Part shown: positions 1 through 64,000 of the stretch, piece after piece
How positions within the stretch are numbered: the first letter of the stretch is position 1
Layout: every line of letters starts with the position of its first letter
DNA from: Escherichia coli
GTDB taxonomy: Bacteria > Pseudomonadota > Gammaproteobacteria > Enterobacterales > Enterobacteriaceae
Strand: one strand, 5' to 3'
Assembly (NCBI RefSeq): GCF_048403405.1
Contig: NZ_CP183129.1
Length of the DNA stretch: 64,000 nt
The notes under the pieces: generated by a model
What the model was told of the DNA's origin: nothing
The model's database searches: none
The model's input: the letters and a program-made list of their open reading frames with translations, nothing else
Program-made: the position numbers and the translations under genes

Positions 1-264
1 GAAGCTATTTATGGCAATTATCAAAATAATGTTTTAGCCAATATTATTTTCGTCGACTTCCAGCAACAAGGTGCAAGAGGACTGACGAACGCGCCTGATG
101 AAGATCCGGACGATTTAAGCACGGGATATTACGGTTCAGCGTACCGGTCACCGGAAAACTGGACGACGGCACTGCGAAGCAGTCATTTCAGCGCGGCAGC
201 CCGTCGGGGGATTATTTCTGACAGGTTTGTAGAAGCAATTTTGCAGTTTTGGCGCGAAAGGTGA
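1..264 (+). CDS. 3' end of an unidentified protein (C-terminal 87 codons; gene starts upstream of window)
   Basis: Open frame 1 runs from window edge to TGA at 262-264; convergent with the HNH gene. No family recognised. Confidence 0.3.
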   Translation, partial: EAIYGNYQNNVLANIIFVDFQQQGARGLTNAPDEDPDDLSTGYYGSAYRSPENWTTALRSSHFSAAARRGIISDRFVEAILQFWRER

Positions 265-271
265 GCGTTCA

Positions 272-922
272 TTAATTTGATTTATTTGCATCCATCAACG
301 CTTTTAACTGCTCCGGCGAAAACGGTGGTTTGCGTCGGTGCAGCATCGCATGGCAATTAGGGCACACAGGAAGCAAATCATTAACTGGATCCAGCTGGTA
401 ATCCTCTTTAATGGCTGAAAGCGGCACCAGGTGATGCATATGGATAAAGCCTTCTGCGATATCACCATAGATCTTCACCAGATCAACGCCGCATACGTTG
501 CACTGGCATCCATGATGTTCGACCGCTTTATCTCGGGCCTTTTTATCGCGTTCATAGCGGTTTACTGTCACCTTTATCGCCGCACCTTCAACGTATGTCT
601 CCTGCGACGGCAACTCATCCGGGAACAGAACGTCGGCTATGGTAGCTGCAGCGGCTTTATCCTGATGAATATGAAATCCCTGCTCTATGAGTAGCTTGAC
701 ACATTTAGATTTTATTCCGCCGGTGAAATCCGCAGGGGTAAATTGCGTCCCCGTCATCAATGTCGCTGCGATGCCAGCAATCGCCTTCGAGGGGTAACGT
801 CGGCCATGATATTCAATCTCATACAACCGTGCAGGCTGGAACTGATGAGTTTCTCCCGCATCCCATAAATGGATAGCTTCGATGATATACCGCCGCGGAA
901 GATGGTCGGGAAGTTTATTCAT
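272..922 (-). CDS. HNH endonuclease family protein with unassigned N-terminal domain
   Basis: 216-aa ORF; C-terminal HNH-type motif (HMHHLVPLS ... CPNCHAMLH) with Cys/His pairs; N-terminal ~120 aa unassigned. Confidence 0.55.
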   Translation of the reverse strand: MNKLPDHLPRRYIIEAIHLWDAGETHQFQPARLYEIEYHGRRYPSKAIAGIAATLMTGTQFTPADFTGGIKSKCVKLLIEQGFHIHQDKAAAATIADVLFPDELPSQETYVEGAAIKVTVNRYERDKKARDKAVEHHGCQCNVCGVDLVKIYGDIAEGFIHMHHLVPLSAIKEDYQLDPVNDLLPVCPNCHAMLHRRKPPFSPEQLKALMDANKSN

Positions 923-1523
923 GGGGAATACCCTTATACGTTCTCAGAACAGGCAGCAAAAAAACAAATGAGATCAAGGTAATATATCTTCACTTGCAGG
1001 CTTGAACAGCAGAAAATTTGCGAGCATGATCGCAATTATTTCACTGCCAGGGATATCAATGGCTTCCAGTAAATCGCTACAGCAGGCAATTGCCAATATA
1101 AAAATCTGGCATAAGGGTGAACAGCGCGCACCGCATAAGCCATTGTTATTGCTATACGTATTAGCGGGATACCTGAATGGACATCCACGCCTTTTCGATT
1201 ATTGTAGTGGAACAGTCTACGAGGATGCAGTTCGAAGTGAGTAAGTAAAGGTTGCTGGAAACGATCAATGCCGCCATACAATGATATTTGAGGATCAACA
1301 ATGAGTAATAAAAACTACGAAAGTCACCGCAAAGCGATTGTTAGTAAAGGTATACCACCCGCTCTATTAAATAGGCTCACCAATTCGGATGTTCAGGTGA
1401 TCAATACCTTCTTAACACGAGTGAGCAAACTGGAACTATCTCAACAAGAGAAAGACTGGATCATAAAAATCATCTCTATGGTTTAGAGAATTTCAGAATT
1501 TCAAGTAAAGACAATGCTGCATA

Positions 1524-2471
1524 TCAAGCATTCAGGATGGCTAGCGCTAAGCTCCTAAACCTGGAGTAAACCTCATCCCATGTGATCTTTCGCTCTCCAT
1601 ACACCATTGGCGAAACAAACTGCTGATAGCGCATCTGGTAGAGAGGATTGTTCGCCAACTCATCCAGTCCCATTTTTAGCTCATCAACTGGAGACGCGCA
1701 AAACTGCGGGTACTGGTTGCCGTAACGCTGAATGTCCTGCTCAATAGTTTGTTGAACAAAATCAACGAGCAGACTCATATCAACATGACTCGTCTCAACA
1801 ATACAGTTTGTATCGTAGATATGACGTACCAGCGATGCATCATCAAATCGCTCAACATCTCGCACAACTGCCGCAGTACGACGTAACATCGCCACCAGCT
1901 TTTCAGCCTGTGTGCTAATGATAGTTGCGCATGGAAACGCTGAAACAATAGCCGCTTTTCCCGTGATCCCTGTTACCAGTGAATGAATATCCCGTAATTC
2001 AGAAGGCTCCAGTAACTTCGCTTCCATCAATTCCAGCCGGATAAAAGGACGCAAACAAGGTGCCTGCACCACTCGCTGTGGATAACGAACAGGTATGTCA
2101 TTATAACGATATTCATCCCGCGTCACTTTTGGGTAATCATCATCAAAATTGAACACACCCGATGAAGCTATTGCACTGGAAACTGCCTGAACAATTTCTT
2201 TACGGGTATTTTTTCGCTGAGTGCGGGAAAGTGCCTGAAATGCATCCTTAGGCACCAGTTTGATATCCACATCTTCCGACATGCGATTAAGTGCGACACC
2301 TGATTTTGCCAGAGCGGTTCCTCCGGCAAACACCAATTGATGAGTATCGAACACCAGAGGTTTAAGCAATTGCAAAAGCTCAACGATATAGTGATCTTTT
2401 TCCACAATTGCGACAGACTCAATACCAAGCGCGTCAGCCACTTCAGAAAAAAGAGTGGTTAAATCATCCAT
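1524..2471 (-). CDS. AbiEii/DUF1814-like nucleotidyltransferase (putative type IV toxin)
   Basis: 315-aa ORF; N-terminal nucleotidyltransferase-like motifs (FAGGTAL ... SEDVDI); 8-nt overlap with upstream small gene. Confidence 0.6.
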   Translation of the reverse strand: MDDLTTLFSEVADALGIESVAIVEKDHYIVELLQLLKPLVFDTHQLVFAGGTALAKSGVALNRMSEDVDIKLVPKDAFQALSRTQRKNTRKEIVQAVSSAIASSGVFNFDDDYPKVTRDEYRYNDIPVRYPQRVVQAPCLRPFIRLELMEAKLLEPSELRDIHSLVTGITGKAAIVSAFPCATIISTQAEKLVAMLRRTAAVVRDVERFDDASLVRHIYDTNCIVETSHVDMSLLVDFVQQTIEQDIQRYGNQYPQFCASPVDELKMGLDELANNPLYQMRYQQFVSPMVYGERKITWDEVYSRFRSLALAILNA

Positions 2472-2859
2472 TTAATCTGCTGTTCCCTACAGATAATACG
2501 CGTTTAAAACGCCGGGGGGTTTTTATCTCGGGTGAAGCTGGGATCTGCGTAGAAGTACCGCTATTGTATGCCTGCGTTGCGCCAGCAAAACGATAGCGTA
2601 CTTTCAGGCGTTCCAGCGTTTCGACAATCACCGCTGAAGAGCCTCCGGGAGCCGCTGGCATTACCTTGCCTGTAATACCGTTCCGCCGTGCTTTGGTATA
2701 CACGCCATAACCAACCTTCAACAGTTGCCCTTCCCTGACAAGCTCGCGCAATACCCGACCAACCTGATCGTAGCCTGCAATATCTTTAAAGTCGTCACGA
2801 GTGAATACGTAACGTTTAGAACGTTTCAGTCGTGACTGAATGCGTGCTTTTATCGTCAT
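2464..2859 (-). CDS. AbiEi-like antitoxin / small DNA-binding partner of the nucleotidyltransferase
   Basis: Basic small protein overlapping the downstream nucleotidyltransferase gene; start chosen at ATG 2859, preceded by AGGAGG; ORF track allows start up to 2928. Confidence 0.45.
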   Translation of the reverse strand: MTIKARIQSRLKRSKRYVFTRDDFKDIAGYDQVGRVLRELVREGQLLKVGYGVYTKARRNGITGKVMPAAPGGSSAVIVETLERLKVRYRFAGATQAYNSGTSTQIPASPEIKTPRRFKRVLSVGNSRLNG

Positions 2860-2928
2860 ATTCGCCTCCTGAGTCATTGCATAAAGAGTAGCAAAAATAC
2901 GACATTTTAGATAGCAAACATACGACAT

Positions 2929-3783
2929 TCATTTTGCTGATAACGCTGACGGAAAGTGCTTCGCCACGATATCATTCATCTTCTCCACCAGATCCAAACG
3001 TTTGAAAGTGATATGCCCACTGCCCTTCTGAAAGTAGCGAATAGTGAACAACTCATCTTCGAAAATCTGCTGATGCGGATTATCGCGCACAAAATCCATA
3101 AACCGGATGGAGATATCATGCCGATTATCGGGGATAGGTTTGCCATCCAGCAAATAGAGCATACGCTCCAGATCGGCAAGCTGATCTCGCCGCCAGCCCC
3201 AGTTCAGGCTGTAGCCCCATCTGTCATGATTCACCAGATTGTTAACGATAATCTTCTTACCGAAATAACAGGGATTATTGGTTTTGTAGTCCCAGCTCAA
3301 TCCCTTAAATACATTGATAACCCCACGTTCGAAAACGTCCTGCTTATTGTGGTGGAGTTGTTCAAAGGTACTCAGGATGTTGGCTTCGCTAATCGCCGGG
3401 AGATCGCCCTCCTCCAGGTTCTTTGCCCACTGACTGCGAGCTTCGGCATCCATCAGAGTCAACATACCGGACTTCAGCATGAGCTCGCGCCAGATGCTGC
3501 GGTCGATATTGCGGGTGATCACCGGCATCGCTTTGTCGGTTGGCTGCATCAGCCAGCAGTCAAAGGCATATCCATTCCGCATTGCCCAGGTTCCAGCCAC
3601 ATCACCGCCAATACTGGATGTCAGGCTGGAGATATCATGAAGTTTTTGGATTAACGTCGCTATCTGGTTCAGTGCACTATCACGACCCGTCACGATACGC
3701 TCAATGCTGGTCGAGCAAATTAGCTCGTTATGATCGGTTAAGACTTCAGCTTCTGTTTGCATAATCTTTTGTCCGTATAGCAA
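2929..3783 (-). CDS. hypothetical island protein (family not recognised)
   Basis: 284-aa ORF co-oriented with neighbouring island genes; the overlapping plus-strand ORF 2956..3654 looks like antisense noise. Confidence 0.4.
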   Translation of the reverse strand: MLYGQKIMQTEAEVLTDHNELICSTSIERIVTGRDSALNQIATLIQKLHDISSLTSSIGGDVAGTWAMRNGYAFDCWLMQPTDKAMPVITRNIDRSIWRELMLKSGMLTLMDAEARSQWAKNLEEGDLPAISEANILSTFEQLHHNKQDVFERGVINVFKGLSWDYKTNNPCYFGKKIIVNNLVNHDRWGYSLNWGWRRDQLADLERMLYLLDGKPIPDNRHDISIRFMDFVRDNPHQQIFEDELFTIRYFQKGSGHITFKRLDLVEKMNDIVAKHFPSALSAK

Positions 3784-3873
3784 ATGCGCCAGCCATGAAC
3801 AGCAGGCGCATTATGCAGGGAGTTATGAGAGAAGTAATTTTGGCGATGTAAATCGGGAAGGAGACTCGCAGAT

Positions 3874-4215
3874 TCACCGTGCCGTGGTGTTATGGCAGCG
3901 GCGCAGCAGACCTGTAGCCTGTCGCGCCCGTAAAATATCGACCGCACGAAGATAAGGCGTCTGTTCCTTCCAGCTAAATCCTTTCCTGTCGATACGGATC
4001 AATTCGTACTTCTCCACCAGAAAATTGACGGCATCGACCAGAGTGATCCCGGCGTCTATGTGTTCCTGAATCACCTTTTCATTGTTGAATGGTGTGTCAT
4101 TAAGATTCAGCCCGTAGTGCTGCTCCAGTAGGCGGGTCAGTAATGTTTGCCAGACCACGACGGGCGACAGGTATGACGTCGTCGCCCGCAGCGTCGTTGC
4201 AGGTATAATTTTCAT
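3874..4215 (-). CDS. CbtA/YkfI/YpjF-family toxin
   Basis: 113-aa ORF strongly resembling CbtA (…[22 protein letters not shown]…[25 protein letters not shown]…[11 protein letters not shown]). Confidence 0.8.
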
Positions 4216-4245
4216 AACGATGTTCCGTATTAAGGAGGTTAAAAC

Positions 4246-4581
4246 TCAGCGTTGAGCGGGATAAATAGCGATATAGACGTAACCACTGGAACCCAGCGTA
4301 TCGGCTTCGCAGGTTAGTTCTTTGGCGTATAGCGTGACGGTACGTTGTTGGCAGGGGGAGAGTTCACCGTCAGCCAGTTTCAGCTCCAGTTGTTTCATCA
4401 GCACCGGAAAAGCCTGGTCGATATGCAGCAGATCCGGGGAGCTGAATTTCCCGGTGATTGCGGCCCGATCAGCCAGGTAATGCAGGTTATGTCTTTCCTG
4501 TACCAGTCGAGCAGTGAAGCGTGGTGTTACGGTACAGGGAAGCCCCCATTCTTGTTGCATGACCTTGTCCTTTTGCAGCAT
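4246..4581 (-). CDS. CbeA/YfjZ/YafW-family antitoxin
   Basis: 111-aa ORF resembling CbeA (WGLPCTVTPRFTARLVQE…LHYLADRA…DQAFPVLMKQLELKL…TVTLYAKELTC); immediately upstream of the toxin. Exact start uncertain. Confidence 0.8.
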   Translation of the reverse strand: MLQKDKVMQQEWGLPCTVTPRFTARLVQERHNLHYLADRAAITGKFSSPDLLHIDQAFPVLMKQLELKLADGELSPCQQRTVTLYAKELTCEADTLGSSGYVYIAIYPAQR

Positions 4582-5054
4582 TACAACCAGCCCCGTTCGG
4601 CAAAAGAGAGGACATCCCCCGCCCCAATAATGAAATGATCCAGCACCCTCACTTTCACCAAATCCAGTGTCTTAACAATATTCGTTGTAATAAGTCTGTC
4701 GGCCCGACTGGGTTCCGTCACGCCGGAGGGATGGTTATGCGCAAGGATCACTGCTGCGGCATTGTGCCGTAGCGCAGATTTCACAATCTCACGGGGATGT
4801 ACTTCTGTGCTGTTAATCGTGCCGAGAAATAGCGTTTCGTGTTCCAGCAGTCGGTTCTGGTTATCGAGGTAGAGCACAACAAACATTTCCCGCTCCTGTC
4901 GTGCCAGATGCAGTTGCAGCCAGGTTTTTGTGGAGTCAGAGGAAAGAAAAGATTCGCCAGGATTGCGTTGATATTTCTCCAGCAGACGCATCGCACGGCG
5001 GATAACGCGTTGTTCACTCACCGAAAATACCGGTGTTAGCATCAGTTCAGACAT
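4581..5054 (-). CDS. RadC-like JAB/MPN-domain protein (YeeS/YkfG/YfjY family)
   Basis: 157-aa ORF with JAMM-like motif (HNHPSG) and RadC-like context upstream of the CbeA/CbtA pair. Confidence 0.75.
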   Translation of the reverse strand: MSELMLTPVFSVSEQRVIRRAMRLLEKYQRNPGESFLSSDSTKTWLQLHLARQEREMFVVLYLDNQNRLLEHETLFLGTINSTEVHPREIVKSALRHNAAAVILAHNHPSGVTEPSRADRLITTNIVKTLDLVKVRVLDHFIIGAGDVLSFAERGWL

Positions 5055-5083
5055 CGTATTTCCTTTACTATTAATAGCGTTGT

Positions 5084-5902
5084 TTATGAGGCCAGTTGCA
5101 ACATGTTTTCAGCCATCACCCACAGGGCGCGGTTGAGCCTGACATCGCCGTCGATGCCTTTAATGGCGCGGGTGTGCGTGCGACCACCTTTTGCCGTCCG
5201 CCCGTTTAAACCACCTTTGATCAGGTTCTCCTGAATACGCTGGTAGGTCGTCCACAGATCGCCGGATTCATCCTGCCAGCGGCGGGGAGCCAGCAACTGG
5301 GATTCCGTCACCGGCTGGTGCTCTTCGCCAAAGCGGTACGTCAGCGCCGCCTTTGCCAGCGCCTGTTGCGCAGGGGGAGGCAGCATCAGCGACTGCATGG
5401 CATCGCGTTTCTCTTCTACCTGGTCAAAAACACTGAGGACTTCATAAGCGCCTTCAATCACTTTCTCCACCACATTGCCTTTATGCGGTACCCGTACTTC
5501 ACCAAACGACTCGCCGCAGACCAGTCCGTTACAACAAACAGATCGAAACAGCCCTGGCAGCATCTGATAAGAACTGGAACCGTCATGGCTGTTGAGCAGA
5601 ATAATTTCCGGCACCTGGTTGCGATTGATCTTGTCTTCCCGGCGCAGACGCAGCATGTGTTTTGTATGCTCACGTTTACCCACATCACGAACACGGGTCT
5701 GGCAGGCAAAAAAAGGATGAAATCCTTCACGCTGGAGGTTATCGAGCAGGGTAATGGTGGGAATATAGGTATAGCGTTCGCTGCGTGATTCGTGCTTATT
5801 TTCCCCGAATACGCTGGGGACATACTGCATCAATTCGTCATGCGTTAATGGGCGATCGCGACGGATTTGATTTACGCGGCCAAAGCGGCTGGCTAAATTC
5901 AT
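5084..5902 (-). CDS. DUF932-like island protein (YfjQ-like)
   Basis: 272-aa ORF; size and context match the DUF932 genes of CP4-type islands; assignment from memory, not searched. Confidence 0.5.
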   Translation of the reverse strand: MNLASRFGRVNQIRRDRPLTHDELMQYVPSVFGENKHESRSERYTYIPTITLLDNLQREGFHPFFACQTRVRDVGKREHTKHMLRLRREDKINRNQVPEIILLNSHDGSSSYQMLPGLFRSVCCNGLVCGESFGEVRVPHKGNVVEKVIEGAYEVLSVFDQVEEKRDAMQSLMLPPPAQQALAKAALTYRFGEEHQPVTESQLLAPRRWQDESGDLWTTYQRIQENLIKGGLNGRTAKGGRTHTRAIKGIDGDVRLNRALWVMAENMLQLAS

Positions 5903-6089
5903 GGTAAATTCCTTAATAAAGAATATAAAAAACAGGGCCGCAGCTTCTGAAAAATTGCGGCTAATTTAATGCGTGATTAAAACGGACGGTAGTATAGGTG
6001 GGATAAAATAACAGGTACGTGCAGATATTAAATTACATTCCGGCAGTGCATATATGAAAGTGATATAGTGCTGAAATAATACATATCTG

Positions 6090-6121
6090 AATTCTCCCGG
6101 TGATAGTCACCGGGAGAATTT
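6090..6121 (-). terminator. perfect hairpin downstream of the 317-aa gene
   Basis: Inverted repeat tctcccggtga-ta-gtcaccgggaga just past the stop at 6139, followed by a moderately T-rich stretch on the minus strand. Confidence 0.4.
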
Positions 6122-6138
6122 AAGTTTGAAATGACACC

Positions 6139-7092
6139 TCAACCACGGGATAATCTTGTTTCTATTCCCTGAACTCTTTCGTCTATTAACCTTTCAATAA
6201 CAGATATTTTATCTGACTTGTAAAATTCAACCAGAAAATCCAGACGCTCTTTATGCGTATCACTGATAGACTCCCGTTCCCGTTTTTCAGAAAGTTTACG
6301 TCTGAAGTTTTTTTGGTAAAACGCTTTATTTATTTTCTTTACCGCTTTCTGCTGGAGATCATCATCCGCTGACCATAAATCCAGCATGGAATAAACGGCG
6401 TGATAGGTTTCTACACTATTAAGTGGTTCCGGGATCTGAACGGGGTCCAACTGGTTTCCTATATTACTACCGTGCTCTTTCTGGAATTTATTAATGTAAT
6501 TATAAGCCCATATACAGACTTCGTCATTATCCTCATTAAGCCAGCGTAATTTTATTCTCTTATGTTCATTTGCCCTCCAGAATACAAGCCTCTCATATAG
6601 CCACTGTCTCATCAACGGTGCCTGATTAGTCTCAATATTAATATAGTCCAGTAATGCAACGATGATTGAGTATCTTTCGCTATGGCTTGCAGGAGAATCT
6701 GTTATTCCGGCTTTCTGATACCAGTTAATGTTTAAATTTGTGCCCAGCTTTTCGTTAATTGACTCCATACAGCGGTAATCAAGACACATCACGCCCCATA
6801 GCCAGAACGTCGCTCTTTCATTTTCTTTTAACCAACTAAAATATTTCTCCGGCAGAAGCATCGTATTAATCGACAGCTCCAGTGAGCGAATAAAATTACT
6901 TCGCTGAATGGGATCGGGATACCCGGCCTCGAGGGCTGTATTAATAATTCTCTCCGAAAGAGATGTATCTGGATTGTTCCCGTCAAACGCAAATTGATTT
7001 GCTCCCTGAATGTTTTTCCTGATGTACCAGAAAAGAAACCTGCTGGTTCGGATGTCCTTCACTGCTATTGATGAGCGCACATTAACGGCCAT
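6139..7092 (-). CDS. hypothetical protein, AT-rich orphan
   Basis: 317-aa ORF in strongly AT-rich DNA; no family recognised. Confidence 0.4.
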   Translation of the reverse strand: MAVNVRSSIAVKDIRTSRFLFWYIRKNIQGANQFAFDGNNPDTSLSERIINTALEAGYPDPIQRSNFIRSLELSINTMLLPEKYFSWLKENERATFWLWGVMCLDYRCMESINEKLGTNLNINWYQKAGITDSPASHSERYSIIVALLDYINIETNQAPLMRQWLYERLVFWRANEHKRIKLRWLNEDNDEVCIWAYNYINKFQKEHGSNIGNQLDPVQIPEPLNSVETYHAVYSMLDLWSADDDLQQKAVKKINKAFYQKNFRRKLSEKRERESISDTHKERLDFLVEFYKSDKISVIERLIDERVQGIETRLSRG

Positions 7093-7683
7093 TGTTCTAC
7101 CTCGTCATCCTTGTTAAATCAGTCGAAATCAATAGCGTAATTATGACGTGTTTTCGAAGTAAAACCGTAGCAATAAATCAATAAAAGTGGAAAACACGTA
7201 GTAATATCGTATTATTCCATAGTAATAGAGTACCATTAACGTAGTTTTTTATTTATCACCATACTCACAGCTTCCGCCCGTAGAAAACGGCTGGATAGTC
7301 TTCAATTTTTCCACGTATAGCCCTGGTGGCTTTACGGGTGAAACCTCCCAGGATAACGAGTTGACATCTGGAAGATGTCATTCATGACCGCACTCATAGA
7401 TTAAATCAATGTATTAATTATAACTTAAGTGTAAAACTCTTTGTCTTCAAGAACAGATAATTAACTACGAACACCAGTAAATACCGGGCTTCTACTCTTT
7501 TTATCACCCTTTCTTTATGAATCAACATTGCCGGTATTAATATTATGTTTATCACTCATTCATTAGATTCAGCATATAGAGGGATGACACCAGAGACAGG
7601 GAAAAGTAATCCAGATCGGCATAGTTCAGTGAAAAGTTACTACAGCACTTATGGATATGTAACCAACCACAAGGAACTGAAGC

Positions 7684-8298
7684 ATGAAACTGAATGAACG
7701 ATATGGCAAGCCTAATGCACACTATATGAAACGTCTGGAAGAGATTACCCGTTATGCGATGGATGATTACGCCAGAATACTGGCTTTCAGAGTGGATTTA
7801 TTACTGCCAGTGGATAATAGCCATAAAGGGTATGACTCAGCGGTTATTACCCGTTTTATAGCCTCACTGAAAGCGCAGATAGCCGCATATTTACAACGGC
7901 GCAGGAGAGACGGTAAACGTGTTTATCCCTGTAAGCTGCGATATGCATGGGTAAGAGAATTTGGTGAACTGAATGGCAACAAGCATTATCACATGCTGTT
8001 GCTGGTTAATCGGGAAGTATTCAGAAACACCATGCTGAATACGGAGAATTCAGCGCAACCTCGCGGATTGCTGGTGGGAATGGTGGCGCGGGCATGGGCT
8101 GTGGCGCTTAGGCGTACCGGAGATATGGCAAATAAAGTCCCCTTTCATTTACCGGGCGTCTCTTATGAACTTGATCGCAGAAATGGCACAAATACGGACT
8201 TTTTCCGCAGCTACATATATCACATCAGTTATCTGGCGAAGGAGTACACCAAAAACCACGATGACGGTGAACGTAACTTTGGTTGTAGTCAGGGATAA
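7684..8298 (+). CDS. YagK/YfjJ-family (inovirus Gp2-like) protein
   Basis: 204-aa ORF resembling YfjJ/YagK island proteins; sits beside an AlpA-like gene as in CP4-type islands. Confidence 0.55.
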   Translation: MKLNERYGKPNAHYMKRLEEITRYAMDDYARILAFRVDLLLPVDNSHKGYDSAVITRFIASLKAQIAAYLQRRRRDGKRVYPCKLRYAWVREFGELNGNKHYHMLLLVNREVFRNTMLNTENSAQPRGLLVGMVARAWAVALRRTGDMANKVPFHLPGVSYELDRRNGTNTDFFRSYIYHISYLAKEYTKNHDDGERNFGCSQG

Positions 8299-8415
8299 GT
8301 AATTTATTACCGGAGAAGTGATTGTAATGGCGGAGTATGCAACATCATCTTAAATCAACGGGTTAGTGTTGCTGCTCCTGTCTTTTATCAACGTAAAGAC
8401 AGAAGGACAATCGTC

Positions 8416-8634
8416 ATGAGCAATCAACTGAATACCGATACTGACCTGATGAATGACAAACTGGTGACGATGGCATTTATTACCACGTTTACTGGCCTGA
8501 CTGACAAATGGTTTTATAAACTGATTAGTGAAGGCAAGTTTCCAAAGCCTATCAAACTGGGGCGTAGTTCCCGCTGGCGGGAAAGTGAAGTTAAACGCTG
8601 GCTGACGGAACGTATTGAAGAATCCCGCTATTAA
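8416..8634 (+). CDS. AlpA-family phage/island transcriptional regulator
   Basis: Small HTH protein (…FITTFTGLTDKWFYKLISEGKFPKPIKLGRSSRWRESEVKRWL…); true start may be the internal Met at ~8449. Confidence 0.65.
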   Translation: MSNQLNTDTDLMNDKLVTMAFITTFTGLTDKWFYKLISEGKFPKPIKLGRSSRWRESEVKRWLTERIEESRY

Positions 8635-8835
8635 TCCCCTGACACTATCTCTACACGCTTTACCCGTAACGCTATATCAGTGAGCGCCTGACAGGACCGT
8701 TGCGGTGCATCTATCGACGCGTAACTTCATTATACCCGGATGAAATACATTTCGTTTAACGTTGTCGAAAAATAATTAACCGGGGAATAGCCTCCTTATT
8801 TAGCAGGAATTCCCCGGATGCTGCTACAGGTAAAA

Positions 8836-9621
8836 TTAGGAATTAAATGTCCAGCTCCCCGTATCGGTCACAATATCAGCTTCAATGATACGGTCACACT
8901 TCATATATTTGAACGTAGCCACATCACCGAATTTATATTTGGCTGGCAGGGTTCTGTTACCGACGCTCTCCATTTTACAGTTCCCTCTGTTTACCCGAAT
9001 GGATTTCAGCACCACGTTGTCATCAGTGATAGTGAGCTGAATAACACCATATTTGGTATTCCAGCCTTCATTGCTGACGGAGCTGCCGAACTGAACTTTA
9101 AACGGTGGTGTCGTAGATTGCTGTGCCTGCTGTTGCTGAGAGGGATCAGGTTTATTAGCCTGCTGGCTACCAACGCCATTAATGCCATTCTGAAGGAGGC
9201 TTCTGGAAACCTTAATGGTACCCGGCTTGCATGATACTGTGCTGGTTTCCTGCCCCATTGCATTCATGACAGTGTAATAAGCATCACCTGTACCATCATA
9301 TTCTGAGTAATTGACTGCAACCGCGCCTTCGATATCTTCATTTTCTCCACGTAATGTGAAAGAAGCGGTTCCTGCTCCCGGATTAGCCGCCAGAATCTGT
9401 TTCGCTTCGCCGGAAGGAATATCCAGTTTAATAACAGAGCCGCTCTCTTCGGAGTCACCGCCAGGATTTTCAAAACTGATATAAACGGTATTGCTGACGT
9501 GGCTGAGTGTCATTTGCTCGCCGTTATCAAGCATACATTGCAGGTCATAGGCCCCGACTGCATAAGCAGGGTGGAATGCAAATAAAGATACAAACAATGC
9601 AGGTATAATGATTAGTTTCAT
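8836..9621 (-). CDS. secreted protein of unknown function
   Basis: 261-aa ORF with an N-terminal signal-peptide-like segment (MKLIIIPALFVSLFAFHPAYA) and a Gln-rich linker. Confidence 0.5.
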   Translation of the reverse strand: MKLIIIPALFVSLFAFHPAYAVGAYDLQCMLDNGEQMTLSHVSNTVYISFENPGGDSEESGSVIKLDIPSGEAKQILAANPGAGTASFTLRGENEDIEGAVAVNYSEYDGTGDAYYTVMNAMGQETSTVSCKPGTIKVSRSLLQNGINGVGSQQANKPDPSQQQQAQQSTTPPFKVQFGSSVSNEGWNTKYGVIQLTITDDNVVLKSIRVNRGNCKMESVGNRTLPAKYKFGDVATFKYMKCDRIIEADIVTDTGSWTFNS

Positions 9622-9632
9622 TAAGCACTTCC

Positions 9633-10645
9633 CTATCCAAAAAAATGGTCCCAGGCATTACCAGCCCACTCGATAAGTTTGTCTTTACCCTTACGGGTAA
9701 GCTCTTTGACAGGCTTTGGTAACGGAAAAGAATCAATAACGTCGTCGAGTATCCCGGAGATTACGCTGCCGAAGCCGTTTTTTGCTTCCGTCTTGACCTC
9801 TTCGGTTTTGAACTCATCCTTAAACTGCGAAGCCGTGCTACTTTTAGCCCGATCAGGCAAAGCCCGAATAATAGTCTCTACCAGACGAAGAATGTTGTAG
9901 CCCTCATCGGCGGAGACAGGTGTCACCGGATAGTGCGTAAAACCAAATCGTTCAGTAATGTAGGCTTCTTTCTTTTCGATGTTGATGCGCTGTGCAGGAG
10001 ATGGCTGATGCAGATGAGTATCCCACTCGCGGAATGGCTCAATTTTATCAACCTGGTTAAGGACGAATAAAACGCGCTCACCCCCACCAGCAGGGAGCAG
10101 AACATTGTTGTAGAAATGCTCATCCGCAGAAAAGGCCCGATCGTCACCTTTTATTACCCACAGGATGAGATCCAGGGAGGGAAGCAAATTGCGGTATAAA
10201 TCTTCATACTCCTATCCCGCCGGGCATTCTCACCGACACCAGGTATATCAATTATCTTCAGCGAATGTTTTCCGAAGCGTATATGCAATTCCTGAACTTC
10301 ACGAGTACATGCCTCAACGTCGCTAACTGCACAAACCTCCCCTTTAAACAGCGCATTACATACGCTGCTTTTCCCCGCGCCAGTTTTTCCCATGGCACCA
10401 ATCACGGGTTCATAGTCGATGGCTTCACTGATTTTGTTCAACAGCTTTTCCCGCAGTGGCTGAGGGAAAATATCAAGAATATCCCTGATGTCGGGTATGT
10501 GCGGTGTGCTATCACCTTTTTGCTCGTTGCTACCATTACGTTCTGGAAATATATTGCTCCACATTCCCAAAATCCCGCCTTCCCTTCTGGTGACGCCACT
10601 GGCATCAGTAATCATCCGGCCTTCGCCCTTTACCGGGTCATCCAT
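9633..10645 (-). pseudogene. YeeP/YfjP/YkfA-family GTPase, frameshifted
   Basis: G1 P-loop (GAMGKTGAGKSS) and G3 (DIPGVGE) in ORF 10154..10645; G4 (NQVDK) in overlapping ORF 9633..10187 in another frame. Confidence 0.6.
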
Positions 10646-10684
10646 ACGAGGTCTCCTTTTTTAATTTGAAATAAACGTTGTCTG

Positions 10685-11368
10685 TTACTCTCTGAAGGTC
10701 TGAATTACGTCACTTATGAAACGAAAGTGAGGGAGGGCTGAAATAAACTCTTCACTGGCAGTCAGAGCATCAAGTTCAGGCTTTCTGCGGAAAGAGGTAT
10801 CCAGAACGGTTACGGCGTTAACGTCTTCCATCCGAAACACCTGTAAATTTCTGGTGCGGGTAGCAACAAGAAACCAGTTTTTGGACTGAAATATCAGACG
10901 GCGGGGAGCTACTGCTTCGTAGCTTTTACCGTTAACCAATAATGTAACGGCGCGGTAGTCGCGGATAGCTTCCGCCAGTTTCAGAAAACAGGCAGTCTGC
11001 GTGACGGGAGAAGATAATGCCCCATGCCCAATAAGACACGGCGATACGCCGGAATTGCTGGCAATCAACCGGATCAACTTGCGGTTCTGAGCCGGAATGA
11101 TTCCTGAAATTCCTGAATTACGTATAAACGCAAATGTATTGGGTAAGTGCTCCCGGCCTGTTTGGCGGATAAGTCGGTAACTTCCGCTGCGATGCTCAAG
11201 ATCCAGATGGATCAGGCGTTGCTGAAAATCCCGCTGTAGGGTGCGTTCTGAGACACCAAATTCATCAGCTAATACTTTAAGCTCCAGAGATTCACCAGCC
11301 AGTAAGCGGCTGATAATGACTGATAGCCTGACAGACAGGCGGTCATGATGATCATGCTGTGTTTTCAT
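10685..11368 (-). CDS. HTH-WYL domain transcriptional regulator (YfjR-like)
   Basis: N-terminal HTH (LKVLADEFGVSERTLQRDF) followed by a WYL-like region; start set at internal Met 11368. Confidence 0.55.
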   Translation of the reverse strand: MKTQHDHHDRLSVRLSVIISRLLAGESLELKVLADEFGVSERTLQRDFQQRLIHLDLEHRSGSYRLIRQTGREHLPNTFAFIRNSGISGIIPAQNRKLIRLIASNSGVSPCLIGHGALSSPVTQTACFLKLAEAIRDYRAVTLLVNGKSYEAVAPRRLIFQSKNWFLVATRTRNLQVFRMEDVNAVTVLDTSFRRKPELDALTASEEFISALPHFRFISDVIQTFRE

Positions 11369-12036
11369 AGTGGGGACAGTCCTGTTCTCCCAAAATATCA
11401 TGGTGTTGATACGGGAGATTATGCCGTACAGGTACGACACGTTATGTCGTACTAAAGGGGAGTTGATTGAAAAAATAGTGGGGTAACTGCAGTTATCTAA
11501 TACTCTGAAATATAAGTTAATTGATTAACTCTAAGGCAAGGTCATCATCACAGAAACGACACAACCTGTCGCGTTGCGCATTGTAAGAAAGAGGGTATCT
11601 GATGCGTACGAAAATGATTTAGTTCTGAAAATAGTTGCAAATGAATCAATACATTCTTATTTTTACAAAAAGTTGGAATGCATAAGCCAATTGACCATTA
11701 GCAATGACAAATCCTTCTAGCGCACTTCGTTGATTAAATATAGATTTAGGTATCCAATCTATTCACACATAACGATTTGCTCCGCTGAACTAACCGAGCA
11801 ACACTGCAAAAAAATATACCACGCCGACAATCAAGAAAAGTACTCACCAGTATAAAGTATCAAGTAAATCAATGCGATGTAGAATAAACACCGGCCCTTA
11901 ATGTGATAGGAATCACATTCCTTCAGCCCTGCATTCCGGCATAATCATATCGGAAGGTTAAACTGCTCACGCCATATCCCTTTTTAGGGGGATATCTATG
12001 AATACCGTTTCAATCCACTAATACATAAGGTAATAA

Positions 12037-12579
12037 ATGGACGCAGAGAAAATTCAGTCAGATATAGATGCTCTTTTGACATACATGAACGATGACATGG
12101 AGAATCTTGGTGAAACAATAAAAACCGTTACATTTGGATTCGAAACAGGCCAGAACGACCGCATTGCTATAGACGAGTTGCTTCACTGGCGGGAAGAGTA
12201 TTTGTTCAAAATCATCAATATTTGCCATTCCCGCTCTCTATTACGTAAGGACTTTGGAGATTTTGAGCATGTATCCTTGACAGAAGAGGGTCAGAGTCGT
12301 GCTATATCAATCAAACACGGAAAAAATCGCTCTTACGAGTTAGGGGCCAGCATGCAAATCGCAACGTTAAATGTTCATGGGCCTGCACAGGTTGGTAACG
12401 GTAATACGCAAAACATCCACAATGTATTTAATCAATTACTTCAGCAGATCGAGAAATCTTCCGCTTCTGATGAAGAAAAACAGGAAGCCAAAAAACGCCT
12501 GGCGAAATTTTTGGAACATCCTTTGGTTGGTTCTATTGTCGGCGGTCTTGCTGGTTCCCTTCCTGGTCTAATGGGATGA
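12037..12579 (+). CDS. hypothetical protein, 180 aa, Gly-rich C-terminus
   Basis: First gene of a compact plus-strand cassette; 4-nt overlap with the next gene; C-terminal glycine-zipper-like tail (GSIVGGLAGSLPGLMG). Confidence 0.45.
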   Translation: MDAEKIQSDIDALLTYMNDDMENLGETIKTVTFGFETGQNDRIAIDELLHWREEYLFKIINICHSRSLLRKDFGDFEHVSLTEEGQSRAISIKHGKNRSYELGASMQIATLNVHGPAQVGNGNTQNIHNVFNQLLQQIEKSSASDEEKQEAKKRLAKFLEHPLVGSIVGGLAGSLPGLMG

Positions 12580-12848
12580 TGGAAGATCTTAAAAAAACGA
12601 TCCGACTGCGCTGTGCATTCTGCCGTTCGGAACAGTTCGCCTTACCTTACGAGGGTTACTCCCCCCCAAGTCATAGCTTTGTCGTTTGTGCCAACTGCGG
12701 GAGGGAAAACGACGTCACATCTCTGCTCATCGTTGCTAAATCGAAAGGGATGGAAATAGCTGAAGAGTATGCTGATGAACTAGTTGAACAGATGACGAAA
12801 GATCTGTTTAAAACTTTTAAAAACCGTAAATTCATAAAGATAAAGTAA
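12576..12848 (+). CDS. small zinc-ribbon protein
   Basis: 90-aa ORF with two CxxC pairs (CAFCRSEQF … CANCGREN); translationally coupled to the upstream gene. Confidence 0.45.
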   Translation: MMEDLKKTIRLRCAFCRSEQFALPYEGYSPPSHSFVVCANCGRENDVTSLLIVAKSKGMEIAEEYADELVEQMTKDLFKTFKNRKFIKIK

Positions 12849-12875
12849 CTGTTACAAAAGTTACATGGAGGACAT

Positions 12876-13850
12876 ATGTCAAGGACTAAAGTACTTTTTG
12901 CTTATTGCCATGAGTTAGATCGGTGTTTATCGATTGATGAAGCAAGAACAGAATTCTTTTCAAAAAAACCGCAAGACAGACAACGATTCACTTTCTCCTG
13001 CAGCGATCGCAACTGCAATGTCACCATTAGTGGTGTTAATTACCATGTCAAAGCGGAAGATGGTGAAAAATTCAAAGTTGCACATTTTCGTTCTCCACAT
13101 CCCCATAATCTGGGATGTGAATGGATGCAGTTTTCTGAGGAAGCTAACCAGCCCCGTCAGGCTAGTGAAACAGAGGCTGACTACACAGAAAGAAAGGCAA
13201 GGCAGAAGCTAAATGATTTTATCAATTGCTTCGATCCTTGTACTGATGAGACAGATTCTGGGCAAAAAAAAACTGGACAACTTACATCACTTTCGCAGGT
13301 AAACCATCTCGCCAAAGACAATGATTTGTCTAACGATAAATCCCACAAGTGGAGCCGTTATACACGAACTAACCAGCTACAGCGCCTAGTAGACACCTGG
13401 CAGGAAGCCAAGAAAACTCTTACATACGACGAGTTCAGAACATTAAAACTAAGAGTCACAAACTACGGAAAGGTTTATTTCCATGAATACATAACGCATA
13501 TTCAGAAAGGGCTAAAAAACCAATATGAAGGCGTCATTTTCGGCGGTGGTTCTTTGGTTAAACGTTATGGTCGTGGCTTTCTCATTCACTTTTTCGATAA
13601 ACATAACGATAAACCAATTCGTCTGTATATCGATAAGAACCTTATGGAGAAAGGGCGATTCAGTCATTATATTGATGAAATATTATCAACAGAGAATGTG
13701 AGATATTTTCGTGTCTTTTTGTTAAACCCAGAAGTTTCCGAAAAAAAAGACCGAACTGGCAAGCCAGTTATCAACCTTGAGATATCAAGCCTGCGACAAT
13801 TGGCGATTTACTACGAACTCAACTCTTCTGAAGATAATGATTTTGTTTGA
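12876..13850 (+). CDS. hypothetical protein, 324 aa, Cys/His-rich N-terminus
   Basis: Long ORF in an AT-rich cassette; contains A9 and A8 homopolymer tracts; no family recognised. Confidence 0.5.
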   Translation: MSRTKVLFAYCHELDRCLSIDEARTEFFSKKPQDRQRFTFSCSDRNCNVTISGVNYHVKAEDGEKFKVAHFRSPHPHNLGCEWMQFSEEANQPRQASETEADYTERKARQKLNDFINCFDPCTDETDSGQKKTGQLTSLSQVNHLAKDNDLSNDKSHKWSRYTRTNQLQRLVDTWQEAKKTLTYDEFRTLKLRVTNYGKVYFHEYITHIQKGLKNQYEGVIFGGGSLVKRYGRGFLIHFFDKHNDKPIRLYIDKNLMEKGRFSHYIDEILSTENVRYFRVFLLNPEVSEKKDRTGKPVINLEISSLRQLAIYYELNSSEDNDFV

Positions 13851-13887
13851 CAGTAGCATGCTAAATTTATAAAAAGGAGAAGTATTT

Positions 13888-14181
13888 ATGGTCCCTGGAT
13901 ATGTATACATATTAATCAACACAAGCATGCCTGGTTTAATTAAAATAGGTCGAACGCTACGCGACTCACGCATGCGTGCGCGTGAACTCTTCTCCACCGG
14001 AGTGCCAACACCGTTTCAAGTTGCTTTTGAGCTGTTCGCTGAACAACATGAAGCTCTCGAGGCTACGGTACATAATGAATTGAATGATTTTCGAGCTAAT
14101 GTGGCACGCGAGTTTTTCCGCTACCCACTCGACAAGGCCGTTGCATTACTAATTCAGCTGCCCCCTCCAAAACGCCACTGA
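13888..14181 (+). CDS. T5orf172/GIY-YIG-like domain protein
   Basis: N-terminus YVYILINTSMPGLIKIGRT … RARELFSTGVPTPF resembles the T5orf172 (GIY-YIG-like) domain; 97 aa. Confidence 0.45.
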   Translation: MVPGYVYILINTSMPGLIKIGRTLRDSRMRARELFSTGVPTPFQVAFELFAEQHEALEATVHNELNDFRANVAREFFRYPLDKAVALLIQLPPPKRH

Positions 14182-14188
14182 ACAGTAT

Positions 14189-14539
14189 GTGGCCGAAGAT
14201 ATAACACAACGGCTTAGAGAAAAATATCCTTTATATATACCTCCAGAAATTGTAGCGGTGAGGATTGTTCAAATGCCCGGAGGTGTCTGGCTAGAGATAA
14301 CGACTGAGAAAAAAATCGCTAGATACCTCGTAGATCAGATAATCCAACGAACAGATCTAGCATTCATTGTTGACACAGACGAGGCATTCTTTCGGTCAGA
14401 AGATGATGTCCGTTTAAATGCGAATAAACTGGTAAATGATTACGATATTTACTCTATCGTCATGACTACGGACCTCTTTCATGATTACGCCTGCCAACAA
14501 ATAACACGCGCGCATCATGCCCAGAGAAATTTCGTCTGA
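14189..14539 (+). CDS. hypothetical protein, 116 aa
   Basis: ORF 8 nt after the previous gene in a different frame; could be a separate gene or a frameshifted continuation. Confidence 0.3.
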   Translation: MAEDITQRLREKYPLYIPPEIVAVRIVQMPGGVWLEITTEKKIARYLVDQIIQRTDLAFIVDTDEAFFRSEDDVRLNANKLVNDYDIYSIVMTTDLFHDYACQQITRAHHAQRNFV

Positions 14540-14649
14540 TGCAACAGGCGTAACGATACCCCAAATTCGTTACTCACAGTAATCCATGTCCAGTTTGGGT
14601 GTAAATATCACGCATAATCGTGCCATTCATATTTAGAGATCATCCGGCA

Positions 14650-15770
14650 TAATCAATCTGCCAACGAAGGAGATCGCTACGCGTAAAGCCCGTTTTACTG
14701 AGCATCAGATCATCGCTGTGATTAAGTCAGTTGAAGCCGGACGAACCGTTAAAAATGTCTGCCGGGAGGCCGGTATCTCTGAAGCCACCTACTACAACAG
14801 GAAGTCCAGATACGGCGGCATGGAAACTTCTGATATTAAAATCTTGAGGACGAAAACCGCCGTCTCAAACAGATGTTTGCTGACCTGAGTCTGGAGAGCC
14901 GAGCGCTGAAAGACGTTATCGAAAAAAAGCTTTAAAACCAGCCTTTAAGCGTGAGCTGGTCACTCATCTGATAACGACATTCGGACTCAGTATCAGTCAG
15001 GCCTGCCGGAGTCTGAACCTGAGCATAACGTTTACCGTTACCGCCCGGATACCACGCGTGATGAACCCGTTATTGCCGCCCTGTAGGCTGCGGCTGAGCG
15101 ATACCCACGATACGGCTTTCCGAAGCTTTTCCAGATTCTGCGACGGCAAGGATACTCGTGGAATCACAAAAGGCTCCACCGTATTTACTGTCTGCTGAAG
15201 CTGAATTTTCGCCGTAAGGGCCAGCAACGGCTGCCGGTACGCATCCCTCACCACTGGCTACGCCAGAAGCGCTGAACCAGTGATGGTCTGTCGATTTCAT
15301 GCATGATGCGCTGGCCTGTGGCCGTCATTTTCGCACGTTCAATGTTATTGATGACTTTAATCGTGAGGCGTTATCGATTGAAATCGATCTGAATCTGCCA
15401 TCTCTGCGGGTGGTCCGTGTACTTGACAGGATCGCGGCAAACCGCGCTTATCCGGTCATGCTGCGCATGGATAATGGTCCGGAATTTATCTCTCTGGCGC
15501 TGGCTGAATGGGCAGAGATACACGCAGTAAAACTGGAGTTCATCCAGCCGGGTAAGCCGACGCAGAACGCTTTCATTGAGCGTTTTAACAGGATATACCG
15601 TACAGAAATACTCGATTTTTATCTGTTCAGAACGCTGAATGAAGTACGGGAAATTACGGAGAAATGGTAATCAGAATATAACTGTGAACGCCCGCATGAA
15701 TCACTGAACAATATGACACCGGAGGAATACCGACTTCACAATTATTTGGCCGGGATCTCAAAAAATGCAT
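14650..15770 (+). mobile_element. degraded IS3-family insertion sequence (IS407-group-like), OrfA/OrfB remnants
   Basis: OrfA-like HTH/leucine-zipper frame (…EATYYNRKSRYGG…LEDENRRLKQMFADLSLE) and OrfB-like DDE-core frame (DNGPEFIS…FIQPGKPTQNAFIERFNR…ERPHESL) interrupted by several frameshifts; no intact N-terminus. Confidence 0.7.
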
Positions 15771-16091
15771 GGAACTAAAACGGGTCTATTTACAGGGCCA
15801 TCAGTTAGAAAATGTGGCGTACAACGATAAACAGTTTGGTTGCATAAAAAAACGTAAGAGTTGGTTATCATTCTTTCAACGTAAGGGAATTACAGTAGCG
15901 GTAGGAAAAACTGATAGGTTATTTTACATTGAATTCAAAAAACTGTTTATTTAAGCCGTTAGCGATAAGTTTCATTGTAATTTAGCCGGAAAATGTTCCA
16001 TTGGGAAAACTGAATTGAGACTAATATTATATTAGATGAGAATATTTCTGATGTAAATATACCGAGGAATGGAGGCATCCCTCGGTATATG

Positions 16092-18167
16092 TTAATTCAC
16101 ACCCAGCGCCTTATAAACCGCATCAACCGGGTCTGAGTAAAAACTCACCTGAAACTTGGTAAATAACTCTGCCGGAACCGTTGGAATATCCATAGCCGAG
16201 GACATCGGCAACAGAACCCGTTTTGCGCCGCTGTCGAAGGCGAGCTGTAAACTGGCGGCAAGATCCTGCACCGGGTTAATTACTCCACCAAGGGTCATAC
16301 TGCCCAACACCACCATCTGTTCCTGCACCGGCTTTGCCAGCAATATCGAACATAAAGCGATAAGCGCAGCAAGACTGGTTGCGGTGCTAGGGCCAGTATT
16401 ATGCAGTTCAACGACATGAAGGTGATATTCATGATCAGAGAATTTCGCTGCCGCGCTTACCCGATTCAAATTGCCTTTGAAGTAATCGAAACCGACGCGG
16501 ATAGCTTCTTTCGCGGAGGTATTTGAACCCAGGCCCGATACACTATGCTTACCATTACCGGCAGTCATCTGCGTTTCAAAACGATACAGCCCGGTCATAC
16601 CGCTTTCTGCCTGAGTGACCAAATGCACAACGCCCGGCTTTGGCATTCCGGCAGGAATTAGTTCGCTGCCGCCCTGTTCCGGTACGCTTACAAAAAACTC
16701 TTCCAGCGTTTCGTTATCGATGTAGCTAAAGTTCACATCGAAGAACTCCAGGCCGCCCAGTTTTTTAAGTTGCTCTTTCACTCGACGACGAACTTCCATC
16801 GCATAGGTCAGGCAGACTCGTACATCTTCTTTGCTGTACGCGCCATCGGGATGCATGAGTTTTAACAACCCCGACACTGTACGTCGAACAGCAATCACGT
16901 CACGCTGATTGAGGTTATTTCCCAGCTTGAAGAATTTATCAATTGCATCGGAGAAGCTACGTTTACGCATCTCGCGCATGTATTCAGCGAGATAATCCGT
17001 AATCAAACCATAGCGATTGGTGAAAAATTCCGGGCGCATCTTAGGAATTTCCCAACCAGGAATATAGGCATGGAAGCGGTCAAAAAATGCAGTATCAATC
17101 ATCGCATCCGGGAACGGTGCTAGCAGATGGCTGGTTTTGACCAGTGTATCTACGCTCTGATTGATGTTGCCAACAAACACCATGGAGGCTTTGCCTTCAA
17201 TGGAGTCCCGACCACGAGAGAATGAGCCTGATGCCATGTAATCCTTCATGATCTGCACGCCATCTTTGTCTTTGAAGGTGATCCCTGCCACTTCATCAAA
17301 CGCGACGACGTCCCACATTCCCACAAGACCAATCTGCCGGCTGGCCATGTTGTAAAACAAGTTCGCCACCGTGGTTTGCCCGCCAGATACCAGCAGGGAG
17401 TTAGGAGAGCACTCTTTATAAACATGACTCTTACCTGTACCACGTGGACCAAGCTCGCAGACGTTATAGTTGTTTTCCACAAAGGGAATCATGCGAGTAA
17501 TCAGATGCCACTTGGTACGCTGCTCAATATTTGCAGGTTCCATCCCGACCGAACGTAACAGCACATCAATCCACTGGTCGCGATCAAACTGCTTGCGGGC
17601 TTCAAATACCTCGTCCATATCCATATTTGGCATCTGGATCGGCTTCAGTGTGAACAGCGAGAAAGGAGACGTTTTTTGCCCCTCTTCATAAAAGTAGTTC
17701 ACGGTGATCATGCACCAGATGCCACCAGTCAGCAGTTTCTCGTTGTCTTTCACCATCTGCGACGGCACCAGGGCATCTTTAATGCCAAGGTTAGAGAGCT
17801 GGGCTTCGTAAACGTCTTTCTTCTGATTTAGCTTTACCGTGACCTTATCGATAATCTTGTAAGAACCACGCTCGCGAATTAGTGATTTCACTTTTTCTGC
17901 TTCATCCGGGCGGACGTAGTTATCAGAAAGAATACGCTTAACCGACTGTAGCCCCTGCTCGACAACCTCATCGTCATCGGAGGCACAGTACATACCGAGT
18001 AGATATTCCAGTACGTAAACCGGAACATTCGCCCCTTCTTTAAGTTGCTTAGTCAGATCCTTACGCACCACGCGACCGCGAAAGTGCTGATTCAACAATG
18101 AATCCAGGTCCTGAGCCAACACAGAGGCCGTTTCCATGTTACTGGCTGAGTTATCCTGCTGTTGCAT
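16092..18167 (-). CDS. brxL: BREX BrxL (Lon-like protease-domain ATPase)
   Basis: 691-aa ORF with Walker A (LGPRGTGKSH) and C-terminal Lon-protease-like domain; last gene of the BREX operon. Confidence 0.85.
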   Translation of the reverse strand: MQQQDNSASNMETASVLAQDLDSLLNQHFRGRVVRKDLTKQLKEGANVPVYVLEYLLGMYCASDDDEVVEQGLQSVKRILSDNYVRPDEAEKVKSLIRERGSYKIIDKVTVKLNQKKDVYEAQLSNLGIKDALVPSQMVKDNEKLLTGGIWCMITVNYFYEEGQKTSPFSLFTLKPIQMPNMDMDEVFEARKQFDRDQWIDVLLRSVGMEPANIEQRTKWHLITRMIPFVENNYNVCELGPRGTGKSHVYKECSPNSLLVSGGQTTVANLFYNMASRQIGLVGMWDVVAFDEVAGITFKDKDGVQIMKDYMASGSFSRGRDSIEGKASMVFVGNINQSVDTLVKTSHLLAPFPDAMIDTAFFDRFHAYIPGWEIPKMRPEFFTNRYGLITDYLAEYMREMRKRSFSDAIDKFFKLGNNLNQRDVIAVRRTVSGLLKLMHPDGAYSKEDVRVCLTYAMEVRRRVKEQLKKLGGLEFFDVNFSYIDNETLEEFFVSVPEQGGSELIPAGMPKPGVVHLVTQAESGMTGLYRFETQMTAGNGKHSVSGLGSNTSAKEAIRVGFDYFKGNLNRVSAAAKFSDHEYHLHVVELHNTGPSTATSLAALIALCSILLAKPVQEQMVVLGSMTLGGVINPVQDLAASLQLAFDSGAKRVLLPMSSAMDIPTVPAELFTKFQVSFYSDPVDAVYKALGVN

Positions 18168-18177
18168 AACGCCTCAC

Positions 18178-20775
18178 TTAAAAGAAGTCATCCTGAAATG
18201 CCAGGTCGATCGTGATCGGGTAGCGACCATACTCTGTTGCGCTGTCCGCATTCTCCAGGATAAGAACATACTTGTTTTTACGATTGAATGCCGTCCCCAT
18301 GAGTTTCATGGTTACATCGCGGGTGCGTTTACCCATATCTTCGTTATCACTGTCGAAGCATACTGTTTCCGTGCCGGAGACGACCTGGTTGTTTTCATCG
18401 ACGATAAAGATATTCAGCGTGCGCGGCTCATTTAAATCATTCACTGCCGAAGTCTGAATAAAACCAATTTTATCAATGCTGTTAACCAGTTTGATCACCT
18501 GATCCCGCGCAACGACGGGCACGGGCTGCCGCTGGGGTTGCTTCTCAGCCGCTTTCTTTTCAAGCGCGCGAATCTTCAACACAGGAACACACACTTCCTG
18601 CAGCATGGCTCCGCCATGAACGAAACGAGCACCCCCTACGAAGTGGAAACGCTGTACTCCTTTGGGTAACAGGAATTCACTTTCATCGCTTGCGCCTGCA
18701 GTATCAGCCAGTTTGCCGTGCCAGCAAAATTCACTTTCAGGCAGTTGATGGCCTACAATAAAACGCTTATTCGCTTCAATCGTGTCTTTGGCTTTACTTT
18801 CCAGCTTCGTTTTATCCTGCTCCACCAGCGCTTGTTGTTGGAACAGGAAGCCGTGATCGGCGGTAACAAAAATTCGGCTGGCATTAAATCGGCTACGCAG
18901 GCGTGAAACCAGATCTTTTAGCTCAGTGATTGCACTTCGGCAGGCCTCAAACGTTTTATCTTCCGTTGCAGCCTTATCACCCATGGCATCTATAGTGTCG
19001 TGCCAGATATAAACTACGGAAGCGTTGCGGATTTGCTCGTTCACTTCCTGGTTATTGGCGTTCTGCAAGTCCTTTGCTTTCAGCGCTACACCATTCACCT
19101 TCGCAAGAATAGCGGCTCTTTTTTCAAACCCGGAAGTGGACATCCCATCGGCGTATACTACACCAGAATTATCAGGAAGATAGCTCAACGACTCATGAGG
19201 CAACAGTGCGGCCATGCCCAGTTGGGTATAGCTTGGGAGCACTCCGGTCTGGGAGCGCAGCTCTGCACTGAAGTGCTTCTCATAGTTGATATGCCTGCCC
19301 AGCTCTTCCGCCACTTCGTAGCGCAATGCATCCGAGATCACGACAAAAACACGTTTGACCTGCGAGGTGTCAAACTGACGTTTAACATTCTCTTTATAGA
19401 AATTGCGCTGCAGGGGTATGCCGCTAAACTGCCAGGCCTGCATACGGTTTTCCGCTTCCAGCAGTTTGTTCCAGCCGCGACTTAGTTCAGTCAGATACCA
19501 ATTGCTGTATAACTCTTCGATGAATTTATCCAGTTCATGCAGGATCATCGCCCCTTTGCTGTGCACTGGTGCAGCATATTCATTGAACAAACGATAGGTC
19601 TGATCGAAGCGATAAATTTCGTCACAATAGGCCTTCCAGAACGCACCTGTATCGGGGAAATTAAACCCGTCGGTGTAACGGTTACGCAAATTCAGCAAGC
19701 GTTCTGCCTGACGAATAGCATTCCAGATAGAAAGATACTCTGGGCGGGTTTGGCTCCAGTATTTCGCACTGCGCTCTGAAACCAACGCTTTAAACGCATC
19801 TCTGTCCAGAGTGGTGCTCTCTTCCTGCAACTGTGTCACCAGACCACGGATAATAAGTTGCTCAATAGCCTCGAAGGTTTCACATTTTGCCAGTGTATAT
19901 GGTGAGCTGTAGTTGTAGTGTTCTTTTGGCTGGAGCGTCTGCTGCAAATCCTCTGCACAGTAATCGTATTCTACTTTATAGCGACGATCGTTGCGCCACG
20001 CCCCCATAAAGGCCAGTGACGAGGCCCGACCAGCCGCGGTAGCCAGCACATTTTTACTCAACCAGTCACGATGTGCTTCATCACCCTGCGCCCAGAGATC
20101 GGTACAGAACAGTTTCAGAAGCAGATTTTCCATTGAAGGAGATTCAGACTGGTATCCCAACTCAAGGCGAAGAATTTCCCAAAGTACCTCATCCAGGCCA
20201 AGCTTCGTCAGTACGGCGAAAGTGTTCTCGAGTGCGCTATCATCTTGCTGCCGTGCTGCGACAAACTGCTGAACCAAAGCAAATAGTATTTCTTTGGTTT
20301 CGAAGGTACTGGCCCCGACCACCACCGCCAGCATTTTCTTATCGAGAGAGTTTTCCGTTTCGCGCTCGGTGACCCATCCCTTCAGGATCTGAGTTCGCTT
20401 AACGGTAAAGAAGGCTTTGCGAAGCTGAATATGTTCGCGTAAACCGAGTTGCGGGATACCCAGAGAATTCAGGGTGATCGCCGCATAATCAGCGTGGAAT
20501 TCGGTACTATAGAGGCGGATATCCAGCAACCAGTCCTGCTCGCGAGCAGGAACCTCACAGGTGAAATAGAGTAAAAATTTCTGCTCAGGCTCGTCGATTT
20601 CGAGTCGTTTTTTTGTTGCGAGCACAGAAACGCCACGCATATCCAGCAGCGTGACATTGTCGAGATCCAGCTCATTAATTGAATCAGTGAAGCGTTGTTC
20701 CGGGTCGTGCCAGAAGACGATACGGTTGTCGGTAAACTTCTGACGAAGCCCTGATTCCAGTTCTTTAAATTGCAT
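18178..20775 (-). CDS. pglZ: BREX PglZ (alkaline-phosphatase-superfamily protein)
   Basis: 865-aa ORF with PglZ-type motifs (…VTADHGF…); positioned between the methyltransferase and brxL. Confidence 0.85.
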   Translation of the reverse strand: MQFKELESGLRQKFTDNRIVFWHDPEQRFTDSINELDLDNVTLLDMRGVSVLATKKRLEIDEPEQKFLLYFTCEVPAREQDWLLDIRLYSTEFHADYAAITLNSLGIPQLGLREHIQLRKAFFTVKRTQILKGWVTERETENSLDKKMLAVVVGASTFETKEILFALVQQFVAARQQDDSALENTFAVLTKLGLDEVLWEILRLELGYQSESPSMENLLLKLFCTDLWAQGDEAHRDWLSKNVLATAAGRASSLAFMGAWRNDRRYKVEYDYCAEDLQQTLQPKEHYNYSSPYTLAKCETFEAIEQLIIRGLVTQLQEESTTLDRDAFKALVSERSAKYWSQTRPEYLSIWNAIRQAERLLNLRNRYTDGFNFPDTGAFWKAYCDEIYRFDQTYRLFNEYAAPVHSKGAMILHELDKFIEELYSNWYLTELSRGWNKLLEAENRMQAWQFSGIPLQRNFYKENVKRQFDTSQVKRVFVVISDALRYEVAEELGRHINYEKHFSAELRSQTGVLPSYTQLGMAALLPHESLSYLPDNSGVVYADGMSTSGFEKRAAILAKVNGVALKAKDLQNANNQEVNEQIRNASVVYIWHDTIDAMGDKAATEDKTFEACRSAITELKDLVSRLRSRFNASRIFVTADHGFLFQQQALVEQDKTKLESKAKDTIEANKRFIVGHQLPESEFCWHGKLADTAGASDESEFLLPKGVQRFHFVGGARFVHGGAMLQEVCVPVLKIRALEKKAAEKQPQRQPVPVVARDQVIKLVNSIDKIGFIQTSAVNDLNEPRTLNIFIVDENNQVVSGTETVCFDSDNEDMGKRTRDVTMKLMGTAFNRKNKYVLILENADSATEYGRYPITIDLAFQDDFF

Positions 20776-21344
20776 TATTGATTCTCAAACCATTCGACCA
20801 GTTCATGAGCGCTAGGGCAAGCAGGGTGTCTGGCAGAACTCTGAATATCAAAACCGTGATGCGTTACCATTCTCCTGGCAAATGCGGTTTTAGAACTTCC
20901 CGGTCCCTGTTTTCCTAGCTCGCGTGAAATTACTTTTAAACGATCCCATGGCATTTCAGTTGTAGCTTCAGGTAACTCTTCATTAAATGTGTCTACTTTA
21001 AGCCATTTTTTCATTGCCTCTGAATCGGCAAGAAACCAAGCCTCAACTGCTTTGACTGCGATAAACGAGATGTCGACATCTTGATGGGCAATTCGGGCCC
21101 GTACATCAGCAACAGATGCCGCATCTTCCAGGTCGGTCAGAATACAGATCCGTTCAGCACCTACATTTCTGAGCCTAGCAACGAAATTATCAACATACTT
21201 CGGTAACAGGTTACCACCACCTTTGGCATCAATAACGGGAGTTACCAATTCAAAATTATTCGTGCGCAGAAATGCAATGAACGCTGGTGAATTCACGATG
21301 ATTGACTCAGTATCACCTTCAACGATAAAACCTATTTTTACCAT
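20775..21344 (-). CDS. small TOPRIM-like protein (DUF4276-like) embedded in the BREX operon
   Basis: 189 aa; N-terminal IGFIVEGDTE and downstream ICILTDLED resemble TOPRIM Glu and DxD motifs; start overlaps the ATPase stop by 7 nt and its stop overlaps the pglZ start (TAATG). Confidence 0.6.
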   Translation of the reverse strand: MVKIGFIVEGDTESIIVNSPAFIAFLRTNNFELVTPVIDAKGGGNLLPKYVDNFVARLRNVGAERICILTDLEDAASVADVRARIAHQDVDISFIAVKAVEAWFLADSEAMKKWLKVDTFNEELPEATTEMPWDRLKVISRELGKQGPGSSKTAFARRMVTHHGFDIQSSARHPACPSAHELVEWFENQ

Positions 21345-22459
21345 GGCAAACCGCCATCAAACATATTCATCAGCCACGCGGTATCCAGTGGGATTTCCTT
21401 TTTATCAACCCCCGCATCTGAAGCATGCATCAGCTGAGTTTTCCCCTCTTTTTTACTAACAAACCACAGTTCGTCTGGTTCCAGATTGCGAACAATAGAT
21501 TCACTATGGGTAGTAATAACAATTGGATGATTCAAAGAGGCATTTTCACGCATCAATTGCACAAGTTCCCCAATGGCTTTTGGGTGAATACCGCGTTCAG
21601 GCTCTTCAATAATGGTCATCCCCGTTTGCTGTGCTCGACTCAAGATGGCCGTCATAATACAAAGCGTGAAGATGGTGCCGTCAGAGATAAGATGGGCAGG
21701 AAAGCGGGCACGAGTTCCCTGTTCTTTAAAGGTCAATACCGTTGAGCCATCCAATTTTTGTTTCTCGGTCGATACATTTTCCATCCCCGGAACGATGAGT
21801 TCCATCCACTCCAGTATTTGCTCTTTAAATTCGCTATTCGATTCGAGAGCAGCAAGCACAGAAGCAATGTTTCGACCATGACTGTCCAGAAATGTCGAGT
21901 CAGTTTTGGCGCTATCGGGCTCTTTAGCACGTAACGGATCGATGCGAAAAACAACAATATTGGTCAAAAAAGCGTACAGTTCACTTTTCCCCAGTAGCAT
22001 TAGTGCCGTCATATCTGACGAGTAGTTAGGGATTAAAGTCGCAGGGATTTCATCACTATCGCTCAGGCGAATCATAAGAGTATCAGGGTGCTTACGATCA
22101 ATATAAATATCTCCATCAATGACCAACTTTTCAGTGATTGTTGGTTTTTTATCCATGTTTTTGATCGTCAAGTCATAGGTAAACTGTTTTCCTCCCAGCT
22201 CAATTTGAAGGTGCAGTGAAGCCGTAGTCCGATTTTCCTTACGCAGCTTGTAGCAATGAATCTGCTGAAAACCGCCAAAATCACGGATTGCTTGTGTCGC
22301 CCCGGTTTTCACTACGGCACCAAAAAAAGCCAATGCATCGGTAATGTTACTTTTGCCCGCACCATTGGCTCCAGCAAAGGTGATAAATGGTGGGCTTTCC
22401 ACAAGGGAAAGCTCCGCGATGCTCTTGTAGCCTTTAATAATCAGGGGATGTTGATCCAT
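21338..22459 (-). CDS. ABC-type ATPase (AAA_15/AAA_21-like) embedded in the BREX operon
   Basis: 373 aa; Walker A (GANGAGKSN) near the N-terminus and C-terminal ABC-like H-loop region (IVITTHSESIV); start overlaps the pglX stop (TAATG). Confidence 0.7.
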   Translation of the reverse strand: MDQHPLIIKGYKSIAELSLVESPPFITFAGANGAGKSNITDALAFFGAVVKTGATQAIRDFGGFQQIHCYKLRKENRTTASLHLQIELGGKQFTYDLTIKNMDKKPTITEKLVIDGDIYIDRKHPDTLMIRLSDSDEIPATLIPNYSSDMTALMLLGKSELYAFLTNIVVFRIDPLRAKEPDSAKTDSTFLDSHGRNIASVLAALESNSEFKEQILEWMELIVPGMENVSTEKQKLDGSTVLTFKEQGTRARFPAHLISDGTIFTLCIMTAILSRAQQTGMTIIEEPERGIHPKAIGELVQLMRENASLNHPIVITTHSESIVRNLEPDELWFVSKKEGKTQLMHASDAGVDKKEIPLDTAWLMNMFDGGLPW

Positions 22460-25400
22460 TATGCCTCCTGTGGCGCACTGCCGGTGATCGCCTTGACATC
22501 CGCCAGCAGATCGCCAAATTTGCCGTAGTTAACCTTAACGCCGTCATCCAGATCAATAGTGATACGTCTATCAGCATAGTGACGCAAGCGATCGTCAAAA
22601 TTGCGCAGCTCGTTGAATTTTTTAGTCAACCCATCCAGCTCTTTTTTCAGGCGTGTGGTGGCAGCGCCCGATTCTGCATTTTTAAGCTGATCGTTAACAA
22701 GATCGATATTTCCCTGGTAGCGTGCCAGCAGCGGAACTACATATTCGGTACGCATACGTGACAATGTGCCTTCATTATAACGGTGCAGATACACCAGGCA
22801 CTCAAACGCCTTCTCTTTACCTGAGCTGAATAGCCAGTAAATTGGGCGCTTCTTGTACATCTTCATATGATCTTTCCAGAACTGGGTGGAAAGATAGCGA
22901 CGGATGGTATCCAGCGAAGACTCGCCTTTTTTCGGCTTGATTGCGTACAAGCAGAGGCTTTCGGCGATGAAATCGAGGTTTTCTTGTAAATGTTCTTCGC
23001 CCCAGACTGTGCGAACGAACTCTTTAACGCGGGAGGTAACATCGTCATCGAACCAGTCAGAATCCATTAATGGCAGGATACCATCTTCATCGGCAGGGAA
23101 GGTTTGGTAGGCGCCTTCATCTACTAATTCAGAAAAGCCTTTGTTACCTTCGTGGGCGTAGACCAAGCCTTCGCGATCAAGGGAATAGCGGCCCATCATG
23201 CAGCCAATAGCCAGGCTAAGTGAGTTTATAACCTGAATCGCCTTAAATTGGTTATATTCATCTTTTGAAATTGAGCTTAATGACTGGAAAACATTATTTT
23301 CCAATGTTATTTCTGCCAAGGCAAGATTGTTTTCGTTTAAAATATTGCATTTTTCATAAAATATTTTGTTATTATCACATTCTAGCTCATGTGTTTTGAT
23401 TAACTTTTGATAAAAAACTTCAGTCTGGTTTTTTAATATGTTTACTAGGCTGCCGTTTTGAAACGCATCCTGATTGAAGGAAAACTGATAACTATTTTCC
23501 TGCTGACTCCAATTTTCTTTAGCCAGAGAAATTAGTTCAGCAGTGTTCAAGGATAGGCTCTCAATCATTTTCTCATCAAAAAATGCTGGTAATTTACTTA
23601 TATCCCCCGGTTGATAATTTAATGTTGGAGAGATAGCCTTTATTAAAGAGATAATAATATCACTATTAATAAATGCTAACACAGGCAGGTAAAGGTCTTC
23701 ATTATTAACAAATAACGAAGACCCTGCATTGTCAAATAATGAGGACTCTGAGACTCTTGCAGATGTCTTGCTTGAGGAAAGAGCGTTCCATGTAATCCCT
23801 TTTTTAAATATAAAATCTAAATTATAGTTATGCGAACGTACCTTTCCTGATTTTTCATCGGTAAAATTTTGAATTTCCCGACCATCGTCGAACCAATTTA
23901 CGACATAATCAAGATTACCGTACCACTTTCTATATTCACCACCTTTCTGATAAGGGAACCATTTCAGACCGGATTTTTTAGCTTGAATACGATCAGTAAA
24001 ATCAAAACCGATATTCGCGAAATTAACTTCATGCCAAAAACGTAAAAAACGCTCATTATCCGCTGTTGCCATTCCAAGGCGTGTTGAGGCAATTTGAGAT
24101 ATTTTTTTATTATCAAATAAATTAACCTCACTTTCGCTGAGCCAATACGCAATCGGTGCACCGGGGATTTTTTGGAAGTCATCGGCAGCGGCAGTCTTTA
24201 AACGATCGTTTTTAACCGGAAATTCTTTTGGATATCCTTCATCATTGATATCGTCATTCTCAGTATAAGAGAATGCCCCTTGATAAGAAGGAATGTGAAC
24301 ATTTCTAAACACTGTTGCATTGGTACCAAAGGCAATTTTCATAACGCCATTGCCCATATGTACCATCGTCTCAATAGTGTATTTATCCAATATATTCGCA
24401 CGCATATTTTCATAGCTAGACAAAAACATCCATGATTGCATAGTCACCATTGAGTTGTACGCAGCATCTTTGAGCCAGGAAAAACCCCGCTCAATAAACA
24501 TCGCAAACAAATCTGACTTACTGTCCGGGAATTGTTTCTTAGCGAACTCTTTCAGTTCACCGTTCATCCCTTTCCCACCCATATACGGCGGGTTCGCCAC
24601 AACCGCATCGTAACGCTGCGCCAAAATCCACGCCTGCTGAATATACGGAATCAGCTCTGCTGCCGCTTCTTTCTGCGGGATATCACCCTCGACAGCCAGA
24701 CGATATAGTCCACCCAGGAATGTCTTCAGCGCCGTTTCATCTTCCTGCGGCACCTGAATCAGTGATCCCAGCGTTTTTGCACTAGTGAACAAAGCCAGAG
24801 TACGCATCAGTAGCTTATATTCCGCGCTGTCGGTATTGGCCAGTGACGTCCCTTGGGTAAACATATCTCCCATGCTGCCGCGTTGCGCCTGCTGATGAAA
24901 GTTCAGCTTGGTCCACAGTTCAGCGATATCCAGTTTACTTTCCTGCAGCGAAACGATATTCAGGCGAACGCCACGGCCCAGAATACGACGATCGTCCTGA
25001 CGGGCAAGCATCAGCATCGCAAAACCGGAAAGCTGCGCCGCACGGTCATCAATATCTAGGCCGAAAATATTGTTTTCCAGAATCAGCTGCGGAATGTCAC
25101 GGGTACGGTAGCCACGCTCTTCGTAAATGGCCTTCAGCACGTTATAGGCTTCGGTCAGGATATGCCCGGAGCCGCAGGCCGGGTCCAGCACCTTAATACT
25201 TTCTGGTTCAATGCTTGATGGGGTAATAGCCGCCAGCTGTGCCTGCACTTCCGGCGTTTGTTCCGCTGGCTCAATGTAGTACGGCATTTTGCCTTTCAGG
25301 CTGGAGTCCGGATAGGTTTGCAGCCACTGGCGGCCCACCGAGTTCTGCACCAGATACTGCACAATCCAGTTCGGAGTAAACAGCTGGGTAGCGGCAGGAA

Positions 25401-26112
25401 TATCTTCGCTCTTCACCACCTTGCCGATCACATCATCTTTTTTCTCGGAAATATAAAACTGATACAACCAGCCGATCACTTCGACCTGTTTCCAGTCTTC
25501 TTCAGGAATCGTGTCCACCAGCCCGCGCAGAATAGAGTCGGTGCGAGTCAGGTTATCCGGCAATACCAGTTCGATATCATCATTGACTGCTTCGAACAGG
25601 AAAGGCATAGCGCCGTGCAGCGCATGGCACTGTGCAAGCAATAGTTCACGGTACAGCTCTTCGTCACGATCGCCCGCCAGCTTCATCTCCACCAGGCGTG
25701 ATTTGTCCAGCCCAAGTGCATCAGCCACTTCCGGCACATGATCCAGAACCTCAAAACTCCCTTCCAGGGTCGGGTGAGACAGCATACGGAAACCGTGATC
25801 AAGATAGCCATGCAGCTCCATATAGCGAATAGCGCAAAAGCGGTTAAACCAGGTGTAAGCGATGTGCTCCACCAGCACGTCATAGCCCTGCTTTTCTGCA
25901 CGCTTGACCAGACGTTCACGGCGTGAAGCCAGTGATTTATCCAGCGAGAACTGACCATATCGCACACTGTCGCCAAGATCGGTTGCTTGCGCTATTTGCA
26001 GGTTGCCTTTTTTATCGGCGTCAATACCCAGCGTGGTCAGTTTTTGCATGACCGCATCGCGGAACTGTTTACGTGCCACCGGGGCGTATTTTTTGATATT
26101 TGACGTATTCAT
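22459..26112 (-). CDS. pglX: BREX PglX (N6-adenine DNA methyltransferase / specificity protein)
   Basis: 1217-aa ORF with methyltransferase motif I (LDPACGSGHIL) and motif IV (VVANPPYMGG); AT-rich central to C-terminal block. Confidence 0.85.
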   Translation of the reverse strand: MNTSNIKKYAPVARKQFRDAVMQKLTTLGIDADKKGNLQIAQATDLGDSVRYGQFSLDKSLASRRERLVKRAEKQGYDVLVEHIAYTWFNRFCAIRYMELHGYLDHGFRMLSHPTLEGSFEVLDHVPEVADALGLDKSRLVEMKLAGDRDEELYRELLLAQCHALHGAMPFLFEAVNDDIELVLPDNLTRTDSILRGLVDTIPEEDWKQVEVIGWLYQFYISEKKDDVIGKVVKSEDIPAATQLFTPNWIVQYLVQNSVGRQWLQTYPDSSLKGKMPYYIEPAEQTPEVQAQLAAITPSSIEPESIKVLDPACGSGHILTEAYNVLKAIYEERGYRTRDIPQLILENNIFGLDIDDRAAQLSGFAMLMLARQDDRRILGRGVRLNIVSLQESKLDIAELWTKLNFHQQAQRGSMGDMFTQGTSLANTDSAEYKLLMRTLALFTSAKTLGSLIQVPQEDETALKTFLGGLYRLAVEGDIPQKEAAAELIPYIQQAWILAQRYDAVVANPPYMGGKGMNGELKEFAKKQFPDSKSDLFAMFIERGFSWLKDAAYNSMVTMQSWMFLSSYENMRANILDKYTIETMVHMGNGVMKIAFGTNATVFRNVHIPSYQGAFSYTENDDINDEGYPKEFPVKNDRLKTAAADDFQKIPGAPIAYWLSESEVNLFDNKKISQIASTRLGMATADNERFLRFWHEVNFANIGFDFTDRIQAKKSGLKWFPYQKGGEYRKWYGNLDYVVNWFDDGREIQNFTDEKSGKVRSHNYNLDFIFKKGITWNALSSSKTSARVSESSLFDNAGSSLFVNNEDLYLPVLAFINSDIIISLIKAISPTLNYQPGDISKLPAFFDEKMIESLSLNTAELISLAKENWSQQENSYQFSFNQDAFQNGSLVNILKNQTEVFYQKLIKTHELECDNNKIFYEKCNILNENNLALAEITLENNVFQSLSSISKDEYNQFKAIQVINSLSLAIGCMMGRYSLDREGLVYAHEGNKGFSELVDEGAYQTFPADEDGILPLMDSDWFDDDVTSRVKEFVRTVWGEEHLQENLDFIAESLCLYAIKPKKGESSLDTIRRYLSTQFWKDHMKMYKKRPIYWLFSSGKEKAFECLVYLHRYNEGTLSRMRTEYVVPLLARYQGNIDLVNDQLKNAESGAATTRLKKELDGLTKKFNELRNFDDRLRHYADRRITIDLDDGVKVNYGKFGDLLADVKAITGSAPQEA

Positions 26113-26160
26113 ATGAAGTCCTGAAAAGGGCAGACAATGTCTGCCCTGAAAATGGGGAAA

Positions 26161-29100
26161 TTACTGAAGCTGTACGCGTTCACCTGCGTTAATGGCATCC
26201 ATTAGCGTTTTACGGAGTTGTTCCAGCGCTTTGTCTACCTGTTCGGCGTTATCCAGCGTTGTCACACCCGCCGCTCGTTCCATCGTTTTACGCGTGTTTA
26301 CGTAGATGGTTTTTTTCAGCTTGGGTTCAGGCTTAACTACGGGGTCGATAATCCCAGGCTGAGGAGCAGGTTTTGGATCAGACACTTTCTTACGCTGATC
26401 CTCAACCCAGCCGTTCAGCCGTTCATTCGCTTTAAATTGTAGCGCTCGAACCTCAGCCTGTTCTTCCATAATCTGTGGGATCAGGCCGTTCTGCTCCACT
26501 TTCTTACGCGATTGTTGCATCGGGTGTAAAAGCGAGTGTTGCAAGTCAGCAGGGACGTGCATCTCCTGCATGCTTTGCTTAAGTTCATTGATATGACCAT
26601 CGATCTGTAGCAGCGCATGGCTTCGATATTCTTCGACCAGACGCTGGTTGATGGTTTCAACGGTTTCAATCAGCGGGATAATCCGATGCAGTTCTCCATA
26701 AGGTCGTGCCTTGCTGTAGATCCCTTCCAGTTCCTGTAACGCCTTTTGGGCCGTTTCGTCTTTATCCAGCGCGTTACGGTTAGCTTTAAAACTGCCATTC
26801 AACGCCATACTCAAGCGCTGCCAGGTAGCGTATTGGTTTTTGTAGAAGCTAACCAAATCGTCCCAGTCTTCCGAGAAATCTTTAAGATCGTCAGCCGCTG
26901 CGGTGATTTTTTCAATGACCGCGTATTCCTCTTTCTCGTTAAGGATCCCGTTCAGCAATACCAGACCTTCTTCTATCTCTTTACGGCCAGGGTTTTGTCC
27001 ACTCTCTGCACGAGTTTTAAAAACAGTCAACTCGCTATTCCAGCGGCCAAAGAGTTCGCGAATATGAGAGACCAACGACTGTTCTTCACGCTCGTTAAAC
27101 GGCTCTCCAGCAATCTCTGCCATCAGCTGCGCAGCTTTAGTCAACTGTGCTTCATCATGGCGACGAACTTTATGCAGACGCAAATCGCTGTAACGACGTG
27201 AATTATTAAACGCGTCCCACGCCTGCTTCAGTGCGATTTCACTGCCTTGCAGAGTGAAGCTGTATTTACCGCTGCGTGCCAGCCGAGCAACCAGCAATTT
27301 GACTTCATCTTCCGGCCAGCCAAACGGGCGACGGCCAAAAGTGGTGAGAATATCCCGCAGGTAAACTGGCTTATGAGTCTCAATACTCATGCTGATCCAG
27401 TTATCCACTTCACGCATCGCCTCTGGGTTGGATTCTTCCATACCCCCGAGATCGAGCTGGGTATCATTTTCTACTGTCAACAGCGCGTGAGTTTCACGAT
27501 TTACGTCTCCGGTACTAAGACGCAGCAATTTTAGTTTAGAGAAACTGTTCTCGATAACGTAACCGCAGGCTGCATCCACGATAGCTAACGGCGAAGAGGA
27601 TTTCTTATCCAGCCGTTCGCCCAGCGCCCAGACATCAGCTTGAGCCAGCAAGCCTTCAATCTGCGCCTTAAGCGTTTTTTCACGCATACTATTTTCACGG
27701 CCTTTTTCCGCCAACAGCGTTGCCTGTTCCGGGCGCTGGCCGCTTTGCTTGCTGAGGAAAGCTTTGGTCTGAGCGTACATGGTCAGGTCTTGCCAGGTAC
27801 GAGCCTCATCAGGCAGGCAAATTAAGATGCAGTCTTTACTGTCCGTCATCAGCAGACTATTAGAATGCGCACCCTTATAGCTCTCGTAGTTCGAGTCCAG
27901 TGGCGTGAGCACTTTAACCACCAGATCGTTAAGATTCGCACCATCCAGCGGATGTCCGTTACAAAAACGACTGATATCAAAATCCTGCTTATTGGCCGGA
28001 TAGCGATATCTTTTGTTTTTCAGGATCTCTTCGAAAATGATGGTTGAGAGTTGCTTATTGATGGTGGTGAATTCCACGTCAATATTGCGGATTTCGTTTT
28101 CAATCTCTTTTTCTTCGTTAGTGAGAAAAACAAATTTGTCATCAATACGCGAGATCAGCATCTCAGCCTGCAGACGATTAAGGCTGGCTTCAATCTGTCG
28201 ACGGAGTTCCACTTTATCAGTATCAATACGCTCAATAGAGAGCGTGACGAGATTGTCGAGAGTACTTTTCAGCACATCGACGTAGCGGATCAGGAACAGT
28301 GTCTTTAGTAGTTTGCCGTCAAATTCAGTCAGTGACGGAGACTGGCAGGCCTGAATAATAGTGCGGCTAACTGCAGGTTCCAGGAAGCTTTCAATCGCTG
28401 AATAGAAGCGCCAGAACGGGACCAGACTATCCAGACCATCTGCGGAGATTTGCACAGCAGCCGACTGGAAGGCATCTAGCAAAGAGCGCTCCCCCATTGC
28501 CAGCTGCTTACCTGCGGCCCCTTTAGTACGGATTGATTCAAAGACTTTTTGCAGGATCTGGTAATGCCACGGTACAAACGGATAGTTATCCACGAACTCG
28601 CGGCTGTTTGTATAGGCTCGCAGAGTAGCGGTCGTTGTCGTGTCAAACGCCAACTGGTTACGCAGAATATCGCCTTTTTCCTGCCAGATAGCTTCCAGCG
28701 CCGGTATTGCCGCATCGGTTTTTACCAGCAGACGTTTCTGGATAACTTCTGAAGTATTCGAGCTGGAGAGTTGTAAGCGCGTTGAGAAACGTCCCTGAAT
28801 CTTGGAGAAGTCCTGACCATCACGACTGCTCATACCGCCAATAGCAGCATTAATGTCAGCCTGGGAGGTAACTATCACCCATGCCCGCCCACCACAAATA
28901 ACGCCCAAGTTTTCGGTGATAGTTTGCAGCTTGAGCATCATCTGAGCATCTTTACCAATGAACTGACCAACTTCATCGACCATAAACAGGATATTGCGAT
29001 TACCATGGCTGTCGAGCCACTCTTTCACCCACGTACAGAAATTTTTGATATCCAATGGGAAGTTCTTATCAAGTTGCTCGATCCATTGACGAGAAGACTC

Positions 29101-29775
29101 TTCACTCTGGCCTGTAGCAATACTCAGTGCCTGAGCCATCTGATCGTTTATCATCAGATAAACATCACGTTCGTCTTCCCAGCGAGACCCTGTAATGTCC
29201 GCGAAGGCTGCCCTAAAGGTATCAAATTGTCCACGCTTATCGAGCTCACGTTCCAGATGTGCAATATGTGGGAAGTCGCCACAATAACCAGCTAGTTCGT
29301 TAAAGACTTTCAGAAAGACTTTGAGTATGGCATCAACGCCATCTTCAACATTCGCACGTGAGTCAATATTGAATAATATGACATCGGTCGGATGTTGTAC
29401 CGATTTCCGAATATCAGCCAATAGCAGTGCATCATCAATTTTCTCTTCAAAGAAGGAAAGTGCATTACGAGTGACACCATTATGGCTTACTTCGCGGTTC
29501 GCCAGTAGATAGGATAAGATCTTAATGAAGTGTGATTTACCCGAACCAAAGAAGCCTGAAACCCAGACGCCTATTTTGTCAGCAAGCTGTAATCTGCCAG
29601 GGCCAGTAGCAGGGGCATATACTTCAAAGAACTGACGCAGGTGACCATCCAGCTCTCTGGTAATGACATACTCATCCAGTTCTATCCAGGCGCTTTCGTC
29701 GTCGGTCTGCTCGGCTTTAACCACGCCGTTAATATTACGTTTTAGCTGTTTCTCAAAAATTTGTTCAATATTCAT
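26161..29775 (-). CDS. brxC: BREX BrxC/PglY (large P-loop ATPase)
   Basis: 1204-aa ORF with N-terminal Walker A (GFFGSGKSHFIKIL); position between brxB and pglX. Confidence 0.85.
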   Translation of the reverse strand: MNIEQIFEKQLKRNINGVVKAEQTDDESAWIELDEYVITRELDGHLRQFFEVYAPATGPGRLQLADKIGVWVSGFFGSGKSHFIKILSYLLANREVSHNGVTRNALSFFEEKIDDALLLADIRKSVQHPTDVILFNIDSRANVEDGVDAILKVFLKVFNELAGYCGDFPHIAHLERELDKRGQFDTFRAAFADITGSRWEDERDVYLMINDQMAQALSIATGQSEESSRQWIEQLDKNFPLDIKNFCTWVKEWLDSHGNRNILFMVDEVGQFIGKDAQMMLKLQTITENLGVICGGRAWVIVTSQADINAAIGGMSSRDGQDFSKIQGRFSTRLQLSSSNTSEVIQKRLLVKTDAAIPALEAIWQEKGDILRNQLAFDTTTTATLRAYTNSREFVDNYPFVPWHYQILQKVFESIRTKGAAGKQLAMGERSLLDAFQSAAVQISADGLDSLVPFWRFYSAIESFLEPAVSRTIIQACQSPSLTEFDGKLLKTLFLIRYVDVLKSTLDNLVTLSIERIDTDKVELRRQIEASLNRLQAEMLISRIDDKFVFLTNEEKEIENEIRNIDVEFTTINKQLSTIIFEEILKNKRYRYPANKQDFDISRFCNGHPLDGANLNDLVVKVLTPLDSNYESYKGAHSNSLLMTDSKDCILICLPDEARTWQDLTMYAQTKAFLSKQSGQRPEQATLLAEKGRENSMREKTLKAQIEGLLAQADVWALGERLDKKSSSPLAIVDAACGYVIENSFSKLKLLRLSTGDVNRETHALLTVENDTQLDLGGMEESNPEAMREVDNWISMSIETHKPVYLRDILTTFGRRPFGWPEDEVKLLVARLARSGKYSFTLQGSEIALKQAWDAFNNSRRYSDLRLHKVRRHDEAQLTKAAQLMAEIAGEPFNEREEQSLVSHIRELFGRWNSELTVFKTRAESGQNPGRKEIEEGLVLLNGILNEKEEYAVIEKITAAADDLKDFSEDWDDLVSFYKNQYATWQRLSMALNGSFKANRNALDKDETAQKALQELEGIYSKARPYGELHRIIPLIETVETINQRLVEEYRSHALLQIDGHINELKQSMQEMHVPADLQHSLLHPMQQSRKKVEQNGLIPQIMEEQAEVRALQFKANERLNGWVEDQRKKVSDPKPAPQPGIIDPVVKPEPKLKKTIYVNTRKTMERAAGVTTLDNAEQVDKALEQLRKTLMDAINAGERVQLQ

Positions 29776-29787
29776 TGCTGTCGTCTT

Positions 29788-30390
29788 TTAACGAGGAGTC
29801 AAAGTCGCCGCCGGTCTGGTTTCTGGTACCAGTCTGAAGGCGCGGTAATAGTTACGAGAATTAATGCCAGCGAGTGGAGAAAGATCGTATCCGCTATAGG
29901 TGCCTGGATAGAACATCAGCAATGGTGTAAATCCCATCACGTCCTGAAGTGCGCTCATTAGCTCATGACCACGAACCAACGGCCAGGCGTTACCAAGTCC
30001 CGTCAGAATGACAAATTGCTGCGCAGGAAGATCGACCGTGCGTGCAATATATTCCGCGATTTTTTTCTGGCTTAGCGGGGCAGCCAGATGCTTTTTCAGT
30101 GTCTCAAGGCCAAGCTCAGGCTCTCGTTGGCAGATACGTTCAAAGAGCTTACGTTCTTCCAACATATCGATGATAATCTGGAAGATATTTAGCGTTTTAT
30201 AGGTGTACTTTTTATCCAGTTTTTTGAATAAAAAGTGCAAGTACTCGCGGACCTGAAGCTCTTGTTTTGCCGGATAATCAAAGATCCAGAAGCCAATCTC
30301 ATTGCCGGAACCTTGGTTTTTCAAAAAACGGTCGTCGCCGATACGTTCTTCTAACTGTTTTAATCGGTATTCAAGGATCGGGTCATTCAT
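29788..30390 (-). CDS. brxB: BREX BrxB (DUF1788-like)
   Basis: 200-aa ORF between brxA and brxC; 4-nt overlap with brxA. Confidence 0.7.
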   Translation of the reverse strand: MNDPILEYRLKQLEERIGDDRFLKNQGSGNEIGFWIFDYPAKQELQVREYLHFLFKKLDKKYTYKTLNIFQIIIDMLEERKLFERICQREPELGLETLKKHLAAPLSQKKIAEYIARTVDLPAQQFVILTGLGNAWPLVRGHELMSALQDVMGFTPLLMFYPGTYSGYDLSPLAGINSRNYYRAFRLVPETRPAATLTPR

Positions 30391-31007
30391 GCGTTACCCT
30401 CCAGAATAGGGAGCAGTTCGGCTTTGTTTAAACGATGCAAGGCCGCTGCAACAACTGGTAGCAGGAAAACGTTTTGTAAATTGCGGCGGCGTGGGCTATC
30501 CAGGTAACCAGCTTCTGCGAGAGCCTTAATAAGATTGTTACCCATCTTTTGGATCGATGAATCAGAAAAAGCTGCCAGTTCCGGGTGTAAACGGAGATTC
30601 TCATCCACAAACTCACTCCAACAATTTATACCAAGCTTTTCTTTAAACTGCTGACGAGCTGGATTTACAACTTCAGCAATAAACGTCGCAACAACTGGAG
30701 ACTGGATCATCAACGCAACCAACAACATTTGCAGACGCTCGCTTTCACTGCCATCAGCAATCAGTTGCCAGCACTCCCGATCCAGGGTCATCAATCGCAG
30801 CCTTAAGGTTCGGGCATAACGATTTGCCGTACTCGTGGAGGACGCCTGAAGAATATTTTCATTGATTATTTGCTGCTGCCAGGTTGTTTCATCTGGTTCA
30901 GAGAGCAACAGCTCAGCAATGGTTCGGCTCTCACGAACCATCAACGAACCACCCAGCAGATCGCCAATCCAGCGTTTGTCATTTTTTGTCATGGTATTTA
31001 TCATCAA
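30387..31007 (-). CDS. brxA: BREX BrxA (DUF1819-like)
   Basis: 206-aa first gene of the operon, preceded by ~570 bp of non-coding DNA. Confidence 0.7.
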   Translation of the reverse strand: MMINTMTKNDKRWIGDLLGGSLMVRESRTIAELLLSEPDETTWQQQIINENILQASSTSTANRYARTLRLRLMTLDRECWQLIADGSESERLQMLLVALMIQSPVVATFIAEVVNPARQQFKEKLGINCWSEFVDENLRLHPELAAFSDSSIQKMGNNLIKALAEAGYLDSPRRRNLQNVFLLPVVAAALHRLNKAELLPILEGNA

Positions 31008-31574
31008 AAATCCGGAATGCTGCTCGCAAAAATCAAGTAATGATTGTAATCGGCATGCAAGATAGATGCTATGACTATGGTCAGCTCAATATACGTTCAT
31101 AGTACGAGTACAGTTATAAAAATGGGAGGGTTAACCAGTTCCGGTATCTTTTCCTACACAAACATATACTTGAGATCGTGCCCGCATCGTGGACAATGTT
31201 TAACCATGATGATTTTATATCAACGAAATCAATAGTTTTATTTGAGTTACGGGACGGGGAATGGACAGCAATACTCAAGAATTTACTTCATGCTGGCGAA
31301 TACCTTAGCTGATGCCGAGTCTGGAAAATGTAATGATGTGATGGACGACCTTTCCTGAAGCAGACAGTGCCATACTTTTACTGTCTGCGTTTGCTAAGGG
31401 AGTAAATCACATCACTACAAATAGTCCTTCTGTGTCAGCTTTTACGCCGAATGCTAAGCTCCTCTTTAGGGGGCGATCTTATGATTCCGGTGGCATTAGC
31501 TGGAATAAAAAAGAATTTATTGAGCCGGTTGCTCTTCCCCCCAGGGGAAGAGCATGTGTGTGAATAGCGTTCTG

Positions 31575-32920
31575 TCACCTTCTCAGCGGATTGTTAACCT
31601 TTGCATATTCAAACGGACTGATACCCTTCTCTCTGTTCGCATCCAGAAAATCCGCCCACCACTGTAACATCAGCTTGCGCTCATCCAGATGTTCCGCTTT
31701 ATGGATATACGCCGCCCTCACCGAATTGCGTTCCATATGGCTCATCTGCCTTTCCACCGCATCCTTCGACCATAGCCCTGACTCAATTAACGAACTACAG
31801 ACCATTGTGCGGAAGCCGTGGCCGCAAACTTCAACCTTAGTGTCATAACCCATCACCCGTAGTGCACTGTTTACCGTGTTCTCGCTCATGGGCTTACGCG
31901 GATCATGATCGCCAATAAAAATCAGCTCATGTTCGCCACAGAACTGTTTTATCTGCTTCAGGGTCGCTAGCGCCTGCTTTGAAAGCGGCACTAGATGAGG
32001 TGTACGCATCTTTGATCCTCGCTGAGAATGTTTCACGCCGGGAATAGGCTCTCGCTCAGGCGGGATGGTCCACATCGACGTGTCGAAATCTATCTCCGAC
32101 CAGCGAGCAAAACGCAGCTCACTGGATCGAATAAAGATAAGCAGAGTAAGTTCAGTTGCCCAGCGGGTTAGTGGCCTGCCGGTGTATTCATCGATTTTCT
32201 GGAGTAATTCCGGGATACGCTTTAACTCCAGCGCCGGACGATGCTGTCGATTACTGGAAGCAACCGCCCCCGCCATCTCTTGCGCCGGATTGTAATCAAT
32301 TAACCCGCTTTGCACTGCATAACGCATGATGGCCGTAGTGCGCTGTTGAAGGCGGGAAGCCACTTCAAGACGTCCGGACTTCTCCACGGCTTTAATAGGA
32401 ATTAACAGATCGCGGGTGCCTAGTTCAGCAATGTTGCGAGTACCAATTGCCGGGAAGATATTCTCCTCCAAGCTCTTTTTAGACGATTAGCATGATATTC
32501 CGACCATTTTTGGTTGGTCACGAGCCACTATTTGGCAACCTTCTCGAAAGTAATAATCTCTTTCGCCTGCTCTTCTTTCACAGCACGTTTATGCTCACGA
32601 GGATCGATACCAGCAGCTACCAGCTTTCTGGCCTCTTCCCTTTTCTTCCGCGCATCCGCCAGCGAAACATCCGGGTAAACGCCGAACGCCATCAAATGTT
32701 GTTTACCACCAGAACGGAAACGAAATCACCAATACTTTGAACCGCCAGGTTTTACAAGTAAAGACATGCCGTCGCCGTCAACAAGTGAATACTCTTTCTC
32801 CTCTGACTTCACAGAACGAACTTTAGTATCCGTTAGGGCAATAATGGTCTTCCTTCCATTGGTATCTCGTGAGTATACAAGCAATATCGAATCGGCAAAT
32901 ATGCTTATTAGTATACTCAC
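31575..32920 (-). pseudogene. P4-type tyrosine integrase (intB-like), disrupted
   Basis: N-terminal arm-binding fragment (ORF 32726..32920, …LTDTKVRSVK…GGSKYW) ends at an in-frame TGA; catalytic remainder (ORF 31575..32471) is in a different frame. Confidence 0.7.
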
Positions 32921-33007
32921 AAGCCTGTTGATGTGGGTTGAGTCAGGTTGACTTCAGTTGAGGAGAAAAGCTGGAAAAGCCTTGCGTGGTGCGGATTTCA
33001 GGCATAA

Positions 33008-33030
33008 AAAAAGACCTCAGTTGAGGTCTA
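33008..33030 (-). terminator. rho-independent terminator of leuX
   Basis: Hairpin agacctca-ac-tgaggtct followed by a T-run on the minus strand, just past the tRNA 3' end. Confidence 0.5.
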
Positions 33031-33042
33031 TTTACATACTTT

Positions 33043-33127
33043 TGGTGCCGAAGGCCGGACTCGAACCGGCACGTATTTCTACGGTTGATTTTGAATCAAC
33101 TGCGTCTACCGATTTCGCCACTTCGGC
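33043..33127 (-). tRNA. leuX: tRNA-Leu (anticodon CAA)
   Basis: Reverse complement reads GCCGAAGTGGCGAAATCGGTAGACGCAGTTGATTCAAAATCAACCG…GGTTCGAGTCCGGCCTTCGGCACCA, with CAA in the anticodon loop and a 3' CCA. Confidence 0.9.
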
Positions 33128-33322
33128 ACTGAAGAGGTATGCGGAAAACGTTGTGGATTATACCTGTCGCACGCCACCATGCAAGCGCCAGCTTGCTCGC
33201 ACCTCGCTAAGTGCTGAAATTTTCAGCATTGCATACAGCGATGTGTAACCTTTGTCACACTCCAGGCACCCCGCCCTGCCATGCTCTACACTTCCCAGAC
33301 AACACCAGAGAAGGACCAAAAA

Positions 33323-34342
33323 ATGTCGATGATAAAAAGCTACGCCGCAAAAGAGGCTGGCGGCGAACTGGAACTTTATGAGTACGATCCCGGTGAACTG
33401 AAGCCACAAGATGTTGAAGTGCAGGTGGATTACTGCGGGATCTGCCATTCCGATCTGTCGATGATCGACAACGAATGGGGATTTTCACAGTATCCGCTGG
33501 TTGCCGGGCATGAGGTGATTGGGCGCGTGGTGGCACTCGGGAGCGCCGCGCAGGATAAAGGTTTGCAGGTCGGTCAGCGTGTCGGGATTGGCTGGACGGC
33601 GCGTAGCTGTGGTCACTGCGATGCCTGTATTAGCGGTAATCAGATCAACTGCGAGCAAGGCGCGGTGCCAACAATTATGAATCGCGGCGGCTTTGCCAAG
33701 AAGTTGCGTGCGGACTGGCAATGGGTGATCCCACTGCCAGAAAATATTGATATCGAGTCCGCCGGGCCGCTGTTGTGCGGCGGTATCACGGTCTTTAAAC
33801 CACTGTTGATGCACCATATCACTGCTACCAGCCGCGTTGGGGTAATTGGTATTGGCGGGCTGGGGCATATCGCTATAAAACTTCTGCACGCAATGGGATG
33901 CGAGGTGACAGCCTTTAGTTCAAATCCGGCGAAAGAGCAGGAAGTACTGGCGATGGGTGCCGATAAAGTGGTGAATAGCCGCGATCCACAGGCACTGAAA
34001 ACTCTGGCGGGGCAGTTTGATCTCATTATCAATACTGTGAACGTCAGCCTCGACTGGCAGCCTTATTTTGAGGCGCTGACGTATGGCGGTAATTTCCACA
34101 CCGTCGGTGCGGTTCTCACGCCGTTGCCGGTTCCGGCCTTTACGCTGATTGCGGGCGATCGCAGTGTCTCTGGCTCTGCTACCGGTACACCTTATGAGTT
34201 GCGTAAGCTGATGCGCTTTGCCGCCCGCAGCAAGGTTGCGCCGACTACCGAACTGTTCCCGATGTCGAAAATTAACGACGCCATCCAGCATGTGCGCGAC
34301 GGTAAGGCGCGTTACCGCGTGGTGTTGAAAGCCGATTTTTGA
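33323..34342 (+). CDS. ahr: NADPH-dependent aldehyde reductase (zinc alcohol dehydrogenase family)
   Basis: Zinc-ADH motifs (GHEVIG, GICHSDL) and core synteny next to leuX/idnK; start at internal Met (MSMIKSY…). Confidence 0.85.
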
Positions 34343-34345
34343 AAA

Positions 34346-34909
34346 TCATTCGCAGCGCTGATCTGAGGCGCTGCCCTCTTTCGCACATATTCTGTTTTGT
34401 CGTATCGCCAGCACAGCCTGCCGACATTGTTCGGTGACATTGGCAATATCATGGTTGATATCAATGCGCACAATATCCTGCTCATCTTCTTGTGGACGCT
34501 CCAGTGCCTCAAACTGACTTTTTAGTAACGCTACCGGCATAAAATGCCCAGCCCGACGCTGCATTCGCGCGAGAATAGTTTCATAGTCGCCATCTAACCA
34601 GAGGAAATGAACATGGGGGCTACCCTTGCGTAAAATATCACGATACTGTTTTTTTAATGATGAACAGACAATAAATCCTGTTTCATTCTTTTTATAAAGA
34701 CTGTATGAAGCATCATTTAAGCGTTCCAGCCAGGGAAGTCGATCTTCATCAGATAATGGAATACCCTGCGACATTTTATCTATATTTTTGGCTGGATGAA
34801 GATCGTCACCATCAATAAATTTAGCAGATAATAACGCGGCAACCTTGCTACCAATTAATGTTTTACCACTCCCTGAAACGCCCATCAAAATAAAGCTTTC
34901 ACCCGCCAT
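34346..34909 (-). CDS. idnK: gluconokinase (thermosensitive)
   Basis: 187-aa ORF with P-loop (GVSGSGKT); divergent from idnDOTR. Confidence 0.85.
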   Translation of the reverse strand: MAGESFILMGVSGSGKTLIGSKVAALLSAKFIDGDDLHPAKNIDKMSQGIPLSDEDRLPWLERLNDASYSLYKKNETGFIVCSSLKKQYRDILRKGSPHVHFLWLDGDYETILARMQRRAGHFMPVALLKSQFEALERPQEDEQDIVRIDINHDIANVTEQCRQAVLAIRQNRICAKEGSASDQRCE

Positions 34910-35125
34910 TTAAAATCTCCTGAATCATCTTACCTGCTGTGATACTACGCCTGGTGGCATAATAATTTCACGTTTTTTTATTTCTGCTGATAAGAATTAC
35001 AAGGCACATCACGTTATGCGTAACATAGTAATGTAACAATTTTCTAACGTGATCTTCATCACAAATAATGACAATTAAAACCGCTTAAATGCTTCCGAGG
35101 TGTCTACCTGACCAGTGAGAAATTT

Positions 35126-36157
35126 ATGCAAGTGAAAACACAGTCCTGCGTTGTTGCAGGCAAGAAAACTGTTGCCGTTACCGAGCAGACGATAGATTGG
35201 AATAATAATGGAACATTAGTACAAATAACCCGAGGTGGAATTTGCGGTTCCGATTTACATTATTATCAGGAAGGAAAAGTAGGTAATTTCATGATAAAGG
35301 CACCGATGGTGTTAGGTCATGAAGTTATCGGTAAAGTTATTCATAGCGACTCATCAGAATTACATGAAGGGCAAACGGTAGCCATTAATCCGTCTAAACC
35401 GTGCGGTCACTGCAAATACTGCATTGAACATAACGAGAATCAGTGTACAGATATGCGTTTTTTTGGCAGTGCCATGTATTTCCCTCATGTTGATGGTGGT
35501 TTTACCCGTTATAAAATGGTCGAAACGTCGCAATGTGTCCCTTATCCGGCCAAAGCTGACGAAAAGGTTATGGCTTTTGCCGAACCTTTAGCCGTCGCGA
35601 TTCATGCCGCACATCAGGCCGGCGAGTTACAGGGCAAGCGAGTATTTATTTCTGGTGTTGGGCCCATTGGCTGCCTGATTGTCAGTGCTGTGAAAACACT
35701 GGGGGCCGCGGAAATTGTCTGTGCCGATGTGAGTCCCCGTTCCCTTTCGCTGGGCAAAGAGATGGGGGCGGAGGTGCTCGTAAACCCACAAAACGACGAC
35801 ATGGATCACTGGAAAGCGGAAAAAGGCTATTTCGATGTCAGCTTTGAAGTGTCCGGTCATCCTTCATCAGTGAATACCTGTCTGGAGGTCACTCGTGCAC
35901 GCGGCGTAATGGTGCAGGTAGGTATGGGAGGCGCGATGGCAGAATTCCCAATGATGACATTGATTGGTAAGGAGATTTCACTCAAAGGCTCTTTCCGTTT
36001 TACCAGCGAATTTAATACCGCAGTGTCATGGCTGGCGAATGGCGTTATCAATCCACTGCCTTTACTGAGTGCTGAATATCCCTTCACTGACCTGGAAGAG
36101 GCGCTACGTTTCGCCGGTGATAAAACCCAGGCAGCAAAAGTCCAGCTTGTTTTCTAA
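35126..36157 (+). CDS. idnD: L-idonate 5-dehydrogenase
   Basis: 343-aa zinc-ADH-family ORF (GGICGSDLHY, GHEVIG); first gene of the idn operon. Confidence 0.85.
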   Translation: MQVKTQSCVVAGKKTVAVTEQTIDWNNNGTLVQITRGGICGSDLHYYQEGKVGNFMIKAPMVLGHEVIGKVIHSDSSELHEGQTVAINPSKPCGHCKYCIEHNENQCTDMRFFGSAMYFPHVDGGFTRYKMVETSQCVPYPAKADEKVMAFAEPLAVAIHAAHQAGELQGKRVFISGVGPIGCLIVSAVKTLGAAEIVCADVSPRSLSLGKEMGAEVLVNPQNDDMDHWKAEKGYFDVSFEVSGHPSSVNTCLEVTRARGVMVQVGMGGAMAEFPMMTLIGKEISLKGSFRFTSEFNTAVSWLANGVINPLPLLSAEYPFTDLEEALRFAGDKTQAAKVQLVF

Positions 36158-36180
36158 GAGATAAATAAAGGAATAATACA

Positions 36181-36945
36181 ATGAACGATCTATTTTCACT
36201 GGCAGGAAAAAATATCTTGATTACCGGTTCAGCACAGGGCATTGGCTTTTTACTGGCAACCGGCCTGGGTAAATATGGCGCACAAATAATTATTAATGAT
36301 ATTACTGCCGAACGCGCAGAACTTGCTGTAGAAAAACTCCACCAGGAGGGTATTCAGGCCGTTGCCGCACCTTTTAATGTTACTCATAAACATGAAATTG
36401 ATGCCGCCGTTGAACATATCGAAAAGAACATCGGCCCCATTGATGTGCTGGTGAATAACGCCGGTATCCAGCGCCGTCATCCTTTTACTGAGTTCCCTGA
36501 ACAAGAGTGGAATGATGTGATCGCAGTAAACCAGACCGCCGTGTTCCTGGTATCGCAAGCGGTAACTCGTCACATGGTTGAACGCAAGGCAGGTAAAGTT
36601 ATTAATATTTGCTCGATGCAAAGCGAACTGGGACGTGACACCATCACCCCTTATGCCGCATCGAAAGGGGCGGTAAAAATGCTCACCCGCGGCATGTGCG
36701 TCGAGCTGGCGCGCCACAATATTCAGGTCAACGGTATTGCGCCGGGCTATTTCAAAACAGAAATGACTAAAGCACTGGTTGAGGACGAAGCCTTCACCGC
36801 CTGGTTGTGCAAACGGACCCCCGCCGCACGCTGGGGAGATCCGCAGGAACTGATTGGTGCTGCGGTGTTCCTTTCTTCAAAAGCCTCTGATTTCGTAAAC
36901 GGCCACCTGTTGTTTGTTGATGGCGGCATGTTAGTGGCTGTTTAA
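36181..36945 (+). CDS. idnO: 5-keto-D-gluconate 5-reductase (SDR family)
   Basis: 254-aa SDR with TGSAQGIG cofactor motif; operon position. Confidence 0.85.
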   Translation: MNDLFSLAGKNILITGSAQGIGFLLATGLGKYGAQIIINDITAERAELAVEKLHQEGIQAVAAPFNVTHKHEIDAAVEHIEKNIGPIDVLVNNAGIQRRHPFTEFPEQEWNDVIAVNQTAVFLVSQAVTRHMVERKAGKVINICSMQSELGRDTITPYAASKGAVKMLTRGMCVELARHNIQVNGIAPGYFKTEMTKALVEDEAFTAWLCKRTPAARWGDPQELIGAAVFLSSKASDFVNGHLLFVDGGMLVAV

Positions 36946-37009
36946 CAGCCACCACCCTACGTGCAGCGCGAAAGCGCTGCTTTTCTGGCACTAATAAGAG
37001 ATAAAGACT

Positions 37010-38329
37010 ATGCCATTAATCATTATTGCGGCAGGCGTCGCGCTGCTTCTTATCCTGATGATCGGCTTTAAAGTTAACGGCTTTATTGCCCTCGTTCTGG
37101 TAGCTGCCGTCGTCGGATTTGCCGAAGGGATGGATGCACAGGCCGTCCTGCACTCTATACAAAATGGTATCGGCAGCACGCTCGGCGGGCTGGCAATGAT
37201 CCTCGGTTTCGGGGCCATGTTAGGCAAGCTGATTTCTGATACGGGCGCGGCACAACGTATCGCCACTACGCTGATTGCTACTTTTGGTAAAAAACGCGTG
37301 CAATGGGCGCTAGTGATCACCGGTCTGGTTGTGGGCCTCGCCATGTTTTTTGAAGTGGGTTTTGTCCTGCTGTTGCCGTTGGTATTTACCATCGTGGCAT
37401 CATCTGGATTACCCCTGTTGTATGTTGGCGTACCGATGGTAGCAGCGCTCTCTGTAACCCACTGTTTTCTGCCGCCACATCCAGGGCCTACTGCCATCGC
37501 GACTATCTTTGAGGCTAATCTCGGAACGACTTTACTGTATGGATTTATCATTACCATTCCGACAGTTATTGTCGCAGGACCGCTGTTTTCTAAACTGCTA
37601 ACTCGCTTTGAGAAAGCACCACCGGAAGGCTTATTTAATCCTCATCTGTTTAGCGAAGAGGAGATGCCCTCCTTCTGGAACAGTATTTTCGCTGCCGTGA
37701 TCCCGGTCATCCTGATGGCTATCGCCGCCGTTTGTGAAATTACGTTACCGAAAACTAACGCCGTGCGCCTCTTCTTTGAATTTGTCGGTAACCCTGCCGT
37801 TGCGCTGTTTATTGCCATTGTTATTGCGATTTTCACACTGGGCCGACGTAATGGACGCACCATCGAGCAAATCATGGATATCATTGGGGATTCTATAGGC
37901 GCTATCGCGATGATTGTGTTTATTATCGCTGGCGGCGGCGCGTTTAAGCAGGTATTAGTAGATAGCGGTGTCGGGCAGTATATTTCACACTTAATGACCG
38001 GAACTACACTTTCGCCGTTATTGATGTGCTGGACTGTTGCGGCGCTGTTGCGTATCGCTCTGGGCTCTGCCACCGTCGCGGCCATTACCACCGCGGGTGT
38101 GGTGTTGCCGATTATCAACGTTACCCATACCGATCCCGCTTTAATGGTACTGGCAACCGGTGCGGGCAGCGTGATCGCATCACACGTAAACGACCCTGGC
38201 TTCTGGCTATTTAAAGGGTATTTTAATCTGACGGTTGGTGAAACGTTGCGTACCTGGACGGTGATGGAAACCCTTATTTCTATTATGGGTTTGCTGGGCG
38301 TGTTAGCCATTAACGCCGTATTGCACTGA
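37010..38329 (+). CDS. idnT: gluconate/idonate transporter (GntP family)
   Basis: 439-aa polytopic membrane protein; operon position. Confidence 0.85.
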   Translation: MPLIIIAAGVALLLILMIGFKVNGFIALVLVAAVVGFAEGMDAQAVLHSIQNGIGSTLGGLAMILGFGAMLGKLISDTGAAQRIATTLIATFGKKRVQWALVITGLVVGLAMFFEVGFVLLLPLVFTIVASSGLPLLYVGVPMVAALSVTHCFLPPHPGPTAIATIFEANLGTTLLYGFIITIPTVIVAGPLFSKLLTRFEKAPPEGLFNPHLFSEEEMPSFWNSIFAAVIPVILMAIAAVCEITLPKTNAVRLFFEFVGNPAVALFIAIVIAIFTLGRRNGRTIEQIMDIIGDSIGAIAMIVFIIAGGGAFKQVLVDSGVGQYISHLMTGTTLSPLLMCWTVAALLRIALGSATVAAITTAGVVLPIINVTHTDPALMVLATGAGSVIASHVNDPGFWLFKGYFNLTVGETLRTWTVMETLISIMGLLGVLAINAVLH

Positions 38330-38394
38330 AAGAATAAAATATTGTGATGTAGTTTCGGGGGAAGATTGAAGATTCCCCGACGTTGGGAGAAGTT

Positions 38395-39393
38395 ATGCGC
38401 AATCACAGAATTTCTTTACAGGATATCGCTACGCTGGCTGGCGTAACAAAAATGACCGTGAGTCGTTATATCCGCTCGCCGAAAAAGGTGGCAAAGGAAA
38501 CAGGCGAGCGCATCGCCAAAATTATGGAAGAGATCAATTATATCCCTAATCGCGCTCCCGGCATGTTGTTGAATGCACAAAGTTATACCCTCGGTATCTT
38601 GATTCCGTCATTTCAAAATCAACTCTTCGCTGACATTCTCGCGGGAATAGAATCCGTCACCTCTGAGCATAATTATCAGACCCTTATTGCTAATTACAAT
38701 TACGATCGCGATTCCGAAGAAGAGTCGGTGATTAACCTGCTCTCTTATAACATTGACGGGATTATACTTTCGGAAAAATATCACACCATCAGGACGGTGA
38801 AATTTCTGCGTTCAGCCACCATTCCGGTCGTGGAATTGATGGATGTACAGGGAGAACGGCTGGATATGGAGGTCGGTTTTGATAATCGGCAGGCCGCTTT
38901 TGACATGGTGTGTACCATGCTGGAGAAGCGAGTCAGGCACAAAATTCTGTATCTCGGTTCCAAAGATGACACCCGCGATGAACAGCGTTATCAGGGGTAT
39001 TGCGATGCGATGATGCTGCATAATCTTTCCCCATTACGCATGAATCCACGCGCCATCTCATCCATTCATTTAGGAATGCAGTTAATGCGTGATGCCCTTA
39101 GCGCAAACCCGGATTTAGACGGTGTATTTTGCACCAATGACGATATTGCGATGGGTGCGCTTCTGCTGTGCCGCGAGCGAAACCTCGCCGTGCCAGAACA
39201 AATTTCCATTGCGGGTTTTCATGGGCTGGAGATTGGCAGGCAAATGATCCCAAGCCTCGCCAGCGTAATTACTCCCCGTTTTGATATTGGTCGGATGGCC
39301 GCCCAAATGTTGCTGAGCAAAATTAAGAATAACGATCACAACCACAACACTGTTGACCTCGGGTATCAGATTTATCACGGTAACACGCTTTAG
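38395..39393 (+). CDS. idnR: LacI-family regulator of the idn operon
   Basis: N-terminal HTH ([21 protein letters not shown]) with periplasmic-binding-like sensor domain; start at internal Met. Confidence 0.8.
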
Positions 39394-39470
39394 GTTATTT
39401 TCTCTGCATTACACATATTCTCTTTGCCGGACGTTGCCTATACTCCAGGCAGGAAACTGGAGGAAATCTC

Positions 39471-40973
39471 ATGAGCGAACCCCTGTTAATTGCCCGCACG
39501 TCGGATACAGAACTGTTTTTATTGCCGAGAATGGCGAATCGTCACGGGCTGATTACTGGCGCAACGGGGACGGGTAAAACCGTTACGCTGCAAAAACTGG
39601 CAGAGTCATTGTCGGAAATCGGTGTTCCGGTGTTTATGGCCGATGTGAAAGGCGATCTGACCGGCATCGCGCAGGCAGGAACGGCGTCGGAAAAACTGCT
39701 CGCAAGGCTTAAAAATATCGGCGTAAATGACTGGCAACCTCATGTTAATCCGGTGGTGGTGTGGGATATCTTTGGCGAGAAAGGCCACCCGGTGCGGGCG
39801 ACGGTTTCGGATCTGGGGCCGCTGTTGCTGGCACGACTGTTGAATCTCAACGATGTGCAATCTGGCGTGCTGAATATCATCTTCCGCATTGCTGATGATC
39901 AGGGGCTGTTACTGCTCGACTTTAAAGATTTGCGGGCGATTACCCAGTACATCGGCGATAACGCCAAATCCTTCCAGAATCAGTATGGTAATATCAGTAG
40001 CGCATCGGTTGGTGCCATCCAGCGCGGGCTGTTATCGCTGGAACAGCAAGGCGCGGCGCACTTTTTTGGTGAGCCGATGCTGGATATCAAAGACTGGATG
40101 CGTACCGATGCCAACGGTAAAGGCGTTATCAATATCCTCAGCGCCGAGAAGCTTTATCAGATGCCGAAACTGTACGCCGCCAGCCTGCTGTGGATGCTTT
40201 CAGAATTGTATGAACAATTGCCTGAAGCGGGCGATCTGGAGAAACCAAAACTGGTGTTTTTCTTCGACGAAGCACATCTGCTGTTTAACGATGCACCGCA
40301 GGTACTGCTGGATAAGATTGAGCAGGTGATAAGGCTTATCCGCTCGAAAGGCGTGGGCGTCTGGTTCGTTTCGCAAAACCCGTCAGATATTCCGGATAAC
40401 GTGCTCGGGCAGCTCGGTAATCGCGTTCAACACGCTTTGCGTGCTTTTACGCCTAAAGATCAGAAAGCAGTGAAGGCAGCGGCGCAAACCATGCGCCCCA
40501 ACCCTGCATTTGATACGGAAAAGGCGATTCAGGAACTGGGCACCGGCGAGGCGTTGATCTCTTTTCTGGATGCGAAAGGAAGCCCTTCTGTGGTGGAACA
40601 GGCGATGGTGATTGCGCCTTGTTCGCGGATGGGACCGGTGACGGAAGATGAGCGTAATGGCTTGATTAATCACTCTCCGGTGTATGGCAAGTACGAGGAT
40701 GACGTGGACCGGGAATCCGCCTATGAGATGTTGCAAAAAGGCTTTCAGGCCAGTACCGAGCAGCAAAATAATCCTCCCGCGAAAGGGAAAGAGGTGGCGG
40801 TGGATGACGGTATTCTCGGTGGATTGAAGGATATTTTGTTTGGCACTACCGGACCACGCGGCGGGAAGAAAGATGGTGTGGTGCAAACAATGGCGAAAAG
40901 CGCCGCCCGCCAGGTGACGAATCAGATTGTGCGTGGTGTGCTGGGGAGTTTGCTGGGGGGGAGAAAAAGATAA
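39471..40973 (+). CDS. yjgR: DUF853-family P-loop ATPase
   Basis: 500-aa ORF with Walker A (GATGTGKT) and core synteny. Confidence 0.8.
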
Positions 40974-40984
40974 GTCAGACGTGA

Positions 40985-41045
40985 TCTGTGCCCCTCACCC
41001 TAACCCTCTCCCCAAAGGGGCGAGGGGACCGTTCGAACTCGTATT
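40985..41045. repeat. GC-rich palindromic intergenic repeat (copy 1)
   Basis: ccctcaccctaaccctctccccaaaggggcgagggg palindrome between convergent yjgR and lptG; near-identical copy at 45062-45105. Confidence 0.5.
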
Positions 41046-41091
41046 TGACTTTGTCAACAATAATAAAGGGAGCTTTCGCTCCCTTGTTAGA

Positions 41092-42177
41092 TTACGATTT
41101 TCTCATTAACAGCCACAGGCTGATTAAGAAGAAGCTGGCGCTTGGCAACAGTGCGCCGATAATCGGCGGGATGCCGTAAACCAACGTCAGCGGGCCGAAG
41201 ATCTGGTCCAGTACGTAGAAGACAAAACCGAAGCTGATACCGGTGACCACACGCACGCCCATCGGTACGCTACGCAGTGGGCCAAAGATAAACGACAGCG
41301 CCATCAGCATCATCACCGCCACGGATAGCGGCTGGAAGATTTTGCTCCACATGTTGAGCTGATAACGTCCAGCGTCCTGACCACTCGACTTCAGATACTT
41401 CACATAGTTGTGCAAACCACTGATGGAGAGTGCATCCGGGTCCAGCGCCACCACGCCCAGTTTGTCTGGCGTGAGGTTGGTTTTCCAGGTGCCGCTCACC
41501 GTCTGCGAACCGGTAATCTGTTTCGGATTGGTCAAATCAGATTCATCAACCTGCGACAGACGCCAGACTTTATGTTCAGGGTCAAACTTCGCGGTAGCGG
41601 CATAGCGTACGGATTGCAGACGACGATTCTCGTTAAAGGCATAAATACTGATGCCACCTAACTCTTCGTCACCTTTAACCCGCTCAATGTAGACGAAGTT
41701 GTTGCCATCTTTCGCCCATAAACCTTGCTGGGTAGAGAGCAACGAGCCGCCGTACATCGCCTGCGCACGGTAGTTACGCGCCATCTGCTCGCCCTGCGGC
41801 GCGACCCATTCACCAATCGCCATCGTCAGCAAGACCAGCGGAATGGCGGTTTTCATCACCGACAGCGCCACCTGCATACGGGTAAAACCAGAAGCCTGCA
41901 TGACTACCAGTTCGCTGCGCTGCGCCAGCATCCCAAGACCAAGCAACGCCCCAAGCAGAGCCGCCATCGGGAAGAAGATTTGCACATCTTTCGGCACGCT
42001 CAGCAAGGTATACATTCCTGCGCCTAACGCGTCGTAACTCCCCTGCCCGGCTTTTTTCAGCTGATCGACAAACTTGATAATGCCCGACAGCGACACCAGC
42101 ATGAACAGCGTCATCATGATGGTGGTGAAAATAGTTTTACCGATATAGCGGTCAAGTACGCCAAAAGGTTGCATCAC
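41092..42177 (-). CDS. lptG: LPS export ABC permease LptG
   Basis: 361-aa membrane protein; 4-nt overlap with lptF; core synteny. Confidence 0.9.
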   Translation of the reverse strand: MMQPFGVLDRYIGKTIFTTIMMTLFMLVSLSGIIKFVDQLKKAGQGSYDALGAGMYTLLSVPKDVQIFFPMAALLGALLGLGMLAQRSELVVMQASGFTRMQVALSVMKTAIPLVLLTMAIGEWVAPQGEQMARNYRAQAMYGGSLLSTQQGLWAKDGNNFVYIERVKGDEELGGISIYAFNENRRLQSVRYAATAKFDPEHKVWRLSQVDESDLTNPKQITGSQTVSGTWKTNLTPDKLGVVALDPDALSISGLHNYVKYLKSSGQDAGRYQLNMWSKIFQPLSVAVMMLMALSFIFGPLRSVPMGVRVVTGISFGFVFYVLDQIFGPLTLVYGIPPIIGALLPSASFFLISLWLLMRKS

Positions 42178-43274
42178 ACCGCTCCTTTACGCGAAAAACT
42201 GGCGCGCAGGCGGCGGACCGGCACGGTGTCCCAAAGGTTGAGAACAATCGCCAAAGCCAGATAAATCAGGTTAACGGTCCACATCCACAGCGTCGGGTCC
42301 AGCTTACCTTTACCACCGTTCGATTTCAGGGAGGTCTGGATCAGGAAGAAAAGTAGATACAGCAGCATGGCTGGCAGCATCGACAGTACGCGTCCCTGAC
42401 GTGGGTTAACCACGCTCAACGGTACAACCATAAGTGCCATCATAAACACGGTGAATACCAACGTGATACGCCAGTTCAGTTCTGCGCGGGCACGATCGGT
42501 GTCAGTGTTCCACAATGTGCGCATGTCCATCTGGTCGGTATCGTTCGGGTCGAGCGCCACCGCCTGGTGACCAATGATCGCCTGATAATCCTGGAAGTCC
42601 GTAATGCGGAAATCACGTAACAGTGCAGTGCCTTCGAAGCGCGTTCCCTGGTTGAGAGTGACGACCTGGGAGCCGTCGCGCAGCTGGGTTAAATGTCCGG
42701 AATCGGCCACCACCACAGAAGGACGTGCATTACCTTTTGGTCGAATTTGCGCGAGGAATACATCTTTGAAATCGCTGCCGTCAACGCTTTCGATGAACAG
42801 CACCGAGCTGCCATTAGTCGCTTGCTGGAATTGCCCTTGCGCCAGCGCCGCCATGCCAGGGTTCGCTTTCGCTTCTGCTAACACTTCATCCTGATGACGC
42901 GATGACCACGGTCCCGCCCACATCACGTTAACCGCCGCGACGATTGCCGTGAATACCGCAAGGATCATTGCCGCTTTCACCAGAACCGCTTTGCTCAGGC
43001 CGCAGGCATGCATTACCGTAATTTCACTTTCGGTATACAGTTTGCCCAGCGTCATCAGCAGCCCGAGGAACAGGCTTAATGGCAGGATAAGCTGCGCCAT
43101 TTCCGGCACGCCCAACCCGAGAAGGGAGAGCACCAGATTCGCCGGAATATCGCCGTCAACCGCTGCGCCGAGGATCCTCACTAACTTTTGACAGAAGAAG
43201 ATCAAAAGCAAGATGAAGAGTATCGCCAGCTGGCTTTTGAGCGTCTCCCGCACCAGATATCTTATGATTATCAC
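42174..43274 (-). CDS. lptF: LPS export ABC permease LptF
   Basis: 366-aa membrane protein divergent from pepA. Confidence 0.9.
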   Translation of the reverse strand: MIIIRYLVRETLKSQLAILFILLLIFFCQKLVRILGAAVDGDIPANLVLSLLGLGVPEMAQLILPLSLFLGLLMTLGKLYTESEITVMHACGLSKAVLVKAAMILAVFTAIVAAVNVMWAGPWSSRHQDEVLAEAKANPGMAALAQGQFQQATNGSSVLFIESVDGSDFKDVFLAQIRPKGNARPSVVVADSGHLTQLRDGSQVVTLNQGTRFEGTALLRDFRITDFQDYQAIIGHQAVALDPNDTDQMDMRTLWNTDTDRARAELNWRITLVFTVFMMALMVVPLSVVNPRQGRVLSMLPAMLLYLLFFLIQTSLKSNGGKGKLDPTLWMWTVNLIYLALAIVLNLWDTVPVRRLRASFSRKGAV

Positions 43275-43537
43275 TTTAAATACGCCCGTAAAAACTCGTC
43301 TTTTGCAGGATTTTAGCTTGTTTCATGGCTTAAACGTCATTTATTCTCTTGAGTCGTCGAAATCGTCGCTAAGATAATTATACTCAACGGATTCACCTCT
43401 CAGATTTTGTTCTGACGTGCCAATGCCGTAATAACGTTAAGATTAACACGAAGTCATCGCAACAGCGGACATGAGTTACGAAAGCTTGCAATTCTATCTG
43501 TAGCCACCGCCGTTGTCTTTAAGATTCAGGAGCGTAG

Positions 43538-45052
<1,515 letters not shown>

Positions 45053-45061
45053 GTTTGCGTT

Positions 45062-45105
45062 TTACCCTCACCCTAACCCTCTCCCTAAGGGAGAGGGAAC
45101 CGATC
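45062..45105. repeat. GC-rich palindromic intergenic repeat (copy 2)
   Basis: ccctcaccctaaccctctccctaagggagaggg immediately downstream of pepA. Confidence 0.5.
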
Positions 45106-45185
45106 GAGCGCAATAGAAATTCATTGCTCATCTTTCAGGGTGAGGAATGCAGCAATATTTAAATCCACCACAAGAAGCCCCATAT

Positions 45186-45629
45186 ATGAAAAACGCGACG
45201 TTCTACCTTCTGGACAATGACACCACCGTCGATGGCTTAAGCGCCGTTGAGCAACTGGTGTGTGAAATTGCCGCAGAACGTTGGCGCAGCGGTAAGCGTG
45301 TGCTCATCGCCTGTGAAGATGAAAAGCAGGCTTACCGGCTGGATGAAGCCCTGTGGGCGCGTCCGGCAGAAAGCTTTGTCCCGCATAATTTAGCGGGAGA
45401 AGGACCGCGCGGCGGTGCGCCGGTGGAGATCGCCTGGCCGCAAAAGCGCAGCAGCAGCCCGCGCGATATATTGATTAGTCTGCGAACAAGCTTTGCAGAT
45501 TTTGCCACCGCTTTCACAGAAGTGGTAGACTTCGTTCCTTATGAAGATTCTCTGAAACAACTGGCGCGCGAACGCTATAAAGCCTACCGCGTGGCTGGTT
45601 TCAACCTGAATACGGCAACCTGGAAATAA
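45186..45629 (+). CDS. holC: DNA polymerase III chi subunit
   Basis: 147-aa ORF from internal Met (MKNATFYLL…); stop overlaps the valS start (TAATG). Confidence 0.85.
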
Positions 45630-48484
45630 TGGAAAAGACATACAACCCACAAGATATCGAACAGCCGCTTTACGAGCACTGGGAAAAGCAGGGCTACTTT
45701 AAGCCTAATGGCGATGAAAGCCAGGAAAGTTTCTGCATCATGATCCCGCCGCCGAACGTCACCGGCAGTTTGCATATGGGTCACGCCTTCCAGCAAACCA
45801 TCATGGATACCATGATCCGCTATCAGCGCATGCAGGGCAAAAACACCCTGTGGCAGGTCGGTACTGACCACGCCGGGATCGCTACCCAGATGGTCGTTGA
45901 GCGCAAGATTGCCGCAGAAGAAGGTAAAACCCGTCACGACTACGGCCGCGAAGCTTTCATCGACAAAATCTGGGAATGGAAAGCGGAATCCGGCGGCACC
46001 ATTACCCGTCAGATGCGCCGTCTCGGCAACTCCGTGGACTGGGAGCGTGAACGCTTCACCATGGACGAAGGCCTGTCCAATGCGGTGAAAGAAGTTTTCG
46101 TTCGTCTGTATAAAGAAGACCTGATTTACCGTGGCAAACGCCTGGTAAACTGGGATCCGAAACTGCGCACCGCTATCTCTGACCTGGAAGTCGAAAACCG
46201 CGAATCGAAAGGTTCGATGTGGCACATCCGCTATCCGCTGGCTGACGGCGCGAAAACCGCAGACGGTAAAGATTACCTGGTGGTTGCGACTACCCGTCCG
46301 GAAACCCTGCTGGGCGATACCGGTGTAGCCGTTAACCCGGAAGATCCGCGTTACAAAGATCTGATTGGCAAATATGTCATTCTGCCGCTGGTTAACCGTC
46401 GTATTCCGATCGTTGGCGACGAACACGCCGACATGGAAAAAGGCACCGGCTGCGTGAAGATCACCCCGGCGCACGACTTTAACGACTATGAAGTCGGTAA
46501 ACGTCACGCCCTGCCGATGATCAACATCCTGACCTTTGACGGCGATATCCGTGAAAGCGCCCAGGTGTTCGATACCAAAGGTAACGAATCTGACGTTTAT
46601 TCCAGCGAGATCCCGGCAGAATTCCAGAAACTGGAGCGTTTTGCTGCACGTAAAGCGGTCGTTGCTGCGGTTGACGCACTCGGCCTGCTGGAAGAAATTA
46701 AACCGCACGACCTGACCGTTCCTTACGGCGACCGTGGCGGCGTAGTTATCGAACCGATGCTGACCGACCAGTGGTACGTGCGTGCCGATGTCCTGGCGAA
46801 ACCGGCGGTTGAAGCGGTTGAGAACGGCGACATTCAGTTCGTACCGAAGCAGTACGAAAACATGTACTTCTCCTGGATGCGCGATATTCAGGACTGGTGT
46901 ATCTCTCGTCAGCTGTGGTGGGGTCACCGTATCCCGGCATGGTATGACGAAGCGGGTAACGTTTATGTTGGCCGCAACGAAGACGAAGTGCGTAAAGAAA
47001 ATAACCTCGGTGCTGATGTTGTCCTGCGTCAGGACGAAGACGTTCTCGACACCTGGTTCTCTTCTGCGCTGTGGACCTTCTCTACCCTTGGCTGGCCGGA
47101 AAATACCGACGCCCTGCGTCAGTTCCACCCAACCAGCGTGATGGTATCTGGTTTCGACATCATCTTCTTCTGGATTGCCCGCATGATCATGATGACCATG
47201 CACTTCATCAAAGATGAAAATGGCAAACCGCAGGTGCCGTTCCACACTGTTTACATGACCGGTCTGATTCGTGACGACGAAGGCCAGAAGATGTCCAAAT
47301 CCAAGGGTAACGTTATCGACCCGCTGGATATGGTTGACGGTATTTCGCTGCCGGAACTGCTGGAGAAACGTACCGGCAATATGATGCAGCCGCAGCTGGC
47401 GGACAAAATCCGTAAGCGCACCGAGAAGCAGTTCCCGAACGGCATTGAGCCGCACGGTACTGACGCGCTGCGCTTCACCCTGGCGGCGCTGGCTTCTACC
47501 GGTCGTGACATCAACTGGGATATGAAGCGTCTGGAAGGCTACCGTAACTTCTGTAACAAGCTGTGGAACGCCAGCCGCTTTGTGCTGATGAACACAGAAG
47601 GTCAGGATTGCGGCTTCAACGGCGGCGAAATGACGCTATCGCTGGCGGACCGCTGGATTCTGGCGGAGTTCAACCAGACCATCAAAGCGTACCGCGAAGC
47701 GCTGGACAGCTTCCGCTTCGATATCGCTGCAGGCATTCTGTATGAATTCACCTGGAACCAGTTCTGTGACTGGTATCTCGAGCTGACCAAGCCGGTAATG
47801 AACGGTGGAACAGAAGCCGAACTGCGCGGTACTCGCCATACGCTGGTGACTGTACTGGAAGGTCTGCTGCGCCTCGCGCATCCGATCATTCCGTTCATCA
47901 CCGAAACCATCTGGCAGCGTGTGAAAGTACTTTGCGGTATCACTGCCGACACCATCATGCTGCAGCCGTTCCCGCAGTACGATGCGTCTCAGGTTGATGA
48001 AGCCGCACTGGCCGACACCGAGTGGCTGAAACAGGCGATCGTTGCTGTACGTAACATCCGTGCAGAAATGAACATCGCGCCGGGCAAACCGCTGGAACTG
48101 CTGCTGCGTGGTTGCAGCGCGGATGCAGAACGTCGCGTAAATGAAAACCGTGGCTTCCTGCAAACCCTGGCGCGTCTGGAAAGCATCACCGTGCTGCCTG
48201 CCGATGACAAAGGTCCGGTTTCCGTTACGAAGATCATCGACGGCGTAGAGCTGCTGATCCCGATGGCTGGCCTCATCAACAAAGAAGATGAGCTGGCGCG
48301 TCTGGCGAAAGAAGTGGCGAAGATCGAAGGCGAAATCAGCCGTATCGAGAACAAGCTGGCGAATGAAGGCTTTGTCGCCCGCGCACCGGAAGCGGTCATC
48401 GCGAAAGAGCGTGAGAAGCTGGAAGGCTATGCGGAAGCGAAAGCGAAGCTGATTGAACAGCAGGCTGTTATCGCCGCGCTGTAA
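45629..48484 (+). CDS. valS: valyl-tRNA synthetase
   Basis: 951-aa class I aaRS with HMGH-type motif (SLHMGHAF) and KMSKS motif; C-terminal coiled coil. Confidence 0.95.
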
Positions 48485-48505
48485 TCAAAACACAGTGATG
48501 AAAAC

Positions 48506-48534
48506 GAAGGCCGGAGCATGCTCCGGCCTTTTTT
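48506..48534. terminator. bidirectional hairpin terminator between valS and yjgN
   Basis: aaggccggagcatgctccggcctttttt between convergent genes. Confidence 0.6.
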
Positions 48535-48539
48535 ATCTC

Positions 48540-49736
48540 TTACAGAAATGGTAAAGAAGGCATAACTCCCCGAGAAATACCGGCTAAGAAGCCTTTATCT
48601 GGTTGTTCTTCTTTATTGATTAAAGGAAGGTCATCCAAATCGCCCAGCAAATACGTATTTTTTGCCTGCCAGTCAATCATCCATATTTTCAACAGTGGAT
48701 AAGCCAGACCGCCCGTAATCCCGGATATCACCACCAACGCACACATGCGATAAAGCATACCGTGGTACGTTAAAGTTGAGCGAAAACGAATACGCCCATC
48801 ATTCAGTGACAGGTTGCTCATAAAATGATTTCGCAACGACACCGTTAAATAACTGGTGCTAACAGCAATCCCAAAATAATAAATTAACTGCGCGATTATC
48901 ATTTTACGTTGCATTTCCATAAATTGCTGTAAATTCTCAATATCATCATTTGCATACCCAGAACTATCATACTCATTTAATATTTGTTCGAAGATAATAT
49001 AACCAGCAACAGCGAGAAAAGGTAATAAAGCTAAAAATGCGAGGATGGCATATTTTATACAATACGCAGTATCTAATTTCACCTTGAAACGATGTATACC
49101 GAAACTGGTATTGCTCCAGAGAAAACTCATTACCAGACTATATAAAGTACCATTAAAAATACCAATGGAAACAATACCAACTATTGTCATCAGAACCACA
49201 GATATAATAACGCTACTTGAACTATTGGCATGTAGCATCTTTGTCGAGATAAAGAAAACAGTCCCCATCCCAACGGCCATTAAAATCGGCAAGAAAAAGG
49301 TCACCCACCAGAACCCTTTCATAGAGCAATTAAAACTAAATCTTACGCCGTTGAGACTGGTCATCAAGGCCTGATAACGCAGTCCTTTTGCTGCCATAAA
49401 TATAAGCAAAACCAACAGTGACAAAGTCAAAACACAGCCAACAAGCGGCATATCTGCTGACACTGTCATTAAGATTGCGAAATAGAAAAAAACAAAAACA
49501 AGACAACTAAAAAAAACATTCCCACCGGTAATTCCATAAGAAAATCGTTGTCCGTTAACTTCCATATTAGCATAGAGATAACGCTTACATTTCATTAATG
49601 CCCATGGTAAATAGATACCTAGCGTTATAATCGTTAACAACACATTCACCACACAAATAAGAAAATATCTCTCACCTGTACCATGAAAAACAAACGAATG
49701 GGACGGAACATCCATTTCATTAATAACTTGAGCCAT
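48540..49736 (-). CDS. yjgN: DUF898-family inner membrane protein
   Basis: Polytopic membrane ORF; start at internal Met (MAQVINEM…); core synteny. Confidence 0.7.
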   Translation of the reverse strand: MAQVINEMDVPSHSFVFHGTGERYFLICVVNVLLTIITLGIYLPWALMKCKRYLYANMEVNGQRFSYGITGGNVFFSCLVFVFFYFAILMTVSADMPLVGCVLTLSLLVLLIFMAAKGLRYQALMTSLNGVRFSFNCSMKGFWWVTFFLPILMAVGMGTVFFISTKMLHANSSSSVIISVVLMTIVGIVSIGIFNGTLYSLVMSFLWSNTSFGIHRFKVKLDTAYCIKYAILAFLALLPFLAVAGYIIFEQILNEYDSSGYANDDIENLQQFMEMQRKMIIAQLIYYFGIAVSTSYLTVSLRNHFMSNLSLNDGRIRFRSTLTYHGMLYRMCALVVISGITGGLAYPLLKIWMIDWQAKNTYLLGDLDDLPLINKEEQPDKGFLAGISRGVMPSLPFL

Positions 49737-49928
49737 AAAAATTCCCTGAATTAAAAAATCCATTGATATAATTTATAGATACAGACAGTAAAATGTTCTG
49801 CCACGTTACAATACTCTTATCAGTAATAGGCTGGCAAAAACTTTATTGCTTTATAAGATGCTTGCGCACGTAAGAAGAGAGTGGTATTAAACAAATGTAT
49901 AATTACTTTATTTTTATTGGGTTAAACT

Positions 49929-50432
49929 ATGAATAACATTGCGCCGCAATCACCTGTAATGCGTCGCCTGACGCTGCAGGATAATCCTGCTATTGCCCGC
50001 GTCATTCGTCAGGTATCCGCCGAATACGGTCTTACCGCTGATAAAGGCTACACCGTCGCCGATCCGAATCTTGACGAGCTGTATCAAGTGTATAGTCAGC
50101 CTGGCCATGCATATTGGGTGGTTGAGTACGAGGGTGAAGTGGTCGGCGGCGGTGGGATTGCGCCATTAACCGGGAGTGAGTCGGACATTTGCGAACTGCA
50201 AAAGATGTATTTTCTTCCGGCTATTCGCGGTAAAGGGCTAGCGAAAAAACTGGCCGTAATGGCGATGGAGCAGGCACGAGAGATGGGCTTCAAACGCTGC
50301 TATCTGGAAACGACCGCTTTTTTAAAGGAAGCCATTGCGCTTTATGAGCATTTGGGCTTTGAGCATATCGACTATGCGCTTGGCTGCACGGGCCATGTCG
50401 ATTGTGAAGTGCGGATGCTACGCGAACTCTAA
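49929..50432 (+). CDS. yjgM: GNAT-family N-acetyltransferase
   Basis: 167-aa ORF with GNAT-like acetyl-CoA-binding region (RGKGLAKKL); synteny. Confidence 0.7.
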
Positions 50433-50477
50433 AAAAATGCCCGCTAGTATGTGCTATCGGGCATTTTAATCAATTAA

Positions 50478-50894
50478 TTAGTGGCGAACCCCGTCATCGT
50501 CTTCATCGACAAAATCTTCATCGTCGCCATCTTCGCCGTTAGGATCTTCAAAGTAAGTGCCCCAACCGTCGTACTCAACGTCAAATTTCTCCGCCAGCGT
50601 CATCAGTTGTTCAACCTGGGCATCGATCAGATCGGCATTCAACGCGCACTCGCTGAGGATGTCGCAGCAAATCACGATATCACCATCTTCAACTTCCAGC
50701 TCTTCTGGATCGGTCACTTCGTAACCGAGTTTAAACGCTTCAACTGCCGCTTTTTCCAGAGTTTCCAGATCGTCTGCGGAAAGATGGTGTTCGATGGTGT
50801 ACAGCGCGTCCGGATCGCTGCCATCTTCCAGTAATTCTTCAATAATCAAACGTGTTTCTTCACGCTGTTCTTCCAGTTGTTCCGGGTTTGCCAT
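50478..50894 (-). CDS. rraB: RNase E inhibitor RraB
   Basis: 138-aa highly acidic protein ([25 protein letters not shown]…); synteny. Confidence 0.85.
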
Positions 50895-50984
50895 GGCTCA
50901 TTCCTCTTAATGTCCTGCCGATACTCTTATTGTCACACACCACTGACATTGCCTCCACCTTTGTGATAAAGATTTATGCTTTAG

Positions 50985-51040
50985 ACTTGCAAATGAATAA
51001 TCATCCATATAAATTGAATTTTAATTCATTGAGGCGTTAG
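50985..51040 (+). promoter_or_regulatory. argI promoter region with ARG-box-like operator
   Basis: Palindromic TGAAT…ATTCA elements (aatgaataatcat…aattgaattttaattcatt) immediately upstream of argI. Confidence 0.5.
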
Positions 51041-51055
51041 CCACAGGAGGGATCT

Positions 51056-52060
51056 ATGTCCGGGTTTTATCATAAGCATTTCCTGAAATTACTCGATTTC
51101 ACGCCAGCTGAACTCAACAGCCTGCTGCAGTTAGCCGCGAAGCTGAAAGCCGATAAGAAAAGCGGTAAAGAAGAAGCCAAACTCACTGGTAAAAACATCG
51201 CGCTCATCTTCGAAAAAGACTCGACCCGTACCCGATGCTCTTTCGAAGTTGCCGCATATGACCAGGGTGCTCGCGTTACTTATCTCGGCCCAAGCGGCAG
51301 CCAAATTGGTCATAAAGAGTCGATTAAAGACACTGCCCGCGTGCTTGGTCGCATGTATGACGGTATTCAGTATCGCGGCTATGGTCAGGAGATTGTCGAA
51401 ACACTGGCGGAATACGCTGGCGTGCCGGTATGGAACGGCCTGACCAATGAGTTCCACCCCACTCAGCTGCTGGCGGATCTTCTCACCATGCAGGAGCATT
51501 TGCCCGGCAAAGCGTTCAACGAAATGACGCTGGTCTATGCAGGTGACGCACGTAACAACATGGGCAATTCGATGCTCGAAGCTGCAGCGCTTACCGGTCT
51601 GGATTTGCGTCTGGTCGCGCCACAGGCATGCTGGCCAGAAGCTGCGCTGGTTACGGAATGCCGCGCCCTGGCACAGCAAAATGGCGGGAATATTACGCTA
51701 ACGGAAGATGTAGCCAAGGGAGTAGAAGGTGCTGACTTTATCTATACCGATGTATGGGTGTCGATGGGGGAAGCAAAAGAGAAATGGGCAGAACGGATTG
51801 CATTACTGCGTGATTATCAGGTGAACAGCAAGATGATGCAGTTGACCGGTAACCCGGAGGTCAAATTCCTCCACTGCCTGCCCGCGTTTCATGACGACCA
51901 GACGACGCTTGGTAAGAAAATGGCGGAAGAGTTTGGCCTACATGGCGGAATGGAAGTGACTGATGAGGTCTTCGAATCTGCTGCCAGCATTGTTTTTGAT
52001 CAGGCGGAAAACCGCATGCATACCATCAAAGCGGTGATGGTCGCGACGCTCAGTAAATAA
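51056..52060 (+). CDS. argI: ornithine carbamoyltransferase
   Basis: 334-aa ORF with carbamoyltransferase motifs (STRTR, HCLP). Confidence 0.9.
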
Positions 52061-52117
52061 TTGACATCGCTATAAAGATGCCGGGAAATACAAAAAATAT
52101 CCCGGCATCATATTATT

Positions 52118-64000: not shown

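Follow-up and report, generated by a model that had tools for sequence, protein, structure and literature searches.

The minus-strand gene at positions 272-922 of a 64,000-nucleotide stretch of Escherichia coli DNA (the window) probably encodes a stand-alone McrA-type HNH DNA endonuclease of type IV-like defense, which would bind DNA, depend on DNA modification, and act against phages or plasmids. The protein, referred to here as head-HNH, joins an N-terminal domain related to the “head” of the restriction enzyme ScoMcrA to a C-terminal HNH nuclease. In Enterobacteriaceae, its gene usually belongs to a cassette of two divergent genes, and in the window only a stub of the other gene was left. 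The identity of the family and the history of the cassette are near-certain.

The open reading frame began with ATG, comprised 216 codons and a stop, and belonged to the ScoMcrA_N + HNH family. Its RefSeq label, “HNH endonuclease” (WP_001037973.1), came from the annotation of identical E. coli genomes, and several complete E. coli chromosomes matched the window's first 3 kb at 100% identity. A database search returned 2,590 homologs of head-HNH (E<=1e-3), most of which carried precomputed assignments to both PF26345 (ScoMcrA_N) and PF01844. An alignment of 39 homologs with identities down to 43% contained 36 invariant columns, including those of the CxxC...HH...CPNCH...H pattern. The zinc ligands C141, C144, C187, and C190 were invariant in all 39 proteins, as were H163-H164, N189, H191, and H195. 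The E. coli alleles were intact in eight of eight cases, and the pairwise dN/dS ratios ranged from 0.08 to 0.38, or about 0.1-0.25 in summary. Because of these invariant HNH and zinc residues, the intact alleles, and the low dN/dS ratios, the gene is a real one that is under purifying selection and has an undamaged active site.

The initial annotation had described a 216-aa protein in which a C-terminal HNH motif was coupled to an N-terminal domain of ~120 aa. The nuclease part of this description was borne out by the open reading frame and by Pfam-A, in which the sole domain match was HNH (PF01844) at residues 141-197 (E 4e-4). A separate N-terminal part also exists, but AlphaFold2 predicted a three-part split of the protein, and the ~120-aa domain is therefore better described as a domain of 88 aa followed by a linker. 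The head domain occupied residues 1-88 (positions 659-922, minus strand), with a predicted order of alpha-beta-beta-alpha-alpha-beta elements. When folded alone, it gave a pLDDT of 88 and a pTM of 0.81. Its family-invariant residues were A16, F28, Y34, Y43, K46, A47, G50, A52, P63, F66, G69, C74, and L78, and its charge was nearly balanced (10 K+R versus 9 D+E) rather than strongly basic. The linker, residues 89-120 (~32 aa; positions 563-658, minus strand), was predicted to be disordered, with a pLDDT below 50 at residues 89-106 and 117-121. It carried the conserved FPDE...EGA motif leading into the HNH cassette, and P101, E103, E112, and G113 were its conserved positions in the alignment of 39 homologs. 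The McrA-type HNH nuclease covered residues 121-216 (positions 275-562, minus strand), which included an NRYERD..AR helix, the zinc ligands, the invariant His and Asn residues, and the Pfam HNH match.

The HNH part was closest to the solved HNH domain of EcoKMcrA (PDB 6GHC), both in a profile comparison (E 6.9e-6 to 6ghc) and in Foldseek, and it matched the HNH domain of ScoMcrA as well. The overall layout of head-HNH is that of EcoKMcrA, TagI, and VcaM4I, modification-dependent enzymes that consist of a reader, a linker, and a zinc-finger HNH domain and have no methyltransferase. Only the HNH region of the window protein aligned with EcoKMcrA (residues 100-198 to residues 177-270 of 6ghc), whereas the NEco domain was absent, and the N-terminal domain of the window protein was unrelated to NEco, SRA, and EVE. 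The combination of a variable N-terminal domain with a conserved McrA-type nuclease after it is a known design, found in EcoKMcrA, TagI, VcaM4I, ScoMcrA, and EcoWI (PMC7461809). The cassette of head-HNH running from FPDE...EGA...V-VN-YER--AR through CPNCH...H was shared at 45-58% identity by 68 or more proteins, which came from many phyla. The N-terminal domains of these proteins were unrelated to the head and mostly lacked Pfam annotation, and the FPDE...EGA motif preceded the HNH domain there too. A scan of genome contigs likewise yielded mostly HNH-only matches with other N-terminal domains, together with a few additional full-length contexts.

The head domain itself matched ScoMcrA in phmmer (E 3.6e-5) and, as a profile, residues 4-96 of 5zmm (E 9.2e-12). 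The N-terminus of this type IV enzyme was the only solved relative of the head. The Pfam-A library used in this study predates PF26345, and the assignment to that family came through the precomputed labels of homologs, among them a cluster representative with 96% identity (P0001). The head domain is thus a homolog of the ScoMcrA head (PF26345). Together with the C-terminal HNH domain and its zinc cysteines and catalytic His and Asn, this homology gives head-HNH the PF26345 + PF01844 architecture. ScoMcrA (Sco4631, PDB 5ZMM) is a type IV restriction endonuclease of Streptomyces coelicolor that depends on phosphorothioate (PT) and 5mC. It has 561 aa and carries SBD and SRA readers between the head and the HNH domain, whereas the window protein has neither. 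In the literature searched, the ScoMcrA head was described as flexibly attached and of unknown function (ScoMcrA structure paper, 2018). That 2018 paper was the only one found for PF26345, ScoMcrA_N, or ScoMcrA-like proteins, and no paper on the ScoMcrA_N-HNH family was found.

The initial annotation had suggested SRA, EVE/PUA, YTH, and phosphorothioate-binding domains as candidates for the N-terminal part, and none of them was found there. No SRA, EVE/PUA, or YTH fold was present in the head, whose fold resembled no known reader. Pfam gave no match to an established modified-DNA reader (SRA, EVE/PUA, YTH, NEco, SBD, or DUF3578) anywhere in the 216-aa protein. The head also had no match to a non-DNA-binding family. 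The sole NCBIfam match was to PT-DNA_restrict; it scored 18 bits, where the cut-off is 180, and it fell on the linker and HNH part. The protein was accordingly well below the cut-off of the PT-dependent endonuclease family NF045808, which is defined by an SBD with HK/HR and YP motifs. PADLOC had no dedicated model for the protein and returned only weak matches to its ScoMcrA and EcoKMcrA models. A cryptic sulfur-binding domain was considered as well, since the Y-P-x-K-A motif of the head recalls the YP...A pocket of the SBD. This candidate was rejected: the match to ScoMcrA covered residues 29-93, whereas the SBD lies at residues 91-260; YDSKA stands at the position of Y-P-x-K-A in the head of ScoMcrA itself; and hhalign gave a probability of 0.2% for the head against the SBD.

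Next to head-HNH, on the plus strand, a stub of an EcoWI-type PT-dependent restriction endonuclease gene (SBD-HNH, NF045808) was found at positions 1059-1208. It retained codons 1-50 of about 290, and RefSeq called it a pseudogene ([quoted passage not shown]). The stub matched positions 2-45 of the 284 in NF045808 (E 7.9e-17; 16% of the model covered), and in tblastn the identity was 64-78% over residues 1-50, with nothing beyond. It still contained KPLLLL, a motif of the sulfur-binding domain (PMC7461809). The homology of the window to intact pairs stopped at positions 1202-1222, which indicates that the partner was deleted from codon 51 onward. This divergent stub, overlooked in the initial annotation, is the actual linked neighbor of head-HNH. 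The intact partner is a protein of 289-290 aa and a full NF045808 member at ~439 bits.

The divergent intergenic region (positions 923-1058) was aligned with those of intact pairs from E. coli, Citrobacter, and Klebsiella. An 18-bp palindrome, TTGCGAGCATGATCGCAA, was found on the plus strand at positions 1018-1035, inside an invariant block of ~28 nt and 24-41 nt before the start codon of SBD-HNH. Its general form was TTGCGAT(C/G)ATGCTCGCAA, and it was invariant while the flanks diverged. With 0 mismatches, the palindrome preceded the SBD-HNH gene in all 24 loci retrieved, including loci that had no head-HNH. It occurred once in the window, and this single match alone is within chance expectation. 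The palindrome is presumed to be a promoter, operator, or leader element of the lost SBD-HNH gene.

Intact divergent pairs with gaps of 136-180 bp were present in Citrobacter farmeri, two other Citrobacter, Klebsiella aerogenes, and Klebsiella sp., and the flanks were unrelated among these relatives (T6SS; type I R-M with Mrr_N-HNH; Wadjet). In E. coli NRZ14408, the intact pair stood at the identical position between leuX and nanS, and the same was true of 5 further E. coli genomes. An E. coli paralog of head-HNH with 59% identity resided on an integrative conjugative element, with an SBD-HNH gene 4 kb away. Decay was reciprocal: strain E-ge-1 kept SBD-HNH and lacked the sequence corresponding to positions 378-948 of the window, and nothing but the final 105-106 bp of head-HNH was left. 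The EcoWI-type partner and head-HNH are both small single-chain HNH nucleases of one defense islet, and they differ in that head-HNH has no SBD and an HNH domain of the PF01844 subtype, as opposed to PF13391 in the partner. In ScoMcrA, the SBD is part of the single chain, whereas in Enterobacteriaceae it sits on the separate divergent protein with the HNH_2 subtype. The papers on EcoWI, in which the neighborhood analysis was confined to dnd genes, did not mention the neighboring HNH gene, and no paper on the pairing of head-HNH with EcoWI-type genes was found in the literature searched.

These observations could also be read to mean that head-HNH works only together with SBD-HNH, in the manner of a split ScoMcrA, and that the orphan gene in the window is a non-functional relic. 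The head might, for example, attach to the SBD enzyme at phosphorothioate sites, so that a second nuclease is brought in. The conservation of the pair across Citrobacter, Klebsiella, and E. coli amid unrelated flanks, the similar company of the paralog on the conjugative element, the fusion of head and SBD in one chain of ScoMcrA, and the existence of both reciprocal decay states agree with such an obligate partnership. Several results nevertheless make it unlikely. EcoWI alone, which targets GpsAAC/GpsTTC, is an active dimer that cleaves PT-DNA and restricts dnd+ plasmids (PMC7461809). As for the conserved palindrome, it goes with the SBD gene only. The sampled non-enterobacterial head-HNH genes were all solitary, with no SBD gene within 5-6 kb (loci L016, L018-L020, L043, and L096-L101). 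Among 5,426 complete E. coli genomes, head-HNH was present at >=80% in 1,238 and the pair at >=80% in 326; ~900 genomes contained an intact head-HNH and no partner. Between two such orphan alleles, there were 12 synonymous and 6 non-synonymous differences (dN/dS 0.14). Some fragment of the cassette was detected in 4,890 of the 5,426 genomes, and K-12 retained just 248 bp of the SBD gene. Rough shares among E. coli genomes with any trace, estimated from evenly spaced rows of such genomes rather than counted, were ~7% with both genes, ~25% with SBD-HNH only, and ~17% with head-HNH only, the rest being fragments. The state with head-HNH only is that of the window strain. Because EcoWI is active alone, relatives of head-HNH are solitary, orphans are numerous and have a low dN/dS, and the palindrome accompanies only the SBD gene, the pair was concluded to be a lineage-specific mini-islet of two nucleases that probably act independently, and not a two-component enzyme.

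To see where else the head is used, its profile was searched against cluster representatives (50% identity clusters, E<=1e-3), and it matched 3,031 of them, ranging from 93 to 1,567 aa. The further Pfam domains in a set of 90 longer representatives were HNH (39), HNH_2 (18), EVE (12), NOV_C (8), and McrB-type AAA_5 (6), and more rarely nSTAND3 (5), DUF3427 (4), SAD/SRA (3), MrcB_N (2), and AspBHI_N (1). Head-bearing proteins matched PADLOC models as restriction-like or candidate defense proteins, and a Foldseek search of the head against AFDB50 gave 370 matches (E<=1e-3) with a similar range of descriptions. From these domain combinations, the head appears to be a promiscuous module of type IV-like defense proteins. 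In some proteins it was the sole non-catalytic domain, and in many multidomain ones it stood beside an established modification reader (EVE, SRA, or DUF3578). The range of fusions fits a DNA-targeting role, short of proof. An auxiliary or adaptor role, with another domain as the sensor, fits likewise, since so many multidomain proteins pair the head with an established reader.

Alternatively, the head would be a regulatory, protein-interaction, or small-ligand domain that restrains a non-specific HNH nuclease until infection, and the protein would act by abortive infection or as a toxin rather than as a restriction enzyme. The unfamiliar fold of the head and its adaptor-like co-occurrence with genuine readers as well as STAND or AAA NTPases are compatible with this mechanism. 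The related enzyme SprMcrA becomes a non-specific nickase without its reader domain (PMC7461809), which shows that such HNH cassettes are intrinsically unspecific. The conserved residues of the head point the other way: R41-R42, K46, K71, K73, F28, Y34, Y43, and F66 may form a surface of the kind typical for nucleic acids. Furthermore, no antitoxin-like partner was conserved beside the gene. In McrB-family proteins, the N-terminal position is that of the DNA-binding domain, and in the McrB-type AAA_5 fusions the head took this very place at residues 2-91 (P0155, 813 aa; P0238, 642 aa). A purely restraining head is accordingly improbable.

The erosion of the locus raises the further question of whether head-HNH is a silent or decaying remnant in the window strain. 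Fragments are widespread across E. coli, the neighboring SBD-HNH gene is already destroyed in the window, and a promoter and terminator scan of bases 1-1600 gave counts at or below the shuffled expectation, with no promoter-like site above chance upstream of head-HNH. The gene, however, retained its full length and every family-invariant residue, and the signature of purifying selection among its alleles extended to the orphans. The 136-bp region upstream of it was also kept and was nearly identical to that of intact pairs. A remnant is therefore a very unlikely reading. The deletion of the partner has instead left head-HNH as an intact orphan that is probably still functional.

The genomic setting was that of a defense hotspot. 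The leuX tRNA-Leu(CAA) gene was located at positions 33043-33127, and head-HNH lay at the far end of the leuX hotspot, beside nanS. The leuX region is E. coli defense hotspot #37, which is reported to be the most highly occupied defense island of the species and sometimes to carry Dnd phosphorothioation systems (PMC12707154). Between leuX and nanS, the window contained a complete type I BREX system at 16-31 kb (brxA, brxB, brxC, pglX, pglZ, and brxL), an HEC-01 A/B pair that interrupts this system between pglX and pglZ, and CP4-like island genes (DUF932, RadC, YeeU/CbtA, and DUF4942). An AbiEii/DUF6088 module directly adjoined the SBD-HNH stub. The pglX gene, 21 kb from head-HNH, belongs to BREX. 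In E. coli, head-HNH kept its fixed site next to nanS whatever the island contained. Phages and group I and II introns often carry HNH nucleases, and the island is rich in mobile-element genes, but a homing endonuclease or a phage or mobile-element HNH remnant, as the initial annotation had considered, can practically be dismissed given this fixed chromosomal position, the lack of an intron, intein, terminase, or phage context among neighboring defense genes, the kinship with McrA-type restriction HNH domains, and the defense modules that make up the other fusion partners of the head.

The plus-strand gene at the edge of the window (positions 1-264, frame 1) consisted of the 3'-terminal 87 codons of nanS, which encodes a sialate O-acetylesterase. 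Its frame was continuous with full-length NanS (YjhS, of the nanCMS operon) in a matching genome, and it was annotated as nanS in other strains. The gene is convergent with head-HNH, and 7 nt separate their stop codons. A functional link between these convergent genes had been suggested from the sequence, and no evidence of one was found; nanS is a core sialic-acid gene that marks the boundary of the variable region and lies outside the system. Since this core gene is included, ~5,000 of the 5,426 complete E. coli genomes matched the initial 3 kb of the window at least in part.

Taken as a stand-alone endonuclease, head-HNH would be tethered to its target DNA by the head domain, and the flexible linker of ~30 aa would let the zinc-finger HNH domain (beta-beta-alpha-metal) reach and cut nearby DNA. 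The DNA of the host would be spared, and foreign DNA with a modification or a feature missing from the host would be attacked. No methyltransferase consistently adjoined head-HNH, either in the window or across about 12 independent contexts, and a type IV-like logic is favored because no protecting methyltransferase travels with the gene. The initial annotation had read the layout as typical of type IV-like enzymes with a sensor domain. Much of that reading holds: the architecture of a reader-like N-terminal domain, a linker, and a McrA-type HNH domain, the kinship with ScoMcrA and EcoKMcrA, the missing methyltransferase partner, and the defense hotspot all agree with it, but a known reader domain was not found. 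Dependence on modification, taken on its own, is a claim to which we give somewhat less than even confidence.

A more speculative extension is that the head constitutes an unrecognized class of DNA reader, for a base or backbone modification or a DNA structure, which serves as a plug-in for thousands of type IV-like effectors, HNH, NOV_C, and McrB-type GTPases among them. The enterobacterial cassette beside nanS might then be a two-sensor islet, with head-HNH and SBD-HNH responding to different marks of foreign DNA, in which each sensor is lost separately when the host gains the matching modification system. We regard this proposal as possible and rather doubtful. The locus nevertheless offers a natural experiment, in which both genes, either one alone, or fragments occupy one chromosomal site of E. 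coli. With these four states, gene loss can be correlated with the dnd, ssp, and dpd modification systems in the leuX hotspot.

Head-HNH is an uncharacterized member of a catalogued family and not a new kind of system, and nothing in the results contradicts current understanding. If the head is a DNA reader, it would be a new recognition module for type IV restriction, represented in ~3,000 clusters at 50% identity, and the one domain of ScoMcrA that the crystal structure did not explain would gain a role. EcoWI and other modification-dependent HNH enzymes already serve in the genome-wide mapping of DNA modifications, and a new specificity could therefore be useful. As a subject of study, head-HNH is thus tractable and could reveal what the ScoMcrA head does and perhaps also a new specificity of restriction.

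The orphan head-HNH (the gene for a ScoMcrA-like head domain with an McrA-type HNH, kept here without its intact divergent partner) has a counterpart in E. coli E-ge-1 (L095), in which SBD-HNH, the EcoWI-type phosphorothioate (PT)-dependent nuclease gene, was intact and head-HNH was reduced to a 105-bp 3' stub (5973-6077). Decay at the nanS-side locus also runs reciprocally, with head-HNH lost and SBD-HNH kept. Among the loci concerned (L095, L104, L105 and L107), several strains had an McrBC pair immediately 3' of SBD-HNH, which places modification-dependent nucleases in a run next to nanS. Some genomes of Klebsiella, Enterobacter and Raoultella (K. aerogenes, L010 4260-4919; also L022 and L032) had a further small nuclease gene after SBD-HNH, encoding an Mrr_N-HNH protein of 219 aa, so that up to three reader-HNH genes were adjacent.

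An 18-bp palindrome, TTGCGAGCATGATCGCAA, was found upstream of SBD-HNH (window 1018-1035), inside an invariant block at about 1012-1040. The alignment revealed that the ~28-nt block holding it was unchanged among E. coli, Citrobacter and Klebsiella, in contrast to the remaining intergenic sequence, which was divergent. In all 24 fetched loci carrying SBD-HNH, the ICE copy and loci lacking head-HNH among them, the palindrome lay 24-41 nt 5' of this gene. It probably serves the PT-dependent nuclease gene as an operator, promoter or leader hairpin. The window copy was orphaned and adjoined the SBD-HNH stub.

Directly past the deletion junction, at which homology of the stub to intact pairs ended, an AbiEii/AbiGii-family nucleotidyltransferase toxin gene (1524-2471, -) overlapped a DUF6088 (AbiEi-like) gene, the two spanning 1524-2859 (-). 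A second orphan strain (L103) shared the same junction and the following 290 bp, to base 1496, and was different thereafter. Farther on, the genes of a CP4-type island encoded a CbtA-family toxin (3874-4215, -), a YeeU-family antitoxin (4246-4581, -), RadC (4581-5054, -) and a DUF932 protein (5084-5902, -). The variable region extended ~33 kb from leuX, the tRNA-Leu(CAA) gene (33043-33127, -), to nanS, and corresponds to E. coli defence hotspot #37 (PMC12707154). It contained a complete type I BREX system (16092-31007, -) consisting of brxA (30387-31007), brxB (29788-30390), brxC (26161-29775), pglX (22459-26112), pglZ (18178-20775) and brxL (16092-18167), all on the minus strand, with pglX and pglZ separated by an inserted two-gene module, HEC-01A/HEC-01B (ATPase-type, 20775-22459).

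The core sialic-acid gene nanS, convergent with head-HNH, was recorded as an incomplete pseudogene in many RefSeq records (window 1-272; 11506-12272 in L001, an E. coli genome matching the window), which also list, on the other strand at window 183-272, a "hypothetical protein" of 29 aa. The nanS frame was open across all 981 bp and was labelled intact in other records; the pseudogene call looks like an annotation artefact.

A search of genome contigs (L021-L093) showed that the McrA-type HNH cassette, with the motifs PDE..EGA..V.VN.YER..AR, CxxC, HH and CPNCH, was 45-58% identical over many phyla and was fused to dozens of distinct N-terminal domains of 100-340 aa. Nearly all of these domains in L021-L093 had no Pfam match, the only exceptions being DUF3427 (three) and Mrr_N (two). 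The cassette-fused N-terminal domains form an uncharacterised reservoir of candidate readers.

Follow-up and report, generated by a model that had tools for sequence, protein, structure and literature searches.

Seven same-strand genes, among them two toxin-antitoxin pairs, lie near one end of the window analysed here, a 64,000-nucleotide stretch of the Escherichia coli chromosome that is 100% identical to several RefSeq genomes whose PGAP gene names already match ours (Table 1). The preliminary description had recognised an AbiEii-like gene with a small overlapping partner and a CbeA/CbtA pair preceded by a RadC-like gene; all five lie where it placed them, on the minus strand, and family-profile searches put AbiEii, the short AbiEi (DUF6088), CbtA, CbeA/YeeU and the RadC-like JAB protein well above threshold, with the family motifs of both toxins kept. 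It also assigned the genes to the distal end of an island, and indeed leuX, the adjoining integrase and BREX-1 lie at the opposite end, whereas the far island junction truncates nanS about 150 bp ahead of the window start. Near this outer edge, the HNH endonuclease also matches PADLOC models of type IV methyl-directed restriction enzymes (E 7.6e-6 and 2.5e-5). A DUF4942 gene, absent from the preliminary description, sits between the two pairs; its product has a confidently predicted fold and no solved relative.

Table 1. Features at the far end of the leuX island, with positions in the window.
Feature	Position	Strand	Evidence or remark
HNH endonuclease	272..922	-	outer island edge; PF01844 21.9 bits (cut-off 21.4)
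Phosphorothioate (PT)-DNA-binding restriction endonuclease gene, 5' fragment	1059..1208	+	PGAP pseudogene; cut off at cassette boundary
Variable cassette segment (61-aa ORF, abiEii, abiEi, boxes)	1203..2924		blastn against SCU-171 island
61-aa ORF convergent with abiEii	1301..1486	+	phrog_25874 E 3.7e-47
abiEii, SanaT-like DUF1814 nucleotidyltransferase toxin, 315 aa	1524..2471	-	Pfam PF08843 E 6.8e-30; PADLOC AbiEii E 1.1e-126
abiEi, DUF6088/SanaA-like short antitoxin, 131 aa, N-terminal winged helix	2464..2859	-	PADLOC AbiEi E 2.9e-53
Two 18-nt boxes, candidate AbiEi operator	2889..2929	-	repeat search
DUF4942 protein, 277 aa	2929..3762	-	PF13708 E 1.9e-70; last backbone gene, fixed edge of variable slot
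cbtA-family toxin, 113 aa	3874..4215	-	PF06755 E 4.1e-57
cbeA/yeeU-family antitoxin, 111 aa	4246..4581	-	PF06154 E 1.2e-46
RadC-like JAB domain protein, 157 aa	4581..5054	-	PF04002 E 2.5e-44; TIGR00608 155 bits (cut-off 134)
DUF932 protein, first gene of same-strand block	5084..5902	-	PF06067 E 4.4e-53
leuX	33043-33127		integrase adjoins, then BREX-1

The AbiEii product scores 105 bits against PF08843 (cut-off 22.5), and it shares residues G50, G51, R63, S65, D67, D69, K191, R197, R198, R216, H217, Y219 and D220 with all six homologues compared (44-60% identity). Mutation of the corresponding motif I-IV residues makes Streptococcus agalactiae AbiEii non-toxic (PMC3985639), although motif IV here reads RHxYD and not +DxxD. 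S65 aligns with the AbiEii phospho-acceptor T65 and with 'SanaT S65' (preprint 10.64898/2026.01.19.700257); judged from these alignments, the catalytic residues are all intact, as is the predicted phospho-acceptor. The antitoxin and toxin genes share an 8-nt overlap (ATGGATGA), and an AGGAGG ribosome-binding site precedes the antitoxin ATG by 6 nt. The antitoxin passes the Pfam DUF6088 cut-off of 25 (E 3.9e-7, 30.4 bits) and falls slightly below that of AbiEi_4 (24.2 bits, cut-off 25). A phmmer search of PDB chains gave no detectable sequence match for the pair; by structure, the PDB entry ranked first for the AF2 model of AbiEi (pLDDT 83) is S. agalactiae AbiEi, 6Y8Q (E 7.8e-3, probability 0.99).

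Upstream of abiEi lie two 18-nt boxes, AATGTCGTAT(G/T)TTTGCTA, direct repeats whose starts are 23 bp apart and which are the only two matches in the entire window (0.08 expected). Two copies of their TG(T/C)CGTAT core, again exactly 23 bp apart, are found upstream of DUF6088 genes in Shewanella, Acinetobacter and Aeromonas, and a single copy occurs in two further loci. We take the boxes to be a candidate AbiEi operator. Neither a promoter scan nor inspection of the sequence revealed a convincing sigma-70 promoter beside them, and abiE may therefore depend on read-through from upstream.

The genes on that upstream side belong to a different layer. DUF932-RadC-CbeA-CbtA-DUF4942 is a conserved backbone module of P4-like tRNA-integrated defence elements, located at the end opposite the integrase. 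A promoter-like site lies near the DUF932 gene (5951-5922, minus strand), in a scan that overall performed no better than chance. In the RadC-like protein the HxHx7Sx2D motif is intact, within the stretch HNHPSGVTEPSRAD, and the stop codon of its gene overlaps the cbeA ATG by 1 nt. CbeA matches the structures 2INW (E 5.6e-45) and 2H28 (YeeU; E 2.3e-42), and CbtA, which is 58% identical to K-12 CbtA, keeps F65 and has Y at position 15 (PMC5624674); no PADLOC model matched this pair.

How the AbiE pair joins the backbone is revealed by the SCU-171 island, which lacks AbiE. Its blastn homology to the region is limited to 946-1202 and 2925-9000, the latter 97.7% identical, and the break falls at the DUF4942 stop codon. 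In place of the cassette, SCU-171 has 5.7 kb encoding CopG, RelE/ParE, an HTH protein and a 678-aa protein, together with the remainder of the PT-DNA restriction gene, which is complete (873 nt) in SCU-171, E2348/69, ATCC 43886 and JA0072 and whose homology to the window stops at 1202. Related islands carry RelE/ParE-CopG, McrBC or RhuM in the same slot, and in those with McrBC box 1 persists together with the first part of box 2, a remnant that, read from the sequence, is the scar of a lost AbiE cassette. Across 133 complete genomes, from varied hosts, the cassette itself varies little (99.4-100% conserved), and plasmids carry it too. Its 61-aa ORF is annotated (WP_000066585.1) on plasmid pFG92-1-109kb and is absent beside the AbiE pairs of the other hosts examined. 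The AbiE pair is thus a self-contained SanaTA-type cassette of 1.7 kb in a variable slot right after the DUF4942 stop codon, and only this pair is swappable cargo, RadC-CbeA-CbtA being conserved backbone. The notion of stacked toxin-antitoxin content consequently needs to be divided: both pairs are real, but they form two unrelated layers of separate origins and not one stack of cargo.

The surroundings show decay. The island integrase is a frameshifted pseudogene, further pseudogenes in the vicinity comprise a GTPase, an IS3 transposase and the PT-DNA restriction gene, and a search for a second att copy or flanking direct repeat of the island found none. Because the integrase is broken and no second att repeat was found, the island looks immobile. 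Taking these observations together, we consider it likely (a probability of about 0.8) that two known modules, independent of each other and encoded on the same strand, make up the region, which forms the far end of a P4-like leuX island that carries BREX and has become immobilised. Both pairs are already catalogued and ordinary for this island type, so that the content is known.

What might these modules do? CbtA would bind FtsZ, via the conserved F65, and MreB and so block division and elongation of the cell, and CbeA would oppose it at these shared cytoskeletal targets, not at the toxin itself (type IV). For the AbiE pair, the 8-nt overlap couples translation of abiEi and abiEii, and the two tandem boxes are probably where the 131-aa winged-helix AbiEi binds to repress the operon. 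Toxicity, the phosphorylation switch, the tRNA target, dependence on Lon and defence against phages are all extrapolated from relatives. On this analogy AbiEi probably has a second role, inducing AbiEii to auto-phosphorylate at S65 and so neutralising it. Were AbiEi lost, for instance because Lon degrades it during phage shut-off, AbiEii in its unphosphorylated form would attach nucleotides to the 3' ends of tRNAs, translation would stop and the infection would be aborted. The roles suggested in the preliminary description, island stabilisation and abortive-infection defence, are supported only in part. Evidence of phage defence exists for AbiE and SanaTA relatives (PMC3985639), and we found none for CbtA/CbeA. 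S. agalactiae AbiE gave no protection in E. coli against 32 coliphages (preprint 10.64898/2026.01.19.700257), and SanaTA is reported to have protected only against T7 lacking gene 4.5 (PMC3985639, PMC8230891).

Another possibility is that both pairs act mainly as addiction modules, cells that lose the island, or just its distal segment, undergoing post-segregational growth arrest, with phage defence incidental or absent. Both pairs adjoin the island end, CbtA-family pairs of K-12 cryptic prophages lie near attachment sites (PMC5371832), AbiE has been reported to enable stabilisation (as cited in PMC5371832), and the cassette is highly conserved among the 133 genomes. Against this, with the integrase frameshifted and no second att copy found, excision is not a live threat and stabilisation has little to act on. 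Moreover, slot cargo has been repeatedly lost or exchanged, as the AbiE scar in McrBC islands suggests, and therefore the AbiE cassette fails to secure its own retention; in K-12, the CbeA-family antitoxin homologues can be deleted (PMC5371832). We regard a mainly addictive role as unlikely, though it deserves consideration.

That the modules are silent relics, intact in appearance but unexpressed or inactive and without current function, would agree with the decay of their neighbours, including the truncated nanS, with the lack of a clear abiE promoter in the promoter scan and with the low expression of CbtA homologues in K-12 (PMC5371832). This is improbable, however, since each of the seven genes, DUF932 through abiEii, is a full-length ORF of homologue-like length, every catalytic residue is kept, the ribosome-binding site and translational coupling of abiE are intact, and the cassette is nearly identical across varied hosts and plasmids. 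Even less probable is that DUF4942 serves one of the pairs as a functional third partner, for example as an AbiE or CbtA sensor or regulator in a multi-component system. It directly precedes a DUF6088/AbiEii pair in two diverged lineages (the window and E. coli C5 plasmid A, whose toxin is 60% identical), follows CbtA in many islands and shares strand and short gaps with its neighbours. Nevertheless, it also adjoins the alternative slot cargoes, hsdM flanks it in place of CbtA in E2348/69-type islands, plasmid AbiE pairs of Shewanella, Acinetobacter, Vibrio and Aeromonas have no DUF4942 neighbour, and K-12 cbtA lacks an adjacent DUF4942 gene, YeeW being unrelated to it.

Under the reading of two independent known modules, each has characterised counterparts. 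The AbiE pair resembles a pair on the conjugative plasmid of Shewanella sp. ANA-3, which from protein lengths and S65 is probably the published SanaTA (Sberro et al. 2013, as described in PMC3985639, PMC8230891 and preprint 10.64898/2026.01.19.700257). Toxin and antitoxin are 44% and 45% identical over their full length. Both toxins are DUF1814 proteins of some 313-315 aa that have S65 and the same active-site stretch, RMSEDVDIKL; in both loci a short antitoxin (131 aa here, 136 aa in ANA-3) is encoded upstream of and overlapping the toxin gene, and two TG(T/C)CGTAT boxes 23 bp apart lie upstream. The Shewanella pair adjoins a type I restriction-modification system, whereas ours is in a chromosomal island; in our locus the boxes stand about 22 nt closer to the start codon, and the Shewanella TATACT -10 element is missing.

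AbiEi/AbiEii of S. agalactiae and L. lactis likewise form a bicistronic, overlapping operon (PMC3985639; preprint 10.64898/2026.01.19.700257). In these toxins the glycines are G49/G50 instead of G50/G51, while R63, D67, D69 and a phospho-acceptor at 65 are numbered alike. AbiEi shares the N-terminal winged helix, but the canonical protein has 195 aa, so that much of the C-terminal domain is missing here, and S. agalactiae AbiEi binds two 23-bp inverted repeats. Because the antitoxin is shorter and the boxes are direct repeats, AbiE regulation may differ from that of S. agalactiae. MenA/MenT of Mycobacterium tuberculosis, of the same DUF1814 nucleotidyltransferase superfamily yet distant in sequence and with different antitoxin types, combine tRNA acceptor-stem modification with antitoxin-induced auto-phosphorylation and are the model for the mechanism proposed above (PMC7450476, PMC10435456, PMC11375011).

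The second pair belongs to the same Pfam families as CbtA/CbeA (YeeV/YeeU) of CP4-44 and the paralogues YpjF/YfjZ and YkfI/YafW (PMC5624674, PMC5371832). Both sets lie close to the end of a P4-like element in the order RadC-antitoxin-toxin, K-12 YeeS is 57% identical to the RadC-like protein and CbeA matches both the YeeU and YfjZ structures; in contrast to CP4-44, no DUF987 (YeeT) gene separates RadC from CbeA, the toxin is followed by DUF4942 instead of YeeW, and CbtA Y15 is R in K-12 CbtA and C in YpjF and YkfI. At the level of the island, tRNA-integrated defence elements with BREX cargo carry RadC and CbtA/CbeA 'moron' modules opposite the integrase (preprint PMC12458937). The copy described here is degraded in comparison (integrase pseudogene, no flanking direct repeat found, truncated nanS), and its block is without the ArdB-type gene of their RadC/ArdB modules, but it shares with them a P4-type integrase by a tRNA gene, extensive defence cargo (BREX-1), an AlpA-type regulator, a gene resembling rolling-circle initiators (inovirus Gp2 family) and, at the end opposite the integrase, a module of small genes with RadC, CbtA/CbeA and DUF proteins.

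The AbiEii-like nucleotidyltransferase with its small partner and the CbeA/CbtA pair preceded by a RadC-like gene, described preliminarily as stacked toxin-antitoxin content, are all encoded on the minus strand where that description had placed them, and each of the five families was confirmed in profile searches (Pfam, NCBIfam, PADLOC and PDB). The partner does overlap its toxin gene, as had been noted: abiEi lies upstream of abiEii on the same strand in a bicistronic arrangement and its stop codon falls within ATGGATGA (2464-2471), 8 nt inside abiEii. NCBIfam holds no model for AbiEii, DUF6088, CbtA, CbeA or DUF4942, and when PDB sequences were searched with phmmer, CbeA alone matched, AbiEii, AbiEi and CbtA giving no match. 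The window is E. coli chromosome, and its first 9 kb match several RefSeq genomes (TUM14771, MS 69-1, 4621 and others) at 100% identity; there PGAP names the products "nucleotidyl transferase AbiEii/AbiGii toxin family protein", "DUF6088 family protein", "DUF4942 domain-containing protein", "TA system toxin CbtA family protein", "type IV toxin-antitoxin system YeeU family antitoxin" and "RadC family protein". The two pairs are ordinary content, catalogued and already named in RefSeq, and, with families, protein names and element architecture all known beforehand, finding them is by itself of little consequence. What the analysis adds is a proposed assignment of the AbiE pair to the type of SanaTA, the AbiE-type pair of Shewanella sp. 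ANA-3, with an apparently intact S65 switch; a set of conserved tandem boxes upstream of abiEi; and the definition of a cassette slot bounded by DUF4942, a gene that separates the two pairs and was absent from the preliminary description.

Coordinates of the features discussed, with the evidence for each
Feature	Coordinates	Strand	Evidence or remark
HNH endonuclease	272-922	-	weakly similar to type IV methyl-directed restriction enzymes
Fragment of phosphorothioate-DNA-binding restriction endonuclease gene	1059-1208	+	150 nt; complete form 873 nt in related islands
AbiEii	1524-2471	-	PF08843 E 6.8e-30, 105.2 bits vs cut-off 22.5, profile 7-237/238; PADLOC AbiEii E 1.1e-126
AbiEi/DUF6088 partner	2464-2859	-	PADLOC AbiEi E 2.9e-53; DUF6088 30.4 bits vs 25; AbiEi_4 24.2 vs 25
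Box 2, AATGTCGTATTTTTGCTA	2906-2889		ends 29 nt ahead of the abiEi ATG
Box 1, AATGTCGTATGTTTGCTA	2929-2912		starts at the DUF4942 stop codon
DUF4942, 277 aa	2929-3762	-	PF13708 E 1.9e-70
CbtA	3874-4215	-	PF06755 E 4.1e-57, 191.5 bits vs cut-off 25, profile 1-110/112
CbeA	4246-4581	-	PF06154 E 1.2e-46, 157.8 bits vs 27; PDB 2INW, 2H28 (YeeU family) E 1e-45 to 1e-42
RadC-like JAB (JAMM)	4581-5054	-	PF04002 E 2.5e-44; TIGR00608 155.5 bits vs cut-off 133.85
317-aa ORF between DUF932 and inovirus-Gp2-family gene	6139-7092	-	no match in Pfam, NCBIfam, PADLOC or PHROGs; two shorter hypothetical genes annotated at this position in SCU-171
GTPase-family pseudogene	~9633-10645	-	frameshifted, in identical RefSeq genome
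isrN	14934-15075	-	Rfam, above gathering score; IS3 pseudogene region of island
ATPase (373 aa) and 189-aa partner	20775-22459	-	inserted between pglX and pglZ of BREX-1; PADLOC candidate HEC-01 A and B (E 1.2e-181, 5.2e-100); weaker hits AriA, AbiLi
Integrase pseudogene	~31576-32843	-	frameshifted, in identical RefSeq genome
leuX	33043-33127		only tRNA in window
Ysr276	44099-44293	-	Rfam, above gathering score
Magnesium riboswitch	61692-61807	-	Rfam, above gathering score

Both toxin-antitoxin pairs are present, but the view of them as one stack did not survive comparison with related islands. The distal same-strand block reads DUF932-RadC-CbeA-CbtA-DUF4942-AbiEi-AbiEii and is followed by the restriction gene fragment and the HNH endonuclease. 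The island of SCU-171 is 97.7% identical to window 2925-9000, which takes in DUF4942, CbtA, CbeA, RadC and DUF932 and extends further; similarity is lost 4 nt beyond the stop codon of DUF4942 and is found again only at 946-1202. Between these points the window holds 1.7 kb (a 61-aa ORF, abiEii, abiEi and the upstream boxes) and SCU-171 holds 5.7 kb, with CopG paired with RelE/ParE, genes for an HTH protein and a protein of 678 aa, and an uncut copy of the restriction gene, which in the window is reduced to 150 nt. Other islands carry other cargo in the slot: McrBC in E2348/69, ATCC 43886 and JA0072, where DUF4942 is flanked by hsdM and not by cbtA, and RhuM in CFSAN051542. Because of the homology pattern in SCU-171 and the differing cargo elsewhere, RadC-CbeA-CbtA(-DUF4942) is identified as the element's backbone and AbiE as exchangeable cargo. 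In the three McrBC islands, moreover, the stop codon of DUF4942 is still followed by box 1 and the opening bases of box 2 (4972-5000 of the E2348/69 stretch compared), and similarity to the window stops at 2899 (shared stretch 2899-2929). We read this remnant as the likely scar left by an AbiE cassette since lost, and as direct evidence of turnover. The slot bounded by DUF4942 is a well-defined example of defence-cassette turnover, and the AbiE scar could serve to trace cassette gains and losses across Enterobacteriaceae.

Could the two pairs act in stabilising the island, as had been proposed? The placement at its distal end holds, with leuX and the integrase at the other end and nanS truncated by the far junction, just outside the window. 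Beside leuX lie a frameshifted P4-type integrase and then a complete BREX-1 locus, after which come an IS3 pseudogene, a GIY-YIG nuclease, a WYL protein, a frameshifted GTPase, an AlpA-type regulator and an inovirus-Gp2-family protein. In tRNA-integrated defence elements flanking direct repeats of 16-20 nt are expected (PMC12458937); the 23-nt 3′ end of leuX is not repeated in the window at up to 3 mismatches, and in TUM14771 a search of 2.6 kb spanning the distal junction gave no significant match to it that would mark an attR. Given the integrase and GTPase pseudogenes, the truncated nanS and the missing second leuX copy, the island looks immobilised, fixed rather than mobile. With a dead integrase and a missing repeat, there is little excision for the pairs to stabilise the island against, and, judging by its history, the slot can lose the cassette.

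With respect to the toxin, G50 G51, R63, S65, D67, D69, K191, R197/R198 and R216-H-x-Y-D220 are invariant in an alignment of 6 homologues, the motif stretches being D67-V-D69, K191-L-V-A-M-L-R197-R198 and R216-H-I-Y-D220. These residues correspond to those of motifs I-IV of S. agalactiae AbiEii (hG[G/S]...R..DhD; KLxAxxxR; +DxxD), whose mutation abolishes toxicity and GTP binding (PMC3985639). Motif IV departs from the canonical +DxxD in that its first Asp is His here, whereas the last Asp is kept and is taken to be the D192 equivalent. The invariant S65 sits two residues ahead of DxD, at the place of a Ser/Thr phospho-acceptor. In relatives the acceptors are S78 in MenT3 and T65 in AbiEii, and SanaT S65 has been named as the counterpart of the latter (2026 preprint 10.64898/2026.01.19.700257).

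The closest link to a described system came from a plasmid of Shewanella sp. ANA-3, which encodes a 136-aa DUF6088 protein and a 313-aa toxin. The toxins are 44% identical over 313 aa (E 6e-98) and the antitoxins 45% identical over 124 aa (E 3e-38), and the RMSEDVDIKL stretch containing S65 is the same in both toxins. SanaA is 136 aa long (10.64898/2026.01.19.700257), and the ANA-3 plasmid pair is probably the published SanaTA, a match made by antitoxin length and S65. Because of the end-to-end identity to the ANA-3 pair, the 136-aa length and the S65/RMSEDVDIKL stretch, we regard the window pair as a putative SanaTA-type member of the AbiE family. The antitoxin fits this picture: at 131 aa it resembles SanaA, whereas canonical AbiEi proteins have ~195 aa and two domains including the COG5340 C-terminal domain, and the DUF6088 profile is matched at positions 2-100 of 172 only. 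Its AF2 model (pLDDT 83, built from a shallow six-sequence alignment) found S. agalactiae AbiEi 6Y8Q as the best hit among all PDB chains, a modest match (E 7.8e-3, prob 0.99, TM 0.40); the profile hits and this match together point to an AbiEi-type N-terminal winged helix-turn-helix.

How might such a short antitoxin control its operon? The abiEi gene is preceded by an AGGAGG ribosome-binding site and, further upstream, by the two boxes, 18 nt each, in direct orientation and 23 bp apart from start to start. They are the sole matches within the 64-kb window against 0.08 expected. In Shewanella, Acinetobacter and Aeromonas the core TG(T/C)CGTAT stands twice in direct orientation upstream of DUF6088 genes, at a spacing of exactly 23 bp, and two further loci have it once; the proteins encoded at all these loci are only 44-60% identical. 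No inverted repeats were found in 2840-2960, in contrast with S. agalactiae AbiEi, which binds inverted repeats. For short SanaA-type antitoxins the operator might be a tandem direct repeat, which would set their regulation apart from that of canonical AbiEi, and the boxes are a concrete operator candidate for this subfamily. A scan with the sigma-70 consensus returned 6 sites against 8.7 expected, none of them on the abiEi strand ahead of that gene, and no acceptable -35/-10 pair was seen when the sequence next to the boxes was inspected by eye; it is possible that abiE is transcribed by read-through from DUF4942. Rfam gave no RNA family within 1-9000.

Taken together, a working model can be proposed in which abiEi and abiEii are co-translated, as their 8-nt overlap shows, and AbiEi would repress the operon through the boxes. 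By analogy with T65 of AbiEii, S78 of MenT3 and the prediction made for SanaT in the preprint, AbiEi would also drive auto-phosphorylation of AbiEii on S65. Upon loss of the antitoxin, AbiEii would add nucleotides to tRNA 3′ ends and translation would stop, as the work on MenT and AbiEii suggests (PMC7450476, PMC10435456 and the preprint). The trigger may be Lon-dependent decay of the antitoxin during infection, by analogy with what is reported for SanaTA and T7 gp4.5 (PMC3985639, PMC8230891). The abortive-infection role suggested preliminarily for both modules is divided: evidence of defence comes only from relatives of AbiE, and it is narrow, S. agalactiae AbiE in E. coli having protected against 0/32 coliphages (10.64898/2026.01.19.700257), whereas for CbtA/CbeA we found no evidence of phage defence and no PADLOC model matched.

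As for this second pair, cbeA lies directly upstream of cbtA with a gap of 30 nt, and the RadC-like JAB protein retains the HxHx7Sx2D metal site (HNHPSGVTEPSRAD). The CbtA of the window is 58% identical to that of K-12 and keeps F65, the FtsZ-contact residue (PMC5624674). The MreB-binding determinant R15 is not present, position 15 being Y in this toxin, R in CbtA and C in YpjF and YkfI. R15 is not family-defining, because YpjF and YkfI, which do not have it, still block elongation (PMC5624674). By analogy, the toxin is expected to block both division and elongation and CbeA to antagonise it. In K-12, members of the CbtA family are found near the attachment sites of cryptic prophages, in agreement with a backbone position here, and the homologues of the CbeA antitoxin can be deleted (PMC5371832).

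What, then, is DUF4942 doing between the two pairs? It is the fixed edge of a slot that exchanges AbiE, RelE/ParE, McrBC and RhuM, with breakpoints at its stop codon, and it is the only unexplained gene of the interval. An exhaustive search of 50%-identity representatives returned 2,231 relatives at E <= 1e-3, a word-index search having recovered only those above 80% identity, and some homologues carry a C-terminal SAM methyltransferase, a fusion to a DNA methyltransferase. The predicted model is confident (pLDDT 89.9, pTM 0.82); fold searches gave generic helical matches only, with no solved relative among them, and only four papers found in the literature search name the domain, once each. 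A role as third component of either pair was rejected, given its varying neighbours. Any role assigned to it is speculative. One reading would have DUF4942 active in cassette turnover or in control of the neighbouring cargo, for instance in sensing linked to DNA modification, in anti-restriction or as a landmark for recombination, with, separately, a tandem direct-repeat operator serving the short SanaA-type antitoxins. We consider this reading unlikely, at a probability of about 0.1.

The AbiE cassette is at least 99.4% identical in 133 of the 5,426 complete E. coli genomes, and it adjoins DUF4942 in every full-length match listed among them. Full-length relatives at 41-60% identity were recovered in a translated plasmid search from Escherichia, Acinetobacter, Vibrio, Aeromonas, Pseudoalteromonas, Shewanella and Legionella. 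A second, diverged pair (toxin 60% and antitoxin 75% identical) again comes directly after DUF4942 on E. coli C5 plasmid A (NZ_CP010123.1, recorded as an IncF-type plasmid of 214 kb), where 43-5117 of the stretch compared reads CbtA-DUF5983-DUF957-DUF4942-DUF6088-AbiEii-integrase. On the E. coli plasmid pFG92-1-109kb, a 772-bp piece flanked by two IS1 copies (3440-4211 of the stretch compared) corresponds to window 939-1710 and comprises the remnant of the restriction gene, the 61-aa ORF and 186 nt from the end of abiEii, and the abiEii 3′ end alone is found again on ~20 E. coli plasmids; IS1 therefore appears to have picked up part of the island end and spread it. Being a close and easily handled relative of the probable SanaTA, with a predicted S65 phospho-switch and carried by strain LY180, the E. 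coli cassette would be a convenient native-host system for the auto-phosphorylation model and for Lon-dependent triggering.

The module of the window differs from that of CP4-44 in K-12, which includes DUF987 (YeeT), missing here, and has YeeW at the place held by DUF4942; YeeW is unrelated to DUF4942, and the idea that it is a DUF4942 remnant was ruled out for want of similarity. The insert in BREX-1 is laid out like the ATPase-DUF4435 insert of the StySA BREX, which lies at leuX in Salmonella (PMC9009780). The division into backbone and cargo agrees with the tRNA-integrated defence elements of a 2025 preprint, which count BREX among their cargoes and carry "moron" modules of RadC/ArdB, CbtA/CbeA and DUF proteins opposite the integrase (PMC12458937). 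Those elements have flanking direct repeats, whereas none was found for this island; the window shares with them the series leuX-integrase (here a pseudogene)-BREX-1 and the distal DUF932-RadC-CbeA-CbtA-DUF4942 block.

Follow-up and report, generated by a model that had tools for sequence, protein, structure and literature searches.

An exported two-domain protein in the backbone of CP4-57-like islands of Escherichia coli, with related domains in jumbo phages

Introduction

In Enterobacterales, phage-defence systems are carried to a large extent by integrative islands of the CP4-57 kind, few of whose conserved backbone genes have been studied. A preprint (PMC12458937) portrays such elements as prophage-like and as carrying BREX and other systems, with AlpA excisionases, rolling-circle Rep proteins and "moron" modules. 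One of them lies in the stretch of E. coli DNA analyzed here (64,000 nucleotides of contig NZ_CP183129.1, assembly GCF_048403405.1; below, the window). On the minus strand of this window, at positions 8836–9621, there is a gene for a protein of 261 amino acids. The original prediction, made from the sequence alone, saw in it a secreted Gln-rich protein of two domains and speculated about surface exclusion or receptor masking.

Thus we can ask: Is this protein real and exported, does its gene belong to the defence cargo of the island or to its backbone, and what might the protein do in the cell envelope? In the literature we found no functional study of the protein itself (WP_000766852.1), of YfjP/YkfA/YeeP, of YfjR/S/T or of the gene set of these islands. 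The kind of element that carries the gene was known already; the exported protein family is undescribed.

Results and Discussion

The gene and its selection

The reading frame comprises 261 codons from an ATG located 11 nt past the stop of the upstream GTPase gene to the stop codon at 8836–8838. Its product is 100% identical to RefSeq WP_000766852.1, annotated as "hypothetical protein". Of 5426 complete E. coli genomes, 209 contain the DNA of the gene, Nissle 1917, ATCC 25922 and ABU 83972 among them; the carriers include both extra-intestinal and commensal B2 strains. The family as a whole is rare, with 8 loci in about 100,000 species-representative genomes.

Pairwise comparison of the E. coli, Lelliottia and Xenorhabdus genes gave an overall dN/dS of 0.11–0.17. 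The values were 0.05–0.12 for the C-terminal domain and 0.11–0.18 for the N-terminal one in the same three genera, and the signal peptide had a dN/dS above that of either domain, as is usual for signal peptides. The gene is under purifying, not diversifying, selection, and because dN/dS is low we regard it as a real coding gene and not a chance ORF. A plus-strand ORF at 8818–9234 overlaps it. This ORF has no dN/dS support and was set aside, because the minus-strand frame is conserved with low dN/dS and is annotated in RefSeq.

Two database entries deserve a comment. The 90%-identity cluster containing our protein (1092 members) also contains the 337-aa GTPase, probably because fusion products from frameshifts or read-through, P0042 for example, distort the clustering. 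A 2-kb contig of a metagenome-assembled genome with the label Lachnospiraceae (L039, SFGN01000275.1) carries the GTPase gene, our gene and alpA with 97% protein identity to E. coli, and is most likely a mis-binned enterobacterial contig.

Export

Codons 1–21 (9559–9621, minus strand) encode a signal peptide of the Sec/SPase I type, MKLIIIPALFVSLFAFHPAYA, followed by VG after the cleavage site predicted from hydropathy and the -3/-1 rule between AYA and VG. In our rule-based check such a peptide should have a positive n-region, an h-region of about 10–15 hydrophobic residues and small residues at -3/-1. The protein has K2 in the n-region, LIIIPALFVSLFAF as hydrophobic core with Kyte-Doolittle values up to 2.85, and A-Y-A before the valine, that is, A-x-A at -3/-1. 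The same layout is kept in 22 of 22 aligned relatives, so the signal-peptide-like N-terminus noticed originally stands.

The lipobox check proposed together with it was also carried out by rule. No lipobox (L-[AS]-[GA]-C ending the h-region) was found, the first cysteine being residue 29, after D-L-Q; the signal is of the SPase I type. The protein has no adhesin-like repeats, anchor or outer-membrane export signal. As judged from these sequence features, its most likely fate is that of a soluble periplasmic protein without a lipid anchor.

Two domains and a linker

The AlphaFold model of the full-length protein has a pLDDT of 73.5 and shows a beta-rich domain on either side of a disordered segment (residues 155–168, pLDDT below 50). 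The N-domain (codons 22–150, 9172–9558, minus strand) has nine predicted beta strands and a short C-terminal helix at residues 140–145; its nine-stranded model spans residues 27–131 with pLDDT mostly 75–92. The C-domain (codons 171–261, 8839–9111, minus strand) is an Ig-like beta-sandwich with an NRGNC motif, seven-stranded in the full-length model, and reached a pLDDT of 90.3 when modelled alone from 33 relatives. Between them lies a low-confidence, variable linker (codons 151–170, 9112–9171, minus strand) with QQQQAQQ at residues 162–168 (9118–9138). The two domains joined by this linker, as originally proposed, are confirmed by the model and by the existence of relatives with the N-domain or the C-domain alone.

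Each domain contains an invariant pair of cysteines: Cys29 and Cys131 across 21–22 N-domain sequences, Cys215 and Cys242 across 33 C-domain sequences. This conservation suggests that each pair probably forms one periplasmic disulfide.

The label "Gln-rich" proved misleading. Glutamine makes up 5.7% of the protein, 8 of its 15 residues fall within positions 151–170, and outside this 20-residue linker the content is 2.9%, so that only the linker is Q-rich. In the Pseudomonas relatives the Q-run is absent and the linker composition is different. There is no Gln/Asn enrichment over an extended region and no conservation of linker composition, and the protein is neither Gln-rich nor prion-like.

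By structure, the N-domain may belong to the class of calycin-type small beta-barrels (lipocalins, fatty-acid-binding proteins; PDB 5hal, 6c1z, 6at8), and the C-domain is similar in overall fold to Ig-like sandwiches (ApaG, DsbD-alpha and TRAPPII Ig domains). The structure matches of both had Z scores of at most 8.0 and sequence identities of 4–16%. The resemblance is at the level of fold only and gives no functional inference. We have little doubt that the gene encodes a genuine exported two-domain protein.

Family searches and domain shuffling

The full-length protein matched 0 families in Pfam-A and NCBIfam at E 0.1 or better, 0 families in PADLOC-DB v2 at E up to 1, and no PDB sequence. 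With the C-domain profile, searches of PDB and Pfam gave nothing meaningful; in Pfam and NCBIfam there was no family common to the 33 C-domain proteins or to the fusion proteins. The C-domain did match phrog_36014 (E 9.2e-21, residues 166–259 against profile positions 24–114 of 115). The absence of family resemblance noted originally therefore holds for Pfam, NCBIfam, PADLOC and PDB sequences and fails for this domain. A known family unrelated to phage interaction, which had been named as the result that would speak against the first interpretation, did not emerge from the Pfam, NCBIfam, PADLOC and PDB-sequence searches.

Among 1.8 billion representative proteins, searched exhaustively, there were 142 relatives, few of them full-length or N-domain proteins and far more with the C-domain only. 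The C-domain family forms well over 100 clusters at 50% identity. Its stand-alone members have about 105–125 aa and are exported or lipoproteins: an export signal is present in 58 of 58 such proteins of 95–135 aa, and a lipobox in at least 26. The domain occurs also as tandem pairs and as the C-terminal part of fusions in which a low-complexity linker separates it from one of various exported "heads"; one of these fusions has a faint VasI-like stretch (E 0.003). Stand-alone C-domain genes from metagenomes lay mostly on contigs too short for informative context. A degenerate DNA pattern for [ILVMF]-V-N-R-G-N-C-K gave 10 matches in viral contigs, all of them spurious once translated.

The N-domain alone makes proteins of about 150 aa, and in two metagenomic proteins (P0050 and P0053) it is fused behind a third exported domain, here called "Y". 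In Serratia and Budvicia the "Y" gene adjoins an N-domain-only gene. The "Y" domain has about 230 aa and no Pfam match (L005 10499–11224, L046 2394–3077).

Outside exported proteins of mobile elements and phages, lytic jumbo phages included, neither domain was found. They are two undescribed exported domain families.

Relatives in phages

The nearest relatives of the C-domain outside the islands are 115-aa exported proteins of the Erwinia jumbo phages RisingSun and Joad (46% identity); others were found in Klebsiella, Serratia-named, Aeromonas and Xanthomonas phages, and tblastn gave matches in 10 phage records. The RisingSun protein gp79 (YP_009612823.1), of the phrog_36014 family, aligns along the whole length of the C-domain with the same 46% identity. 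This family shares with our C-domain the NRGNC motif, the FG, both cysteines and the T-D/N-x-G-x-W ending, and its members are exported. Unlike our protein, they are single-domain proteins of about 115 aa without the N-domain and linker. The phrog_36014 match names a family, not a mechanism.

Structural matches of the size of the N-domain were detected by Foldseek among predicted viral structures of the jumbo phages EL, PhiEaH1 and RisingSun. These proteins, similar to the N-domain by predicted structure, have 142–157 aa (BFVD Q2Z179, W8D0I6, A0A223LHQ6). The RisingSun gp79 gene (L006 2920–3267) has virion structural genes on one side and an HNH endonuclease gene on the other.

Neighbouring genes and expression

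Upstream of our gene on the minus strand lie a gene for a YeeP/YfjP-like GTPase (MMR_HSR1; 9633–10645) and, as the first gene of this three-gene module, one for a WYL-domain regulator (10685–11368). Downstream, on the plus strand, are a convergent gene for an AlpA-family regulator (8416–8634) and a gene for a YagK/YfjJ (inovirus Gp2-like) protein (7684–8298), both from the island backbone. Just past the stop of our gene, between it and alpA, a hairpin at 8780–8817 with a U-rich tail (8768–8817 in all, minus strand; -22.2 kcal/mol, z -2.15) is likely the intrinsic terminator of the operon; the pattern scan missed it owing to its long loop. A pattern scan of the minus strand found no promoter-like site just upstream of the gene. 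The 11-nt gap, the lack of such a site and the terminator-like hairpin make co-transcription with the GTPase gene probable.

The GTPase gene itself is a pseudogene in the window, with a 1-bp deletion between 10213 and 10214 in comparison with the intact 337-aa gene of ATCC 25922. In strain 4621 the RefSeq annotation likewise has it frameshifted. A 21-kb stretch across the module is found, to at least 80%, in at least 20 complete genomes, and identity is 100% in the five best, strain 4621 included. Our gene and the WYL gene are intact beside the frameshifted one, which argues against strict dependence of the exported protein on the GTPase. In PADLOC, the GTPase gave a weak match, by its G-domain only, to the LeoA/LeoBC dynamin-like defence GTPases; the WYL gene matched generic WYL models and resembles CRISPR-associated WYL signalling proteins.

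A backbone gene and not cargo

The island of the window adjoins nanC/nanM. Down the minus strand it consists of a decayed integrase, BREX-1, an IS3 remnant, a few small genes, the WYL regulator, the GTPase and our gene; then follow convergent alpA, the yfjJ-like gene, a gene for a 317-aa protein, DUF932, RadC, YeeU/CbtA, DUF4942 and an AbiE pair. In ATCC 25922 the identical protein is encoded in a WYL-GTPase-AlpA-YfjJ backbone at tRNA-Sec, where the cargo is an ABC-three-component system. An E. coli plasmid has the backbone with type I R-M cargo, while Lelliottia and Xenorhabdus combine it with type I R-M, DarTG or AAA-ATPase cargo; it occurs also in Photorhabdus, Citrobacter, Huaxiibacter and "Enterobacteriaceae B14". 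The arrangement of WYL, GTPase, our gene, (AlpA, YfjJ), DUF932, RadC, CbeA and CbtA is kept with BREX-1, ABC-three-component, type I R-M and DarTG cargo in six genera.

Since the neighbours are the same whatever the cargo and the host, the gene belongs to the backbone of CP4-57-like integrative islands. We rejected the view that it is defence cargo: it stays while the cargo changes.

The family is restricted to islands with integrase, AlpA, YfjJ, DUF932, RadC and CbtA. Its more distant members (39–46% identity) lie in islands of the same kind, without a GTPase neighbour, amid small membrane and exported proteins, and others in a Pseudomonas island with RadC nearby. In Serratia, an N-domain-only gene starts 3 nt after the GTPase. 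A membrane protein gene adjoins genes of the family in two different arrangements (L010 8840–9322; Budvicia L046 623–1132); the L010 protein has a weak DUF4234 match just under the Pfam cut-off, and the Budvicia one is alike by eye only.

The slot after the WYL regulator

In the CP4-57 island of K-12, yfjR-ypjK-yfjS-yfjT occupy the slot after the WYL-type regulator. Enterobacter and Plesiomonas have, after the WYL gene, a gene for a YfjT-like exported protein and then one for a stand-alone C-domain protein (L031–L034 7525–8363; L018 6444–7267; L037 14704–16616). This slot looks like a recurrent "exported-protein slot". In related islands the equivalent place is taken by Ag43, after yeeP in CP4-44, and by YfjS/YafY lipoproteins.

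The K-12 genes resemble ours in the kind of island and in position, as small exported proteins after a WYL-type regulator, and the YfjT-like proteins (YfjT is PF27224) likewise have two cysteines, about 95–100 residues apart. The resemblance to YfjS and YfjT is positional only, with no detectable sequence relationship: homology was rejected at hhalign probabilities of 0.3%, 0.4%, 9% and 12.9%. The Plesiomonas YfjT-like protein reached 3.7% against the profile of our protein, and the 154-aa gene beside the Plesiomonas C-domain gene, considered as a split-off N-domain, turned out to be YfjT-like. Our literature search found no phenotype reported for YfjS or YfjT.

Possible functions

With its export signal, its place in the backbone and domains that turn up again in jumbo phages, the protein is a candidate for a function at the envelope, with exclusion, immunity and helper-phage interaction among the possibilities. 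Known exported soluble proteins of lytic phages serve mostly in superinfection exclusion or lysis control, and exported proteins of lytic phages protect the infected cell from superinfection. Because lytic jumbo phages keep both modules, and because the known exported soluble proteins of lytic phages mostly act in this way, we favour, tentatively and aware that it may well be wrong, a periplasmic binding protein serving as an envelope-level exclusion or immunity factor. Such a protein would bind something in the cell envelope. In the periplasm it may bind and neutralise a foreign component crossing that compartment, for which a phage tail-tip enzyme, an ejection protein or the periplasmic face of a receptor would be candidates, and it would thereby protect both the host and the island. 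The position of the gene after a WYL-type regulator and the modules shared with phages speak circumstantially for exclusion; taken as a whole, the analysis neither supports nor refutes the surface exclusion or receptor masking suggested originally.

The functional analogues are T4 Sp and Imm, T5 Llp, phi80/N15 Cor and F TraT, which are likewise small exported proteins of mobile elements acting at the envelope. For our protein they provide an analogy only: homology to Sp, Imm, Llp, Cor and TraT, which act in superinfection exclusion or receptor masking, was absent in sequence and structure searches, and no homology to known exclusion, immunity or defence proteins was found in Pfam, NCBIfam, PHROGs annotation, PADLOC or PDB sequences. 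Many known exclusion proteins are membrane- or lipid-anchored, unlike this one. The dN/dS of 0.05–0.18 bears no sign of an arms race and counts against exclusion, and the backbone position could equally mean a role in the island's own life cycle.

What, then, could the protein do instead? It might be a "moron" of benefit to the host, altering the envelope for aggregation or biofilm, serum or stress resistance, or envelope homeostasis. The slot after WYL/GTPase holds other exported proteins in K-12 CP4-57, Enterobacter and Plesiomonas, family genes lie amid small membrane and exported proteins in L010 and Budvicia, the carriers include the extra-intestinal and commensal B2 strains, and the purifying selection would suit such a role; however, the presence of both modules in lytic jumbo phages is hard to square with long-term host benefit, the protein lacks adhesin-like repeats, an anchor and an outer-membrane export signal, and YfjS and YfjT have no reported phenotype either, so we think this explanation unlikely. 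Shuffling of the domains raises another thought, that each neutralises a periplasm-acting toxin (a type VI effector or bacteriocin) and that the island spreads the protection as an orphan "poly-immunity" protein. Small exported or lipoprotein domains with predicted disulfides, single, in tandem or in shuffled fusions on mobile elements, form a modular architecture typical of immunity proteins in polymorphic toxin systems, and the faint VasI-like stretch (E 0.003) points the same way. Unlike the periplasmic immunity proteins of type VI and polymorphic toxin systems, though, our protein has no family match and no toxin partner: no family member examined has a cognate toxin gene beside it, and type VI/Rhs genes, where present, are outside the island. 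With copies in jumbo phages, unexpected for toxin immunity, and a generic fold match, we find this explanation distinctly improbable.

The constancy of the module could also mean that the WYL regulator, the GTPase and our protein form a three-gene system, a new defence or an island control circuit, with the exported protein as envelope-side sensor or output of the cytoplasmic GTPase. Their order and the GTPase gap of 11–12 nt are kept in E. coli, Lelliottia, Xenorhabdus, Photorhabdus, Citrobacter, Huaxiibacter and "Enterobacteriaceae B14", the Serratia N-domain gene follows the GTPase by 3 nt, and the G-domain is weakly like LeoA/LeoBC. This is quite doubtful: in the window, and in the genomes 100% identical to it, the protein is intact while the GTPase is frameshifted, the distant family members have no GTPase neighbour, the Enterobacter C-domain proteins follow WYL without an intervening GTPase, a soluble periplasmic protein has no obvious contact route to a cytoplasmic GTPase, and PADLOC matched no system. 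A carrier or scavenger of small hydrophobic ligands in the periplasm, in which the barrel-like N-domain binds and the C-domain docks, seems very improbable. The C-domain does come last, behind varied "heads" and low-complexity linkers, as a docking module would, but the structural matches are weak and generic, and metabolic or transport genes were linked in none of the contexts examined.

The exclusion or immunity reading could be extended. The N-domain, the NRGNC C-domain, "Y" and perhaps the YfjT-like proteins would then constitute a so far overlooked class of periplasmic proteins for anti-phage defence or superinfection exclusion, common to defence islands and jumbo phages and, in the islands, switched on by a WYL sensor-regulator. 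We give this wider proposal a rather small chance; if true, islands known until now for their cytoplasmic defences only would gain a further layer at the envelope.

Other genes of the island and a second element

BREX-1, the variable cargo of this island, is complete (about 16090–30990 of the window, minus strand): it has brxL, pglZ, a hypothetical gene and an AAA ATPase gene between pglZ and pglX, then pglX, brxC, DUF1788 and DUF1819, and a frameshifted integrase gene comes after it. The 317-aa backbone protein (6139–7092, minus strand), between yfjJ and DUF932, has no Pfam match; phmmer found it in two of the related islands scanned (L007 and, weaker, L041), and a similar-sized unannotated gene occupies that position in several others. 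At the far end of the island, after CbtA/YeeU, lies an AbiEii/AbiGii toxin gene with a DUF6088 partner and a DUF4942 gene (1524–2860, minus strand).

Directly behind the first island there is a second, decayed CP4-like element (about 33200–42200). It comprises CbtA/YeeU, DUF987, RadC, an antirestriction gene, DUF932, DUF905, an HTH regulator and another GTPase (WP_000010408.1). Here the GTPase is followed not by our protein but by the regulator and a protein of 225 aa.

Follow-up and report, generated by a model that had tools for sequence, protein, structure and literature searches.

Positions given below refer to the window, the whole 64,000-nucleotide stretch of Escherichia coli DNA that was analyzed. 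At leuX, the window carries an island of ∼33 kb, which extends from leuX to a truncated nanS gene that lies just beyond the window start and was read in the genome of E. coli strain TUM14771. Within this island, a GTPase gene is broken into two overlapping minus-strand open reading frames (ORFs) and is flanked on both sides by intact genes:

9633..10645, minus strand: the whole GTPase pseudogene, 1013 bp, as delimited by alignment with the allele of strain Nissle 1917 (the intact allele is 1014 bp long and codes for 337 aa)
10154..10645, minus strand: 5' ORF of 163 aa, in which 144 native residues precede 19 out-of-frame residues and the stop
10213..10214, minus strand: position of the 1-bp deletion in codon K145, where GATAAGG has become GATAGG
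9633..10212, minus strand: 3' out-of-frame part, aa 146-337, with the G4-like NQVD motif, the remaining G domain, and the C-terminal helical hairpin
10395, minus strand: V84A substitution, immediately N-terminal of the P-loop
10685..11368, minus strand: intact HTH-WYL regulator, homologous to YfjR (42% identity), 39 bp upstream of the GTPase start
8836..9621, minus strand: 261-aa protein, intact, starting 11 bp past the GTPase stop

The two ORFs are the halves of one 337-aa GTPase gene split by the loss of a single base. When the intact protein was compared with the window by tblastn, it matched in two collinear segments that lie in different frames, aa 1-148 and aa 146-337, the latter at positions 10211-9636 with 100% identity. 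Nissle 1917 carries the intact 1014-bp gene, whose product is WP_000342613.1 (“GTPase family protein”), and this strain, ATCC 25922, ABU 83972, and many more match the window at 99.7 to 99.8% over a span that is 1 base longer. In the global alignment with the Nissle allele, the window differs by R49H (position 10500), V84A (position 10395), and one missing A. The missing base belongs to the AA dinucleotide of codon K145, of which the remaining A is at position 10213, and the sequence GATAAGG is found at this site in all 8 other sampled alleles. Putting the A back yields an uninterrupted 337-aa ORF. His49 is the usual residue at its position in the sampled alleles; Ala84 occurs only in the window's allele among the nine sampled, with the family otherwise having Val or Ile at this position.

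The 5' ORF includes the disordered N-terminus, the G1 P-loop (GKTGAGKSS), the switch-I Thr residue, and the G3 motif (DIPGVGE), and it is recognized by the Pfam MMR_HSR1 model (E = 1.3e-12; 48 bits, with the cut-off at 21.9). Its product continues from ...ARRD into the 19 out-of-frame residues RSMKIYTAICFPPWISSCG and stops at 10154-10156. A TAG is created in the downstream frame by the deletion itself, and from there this frame stays open to the normal stop at 9633; the ORF listed in it, 9633..10187, has a TTG start at 10187 and 184 aa, contains the G4-like NQVD, and shows no Pfam match of its own. The gene is thus a pseudogene by frameshift in the usual sense, in that its split into collinear halves can be traced to a single indel relative to an intact homologue. 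The NCBI PGAP pipeline calls exactly 9633-10645 “GTPase family protein, frameshifted” in TUM14771, a genome that in BLAST matches the window with 1 mismatch in 30.8 kb and, over the other 34.4 kb, with 2 mismatches and 2 gaps. A compensating second copy of the GTPase gene was sought within the window, and none was found.

These data confirm the first-pass annotation of the locus as a GTPase gene split by a frameshift: the overlapping minus-strand ORFs, the PGAP call, and the collinear tblastn halves all agree with it, and the G1 and G3 motifs in one ORF and G4 in the overlapping downstream ORF of another frame were seen as it described them. Its placement of the indel near 10150-10190 has to be corrected, as this interval is merely the overlap of the two ORFs and the true site lies 25 to 60 bp outside it, on its upstream side. 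The alignment with an intact homologue that it proposed for this purpose, run here against the Nissle allele, located the loss of the A in K145, at position 10213.

As read from the sequence, the predicted product keeps G1, switch I, and G3 and would lack everything from residue 145 onward, including the family-invariant Gln198-x-Asp200, the remainder of the G domain, and the C-terminal hairpin. Because all of this is absent, loss of function is a reasonable inference, and the truncated product is not expected to be capable of acting as a GTPase. The 5' fragment, with its P-loop and switch regions, might retain nucleotide binding or exert a dominant effect.

The intact protein is predicted to be a TRAFAC GTPase of the Era/EngA(Der)/TrmE class with a helical C-terminal extension. 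A sequence profile of its G domain matched EngA (E = 5e-17) and Era (E = 6e-16) among the PDB entries, and the AlphaFold model (mean pLDDT 79) consists of a G domain at residues ∼60-262 and a C-terminal helical hairpin at residues 282-336; about 45 to 50 extra N-terminal residues, compared to the YfjP and YkfA proteins of E. coli K-12, are disordered in the model. In an alignment of 27 sequences that included YfjP and YkfA, the invariant residues were Gly86, Lys87, Gly89, Gly91, Lys92, and Ser93 of G1, Thr114, Asp133, Pro135, and Gly136 of G3, and Gln198 and Asp200 of the G4-like motif. The family motifs (G1, GxxGxGKS; G3, DxPG; and G4-like, xQxD) are therefore all found here, with the G4-like one out of frame in the window. 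The nearest structures found by Foldseek were Irga6/Irgb6, Era, GIMAP7, and Toc34, with TM scores of ∼0.4 to 0.5 and 12 to 21% identity, so that the modeled likeness is one of fold class only and does not imply membership in any of these families. Membership in the Era or Der families proper was rejected, as all NCBIfam scores fell well short of the curated cut-offs (54.5 bits for the Der model, cut-off 306.7, and 43.6 bits for the Era model, cut-off 237) and the matches involved the G domain only; the KH domain of Era and the second G domain of Der are absent from the island GTPase. The Eleos defense system was rejected as well: the PADLOC match to LeoBC (E = 3.1e-11) covers only profile positions 48-197 of 601, the match to LeoA covers only positions 43-176 of 559, and no partner genes of the LeoA/LeoBC systems adjoin the GTPase gene.

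The family comprises 1727 homologues across the Enterobacterales at E ≤ 1e-5, most of them named “GTPase family protein” or “50S ribosome-binding GTPase.” The PHROGs matches were only to families of unknown function. In the literature searched, no functional characterization of yfjP, ykfA, yeeP, or yfjR was found, nor were any biochemical data on family members, including GTP binding or hydrolysis. In one preprint, deletions of yfjP and yfjR had no notable resuscitation phenotype compared with that of alpA, which was then pursued. The protein may be a nucleotide-dependent switch that serves island housekeeping or regulation rather than a cargo function.

The island around the GTPase gene contains several further features:

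33043-33127: tRNA-Leu(CAA) gene leuX
∼31576-32843, minus strand: tyrosine integrase pseudogene, adjacent to leuX
16092-30992: BREX-1 operon, with two embedded genes
20775-22459, minus strand: genes for an AAA ATPase (373 aa) and a 189-aa protein, inside BREX-1, between pglX and pglZ
14673-15778: degraded IS3-family transposase gene, frameshifted and with an internal stop, between the GIY-YIG gene and brxL
13888-14181: GIY-YIG protein, 97 aa; three hypothetical genes also lie between the IS3 remnant and the WYL gene
1059-1208: fragment (150 bp) of a gene for a phosphorothioated-DNA-binding restriction endonuclease, which in sister islands is intact and 873 bp long

Past the 261-aa gene, the island continues with the genes for AlpA, a Gp2/YfjJ-like protein, a 317-aa hypothetical protein, DUF932, RadC, YeeU, CbtA, and DUF4942, followed by AbiEi/AbiEii, the phosphorothioate-dependent restriction endonuclease fragment, and an HNH nuclease. 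This distal end (1059-1208 and 1524-2859) is variable, with AbiEi/AbiEii here and McrBC or RelE/ParE-CopG elsewhere. The two genes embedded in the BREX operon match the PADLOC models HEC-01A (E = 1e-181) and HEC-01B (E = 5e-100) and, more weakly, AbiL and AriA-type ATPases. The GIY-YIG protein matches approximately the first 91 of the 212 positions of PDC-S57 (E = 2.5e-28) and could represent a shortened or minimal form of this candidate defense gene.

A block consisting of DUF932, the 317-aa hypothetical protein, Gp2, AlpA, the 261-aa protein, the GTPase, and the WYL regulator is conserved in other strains. The DNA past the WYL gene (10685-16200 in the window) varies: it holds hypothetical genes, GIY-YIG, and BREX in the window, whereas Nissle and CU39ES-1 have an ABC-three-component system there, plasmid pMTY18781-2 and MS1266 a DEAD/DEAH helicase, SA186 a TIR protein and a type I restriction-modification (R-M) system, and 503829 DUF6575. 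In Yersinia ruckeri, the homologue is found between a type I R-M cargo and the genes for WYL, YfjT, antirestriction, RadC, and CbeA/CbtA proteins. The combination of a conserved block with varying DNA past the WYL gene indicates that the GTPase gene is an island core gene located at the edge of an exchangeable defense slot. Plasmid pMTY18781-2 (NZ_AP023207.1, 93.8 kb; positions 1-9014 of locus L009) carries the whole core block, with an intact GTPase gene and the helicase cargo, so this island module is not restricted to chromosomal tRNA sites. The island GTPase is also present, at 97.7% identity, in two genomes of ∼4.83 Mb deposited as “DH5alpha” (NZ_CP026085.1 and NZ_CM135829.1). Strain K-12 presumably lacks the leuX-island type seen in the window, and mislabelling or contamination may account for these two records.

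The 39-bp and 11-bp gaps that separate the WYL, GTPase, and 261-aa genes are the basis for assigning them to one putative operon; a promoter and terminator scan of 8300-12100 gave counts that were not above those of shuffled controls and says nothing either way on this point. In such an arrangement, the GTPase lesion could affect the 261-aa gene through polarity. The 261-aa protein, which has the same accession as in Nissle, begins with a hydrophobic, signal-peptide-like stretch, contains a Q-rich linker, and produced no Pfam match. It matches phrog_36014 (E = 9e-21) at its C-terminus, and a homologue of its N-terminal domain, 36% identical, is encoded in Providencia (positions 3855-4346 of locus L017), two genes upstream of the GTPase homologue. 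Adjacency to a WYL gene was rejected as a universal feature of the family: it is seen in E. coli and Yersinia ruckeri, and BLAST found no WYL gene in the Scandinavium, Providencia, and P0095 contexts.

The distribution of the lesion was assessed with a 60-bp probe centered on the deletion site, which was searched against 5426 complete E. coli genomes. The locus was found in 208 genomes. In 200 of them, the alignment spans 61 bp, corresponding to the intact spacing, and the other 8 have the deletion, namely, TUM14771, GN02461, 4621, 98205, MS 69-1, TUM1226, OZ121091, and OX030728. Over 1301 bp, these carriers match the window at 100% identity, and over 4801 bp of adjacent cargo, they are essentially the same; the RefSeq frameshift annotation was read in one of them. 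Pairwise dN/dS values among four intact alleles, and of each of these against the repaired window allele, were about 0.15 to 0.25, which indicates that the gene is normally under purifying selection. V84A is the only further private substitution of the carrier clade. The allele in the window can thus be regarded, with a high degree of confidence, as a genuine recent loss of function of a core gene in a CP4-57/P4-type island at the tRNA-Leu gene leuX. Codon K145 has lost one A, which leaves 144 native and 19 wrong residues before the stop at 10154; in the proposed scenario, the mutation would have had a single origin, followed by inheritance in a small clone (8 of the 208 gene-bearing genomes), and would be younger than the BREX-bearing island architecture, with one private substitution as the only earlier decay.

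The loss is not the only one in this gene. In CU39ES-1, an independent deletion of a G affects the GGG run at nt 507-509 of the GTPase gene, and in 503829, an IS100 insertion past nt ∼910 replaces its 3' end. Nissle 1917 assembly NZ_CP022686.1 has an intact GTPase gene and WYL and DUF932 genes annotated as frameshifted (positions 7187-7866 and 1589-2403 of locus L002), so that different lineages would lose different core genes, unless these frameshifts are assembly errors. At least three independent GTPase disruptions (the A deletion, the G deletion, and IS100) among 208 genomes, together with the frameshifted WYL and DUF932 genes of NZ_CP022686.1, could be taken to mean that inactivation of the GTPase, or of its WYL partner, has been repeatedly selected, for instance, if the module carries a cost or disturbs the neighboring defense cargo. 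However, the large majority of genomes have an intact gene, with dN/dS values of 0.15 to 0.25, and every lesion is limited to a single clone or strain, which is what neutral or slightly deleterious loss of accessory genes predicts. Recurrent adaptive loss is therefore unlikely, since the intact alleles are under purifying selection, and the scattered inactivations fit sporadic decay of an accessory gene. A related and slightly less improbable, albeit still quite speculative, idea is that the WYL, GTPase, and 261-aa genes form a functional module of CP4/P4-type islands that senses infection or controls the adjacent defense slot, through a GTPase with a fold class reminiscent of the eukaryotic IRG and GIMAP immune GTPases. 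If so, the repeated losses (the three GTPase lesions and the Nissle WYL frameshift) would be a product of selection rather than of simple decay.

An error of sequencing or assembly, with the gene truly intact in the strain, was a possibility raised in the first-pass annotation, and single-base indels are the most frequent kind of error in long-read assemblies. It is very improbable here because 8 of the 208 genomes have the same deletion, in separately deposited assemblies of different isolates (from Japan, the reference strain MS 69-1, and the OX and OZ series). Moreover, the site is an AA dinucleotide without a homopolymer run, and the clade also has the private substitution V84A, as expected for a real inherited allele. 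The least probable reading, a programmed -1 ribosomal frameshift or a split gene with two functional, cooperating halves, could point to a downstream frame that is -1 and uninterrupted between the deletion site and the normal stop, to the ∼60-nt overlap of the frames, and to the use of such frameshifting by IS3-family genes of the same region, but the spacing at the site is intact in 200 of the 208 genomes, all fully read non-carrier alleles other than those of CU39ES-1 (with its own frameshift) and 503829 (with IS100) are single ORFs, and the split lies within the G domain, separating G3 from G4. The zero frame of the overlap contains no X XXY YYZ heptamer, so programmed frameshifting was rejected, as was internal re-initiation at the TTG at 10187, which has no upstream Shine-Dalgarno sequence.

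With the deletion accepted as a real inherited allele, its age relative to the other damage in the island can be considered. In the carrier lineage, the integrase, the IS3 element, the restriction endonuclease fragment, and the GTPase are damaged, and the WYL and 261-aa genes that flank the GTPase are intact. The cargo junction (hypothetical genes, GIY-YIG, dead IS3, and brxL) is common to 20 genomes, 12 of which lack the deletion and are 99.0 to 99.2% identical. Two of these 12, 23CRST029 and MS20657, were examined; both have the BREX operon and the dead IS3 of the window, together with intact GTPase and integrase genes. The dead IS3 is accordingly older than the GTPase lesion, because these ∼1%-diverged sister islands share the degraded copy. 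The window integrase is broken twice, by a premature stop at approximately codon 39 and by the loss of 1 bp from an A-run near 32481. This dead allele is found in the same 8 genomes and two others; in Res13-Lact-PER13-34, it accompanies a wholly different island interior, with a JetD/Wadjet-like system and a WYL gene and without the GTPase. Such a distribution suggests that the integrase remnant is older than the present island contents, although transfer by recombination would give the same pattern, and that the contents have been swapped by recombination between fixed ends. Dating is complicated by island-wide mosaicism, as the nearest relative of the GTPase region is the Nissle island and those of the cargo are other BREX islands.

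Given its occurrence in 8 of 208 genomes, the single private substitution, the dN/dS values, the intact neighbors, and the sister islands, the frameshift is recent and clade specific, and it looks like the youngest of the damage in this island. The first-pass view that the lesion marks an old, eroding part of the island is not supported, in light of the same 8-in-208 distribution, dN/dS, intact neighboring genes, and intact GTPase in the two sister islands. The contrast that it drew with the intact BREX operon was misplaced: the most degraded genes, the integrase and the IS3 remnant, are those that flank BREX, and they look older than the recent lesion in the GTPase gene.

In itself, the window copy is an ordinary frameshift pseudogene that was already known, as the public annotation flags it as frameshifted. 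It has a practical use, since the A deletion combined with V84A provides a clean clonal marker for a small E. coli lineage. Of some wider relevance is the placement of this GTPase family as a conserved core gene at the edge of a slot that exchanges BREX, ABC-three-component, TIR plus type I R-M, and helicase systems; with this conserved position beside exchanged defense systems, the intact alleles would be sensible candidates for functional study.

One of the closest known systems is the island of Nissle 1917, ATCC 25922, and ABU 83972, strains that have the same leuX-type island core as the window. Their product WP_000342613.1 represents the intact allele, with 99.7% DNA identity and the same flanking genes, and has Arg49, Val84, and the extra A that keeps the frame, in place of His49 and Ala84 in the window. 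In Nissle, the neighboring cargo is the ABC-three-component system instead of BREX.

Among the K-12 proteins, the relatives are YfjP of CP4-57 and YkfA of CP4-6, both of them intact 287-aa putative GTP-binding proteins, unlike the frameshifted window copy. In BLASTP comparisons spanning 282 to 285 aa for both, the intact island protein was 42% identical to YfjP (over 285 aa; E = 4e-76) and 43% identical to YkfA (E = 3e-78). The homology extends over the full length, and tblastn finds matches in all three K-12 elements, so the proposed membership in the YkfA/YfjP/YeeP family is well founded, with 42 to 43% identity over ∼285 aa. The shared features are G1, G3, the xQxD G4-like motif, and a C-terminal helical region ending in WDxFF. 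The genomic location agrees as well, in an island between leuX and a truncated nanS that includes DUF932, RadC, and CbtA/CbeA genes, and DUF932, a YfjR-type WYL regulator, RadC, and CbeA/CbtA homologues are likewise present in the YfjP and YkfA islands. In contrast to the ∼43% identity of the GTPase to YfjP and YkfA, the DUF932 protein of the window's island is 83 to 84% identical to YfjQ/YafZ. The gene order also differs, being WYL, GTPase, 261-aa protein here and GTPase, DUF932, WYL in K-12, so that the GTPase gene adjoins the WYL regulator in the window, whereas yfjP and ykfA adjoin DUF932. Judging by these sequence comparisons, the GTPase is best described as a diverged member, or paralogue, of the YfjP/YkfA family.

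The resemblance to the K-12 yeeP pseudogene, which the first-pass annotation had invoked, holds for the family, for the fate, and for the status of an island pseudogene but not for the type of lesion. The yeeP gene (b1999, in CP4-44) is annotated as a 426-bp pseudogene and shows homology to aa 151-336 only in tblastn. It is a 5'-truncated 3' remnant without a frameshift, from which the entire G1-G3 half is gone, and it lies beside fragments of IS2 and yoeA, whereas the window copy is complete but for one base. Orthology with yeeP was rejected, as the 34 to 39% identity over the C-terminal half is no higher than the 42 to 43% identity to YfjP and YkfA and no flu or yeeR gene adjoins the window copy. 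The yeeP remnant and the window copy can thus be viewed as members of the same family that met the same fate, inactivation, by a 5' truncation in one case and by the loss of a single base in the other.

Follow-up and report, generated by a model that had tools for sequence, protein, structure and literature searches.

WYL-domain regulators encoded beside defence genes are usually assumed to be BrxR- or CapW-like repressors of their neighbours. What such a protein controls is the question raised by a 64,000-nucleotide stretch of Escherichia coli DNA (contig NZ_CP183129.1 of assembly GCF_048403405.1; hereafter the window), in which a YfjR-like gene lies next to a four-gene cassette (Table 1). 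A preliminary description proposed that the protein may regulate this cassette, WYL regulators being established repressors of defence operons, or may be an orphan regulator of the island. Our analysis suggests that proximity can mislead here, and that the regulator forms the constant boundary of a hotspot in which cargos are exchanged, while the operon it appears to serve is its own.

Table 1. Features of the regulator locus and its surroundings; positions are those of the window.
Feature	Position	Strand	Remarks
261-aa protein (p261), third operon gene	8836–9621	−	N-terminal signal peptide
YfjP-like GTPase (MMR_HSR1), second operon gene	9633–10645	−	Frameshifted in the window; intact (337 aa) elsewhere
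YfjR-family wHTH-WYL regulator	10685–11368	−	227 aa plus stop; from ORF list, RefSeq, alignment, AF2 model and profile searches
Predicted 5′ UTR of the regulator operon	11369–11411	−	Shine-Dalgarno-like sequences GGGAGAA/AGGA
Predicted −10 hexamer	11418–11423	−	CATAAT; 8 nt after the proximal box
Predicted proximal operator box	11432–11452		GTACGACA-CGTTA-TGTCGTAC; perfect 8+5+8 palindrome
Predicted distal operator box	11554–11574		AAACGACA-CAACC-TGTCGCGT; core CGAC-N7-GTCG
Conserved block	11611–11637		AAATGATTTAGTTCTGAAAATAGTT; farther upstream of the regulator than the distal box
Cargo-specific cassette leader	11656–12036	+	37.5% GC
Exact CRP core in the cassette leader	11902–11917		TGTGA-TAGGAA-TCACA
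Predicted class II CRP promoter of the cassette	11940–11945	+	CATAAT; start near 11951
Hairpin in the cassette leader	11974–11996
Cargo cassette, four genes	12037–14539	+	180-aa protein; 90-aa CxxC protein (PDC-M14A-like); 324-aa protein; GIY-YIG protein (PDC-S57-like), gene split into 13888–14181 and 14189–14539
IS3-family transposase pseudogene	14673–15778	+	Separates cassette from BREX
BREX-1 operon	16092–30992
Tyrosine integrase pseudogene	31576–32843	−	Island end; with leuX, 31576–33127
tRNA-Leu(CAA) leuX	33043–33127	−	Island end

The mechanically derived reading frame of the regulator (10685–11440, 251 aa) begins with GTG, whereas RefSeq and 32 aligned homologues place the start at MKTQ, which sets the gap to the cassette at 11369–12036 (668 bp), with the first cassette ATG at 12037. 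With this correction, the long AT-rich spacer originally described (~670 bp) holds at 38.2% GC compared with 47.8% for the whole window, as does the divergent arrangement, with the regulator transcribed away from the cassette. The protein comprises a winged HTH (residues ~4–66), a helical linker, a WYL β-barrel (~125–192) and a 35-residue helical tail that carries the conserved motif FIxALPHFRFI. In the AF2 model, residues 4–66 form three helices and a β-hairpin and residues 139–192 form the five strands of the WYL barrel, with the linker region at low confidence (pLDDT 50–65). Pfam matches of the single sequence are marginal (HTH_11, i-E 1e-3; WYL, 1.4e-3); among the 32 homologues, 20 match WYL (best 1.2e-9) and 24 match HTH_11 at E ≤ 1e-3, and the PADLOC model 'WYL' matches the regulator itself over residues 11–201 (1.3e-16). 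The top Foldseek matches of the model are PafBC, DriD, CapW and BrxR, all with a probability of 1.0 and aligned from the N-terminus, and the C-domain of DriD matches the WYL domain with an rmsd of about 4 Å. K-12 YfjR aligns end to end over 228 residues (42% identity, E 9e-57), and together with the family-level matches this confirms the original assignment as a YfjR-like HTH-WYL protein. NCBIfam returned no specific family for the regulator, nor for the cassette proteins beyond a weak CxxC match.

The suggested wHTH-WYL-WCX architecture stands for its first two elements but not for the third. The Pfam matches of the 32 family members include no WCX family, only residues 193–227 (~35) follow the barrel, as short helices, and the family members are 227–242 aa long, compared with 266–330 aa for solved wHTH-WYL-WCX relatives. 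The regulator is a real YfjR-family winged-HTH/WYL transcription factor that lacks a WCX domain, and its ligand and mode of dimerisation may therefore differ from those of DriD, PafBC and CapW. DriD and PafBC dimerise through the WCX domain, which in CapW contributes to the ssDNA pocket (PMC11662680).

The regulator is the first gene of a conserved three-gene operon, followed by a YfjP-like GTPase, which starts 39 bp downstream of its stop codon, and, after a further gap of 11 bp, by a secreted 261-aa protein (p261). In this strain the frameshift within the GTPase gene leaves the output of regulation partly degraded. The p261 gene is intact in the window; its product matches no Pfam family, and relatives at ≥84% identity have kept it alongside the regulator. 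In tblastn searches across 80 loci from other species, the GTPase adjoins the regulator in ~70; close relatives have the order WYL-GTPase-p261, and distant ones, like K-12, have GTPase-(DUF932)-WYL. These searches, combined with the RefSeq annotation of collinear genomes, place the YfjR family in an island backbone with the YfjP-like GTPase, an AlpA-like HTH protein, a YfjJ/Gp2-family protein, DUF932, RadC and CbtA/YeeU. The annotation of 33–41 kb was taken from MS 69-1, which is collinear with the window; strain 4621 was dropped as a source for this region, since its collinearity ends past BREX. The island belongs to a family that integrates at tRNA genes, in the window at leuX, which is E. 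coli defence hotspot #37 (PMC12707154). Members of the YfjR family occur in a large share of E. coli genomes, K-12 included. The term island regulator comes near the truth, but the term orphan does not apply, since the gene heads a conserved operon. A literature search returned nothing specific on the function of YfjP/YkfA/YeeP or on this regulator at the leuX hotspot.

The regulator is a fixed backbone gene of the mobile island that is co-inherited with the GTPase and the backbone, and not with the cassette. The cargo region lies between the integrase/leuX end and the regulator, on whose other side at least 11 different defence cargos are found, in either orientation. In the window and in most E. 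coli variants the first cargo gene and the regulator are divergent, whereas the cargo is co-directional in 4 of 9 loci from other genera. The present cassette lies beside the regulator in only 25 of about 206–208 regulator-carrying E. coli genomes; its proteins occur, among the compared loci, only in two E. coli loci that carry the same cassette, and tblastn detected none of them in the 80 regulator loci of other species. Homologues of the 324-aa protein, the product of the largest cassette gene, are found alone inside T4SS gene clusters that have no WYL gene. The IS remnant reported between cassette and BREX proved to be of the IS3 family, and the view that the regulator does not serve the BREX operon as a BrxR also stands.

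The inverted-repeat search of the intergenic region yielded two palindromes, both on the regulator side within the ~290 bp adjoining the gene. The proximal site (TACGACA-CGTTA-TGTCGTA) is centred 74 bp before the regulator ATG, and the distal site (CGACA-CAACC-TGTCG) 196 bp before it, 122 bp from the proximal box. Exact CGAC-N7-GTCG occurs four times in the 64 kb, compared with 0.82 expected, a count that no shuffle reached, and two of the four matches lie within 137 bp upstream of the regulator gene. The matches at 16872, within brxL, and at 37560, within idnT, lack a −10 partner and were taken as chance. The predicted −10 hexamer has neither a −35 match (1/6) nor a TGn extension, and from its position we infer a transcription start near 11411; the proximal box is then centred at ~−31 and therefore covers the −35 position. 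This proximal box is the only complete combination of CGAC-core box, 8 nt and −10 hexamer in the window, the distal box having no clear partner −10 element there. An outward-facing −10-like hexamer at the distance seen for DriD was sought by eye and by script and found at neither box. A sigma-70 consensus scan, which returned 5 sites compared with 3.4 expected, missed the −35-less predicted promoter, and none of its sites accounts for the conserved blocks.

Both boxes and CATAAT are invariant in the 16 upstream regions aligned from at least 8 genera with several cargo types, the GACA...TGTC of the distal box also where the cargo is another. More distant clades carry CATAAT, TAAAAT, TAGAAT, TACAGT or TACATT at the same position, always 8 nt past the box. 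In a wider survey of 88 loci, with regulators at 38–100% protein identity, ~70 carry GAC-N7-GTC boxes in the intervals −65 to −74 and/or −174 to −197 relative to the ATG, and an nAnnnT hexamer comes 8 nt past each proximal box. A −35 or extended −10 element could be recognised in none of the family's clades (at most 2/6, read from box centres). The segment 11369–11411 is nearly invariant across genera, and the proximal 110 bp retain 80–96% identity where synonymous sites differ by 53–60%, so that the predicted promoter and operators are, by this comparison, more conserved than synonymous sites. The coding sequence is likewise under strong purifying selection, judged from a dN/dS of 0.04–0.12 against relatives in other genera. 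The block at 11611–11637 is shared between genera and cargo types down to 88% protein identity but is not conserved in the Yokenella/Hafnia clade; a search of the block for a promoter gave nothing convincing. An Rfam scan of 10500–12300 returned only a sub-threshold RAGATH-30 match (20 bits compared with a gathering score of 59.5), folding of the conserved 332 nt gave no sign of structured RNA (z = −1.0), and the small ORFs in the gap are short (21–48 aa).

On the cassette side, the leader has no similarity to the upstream regions that accompany other cargos, contains no operator-like box, and carries an exact CRP core, with no other such match in the 64 kb. From this arrangement the cassette probably has its own, CRP-dependent promoter. 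Control of the adjacent cassette, as first suggested, does not find support in the backbone co-inheritance of the regulator, the diversity of its cargos, the boxes that face only its own gene and this predicted promoter.

The sequence of the boxes varies together with the putative recognition helix. The first base of the half-site follows residue 45 of the regulator, with Gln accompanied by C in 78 of 94 half-sites, Arg by G in 90 of 92 and Tyr by T in 10 of 12, half-sites that are not phylogenetically independent events; the pairs Q/CGAC and R/GGAC each recur in separate clades. Arg42 and Arg46 are invariant in the family alignment. In DriD, Glu40 contacts base 1 of the half-site, and Arg37 and Arg41 read guanines (PMC10853764). 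Residue 45 aligns with Glu40 and Arg42/Arg46 with Arg37/Arg41 by motif and published numbering, rather than by residue-level structural alignment, because a PDB sequence search with the HTH alone did not retrieve DriD.

The overall resemblance to DriD, the wHTH-WYL-WCX activator of the SOS-independent DNA damage response of Caulobacter crescentus, extends beyond the fold (Foldseek E 2e-6). The DriD operator consensus is ATACGAC(N7)GTCGTAT (PMC10853764), to which the half-sites at the regulator correspond exactly (TACGAC-N7-GTCGTA around an AT-rich centre). The recognition helix presents the same base-reading arginines (R-T-x-x-R), and a box is located in the regulator's own promoter region. 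DriD-activated promoters lack a −35 element and carry the box in its place, at a fixed distance from the −10 (PMC13004042); the three published DriD promoter oligos read, with an offset uncertain by 1 nt, as a 21-bp box, 8 nt and CAAnnn, and the predicted promoter of the regulator, with the box over the −35 position ~8 nt from the −10, would have a similar arrangement. The two proteins are nevertheless distinct, with ~19% sequence identity, 227 compared with 327 aa and no WCX dimerisation domain in the regulator, which resides on an enterobacterial mobile island, whereas DriD belongs to a chromosomal damage regulon. In addition, DriD activates the divergent operon at its own locus (PMC13004042), whereas the geometry of the regulator points at its own operon. 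PafBC, a mycobacterial WYL activator of promoters without a −35 element, gives the best PDB match by both structure (Foldseek 5.9e-7) and sequence (profile E 1.8e-6 for the WYL domain). It is, however, a much larger, WCX-containing heterodimer, which recognises a non-palindromic site and does so only jointly with RNA polymerase.

CapW and BrxR, the wHTH-WYL-WCX repressors of CBASS, BREX and other defence systems, share the two folds (Foldseek E 8e-6 to 4e-4), a ~20-bp palindromic operator with a 5-bp centre near their own gene, and a position beside defence genes. The regulator differs in that it has no WCX, is tied by inheritance to no single defence system and has predicted operators that do not face the cargo. 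BrxR, moreover, has the recognition motif SRQQ rather than S-x-R-T-x-x-R-D, and a promoter with a canonical −35. K-12 YfjR, from the cryptic prophage CP4-57 and itself essentially uncharacterised, is of the same length class, has the C-terminal ALPHFRF motif, belongs to the same island family with the same linkage to a YfjP-type GTPase, and has a palindrome, CGGACA-N5-TGTCCG, 180 bp upstream of yfjR. Its gene order is yfjP-yfjQ-yfjR-ypjK-yfjS-yfjT in place of WYL-GTPase-p261, it pairs Arg45 with a GGAC box where the regulator pairs Gln45 with CGAC, and its clade has no perfect proximal box. The yfjR operon is the only target listed for YfjR in genomic SELEX (PMC8249747), and ChIP-exo detected no YfjR binding in unstressed K-12 (PMC8464067), which fits ligand-dependent DNA binding but could simply reflect low expression.

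We regard it as likely that the regulator is a backbone gene controlling its own operon, in whichever direction. Tentatively, and with somewhat less than even confidence, we propose the more specific reading that it is a ligand-gated activator of the WYL-GTPase-p261 operon and not of the adjoining cassette. A dimer of the regulator would bind the two DriD-type palindromes (CGAC-N7-GTCG) in the ~290 bp by its own start codon, where the proximal box may stand in for the −35 of the operon promoter through its 21 bp, 8-nt spacing and CATAAT. The ligand-bound WYL domain would then recruit RNA polymerase to this weak promoter in a DriD-like manner and switch the operon on. By analogy, the ligand might be a nucleic acid, either single-stranded DNA or some other product of DNA damage or of phage or island replication. 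The adjoining cassette would represent one of many interchangeable cargos in the hotspot between integrase and regulator. Whereas domain content, linkage, box conservation, covariation and geometry are observations, binding, ligand and direction are what we infer from them. The missing WCX domain, the low-confidence linker of the model, the distal box without a clear partner −10 in the window and the frameshifted GTPase all count against the activation reading.

The same protein, boxes and target operon would also suit an autorepressor of the CapW/BrxR type, a reading that we consider a real possibility while not expecting it to be correct. In such a case, ligand-free protein on the proximal box would block RNA polymerase, possibly with looping to the distal box, until a WYL ligand releases it. 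CapW and BrxR repress through ~20 bp palindromes in their own promoter regions (PMC11662680; PMC9122601) and are among the fold matches, and a spacing of ~11.6 helical turns between the boxes is well suited to a repression loop. Against the activation model, repressors just as typically have a box over the −35 position, and the Acinetobacter BrxR box likewise overlaps the −35 (PMC9122589). SELEX with purified YfjR, apparently with no added ligand, reportedly recovers the yfjR operon (PMC8249747). However, the promoter of Acinetobacter BrxR has canonical elements (PMC9122589), whereas the absence of a −35 or extended −10 from every clade would leave the unrepressed promoter weak, the helix motif and box match DriD and not the SRQQ of BrxR, and the ChIP-exo result argues against occupancy in unstressed K-12 (PMC8464067). 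The assumption that the protein is a repressor does not find support, as the box sequence and the −35-less geometry would fit a DriD-type activator as well as or better than BrxR or CapW.

That the regulator instead controls the divergent cassette, or any cargo of the hotspot, through a shared or outward promoter like the bidirectional one of CapW, appears unlikely. WYL regulators are enriched beside defence systems (PMC9122601), DriD drives a divergent operon at its own locus (PMC13004042), and the divergent first cargo gene of the window and of most E. coli variants would fit as well, as would the retention of the distal box and the block at 11611–11637 beside every cargo type. Such control is difficult to reconcile with the many cargo types and their co-directional arrangement in other genera, the missing outward hexamer, the occurrence of 324-aa protein homologues apart from any WYL gene, and the distance of 465 bp from the nearest box to the cassette ATG, as well as with 380 bp of cargo-specific sequence by the cassette, in which the CRP core is placed for a class II promoter. 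More improbable still, the locus may be a decaying remnant whose regulator is intact by chance and regulates nothing of consequence in this strain. The frameshifted GTPase, the split GIY-YIG gene, the integrase pseudogene and the nearby IS3 remnant would be in keeping with decay, but the low dN/dS, the conservation of promoter and operators beyond that of synonymous sites and the intact p261 gene oppose it, and other strains carry the same regulator allele at the head of an intact operon, among them Nissle 1917 (ECOLIN_RS20995-21005), which has an ABC-3C cargo.

For annotation of hotspot #37, the finding supplies a rule, namely that cargo lies between the integrase and this YfjR-like regulator. 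The YfjR family gains testable properties in the form of an operator, a one-residue/one-base specificity rule and a promoter model, which would tie it to the DriD/PafBC activators despite the missing WCX. A broader proposal, which we offer as a rather doubtful one, is that the family comprises WCX-less, DriD-like nucleic-acid-sensing activators on enterobacterial integrative islands, which would switch on a GTPase and secreted-protein module upon DNA damage, phage infection or island replication. If true, the inner edge of the leuX hotspot, the most heavily occupied defence hotspot of E. coli, would harbour an uncharacterised module, itself perhaps serving defence or island maintenance, whose operators could be predicted and rewired from the Q/R/Y45 code.

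The open reading frame flagged in the preliminary description is a real gene, but its start needs to be moved from the GTG of the mechanical ORF (10685-11440, 251 aa) to the MKTQ start found in RefSeq and in 32 aligned homologues, which gives a minus-strand regulator gene of 227 aa (10685-11368). Its proposed HTH-WYL identity is borne out by Pfam over the homologues, by PADLOC, by an AlphaFold2 model and by PDB matches. Alone, the regulator gives marginal Pfam matches (HTH_11, 1e-3; WYL, 1.4e-3); across the homologue alignment, 20 of 32 proteins match WYL and 24 of 32 match HTH_11 at E<=1e-3, and the PADLOC WYL model aligns to residues 11-201 (1.3e-16). In the AlphaFold2 model (mean pLDDT 75.7, with low confidence in the linker region) a winged HTH (4-66) is followed by linker helices, then by a barrel of five strands (139-192) and a short tail of helices, and its closest PDB structures are PafBC, DriD, CapW and BrxR (E 6e-7 to 4e-4, probability 1.0). 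The WCX domain is a defining part of the wHTH-WYL-WCX architecture. This domain is absent here, so the full architecture suggested earlier does not hold: only 35 residues follow the WYL barrel, the WCX family in Pfam has no match in any of the 32 aligned homologues, and the regulator family is 227-242 aa long, compared with 266-330 aa for the solved relatives. The likeness to E. coli K-12 YfjR stands (42% identity over the full length), and homology and gene context agree in placing the regulator, by sequence, in the YfjR family.

The ~670 bp AT-rich gap was also correctly described, measuring 668 bp to the cassette ATG at 12037 on the plus strand, with a GC content of 38.2% against 47.8% for the window. 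Downstream, the regulator is followed by genes for a YfjP-like GTPase (Pfam MMR_HSR1, 9e-16) and for p261, a signal-peptide protein. No terminator-like site was found between the three genes, and they look like a single operon with the regulator first. Intact copies of the GTPase occur in other strains (337 aa), including Nissle 1917 and strain W, and also in other genera; in this strain it is frameshifted (ORFs 10154-10645 and 9633-10187), and part of the regulated output is therefore already gone. PADLOC reports weak similarity of the GTPase to dynamin-like LeoA and LeoBC proteins.

Features of the regulator operon, the gap and the surrounding island (window positions)
Feature	Position	Strand	Remark
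p261, 261 aa, signal peptide	8836-9621	minus	11 bp past GTPase
GTPase gene	9633-10645	minus	39 bp downstream of regulator
CATAAT, predicted -10 of regulator	11423 to 11418	minus	invariant
Proximal box	11432-11452		perfect palindrome GTACGACA-TAACG-TGTCGTAC; 8 nt beyond CATAAT
Distal box	11554-11574		core CGAC-N7-GTCG; 122 bp beyond proximal box
Conserved block	11611-11637		AAATGATTTAGTTCTGAAAATAGTT; kept with all cargo types; shared by several genera
Cassette-specific leader	11656-12036		~380 bp; occurs only with cassette
Exact CRP core	11902-11917		TGTGA-TAGGAA-TCACA; only exact one in 64 kb
CATAAT of cassette leader	11940-11945		22 nt past CRP core, class II CRP promoter spacing
Hypothetical protein	20775-21344		189 aa; inside BREX-1 operon
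AAA family ATPase	21338-22459		inside BREX-1 operon
Integrase pseudogene	31576-32843		beside leuX
leuX tRNA	33043-33127		island integration site

The window is chromosomal E. coli sequence. Several strains are 100% identical to it over 10000-14600, and strain MS 69-1 is collinear with the window from ~8.4 kb onward. A full-length regulator gene is present in 208 of 5426 complete E. coli genomes, only 25 of which carry the entire gap and cassette alongside it. In the other carriers just the regulator-proximal gap is recognisable, followed by different cargo: Nissle 1917, for example, has an ABC-three-component system there, strain W a DEAD-helicase type I restriction-modification system, and strain 504211 an IS2 element with a DUF6575 gene. 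Across species (one genome each, 80 loci, neighbours sought by tblastn), the regulator adjoins the YfjP-like GTPase in ~70 loci and none of the four cassette proteins is present in any. The gene order WYL-GTPase-p261 occurs in relatives at least 84% identical, and distant relatives show GTPase-(DUF932)-WYL, like K-12 yfjPQR. Outside the window, an extra island adjoins BREX in strain 4621. It carries another YfjR-type regulator, of 226 aa, beside a GTPase in K-12-like order (module at 10503-12270 of the strain 4621 sequence); paralogous modules can therefore coexist in one genome. Cargo-side neighbours of close relatives in other genera include type I restriction-modification, PsyrT, Septu PtuA, Mokosh MkoC, a DrmD-like SNF2 helicase, and PDC-M55/HEC-05-like and PD-T4-10-like proteins, with the cargo co-directional with the regulator, not divergent, in four of nine such loci. 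The leuX locus is E. coli defence hotspot #37 (PMC12707154), and the interval from integrase to regulator holds cargo, namely the cassette, an IS3 remnant and BREX. Thus, from its co-inheritance and location, the regulator belongs to the island backbone and stands at the inner edge of a hotspot for cargo.

The ~290 bp nearest the regulator constitute a conserved regulatory region in alignments over cargo types and genera, within which the regulator 5' UTR is nearly invariant; the proximal 110 bp are 80-96% identical where synonymous sites differ by 53-60%. The regulator gene of Nissle 1917 is all but identical (pS 0.006), and beyond position -107 from the ATG its upstream sequence is only ~60% identical, with the distal box still there. 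Sequence comparison marks this point (window ~11476) as a recombination breakpoint, and cargo swaps seem to use the regulator upstream region as one homology arm. No promoter, protein site or RNA could be assigned to the conserved block. The exact core CGAC-N7-GTCG occurs four times in the 64 kb, where 0.82 are expected, a count reached by no shuffle. Two of these occurrences lie inside coding sequence, in brxL (16872-16886) and idnT (37560-37574); they were regarded as chance matches because neither has a -10-like hexamer at the right distance.

We predict that the two boxes are the regulator's own operators, since family-wide architecture, covariation of residue 45 and a match to the DriD operator all argue for it. 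Counted from the start codon, ~70 of 88 loci spanning 38-100% protein identity have GAC-N7-GTC palindromes at -65 to -74 and/or -174 to -197, and K-12 yfjR has CGGACA-CCACC-TGTCCG at -180. Residue 45 of the recognition helix covaries with the base flanking the invariant GAC, Gln pairing with C (78/94), Arg with G (90/92) and Tyr with T (10/12), counts that are not independent events; the Q/CGAC pairing is found in separate clades, as is R/GGAC. The box TACGACA-N5-TGTCGTA matches the published DriD consensus, ATACGAC(N7)GTCGTAT, and in the DriD-DNA structure two guanines are read by Arg37 and Arg41, with base 1 contacted by Glu40 (PMC10853764). The arginines of the family motif S-E-R42-T-L-Q45-R46-D are invariant and spaced as in DriD, which puts residue 45 at the position of Glu40, as mapped by motif and numbering, not by residue-level superposition.

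The proximal box covers the place where a -35 element would be expected; none is present (consensus match 1/6, no TGn extension), and the box ends 8 nt short of the predicted -10. An nAnnnT hexamer lies 8 nt downstream in every clade having the proximal box, and the window holds no other box with a CGAC core followed by 8 nt and a hexamer. DriD-activated promoters are described as lacking a -35 element, with the box in its place at a constant distance from the -10, and by our reading (+/-1 nt) three DriD promoter oligos consist of a 21-bp box, 8 nt and CAAnnn (PMC13004042); DriD is the closest system in predicted DNA recognition and in promoter geometry. In unstressed K-12, ChIP-exo found no YfjR binding (PMC8464067), and the sole target listed by genomic SELEX is the yfjR operon (PMC8249747). 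Because of this geometry, these binding data and the absence of a -10-like hexamer on the outward side of both boxes, we tentatively favour a ligand-gated, DriD-like activator that would switch on its own operon; sequence, conservation and analogy are the grounds from which we infer its DNA binding, its ligand, the transcription starts and the direction in which it regulates.

Almost as likely is that the regulator represses this operon in the manner of CapW/BrxR. In Acinetobacter, the BrxR box lies across a promoter with canonical -35/-10 elements, unlike the regulator promoter, and the BrxR recognition motif, SRQQ, differs from that of the regulator, which also departs from BrxR/CapW-type defence repressors in co-inheritance and operator placement. 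Control of the cassette, as envisaged in the preliminary description, or of other cargo is unlikely, the missing outward hexamers counting against it. That the regulator is a functionless relic appears more doubtful still; the gene is under strong purifying selection (dN/dS 0.04-0.12).

With the CRP core and CATAAT lying in a leader confined to the cassette, the cassette seems to bring its own promoter, predicted to be of the class II CRP-dependent type. A CRP search allowing one mismatch also picks up a site between idnK and idnD, and in NZ_CP148382 the cassette CRP site is kept with one spacer change. The inverted repeat ATATCCC-TTTTTA-GGGGGATAT (11974-11996), 40 nt before the first ATG in the predicted cassette 5' UTR, may form a leader hairpin. 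Homologues of the 324-aa cassette protein (60-70% identity) are encoded by single genes (7001-8008/8011 of their contigs) antisense in T4SS/conjugation clusters of Klebsiella and Vibrio, the Klebsiella copy adjoining a VirB11-like ATPase gene; these loci have neither the WYL gene nor the rest of the cassette, so the four cassette genes do not form a fixed unit. In PADLOC, the GIY-YIG protein of the cassette matches PDC-S57 (3e-29) and also PD-Lambda-1, its gene being split here (13888-14181, 14189-14539) and intact (217 aa) in NZ_CP148382; the 90-aa CxxC protein matches PDC-M14A (4e-9). Two extra genes occupy the pglX-pglZ interval of the BREX-1 operon (20775-22459) and may represent a system embedded within BREX.

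The leuX hotspot is already known, and our literature search found no paper describing an operator, a specificity rule or a promoter for the YfjR family. By analogy, the regulator would work like WYL transcription factors, and we consider it probable that it is a backbone autoregulator and not a regulator of the cassette.

Follow-up and report, generated by a model that had tools for sequence, protein, structure and literature searches.

Defence-island cargo in Escherichia coli: a compact gene block of probable mosaic origin with a predicted T5orf172 pseudogene

Introduction

Analysis of a 64,000-nucleotide stretch of the Escherichia coli contig NZ_CP183129.1 (hereafter, the window) showed the presence of an island integrated at leuX, which carries BREX-1 with embedded HEC-01, AbiEii and CbtA/YeeU. 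A block of short genes lies in this island, and its position in a defence island near BREX was correctly recognized in the first-pass annotation, which took the block for a candidate five-gene anti-phage or toxin system. Do these genes act together, or do they share only their place in the island, and what may each of them encode?

Organization of the gene block

The region comprises the following features (window coordinates):

10685-11440, minus strand: WYL-domain protein (PADLOC WYL, 1.9e-16), an island backbone neighbour outside the modules
11441-12024, strand not applicable: non-coding leader of 584 bp, accompanying the block in E. coli only
12037-12579, plus strand: ORF1, 180 aa
12037-12321, plus strand: winged-helix domain of ORF1, residues 1-95
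about 12349-12417, plus strand: disordered RHIM-like segment of ORF1, 'LNVHGPAQVGNGNTQNI', residues ~99-131, followed by two helices
12520-12576, plus strand: glycine-zipper tail of ORF1, 'PLVGSIVGGLAGSLPGLMG', residues 162-180
12576-12848, plus strand: ORF2, 90 aa, a zinc-ribbon protein (C13xxC16...C38xxC41) with a C-terminal helix, partner of ORF1
12876-13850, plus strand: ORF3, 324 aa
ORF3 N-terminal domain, plus strand: invariant C11, C42, C47, H70, H77 and C81
ORF3 residues ~121-160, plus strand: variable acidic linker
13368-13820, plus strand: C-terminal OB-fold of ORF3, residues ~165-315
13888-14539, plus strand: predicted T5orf172/GIY-YIG-family pseudogene, composed of ORF4 and ORF5, which are joined in intact alleles
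13888-14181, plus strand: ORF4, 97 aa
14189-14539, plus strand: ORF5, 116 aa
14673-15778, plus strand: degraded IS3-family transposase ('frameshifted; internal stop' in RefSeq), the right boundary in the window haplotype
16092-18167: brxL

All five plus-strand ORFs of the first-pass annotation (180, 90, 324, 97 and 116 aa) and both flanks, namely the minus-strand WYL protein and the frameshifted IS3 transposase, are present. ORF1 and ORF2 overlap by 4 nt (ATGA), and the subsequent gaps are 27, 37 and 7 nt. The description of the DNA as strongly AT-rich was overstated, the GC content of the block being 40-41% versus a window mean of ~48%. With dN/dS between genera of 0.06-0.4, ORF1, ORF2 and ORF3 are genuine genes under purifying selection.

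Of 5426 complete E. coli genomes, 25 carry the block, and these 25 and no others carry the leader; homology to the loci of Enterobacter, Hafnia and Rahnella begins only at position 12025, 12 nt before the ATG of ORF1. Scans of the 584 bp gave neither an Rfam match nor a strong sigma-70 site, and nothing convincing as a promoter or terminator, the consensus promoter scan being weak evidence. Genomes of the FHI_NMBU_03 type have another right flank, in which a restriction endonuclease pseudogene and a type I R-M system take its place, and homology stops near 14600.

The WYL gene belongs to the island backbone, where it neighbours the GTPase, and is not a conserved partner of the block. It is annotated beside a frameshifted GTPase, and a homologue with 40% identity adjoins DUF932 and GTPase genes in a metagenomic island, ~2.8 kb from another ORF1-ORF2 pair; in Enterobacter and Hafnia, the WYL gene is not adjacent to the block. 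A function as a BrxR-type BREX regulator, or as a dedicated regulator, is ruled out by position and by the lack of conserved linkage: BrxR is expected directly upstream of brxA, where the BREX operon begins (5' end), whereas the WYL gene lies beyond the 3' end of brxL, with the block and the IS3 remnant between them.

The T5orf172 gene and ORF3

E. coli FHI_NMBU_03 (L002:14493-15146) encodes the counterpart of ORF4 and ORF5 in one CDS of 217 aa, and Enterobacter asburiae in one of 218 aa. Compared with the 217-aa allele, the window is 2 C short in the C-run 14161-14165, which shifts the frame and leads to a stop at 14179-14181. Judging by this alignment, ORF4 and ORF5 are the halves of one T5orf172 gene, a pseudogene in the window; the block therefore contains four genes rather than the five first proposed, one of them a pseudogene. 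ORF5 does not stand as a gene in its own right, since intact alleles from more than 250 clusters contain it collinearly as residues ~102-217; the full-length architecture occurs in more than 255 protein clusters, 53-91% identical, across phyla.

The intact allele matches Pfam T5orf172 (PF10544; 1.6e-13, residues 4-86) and MUG113 (7e-9), and the matching N-terminal part is encoded in the window by ORF4, in agreement with the T5orf172/GIY-YIG-like N-terminus noted earlier. PDC-S57 and PD-Lambda-1 are single-gene defence candidates containing T5orf172. PDC-S57 is similar to ORF4/5 in size (217 aa in the intact form) and in the N-terminal domain, but the C-terminal halves differ, and the window copy is also frameshifted. 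The PADLOC PDC-S57 match (3.3e-29) is limited to the N-terminal half, positions 4-101 of 212, and the C-terminal half of ORF4/5 is therefore a different domain; a full-length match to the PDC-S57 profiles (~212-245 positions) was not obtained. The C-terminus of PD-Lambda-1 matches ORF4/5 more weakly (6e-9). A Burkholderia ICE carries the T5orf172 gene alone after a Multi_ubiq/ThiF/BubE cluster, without the other genes of the block, and in cultured phages only the N-terminal domain, not the 217-aa architecture, was found.

ORF4/5 forms a unit of its own, a single T5orf172 gene of the GIY-YIG type with an unnamed C-terminal domain, whose product is a putative nuclease and which appears to be inactivated by the frameshift in the window. 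The nuclease-like domain, earlier adduced in favour of a defence function, belongs to a predicted pseudogene here. It is also the only nuclease-like domain of the block.

Neither ORF1 nor ORF3 matched a named family significantly in Pfam, NCBIfam or PHROG, and alignments of both against PDB sequence profiles gave nothing significant. The earlier statement that the first and third genes resemble no family thus holds for Pfam families, but not for folds, since a winged helix in ORF1 and an OB-fold in ORF3 are recognizable. The C-terminal domain of ORF3 is a five-stranded beta-barrel, which superposes on solved OB folds. The nearest known systems are OB-fold ssDNA-binding modules with zinc elements, namely the MCM10 internal domain, RPA and Teb1.

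In conjugative type IV secretion (T4SS) clusters, ORF3 homologues with 49-70% identity stand alone, no ORF1, ORF2 or ORF4/5 being found within 6-7 kb. Among the ORF3 loci of 13 species, ORF1-ORF2 is adjacent in one (Rahnella) and ORF4/5 in none. ORF3 is probably an ssDNA-binding protein, with a Cys/His domain and an OB-fold, and may have been captured from conjugative T4SS gene clusters. A nuclease assignment was rejected because the weak PADLOC REase_II match (9.4e-4) covers a 100-residue stretch over the low-complexity linker and no nuclease fold was found in the fold search. Derivation of the OB domain from that of the TerY-P kinase was also rejected (hhalign probability 0.1%). In databases, proteins of the ORF3 type are labelled 'ATPase'.

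The coupled pair ORF1-ORF2

ORF2 contains two CxxC pairs, C13/C16 and C38/C41, and is the zinc-ribbon gene of the first-pass annotation. It is located downstream of ORF1 in all ten loci checked and on three viral contigs, with the start -4 to +12 nt from the ORF1 stop and 45-93% identity; for ORF1 homologues down to 34% identity, ORF2 always follows directly. ORF3 and ORF4/5 are absent at ORF1 loci in seven distinct contexts and on the three viral contigs. The contexts of the pair include an islet in Pseudomonas, a site beside sucD in Aeromonas, an Edwardsiella prophage near lysis genes and the interior of a type I R-M operon, besides the viral contigs. The pair recurs at typical defence or moron positions.

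The zinc ribbon of ORF2 resembles protein A of PDC-M14 (PADLOC PDC-M14A, 4.4e-9, profile positions 13-99 of 152) and, weakly, the ECs_2282 CxxC family (NCBIfam ECs_2282_CxxC, 24.7 bits, below the cutoff of 37). No PDC-M14 model was matched by ORF1 or ORF3 at E<=0.1, and ORF1 has no PADLOC match of any kind; therefore, the pair is probably not PDC-M14 as defined. No relevant literature was found on the RefSeq proteins of the block, PDC-S57, PDC-M14, ECs_2282 or RHIM in prophage.

The N-terminal domain of ORF1 is a three-helix bundle with a beta-hairpin wing, superposing on solved winged-helix domains (MarR/DtxR/PadR-like fold). In the AF2 model, residues 97-122 are unstructured (pLDDT <50); the tail, poorly modelled, is moderately hydrophobic (Kyte-Doolittle 1.29 over 19 residues). 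A profile search with ORF1 recovered 737 representative clusters at E<=1e-3, and in many of them only residues ~100-180 are shared, on other N-terminal domains. In lambdoid phages, this module sits on the opposite strand in the Q-to-holin moron slot, and cultured phages carry only this C-terminal part of ORF1.

Sequence comparison relates the C-terminus of ORF1 to a RHIM-like module as a homologue, residues 99-178 scoring 105 bits against the module HMM. Pfam RHIM (PF12721) matches 9 of 38 module relatives at E<=1e-3 and 23 of 38 at E<=0.1. With RHIM peptides, the module HMM scored 17.9 bits for RIPK1 and 20.0 bits for RIPK3, the maximum of 400 shuffles being 6.0 bits. The family consensus 'I.I.NS.G.QIGD.N.QNI' closely parallels 'IYNSTGIQIGAYNYM' in RIPK1 and 'IYNCSGVQVGDNNYL' in RIPK3. 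The ORF1 copy is diverged from the RHIM of the RIPK1/RIPK3 necrosome: its core is A-Q-V-G (AQVGNGN) versus I/V-Q-I/V-G, ORF1 fails the Pfam RHIM model even at E<=10, and none of the 34 members of its winged-helix subfamily matches that model at E<=0.1.

Searches of the window and 11 ORF1-ORF2 loci with the HMM and regular expressions in six-frame translations did not detect a RHIM-like motif outside ORF1. In the absence of a second motif protein nearby, there is no receptor/effector motif pair of the kind present in Bab/Agp or NLR/Bell.

Proposed mode of action of ORF1-ORF2

The pair may represent a translationally coupled abortive-infection or exclusion device borne by prophages and islands. 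The winged-helix domain of ORF1 would be the sensing or DNA-binding end, the disordered RHIM-like segment would mediate homotypic, amyloid-like self-assembly, and the clustered glycine-zipper tails would insert into or perturb the inner membrane, with ORF2 as a putative regulator or co-sensor. The chance that ORF1-ORF2 serves defence or exclusion is about even; that it acts by amyloid-like assembly and membrane attack is doubtful. Still more tentative is the proposal of a large, apparently undescribed proteobacterial and prophage ORF1 family, in which swappable N-terminal sensors would be joined to a C-terminal module of ~75 residues, composed of a RHIM-type motif, a helical hairpin and a GxxxG tail, with a motif 'NSxGIQIGDHNxQNI' nearly identical to that of RIPK1/RIPK3.

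Abortive infection triggered by amyloid signalling has a precedent in E. coli, namely Bab/Agp of strain ECOR25 (Ibarlosa et al., bioRxiv 10.1101/2024.11.07.622273). In both cases, a small protein from a prophage or defence island of E. coli joins a membrane-directed element to a short motif predicted to be of amyloid type, and the proposed logic, assembly-triggered membrane damage, is alike. However, the architectures differ. Bab begins with a Bell-like pore domain and carries BASS11, matched by a motif in Agp, at its C-terminus, whereas ORF1 begins with a winged helix, its internal RHIM-like segment is not BASS11, and a glycine zipper forms its C-terminus; ORF2 has no matching motif, and there is no sequence homology to Bab/Agp. 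For BASS3, a bacterial RHIM relative, the reported setting is NLR/Bell gene pairs in multicellular Actinobacteria and Cyanobacteria (Dyrka et al., bioRxiv 10.1101/2020.01.06.895854). In contrast, ORF1 occurs in Gammaproteobacteria and prophages with no NLR partner, and helices and a glycine zipper follow its motif.

Distribution, decay and origin of the block

The block is defence-island cargo, not one five-gene system. A mosaic of three independently mobile units (ORF1+ORF2, ORF3 and ORF4/5, the last a pseudogene), stacked in the cargo zone of a CP4-like island, is highly probable; taken together with the proposed mode of action of ORF1-ORF2, this explanation is favoured with less assurance.

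At least one gene of the block is frameshifted at a homopolymer in each of the four E. coli haplotypes examined, by four independent indels of 1-2 nt in four different genes. Sequencing error was judged unlikely because each frameshift state is common to several independent assemblies. Together with the rarity of the block (25 of 5426 genomes), this decay suggests relaxed selection in E. coli. The block could thus be a non-functional hitch-hiker in this lineage, unexpressed and drifting to loss whatever its role elsewhere, in line also with the leader, where the scan, weak as evidence, revealed no promoter-like site. This explanation is less likely than not: ORF1-3 are intact in the window and MS20657 haplotypes, 14 of the 25 genomes show the matching annotation pattern of three hypothetical proteins and a 97-aa GIY-YIG fragment, and the same genes are under purifying selection between genera.

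ORF1-ORF2 could instead be a conventional toxin-antitoxin or autoregulatory pair, i.e. a selfish addiction module with a winged-helix antitoxin/repressor and a zinc-ribbon toxin, or the reverse, the RHIM-like stretch being a mere linker and the tail an oligomerization or degradation tag. The small size, the DNA-binding gene in first place, translational coupling and wide horizontal spread in prophages, islands and two-gene islets between housekeeping genes are consistent with this. Nevertheless, it is improbable. Five E. coli genomes have a frameshifted ORF2 beside an intact ORF1, and three have the reverse; these natural knock-outs, suggestive only, imply that neither is a constitutively lethal toxin needing the other at native expression. 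Moreover, the ORF1 C-terminal module is conserved beyond the expectation for a linker (invariant Q, G, N, P and L) and recurs without ORF2 on unrelated N-terminal domains.

In Enterobacter, Hafnia and Rahnella, the block directly follows the TerY-P triad (PADLOC 1e-108 to 1e-267), starting 66 nt after the kinase gene on the same strand. TerY-P is absent from the window. ORF1-ORF2-ORF3 could therefore be TerY-P accessory genes and the window a remnant after TerY-P loss, which would account for the frameshifts in all four sampled E. coli haplotypes; homology to the window begins only 12 nt upstream of ORF1, in line with this. This is quite improbable, since in E. coli G3/10 a type I R-M system, not ORF1-3, comes after TerY-P, ORF1-ORF2 and ORF3 are mostly found without TerY-P, and hhalign shows no relation of ORF3 to the kinase OB region. 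No homology to ORF1-3 was found in the triad (VWA, PP2C phosphatase and Ser/Thr kinase-OB), and, according to Gao et al. 2020 (as cited in PMC11090510), TerY-P with an OB-fold kinase is a defence system by itself.

A single co-transcribed anti-phage or toxin system, with ORF1, ORF2, ORF3 and the T5orf172 nuclease cooperating under WYL control, is very improbable: despite the defence-island setting, the common strand, the 4-nt overlap and gaps of 27-37 nt, the four intact genes in the same order in Enterobacter asburiae and the ORF1-3 order in Hafnia and Rahnella, the units separate completely beyond loci 87-93% identical in DNA, the T5orf172 gene is missing in Hafnia and Rahnella, WYL is not adjacent in those genomes, and the nuclease gene of the window is broken. 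The full order was found only in Enterobacter (93% nucleotide identity) and, without ORF4/5, in Hafnia and Rahnella; its retention only among such similar loci indicates recent transfer. The dS values versus Enterobacter, 0.50 for ORF1 as against 0.08 for ORF2 and 0.16 for ORF3, suggest recombination inside the block. Since the short gaps and shared strand permit co-transcription of the four genes, they may cooperate functionally within the enterobacterial clade. Co-occurrence across genomes was one of the checks proposed in the first-pass annotation, which named a lack of co-conservation as refuting the single system; the genes are indeed not co-conserved, ORF1-ORF2, ORF3 and ORF4/5 occurring independently outside a few enterobacterial islands that are closely related. 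Of the uncharacterized anti-phage or toxin system envisaged there, the similarity of the T5orf172 gene to PDC-S57 and the defence or moron positions of ORF1-ORF2 stand, but the single system does not.

Implications

Genes packed closely on one strand of a defence island can be independent modules stacked by chance, and treating this block as one system would therefore misdirect cloning. Experiments should take ORF1+ORF2 as one unit, ORF3 by itself as a second and, as a third, an intact allele of the T5orf172 gene from another strain. ORF3 marks an uncharacterized, widespread OB-fold protein of conjugative T4SS clusters.

RHIM-type amyloid switches occur in animal necroptosis, fungal PP/HET-s and filamentous bacteria. 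The only comparable case found so far, Bab/Agp, has a different motif. If the motif of ORF1 nucleates amyloid-like assembly driving membrane attack, the ORF1 family would represent suicide switches similar to those of necroptosis and HET-S, acting as single proteins or as two proteins with ORF2; such switches would then be widespread in unicellular Gammaproteobacteria, carried as morons of lambdoid prophages. The ORF1 family thus offers a concrete test of whether unicellular enterobacteria and their phages use RHIM-type amyloid switches.

Gene structure of the block

The block of ORFs at 12037-14539 is very probably a mosaic of three units, namely, the ORF1-ORF2 pair, ORF3 and a T5orf172 gene; the single novel five-gene system proposed in the first-pass annotation was not supported, as the genes are split among unrelated contexts. 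The ORFs themselves, with a 4-nt overlap and gaps of 8-38 nt, were confirmed, together with the two CxxC pairs of ORF2 and the T5orf172 domain, which lies in ORF4.

12037-14539, plus strand: the block, ORF1 to ORF5
ORF1 (180 aa): winged helix, RHIM-like segment and glycine-zipper tail
ORF2 (90 aa): zinc ribbon
ORF3 (324 aa): Cys/His N-terminal domain and OB fold
ORF4 and ORF5 (97 and 116 aa): halves of one T5orf172 gene

The block has a GC content of 40-41%, against ~48% in the window as a whole; it is moderately AT-rich, not strongly as had been described. Nor are there five separate genes, since ORF4 and ORF5 constitute one. The genome of E. coli FHI_NMBU_03 contains a single 217-aa CDS, annotated as 'GIY-YIG nuclease family', collinear with ORF4 plus ORF5, and relative to this allele two C are missing in the window from the run at 14161-14165. 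The gene is uninterrupted (218 aa) in Enterobacter asburiae, and full-length homologues of 215-225 aa form more than 255 clusters with 53-91% identity, spanning Enterobacterales, Burkholderia, Sorangium, cyanobacteria and Sulfurospirillum. Therefore, the cassette comprises four genes, the fourth being a pseudogene in the window. Apart from this mis-parsed frameshifted gene, the first description of the block largely stood.

Decay in E. coli and selection

All four E. coli haplotypes examined carry at least one homopolymer indel of 1-2 nt, and every indel state is common to several independent assemblies.

Broken genes in the four E. coli haplotypes
Window and MS20657 type: T5orf172 gene (C-run 14161-14165 shortened)
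ws5-3 type: ORF3 (A9 to A8, 13264-13272) and T5orf172 gene
2014C-3338 and SCU-171 type: ORF1 (+C at 12229, CCC to CCCC) and T5orf172 gene
FHI_NMBU_03 type: ORF2 (C7 to C9, 12661-12667); T5orf172 gene intact

These indels could reflect relaxed selection or slipped-strand phase variation. In comparisons between genera, ORF1 had a dN/dS of 0.06, with 0.27 for the closest pair; the ranges were 0.17-0.44 in ORF2 and 0.21-0.26 in ORF3. These values indicate purifying selection on ORF1-3 and thus real genes; within E. coli, their maintenance seems, from the sequences, to be relaxed. Because ORF2 is broken and ORF1 intact in some E. coli genomes, and ORF1 broken and ORF2 intact in others, the sequence data argue against a classical constitutive toxin-antitoxin pairing of ORF1 and ORF2.

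Genomic island and neighbouring genes

The window belongs to the E. coli chromosome; positions 11400-14700 are 100% identical to E. coli TUM14771, MS 69-1 and six others, and the block is carried by 25 of 5426 complete E. coli genomes. It is located in a CP4-like integrative island, which contains genes for AbiEii, CbtA/YeeU, RadC, DUF932, an inovirus-Gp2/YagK-like protein, an AlpA-type regulator, a frameshifted GTPase and a WYL protein, followed by the block. On the 3' side lie a degraded IS3 element and the BREX-1 operon, entered from its brxL end. The defence-island context claimed for the block was upheld by BREX-1, AbiEii and CbtA/YeeU.

33043-33127: tRNA-Leu(CAA), adjoined by the island holding the block
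9633-10645, minus strand: YeeP/YfjP-like GTPase gene of the island, split into 184- and 163-aa ORFs
14934-15075, minus strand: isrN, Hfq-binding sRNA, within the degraded IS3 element bounding the block
20775-22459, minus strand: HEC-01, PADLOC candidate system, inside the BREX-1 operon in the pglZ/pglX interval

The GTPase gene is annotated as frameshifted in the identical RefSeq genomes; FHI_NMBU_03 and ws5-3 carry an intact copy of 337 aa. The isrN match to Rfam is full-length (136.9 bits, E 4e-31). The HEC-01 insert consists of two genes, for an AAA ATPase of 372 aa (A, 8e-181) and a 188-aa protein (B, 4e-99), with weaker similarity to AriA, AbiLi and GajA-type ATPases.

In FHI_NMBU_03 (locus L002, 15177-23911), the place of IS3 and BREX on the 3' side of the block is taken by a restriction endonuclease gene with a frameshift, a type I R-M system and a protein of the DUF4917 family that matches PADLOC PDC-S21 (2e-102). 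The two flanks therefore represent interchangeable defence cargo in the same island slot.

Recurrence of the gene order

ORF1, ORF2, ORF3 and the intact T5orf172 gene were found together in Enterobacter asburiae, with 92.8% DNA identity to window positions 12025-14503; ORF1-3 are present in Hafnia paralvei and Rahnella. In all three genomes the block starts 66 nt 3' of a complete TerY-P triad (PADLOC: TerY 3.8e-173, PP2C 3.8e-108, STK_OB 6.8e-267). Homology of these loci to the window begins 12 nt 5' of the ORF1 ATG; the 584-bp leader of the window is unrelated to them and confined to the same 25 E. coli genomes. This constant position might be read as functional linkage to TerY-P. In E. coli G3/10, TerY-P is present without the block genes, with a type I R-M system directly after it, and PMC11090510 describes it as a stand-alone defence system; thus, the order is a stack that related islands have recently come to share, and no evidence of functional linkage. 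Against Enterobacter (window 12037-13850 versus 6163-7975 of its locus L039), dS was 0.50 for ORF1, 0.08 for ORF2 and 0.16 for ORF3; this difference suggests recombination within the block, with a putative breakpoint near the ORF1/ORF2 junction.

Separate occurrence of the three units

ORF1 homologues form 109 clusters from Enterobacterales, Pseudomonas, Aeromonas and Herbaspirillum. An ORF2 homologue was found directly 3' of every ORF1 homologue examined, down to 34% identity, starting -4 to +12 nt relative to the ORF1 stop. The pair occurs as a two-gene islet in P. putida, beside sucD in Aeromonas, adjoining the lysis genes of an Edwardsiella prophage, in a metagenomic CP4-like island, in a type I R-M operon (hsdM/Bro-N on one side, hsdS on the other) and in three IMG/VR viral contigs; ORF3 and the T5orf172 gene are absent from all these contexts. 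ORF2 is a zinc ribbon with a C-terminal helix, its four cysteines being invariant in 10 loci; it matches the PADLOC candidate PDC-M14A (4.4e-9), and its match to the NCBIfam ECs_2282 CxxC family falls below the cutoff.

ORF3 is represented by 56 clusters in Gammaproteobacteria. Homologues with 70%, 60% and 49% identity are solitary, on the opposite strand, within conjugative T4SS clusters of Klebsiella ICEs (virB11-virB10 interval), Vibrio pVA1-type plasmids and a K. aerogenes IncFII plasmid, with no relatives of ORF1, ORF2 or ORF4/5 within 6-7 kb. A profile search with one genome per species yielded 13 loci. In 11, ORF3 is followed by one and the same convergent, 3'-overlapping gene of 128-148 aa, and eight of these 11 sit between homologues of VirB11 and VirB10/VirB9; ORF1-ORF2 lies beside ORF3 in one of the 13, Rahnella victoriana.

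The convergent gene, absent from the window, overlaps the ORF3 homologue by ~70 nt in the T4SS clusters (comparison locus L009, 7001-8325; equivalents in L004, L007 and L026-L037), where the two form a conserved antisense pair in the virB11-virB10 interval; it shows 40-100% identity among Klebsiella, Pectobacterium, Pantoea, Vibrio and Aliivibrio. UniProt names members of the ORF3 family (AFDB A0A8T9D0D0, H3RLB2 and relatives) 'ATPase' or 'Chromosome segregation ATPase'. No Walker A motif was found in the family sequence and the structural model is an OB fold; the label is likely a propagated mis-annotation.

The Burkholderia T5orf172 gene is located in an ICE, 3' of a Multi_ubiq/ThiF/BubE cluster, without relatives of ORF1-3. 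Therefore, ORF1-2, ORF3 and the T5orf172 gene each occur apart, and the absence of co-conservation, which the first-pass annotation itself had named as evidence against a single system, is what was found.

The RHIM-like module and its family

A profile search with ORF1 against 1.84 billion representative proteins (E<=1e-3) revealed 737 relatives. Among the best 150 matches listed, approximately 100 cover almost the whole profile, and many others only its last ~75 residues. In the latter, this RHIM-tail module is joined to varied N-terminal domains, among them a small beta-rich domain, a winged-helix-like domain of another kind and longer helical regions; module-only proteins have no ORF2 partner. 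The ORF1-type winged helix is found at residues 164-256 of P0425, a protein of 1446 aa from an ENA metagenome with a KAP-type P-loop (GLFGDWGSGKSFF), an architecture which hints that it is a reusable sensor of conflict systems. The N-terminus of P0425 is possibly TIR-like.

The module consensus is 'I.I.NS.G.QIGD.N.QNI......L...ID.S.AS.EEK.EAKSRL..FLEHPLV.SI.GG.AG.L.GL'. Pfam RHIM (PF12721) matched 9 of 38 module proteins at E<=1e-3 and 23 at E<=0.1 (best 8.8e-6). An HMM of 59 module sequences scored 17.9 bits on the RHIM peptide of RIPK1 and 20.0 bits on that of RIPK3, versus at most 6.0 bits in 400 shuffles. Pfam RHIM gave no match in ORF1 or any of the 34 members of its subfamily. The segment 'LNVHGPAQVGNGNTQNI' of this subfamily is a diverged homologue in which the invariant Q118, G120 and N123 are kept.

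Approximately 22 IMG/VR viral contigs (L053-L074) encode proteins of 162-195 aa with a near-canonical RHIM-like motif (e.g., ITINNSTGIQIGDHNVQHI) and a glycine-zipper tail. In the two lambdoid phage cases examined, Cronobacter phage ENT39118 gp16 (L046, 3222-3716) and IMG/VR contig L064 (3830-4330), the module-only gene lies on the opposite strand, flanked by the Q antiterminator on one side and by holin/endolysin/spanin genes on the other, which is a classic moron slot. No paper describing the ORF1/RHIM-tail family was found in the literature searched, subscription journals lying outside the search.

Proposed role of the ORF1-ORF2 pair

The chances that ORF1-ORF2 is a defence or exclusion module are about even; its action by an amyloid/membrane mechanism is a tentative and rather doubtful proposal. 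In such a mechanism, the winged helix of ORF1 would be the sensor, the RHIM-like self-assembly segment would couple it to the glycine-zipper membrane tail, and the zinc-ribbon protein ORF2 would regulate ORF1. The nearest precedent is Bab/Agp, an abortive infection system of E. coli, whose pore-forming effector is activated by a BASS11 amyloid motif common to two adjacent proteins (10.1101/2024.11.07.622273); RHIM-like BASS3 motifs have been reported from multicellular bacteria, in NLR/Bell pairs (10.1101/2020.01.06.895854). From both precedents ORF1 is set apart by its architecture, motif family and host range, as well as by having no motif-bearing partner: no second such protein was found near the ORF1-ORF2 pairs in the loci scanned. 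What makes the block interesting is chiefly the ORF1-ORF2 pair, together with the wider RHIM-tail family; the T4SS-linked OB-fold protein is of secondary interest.
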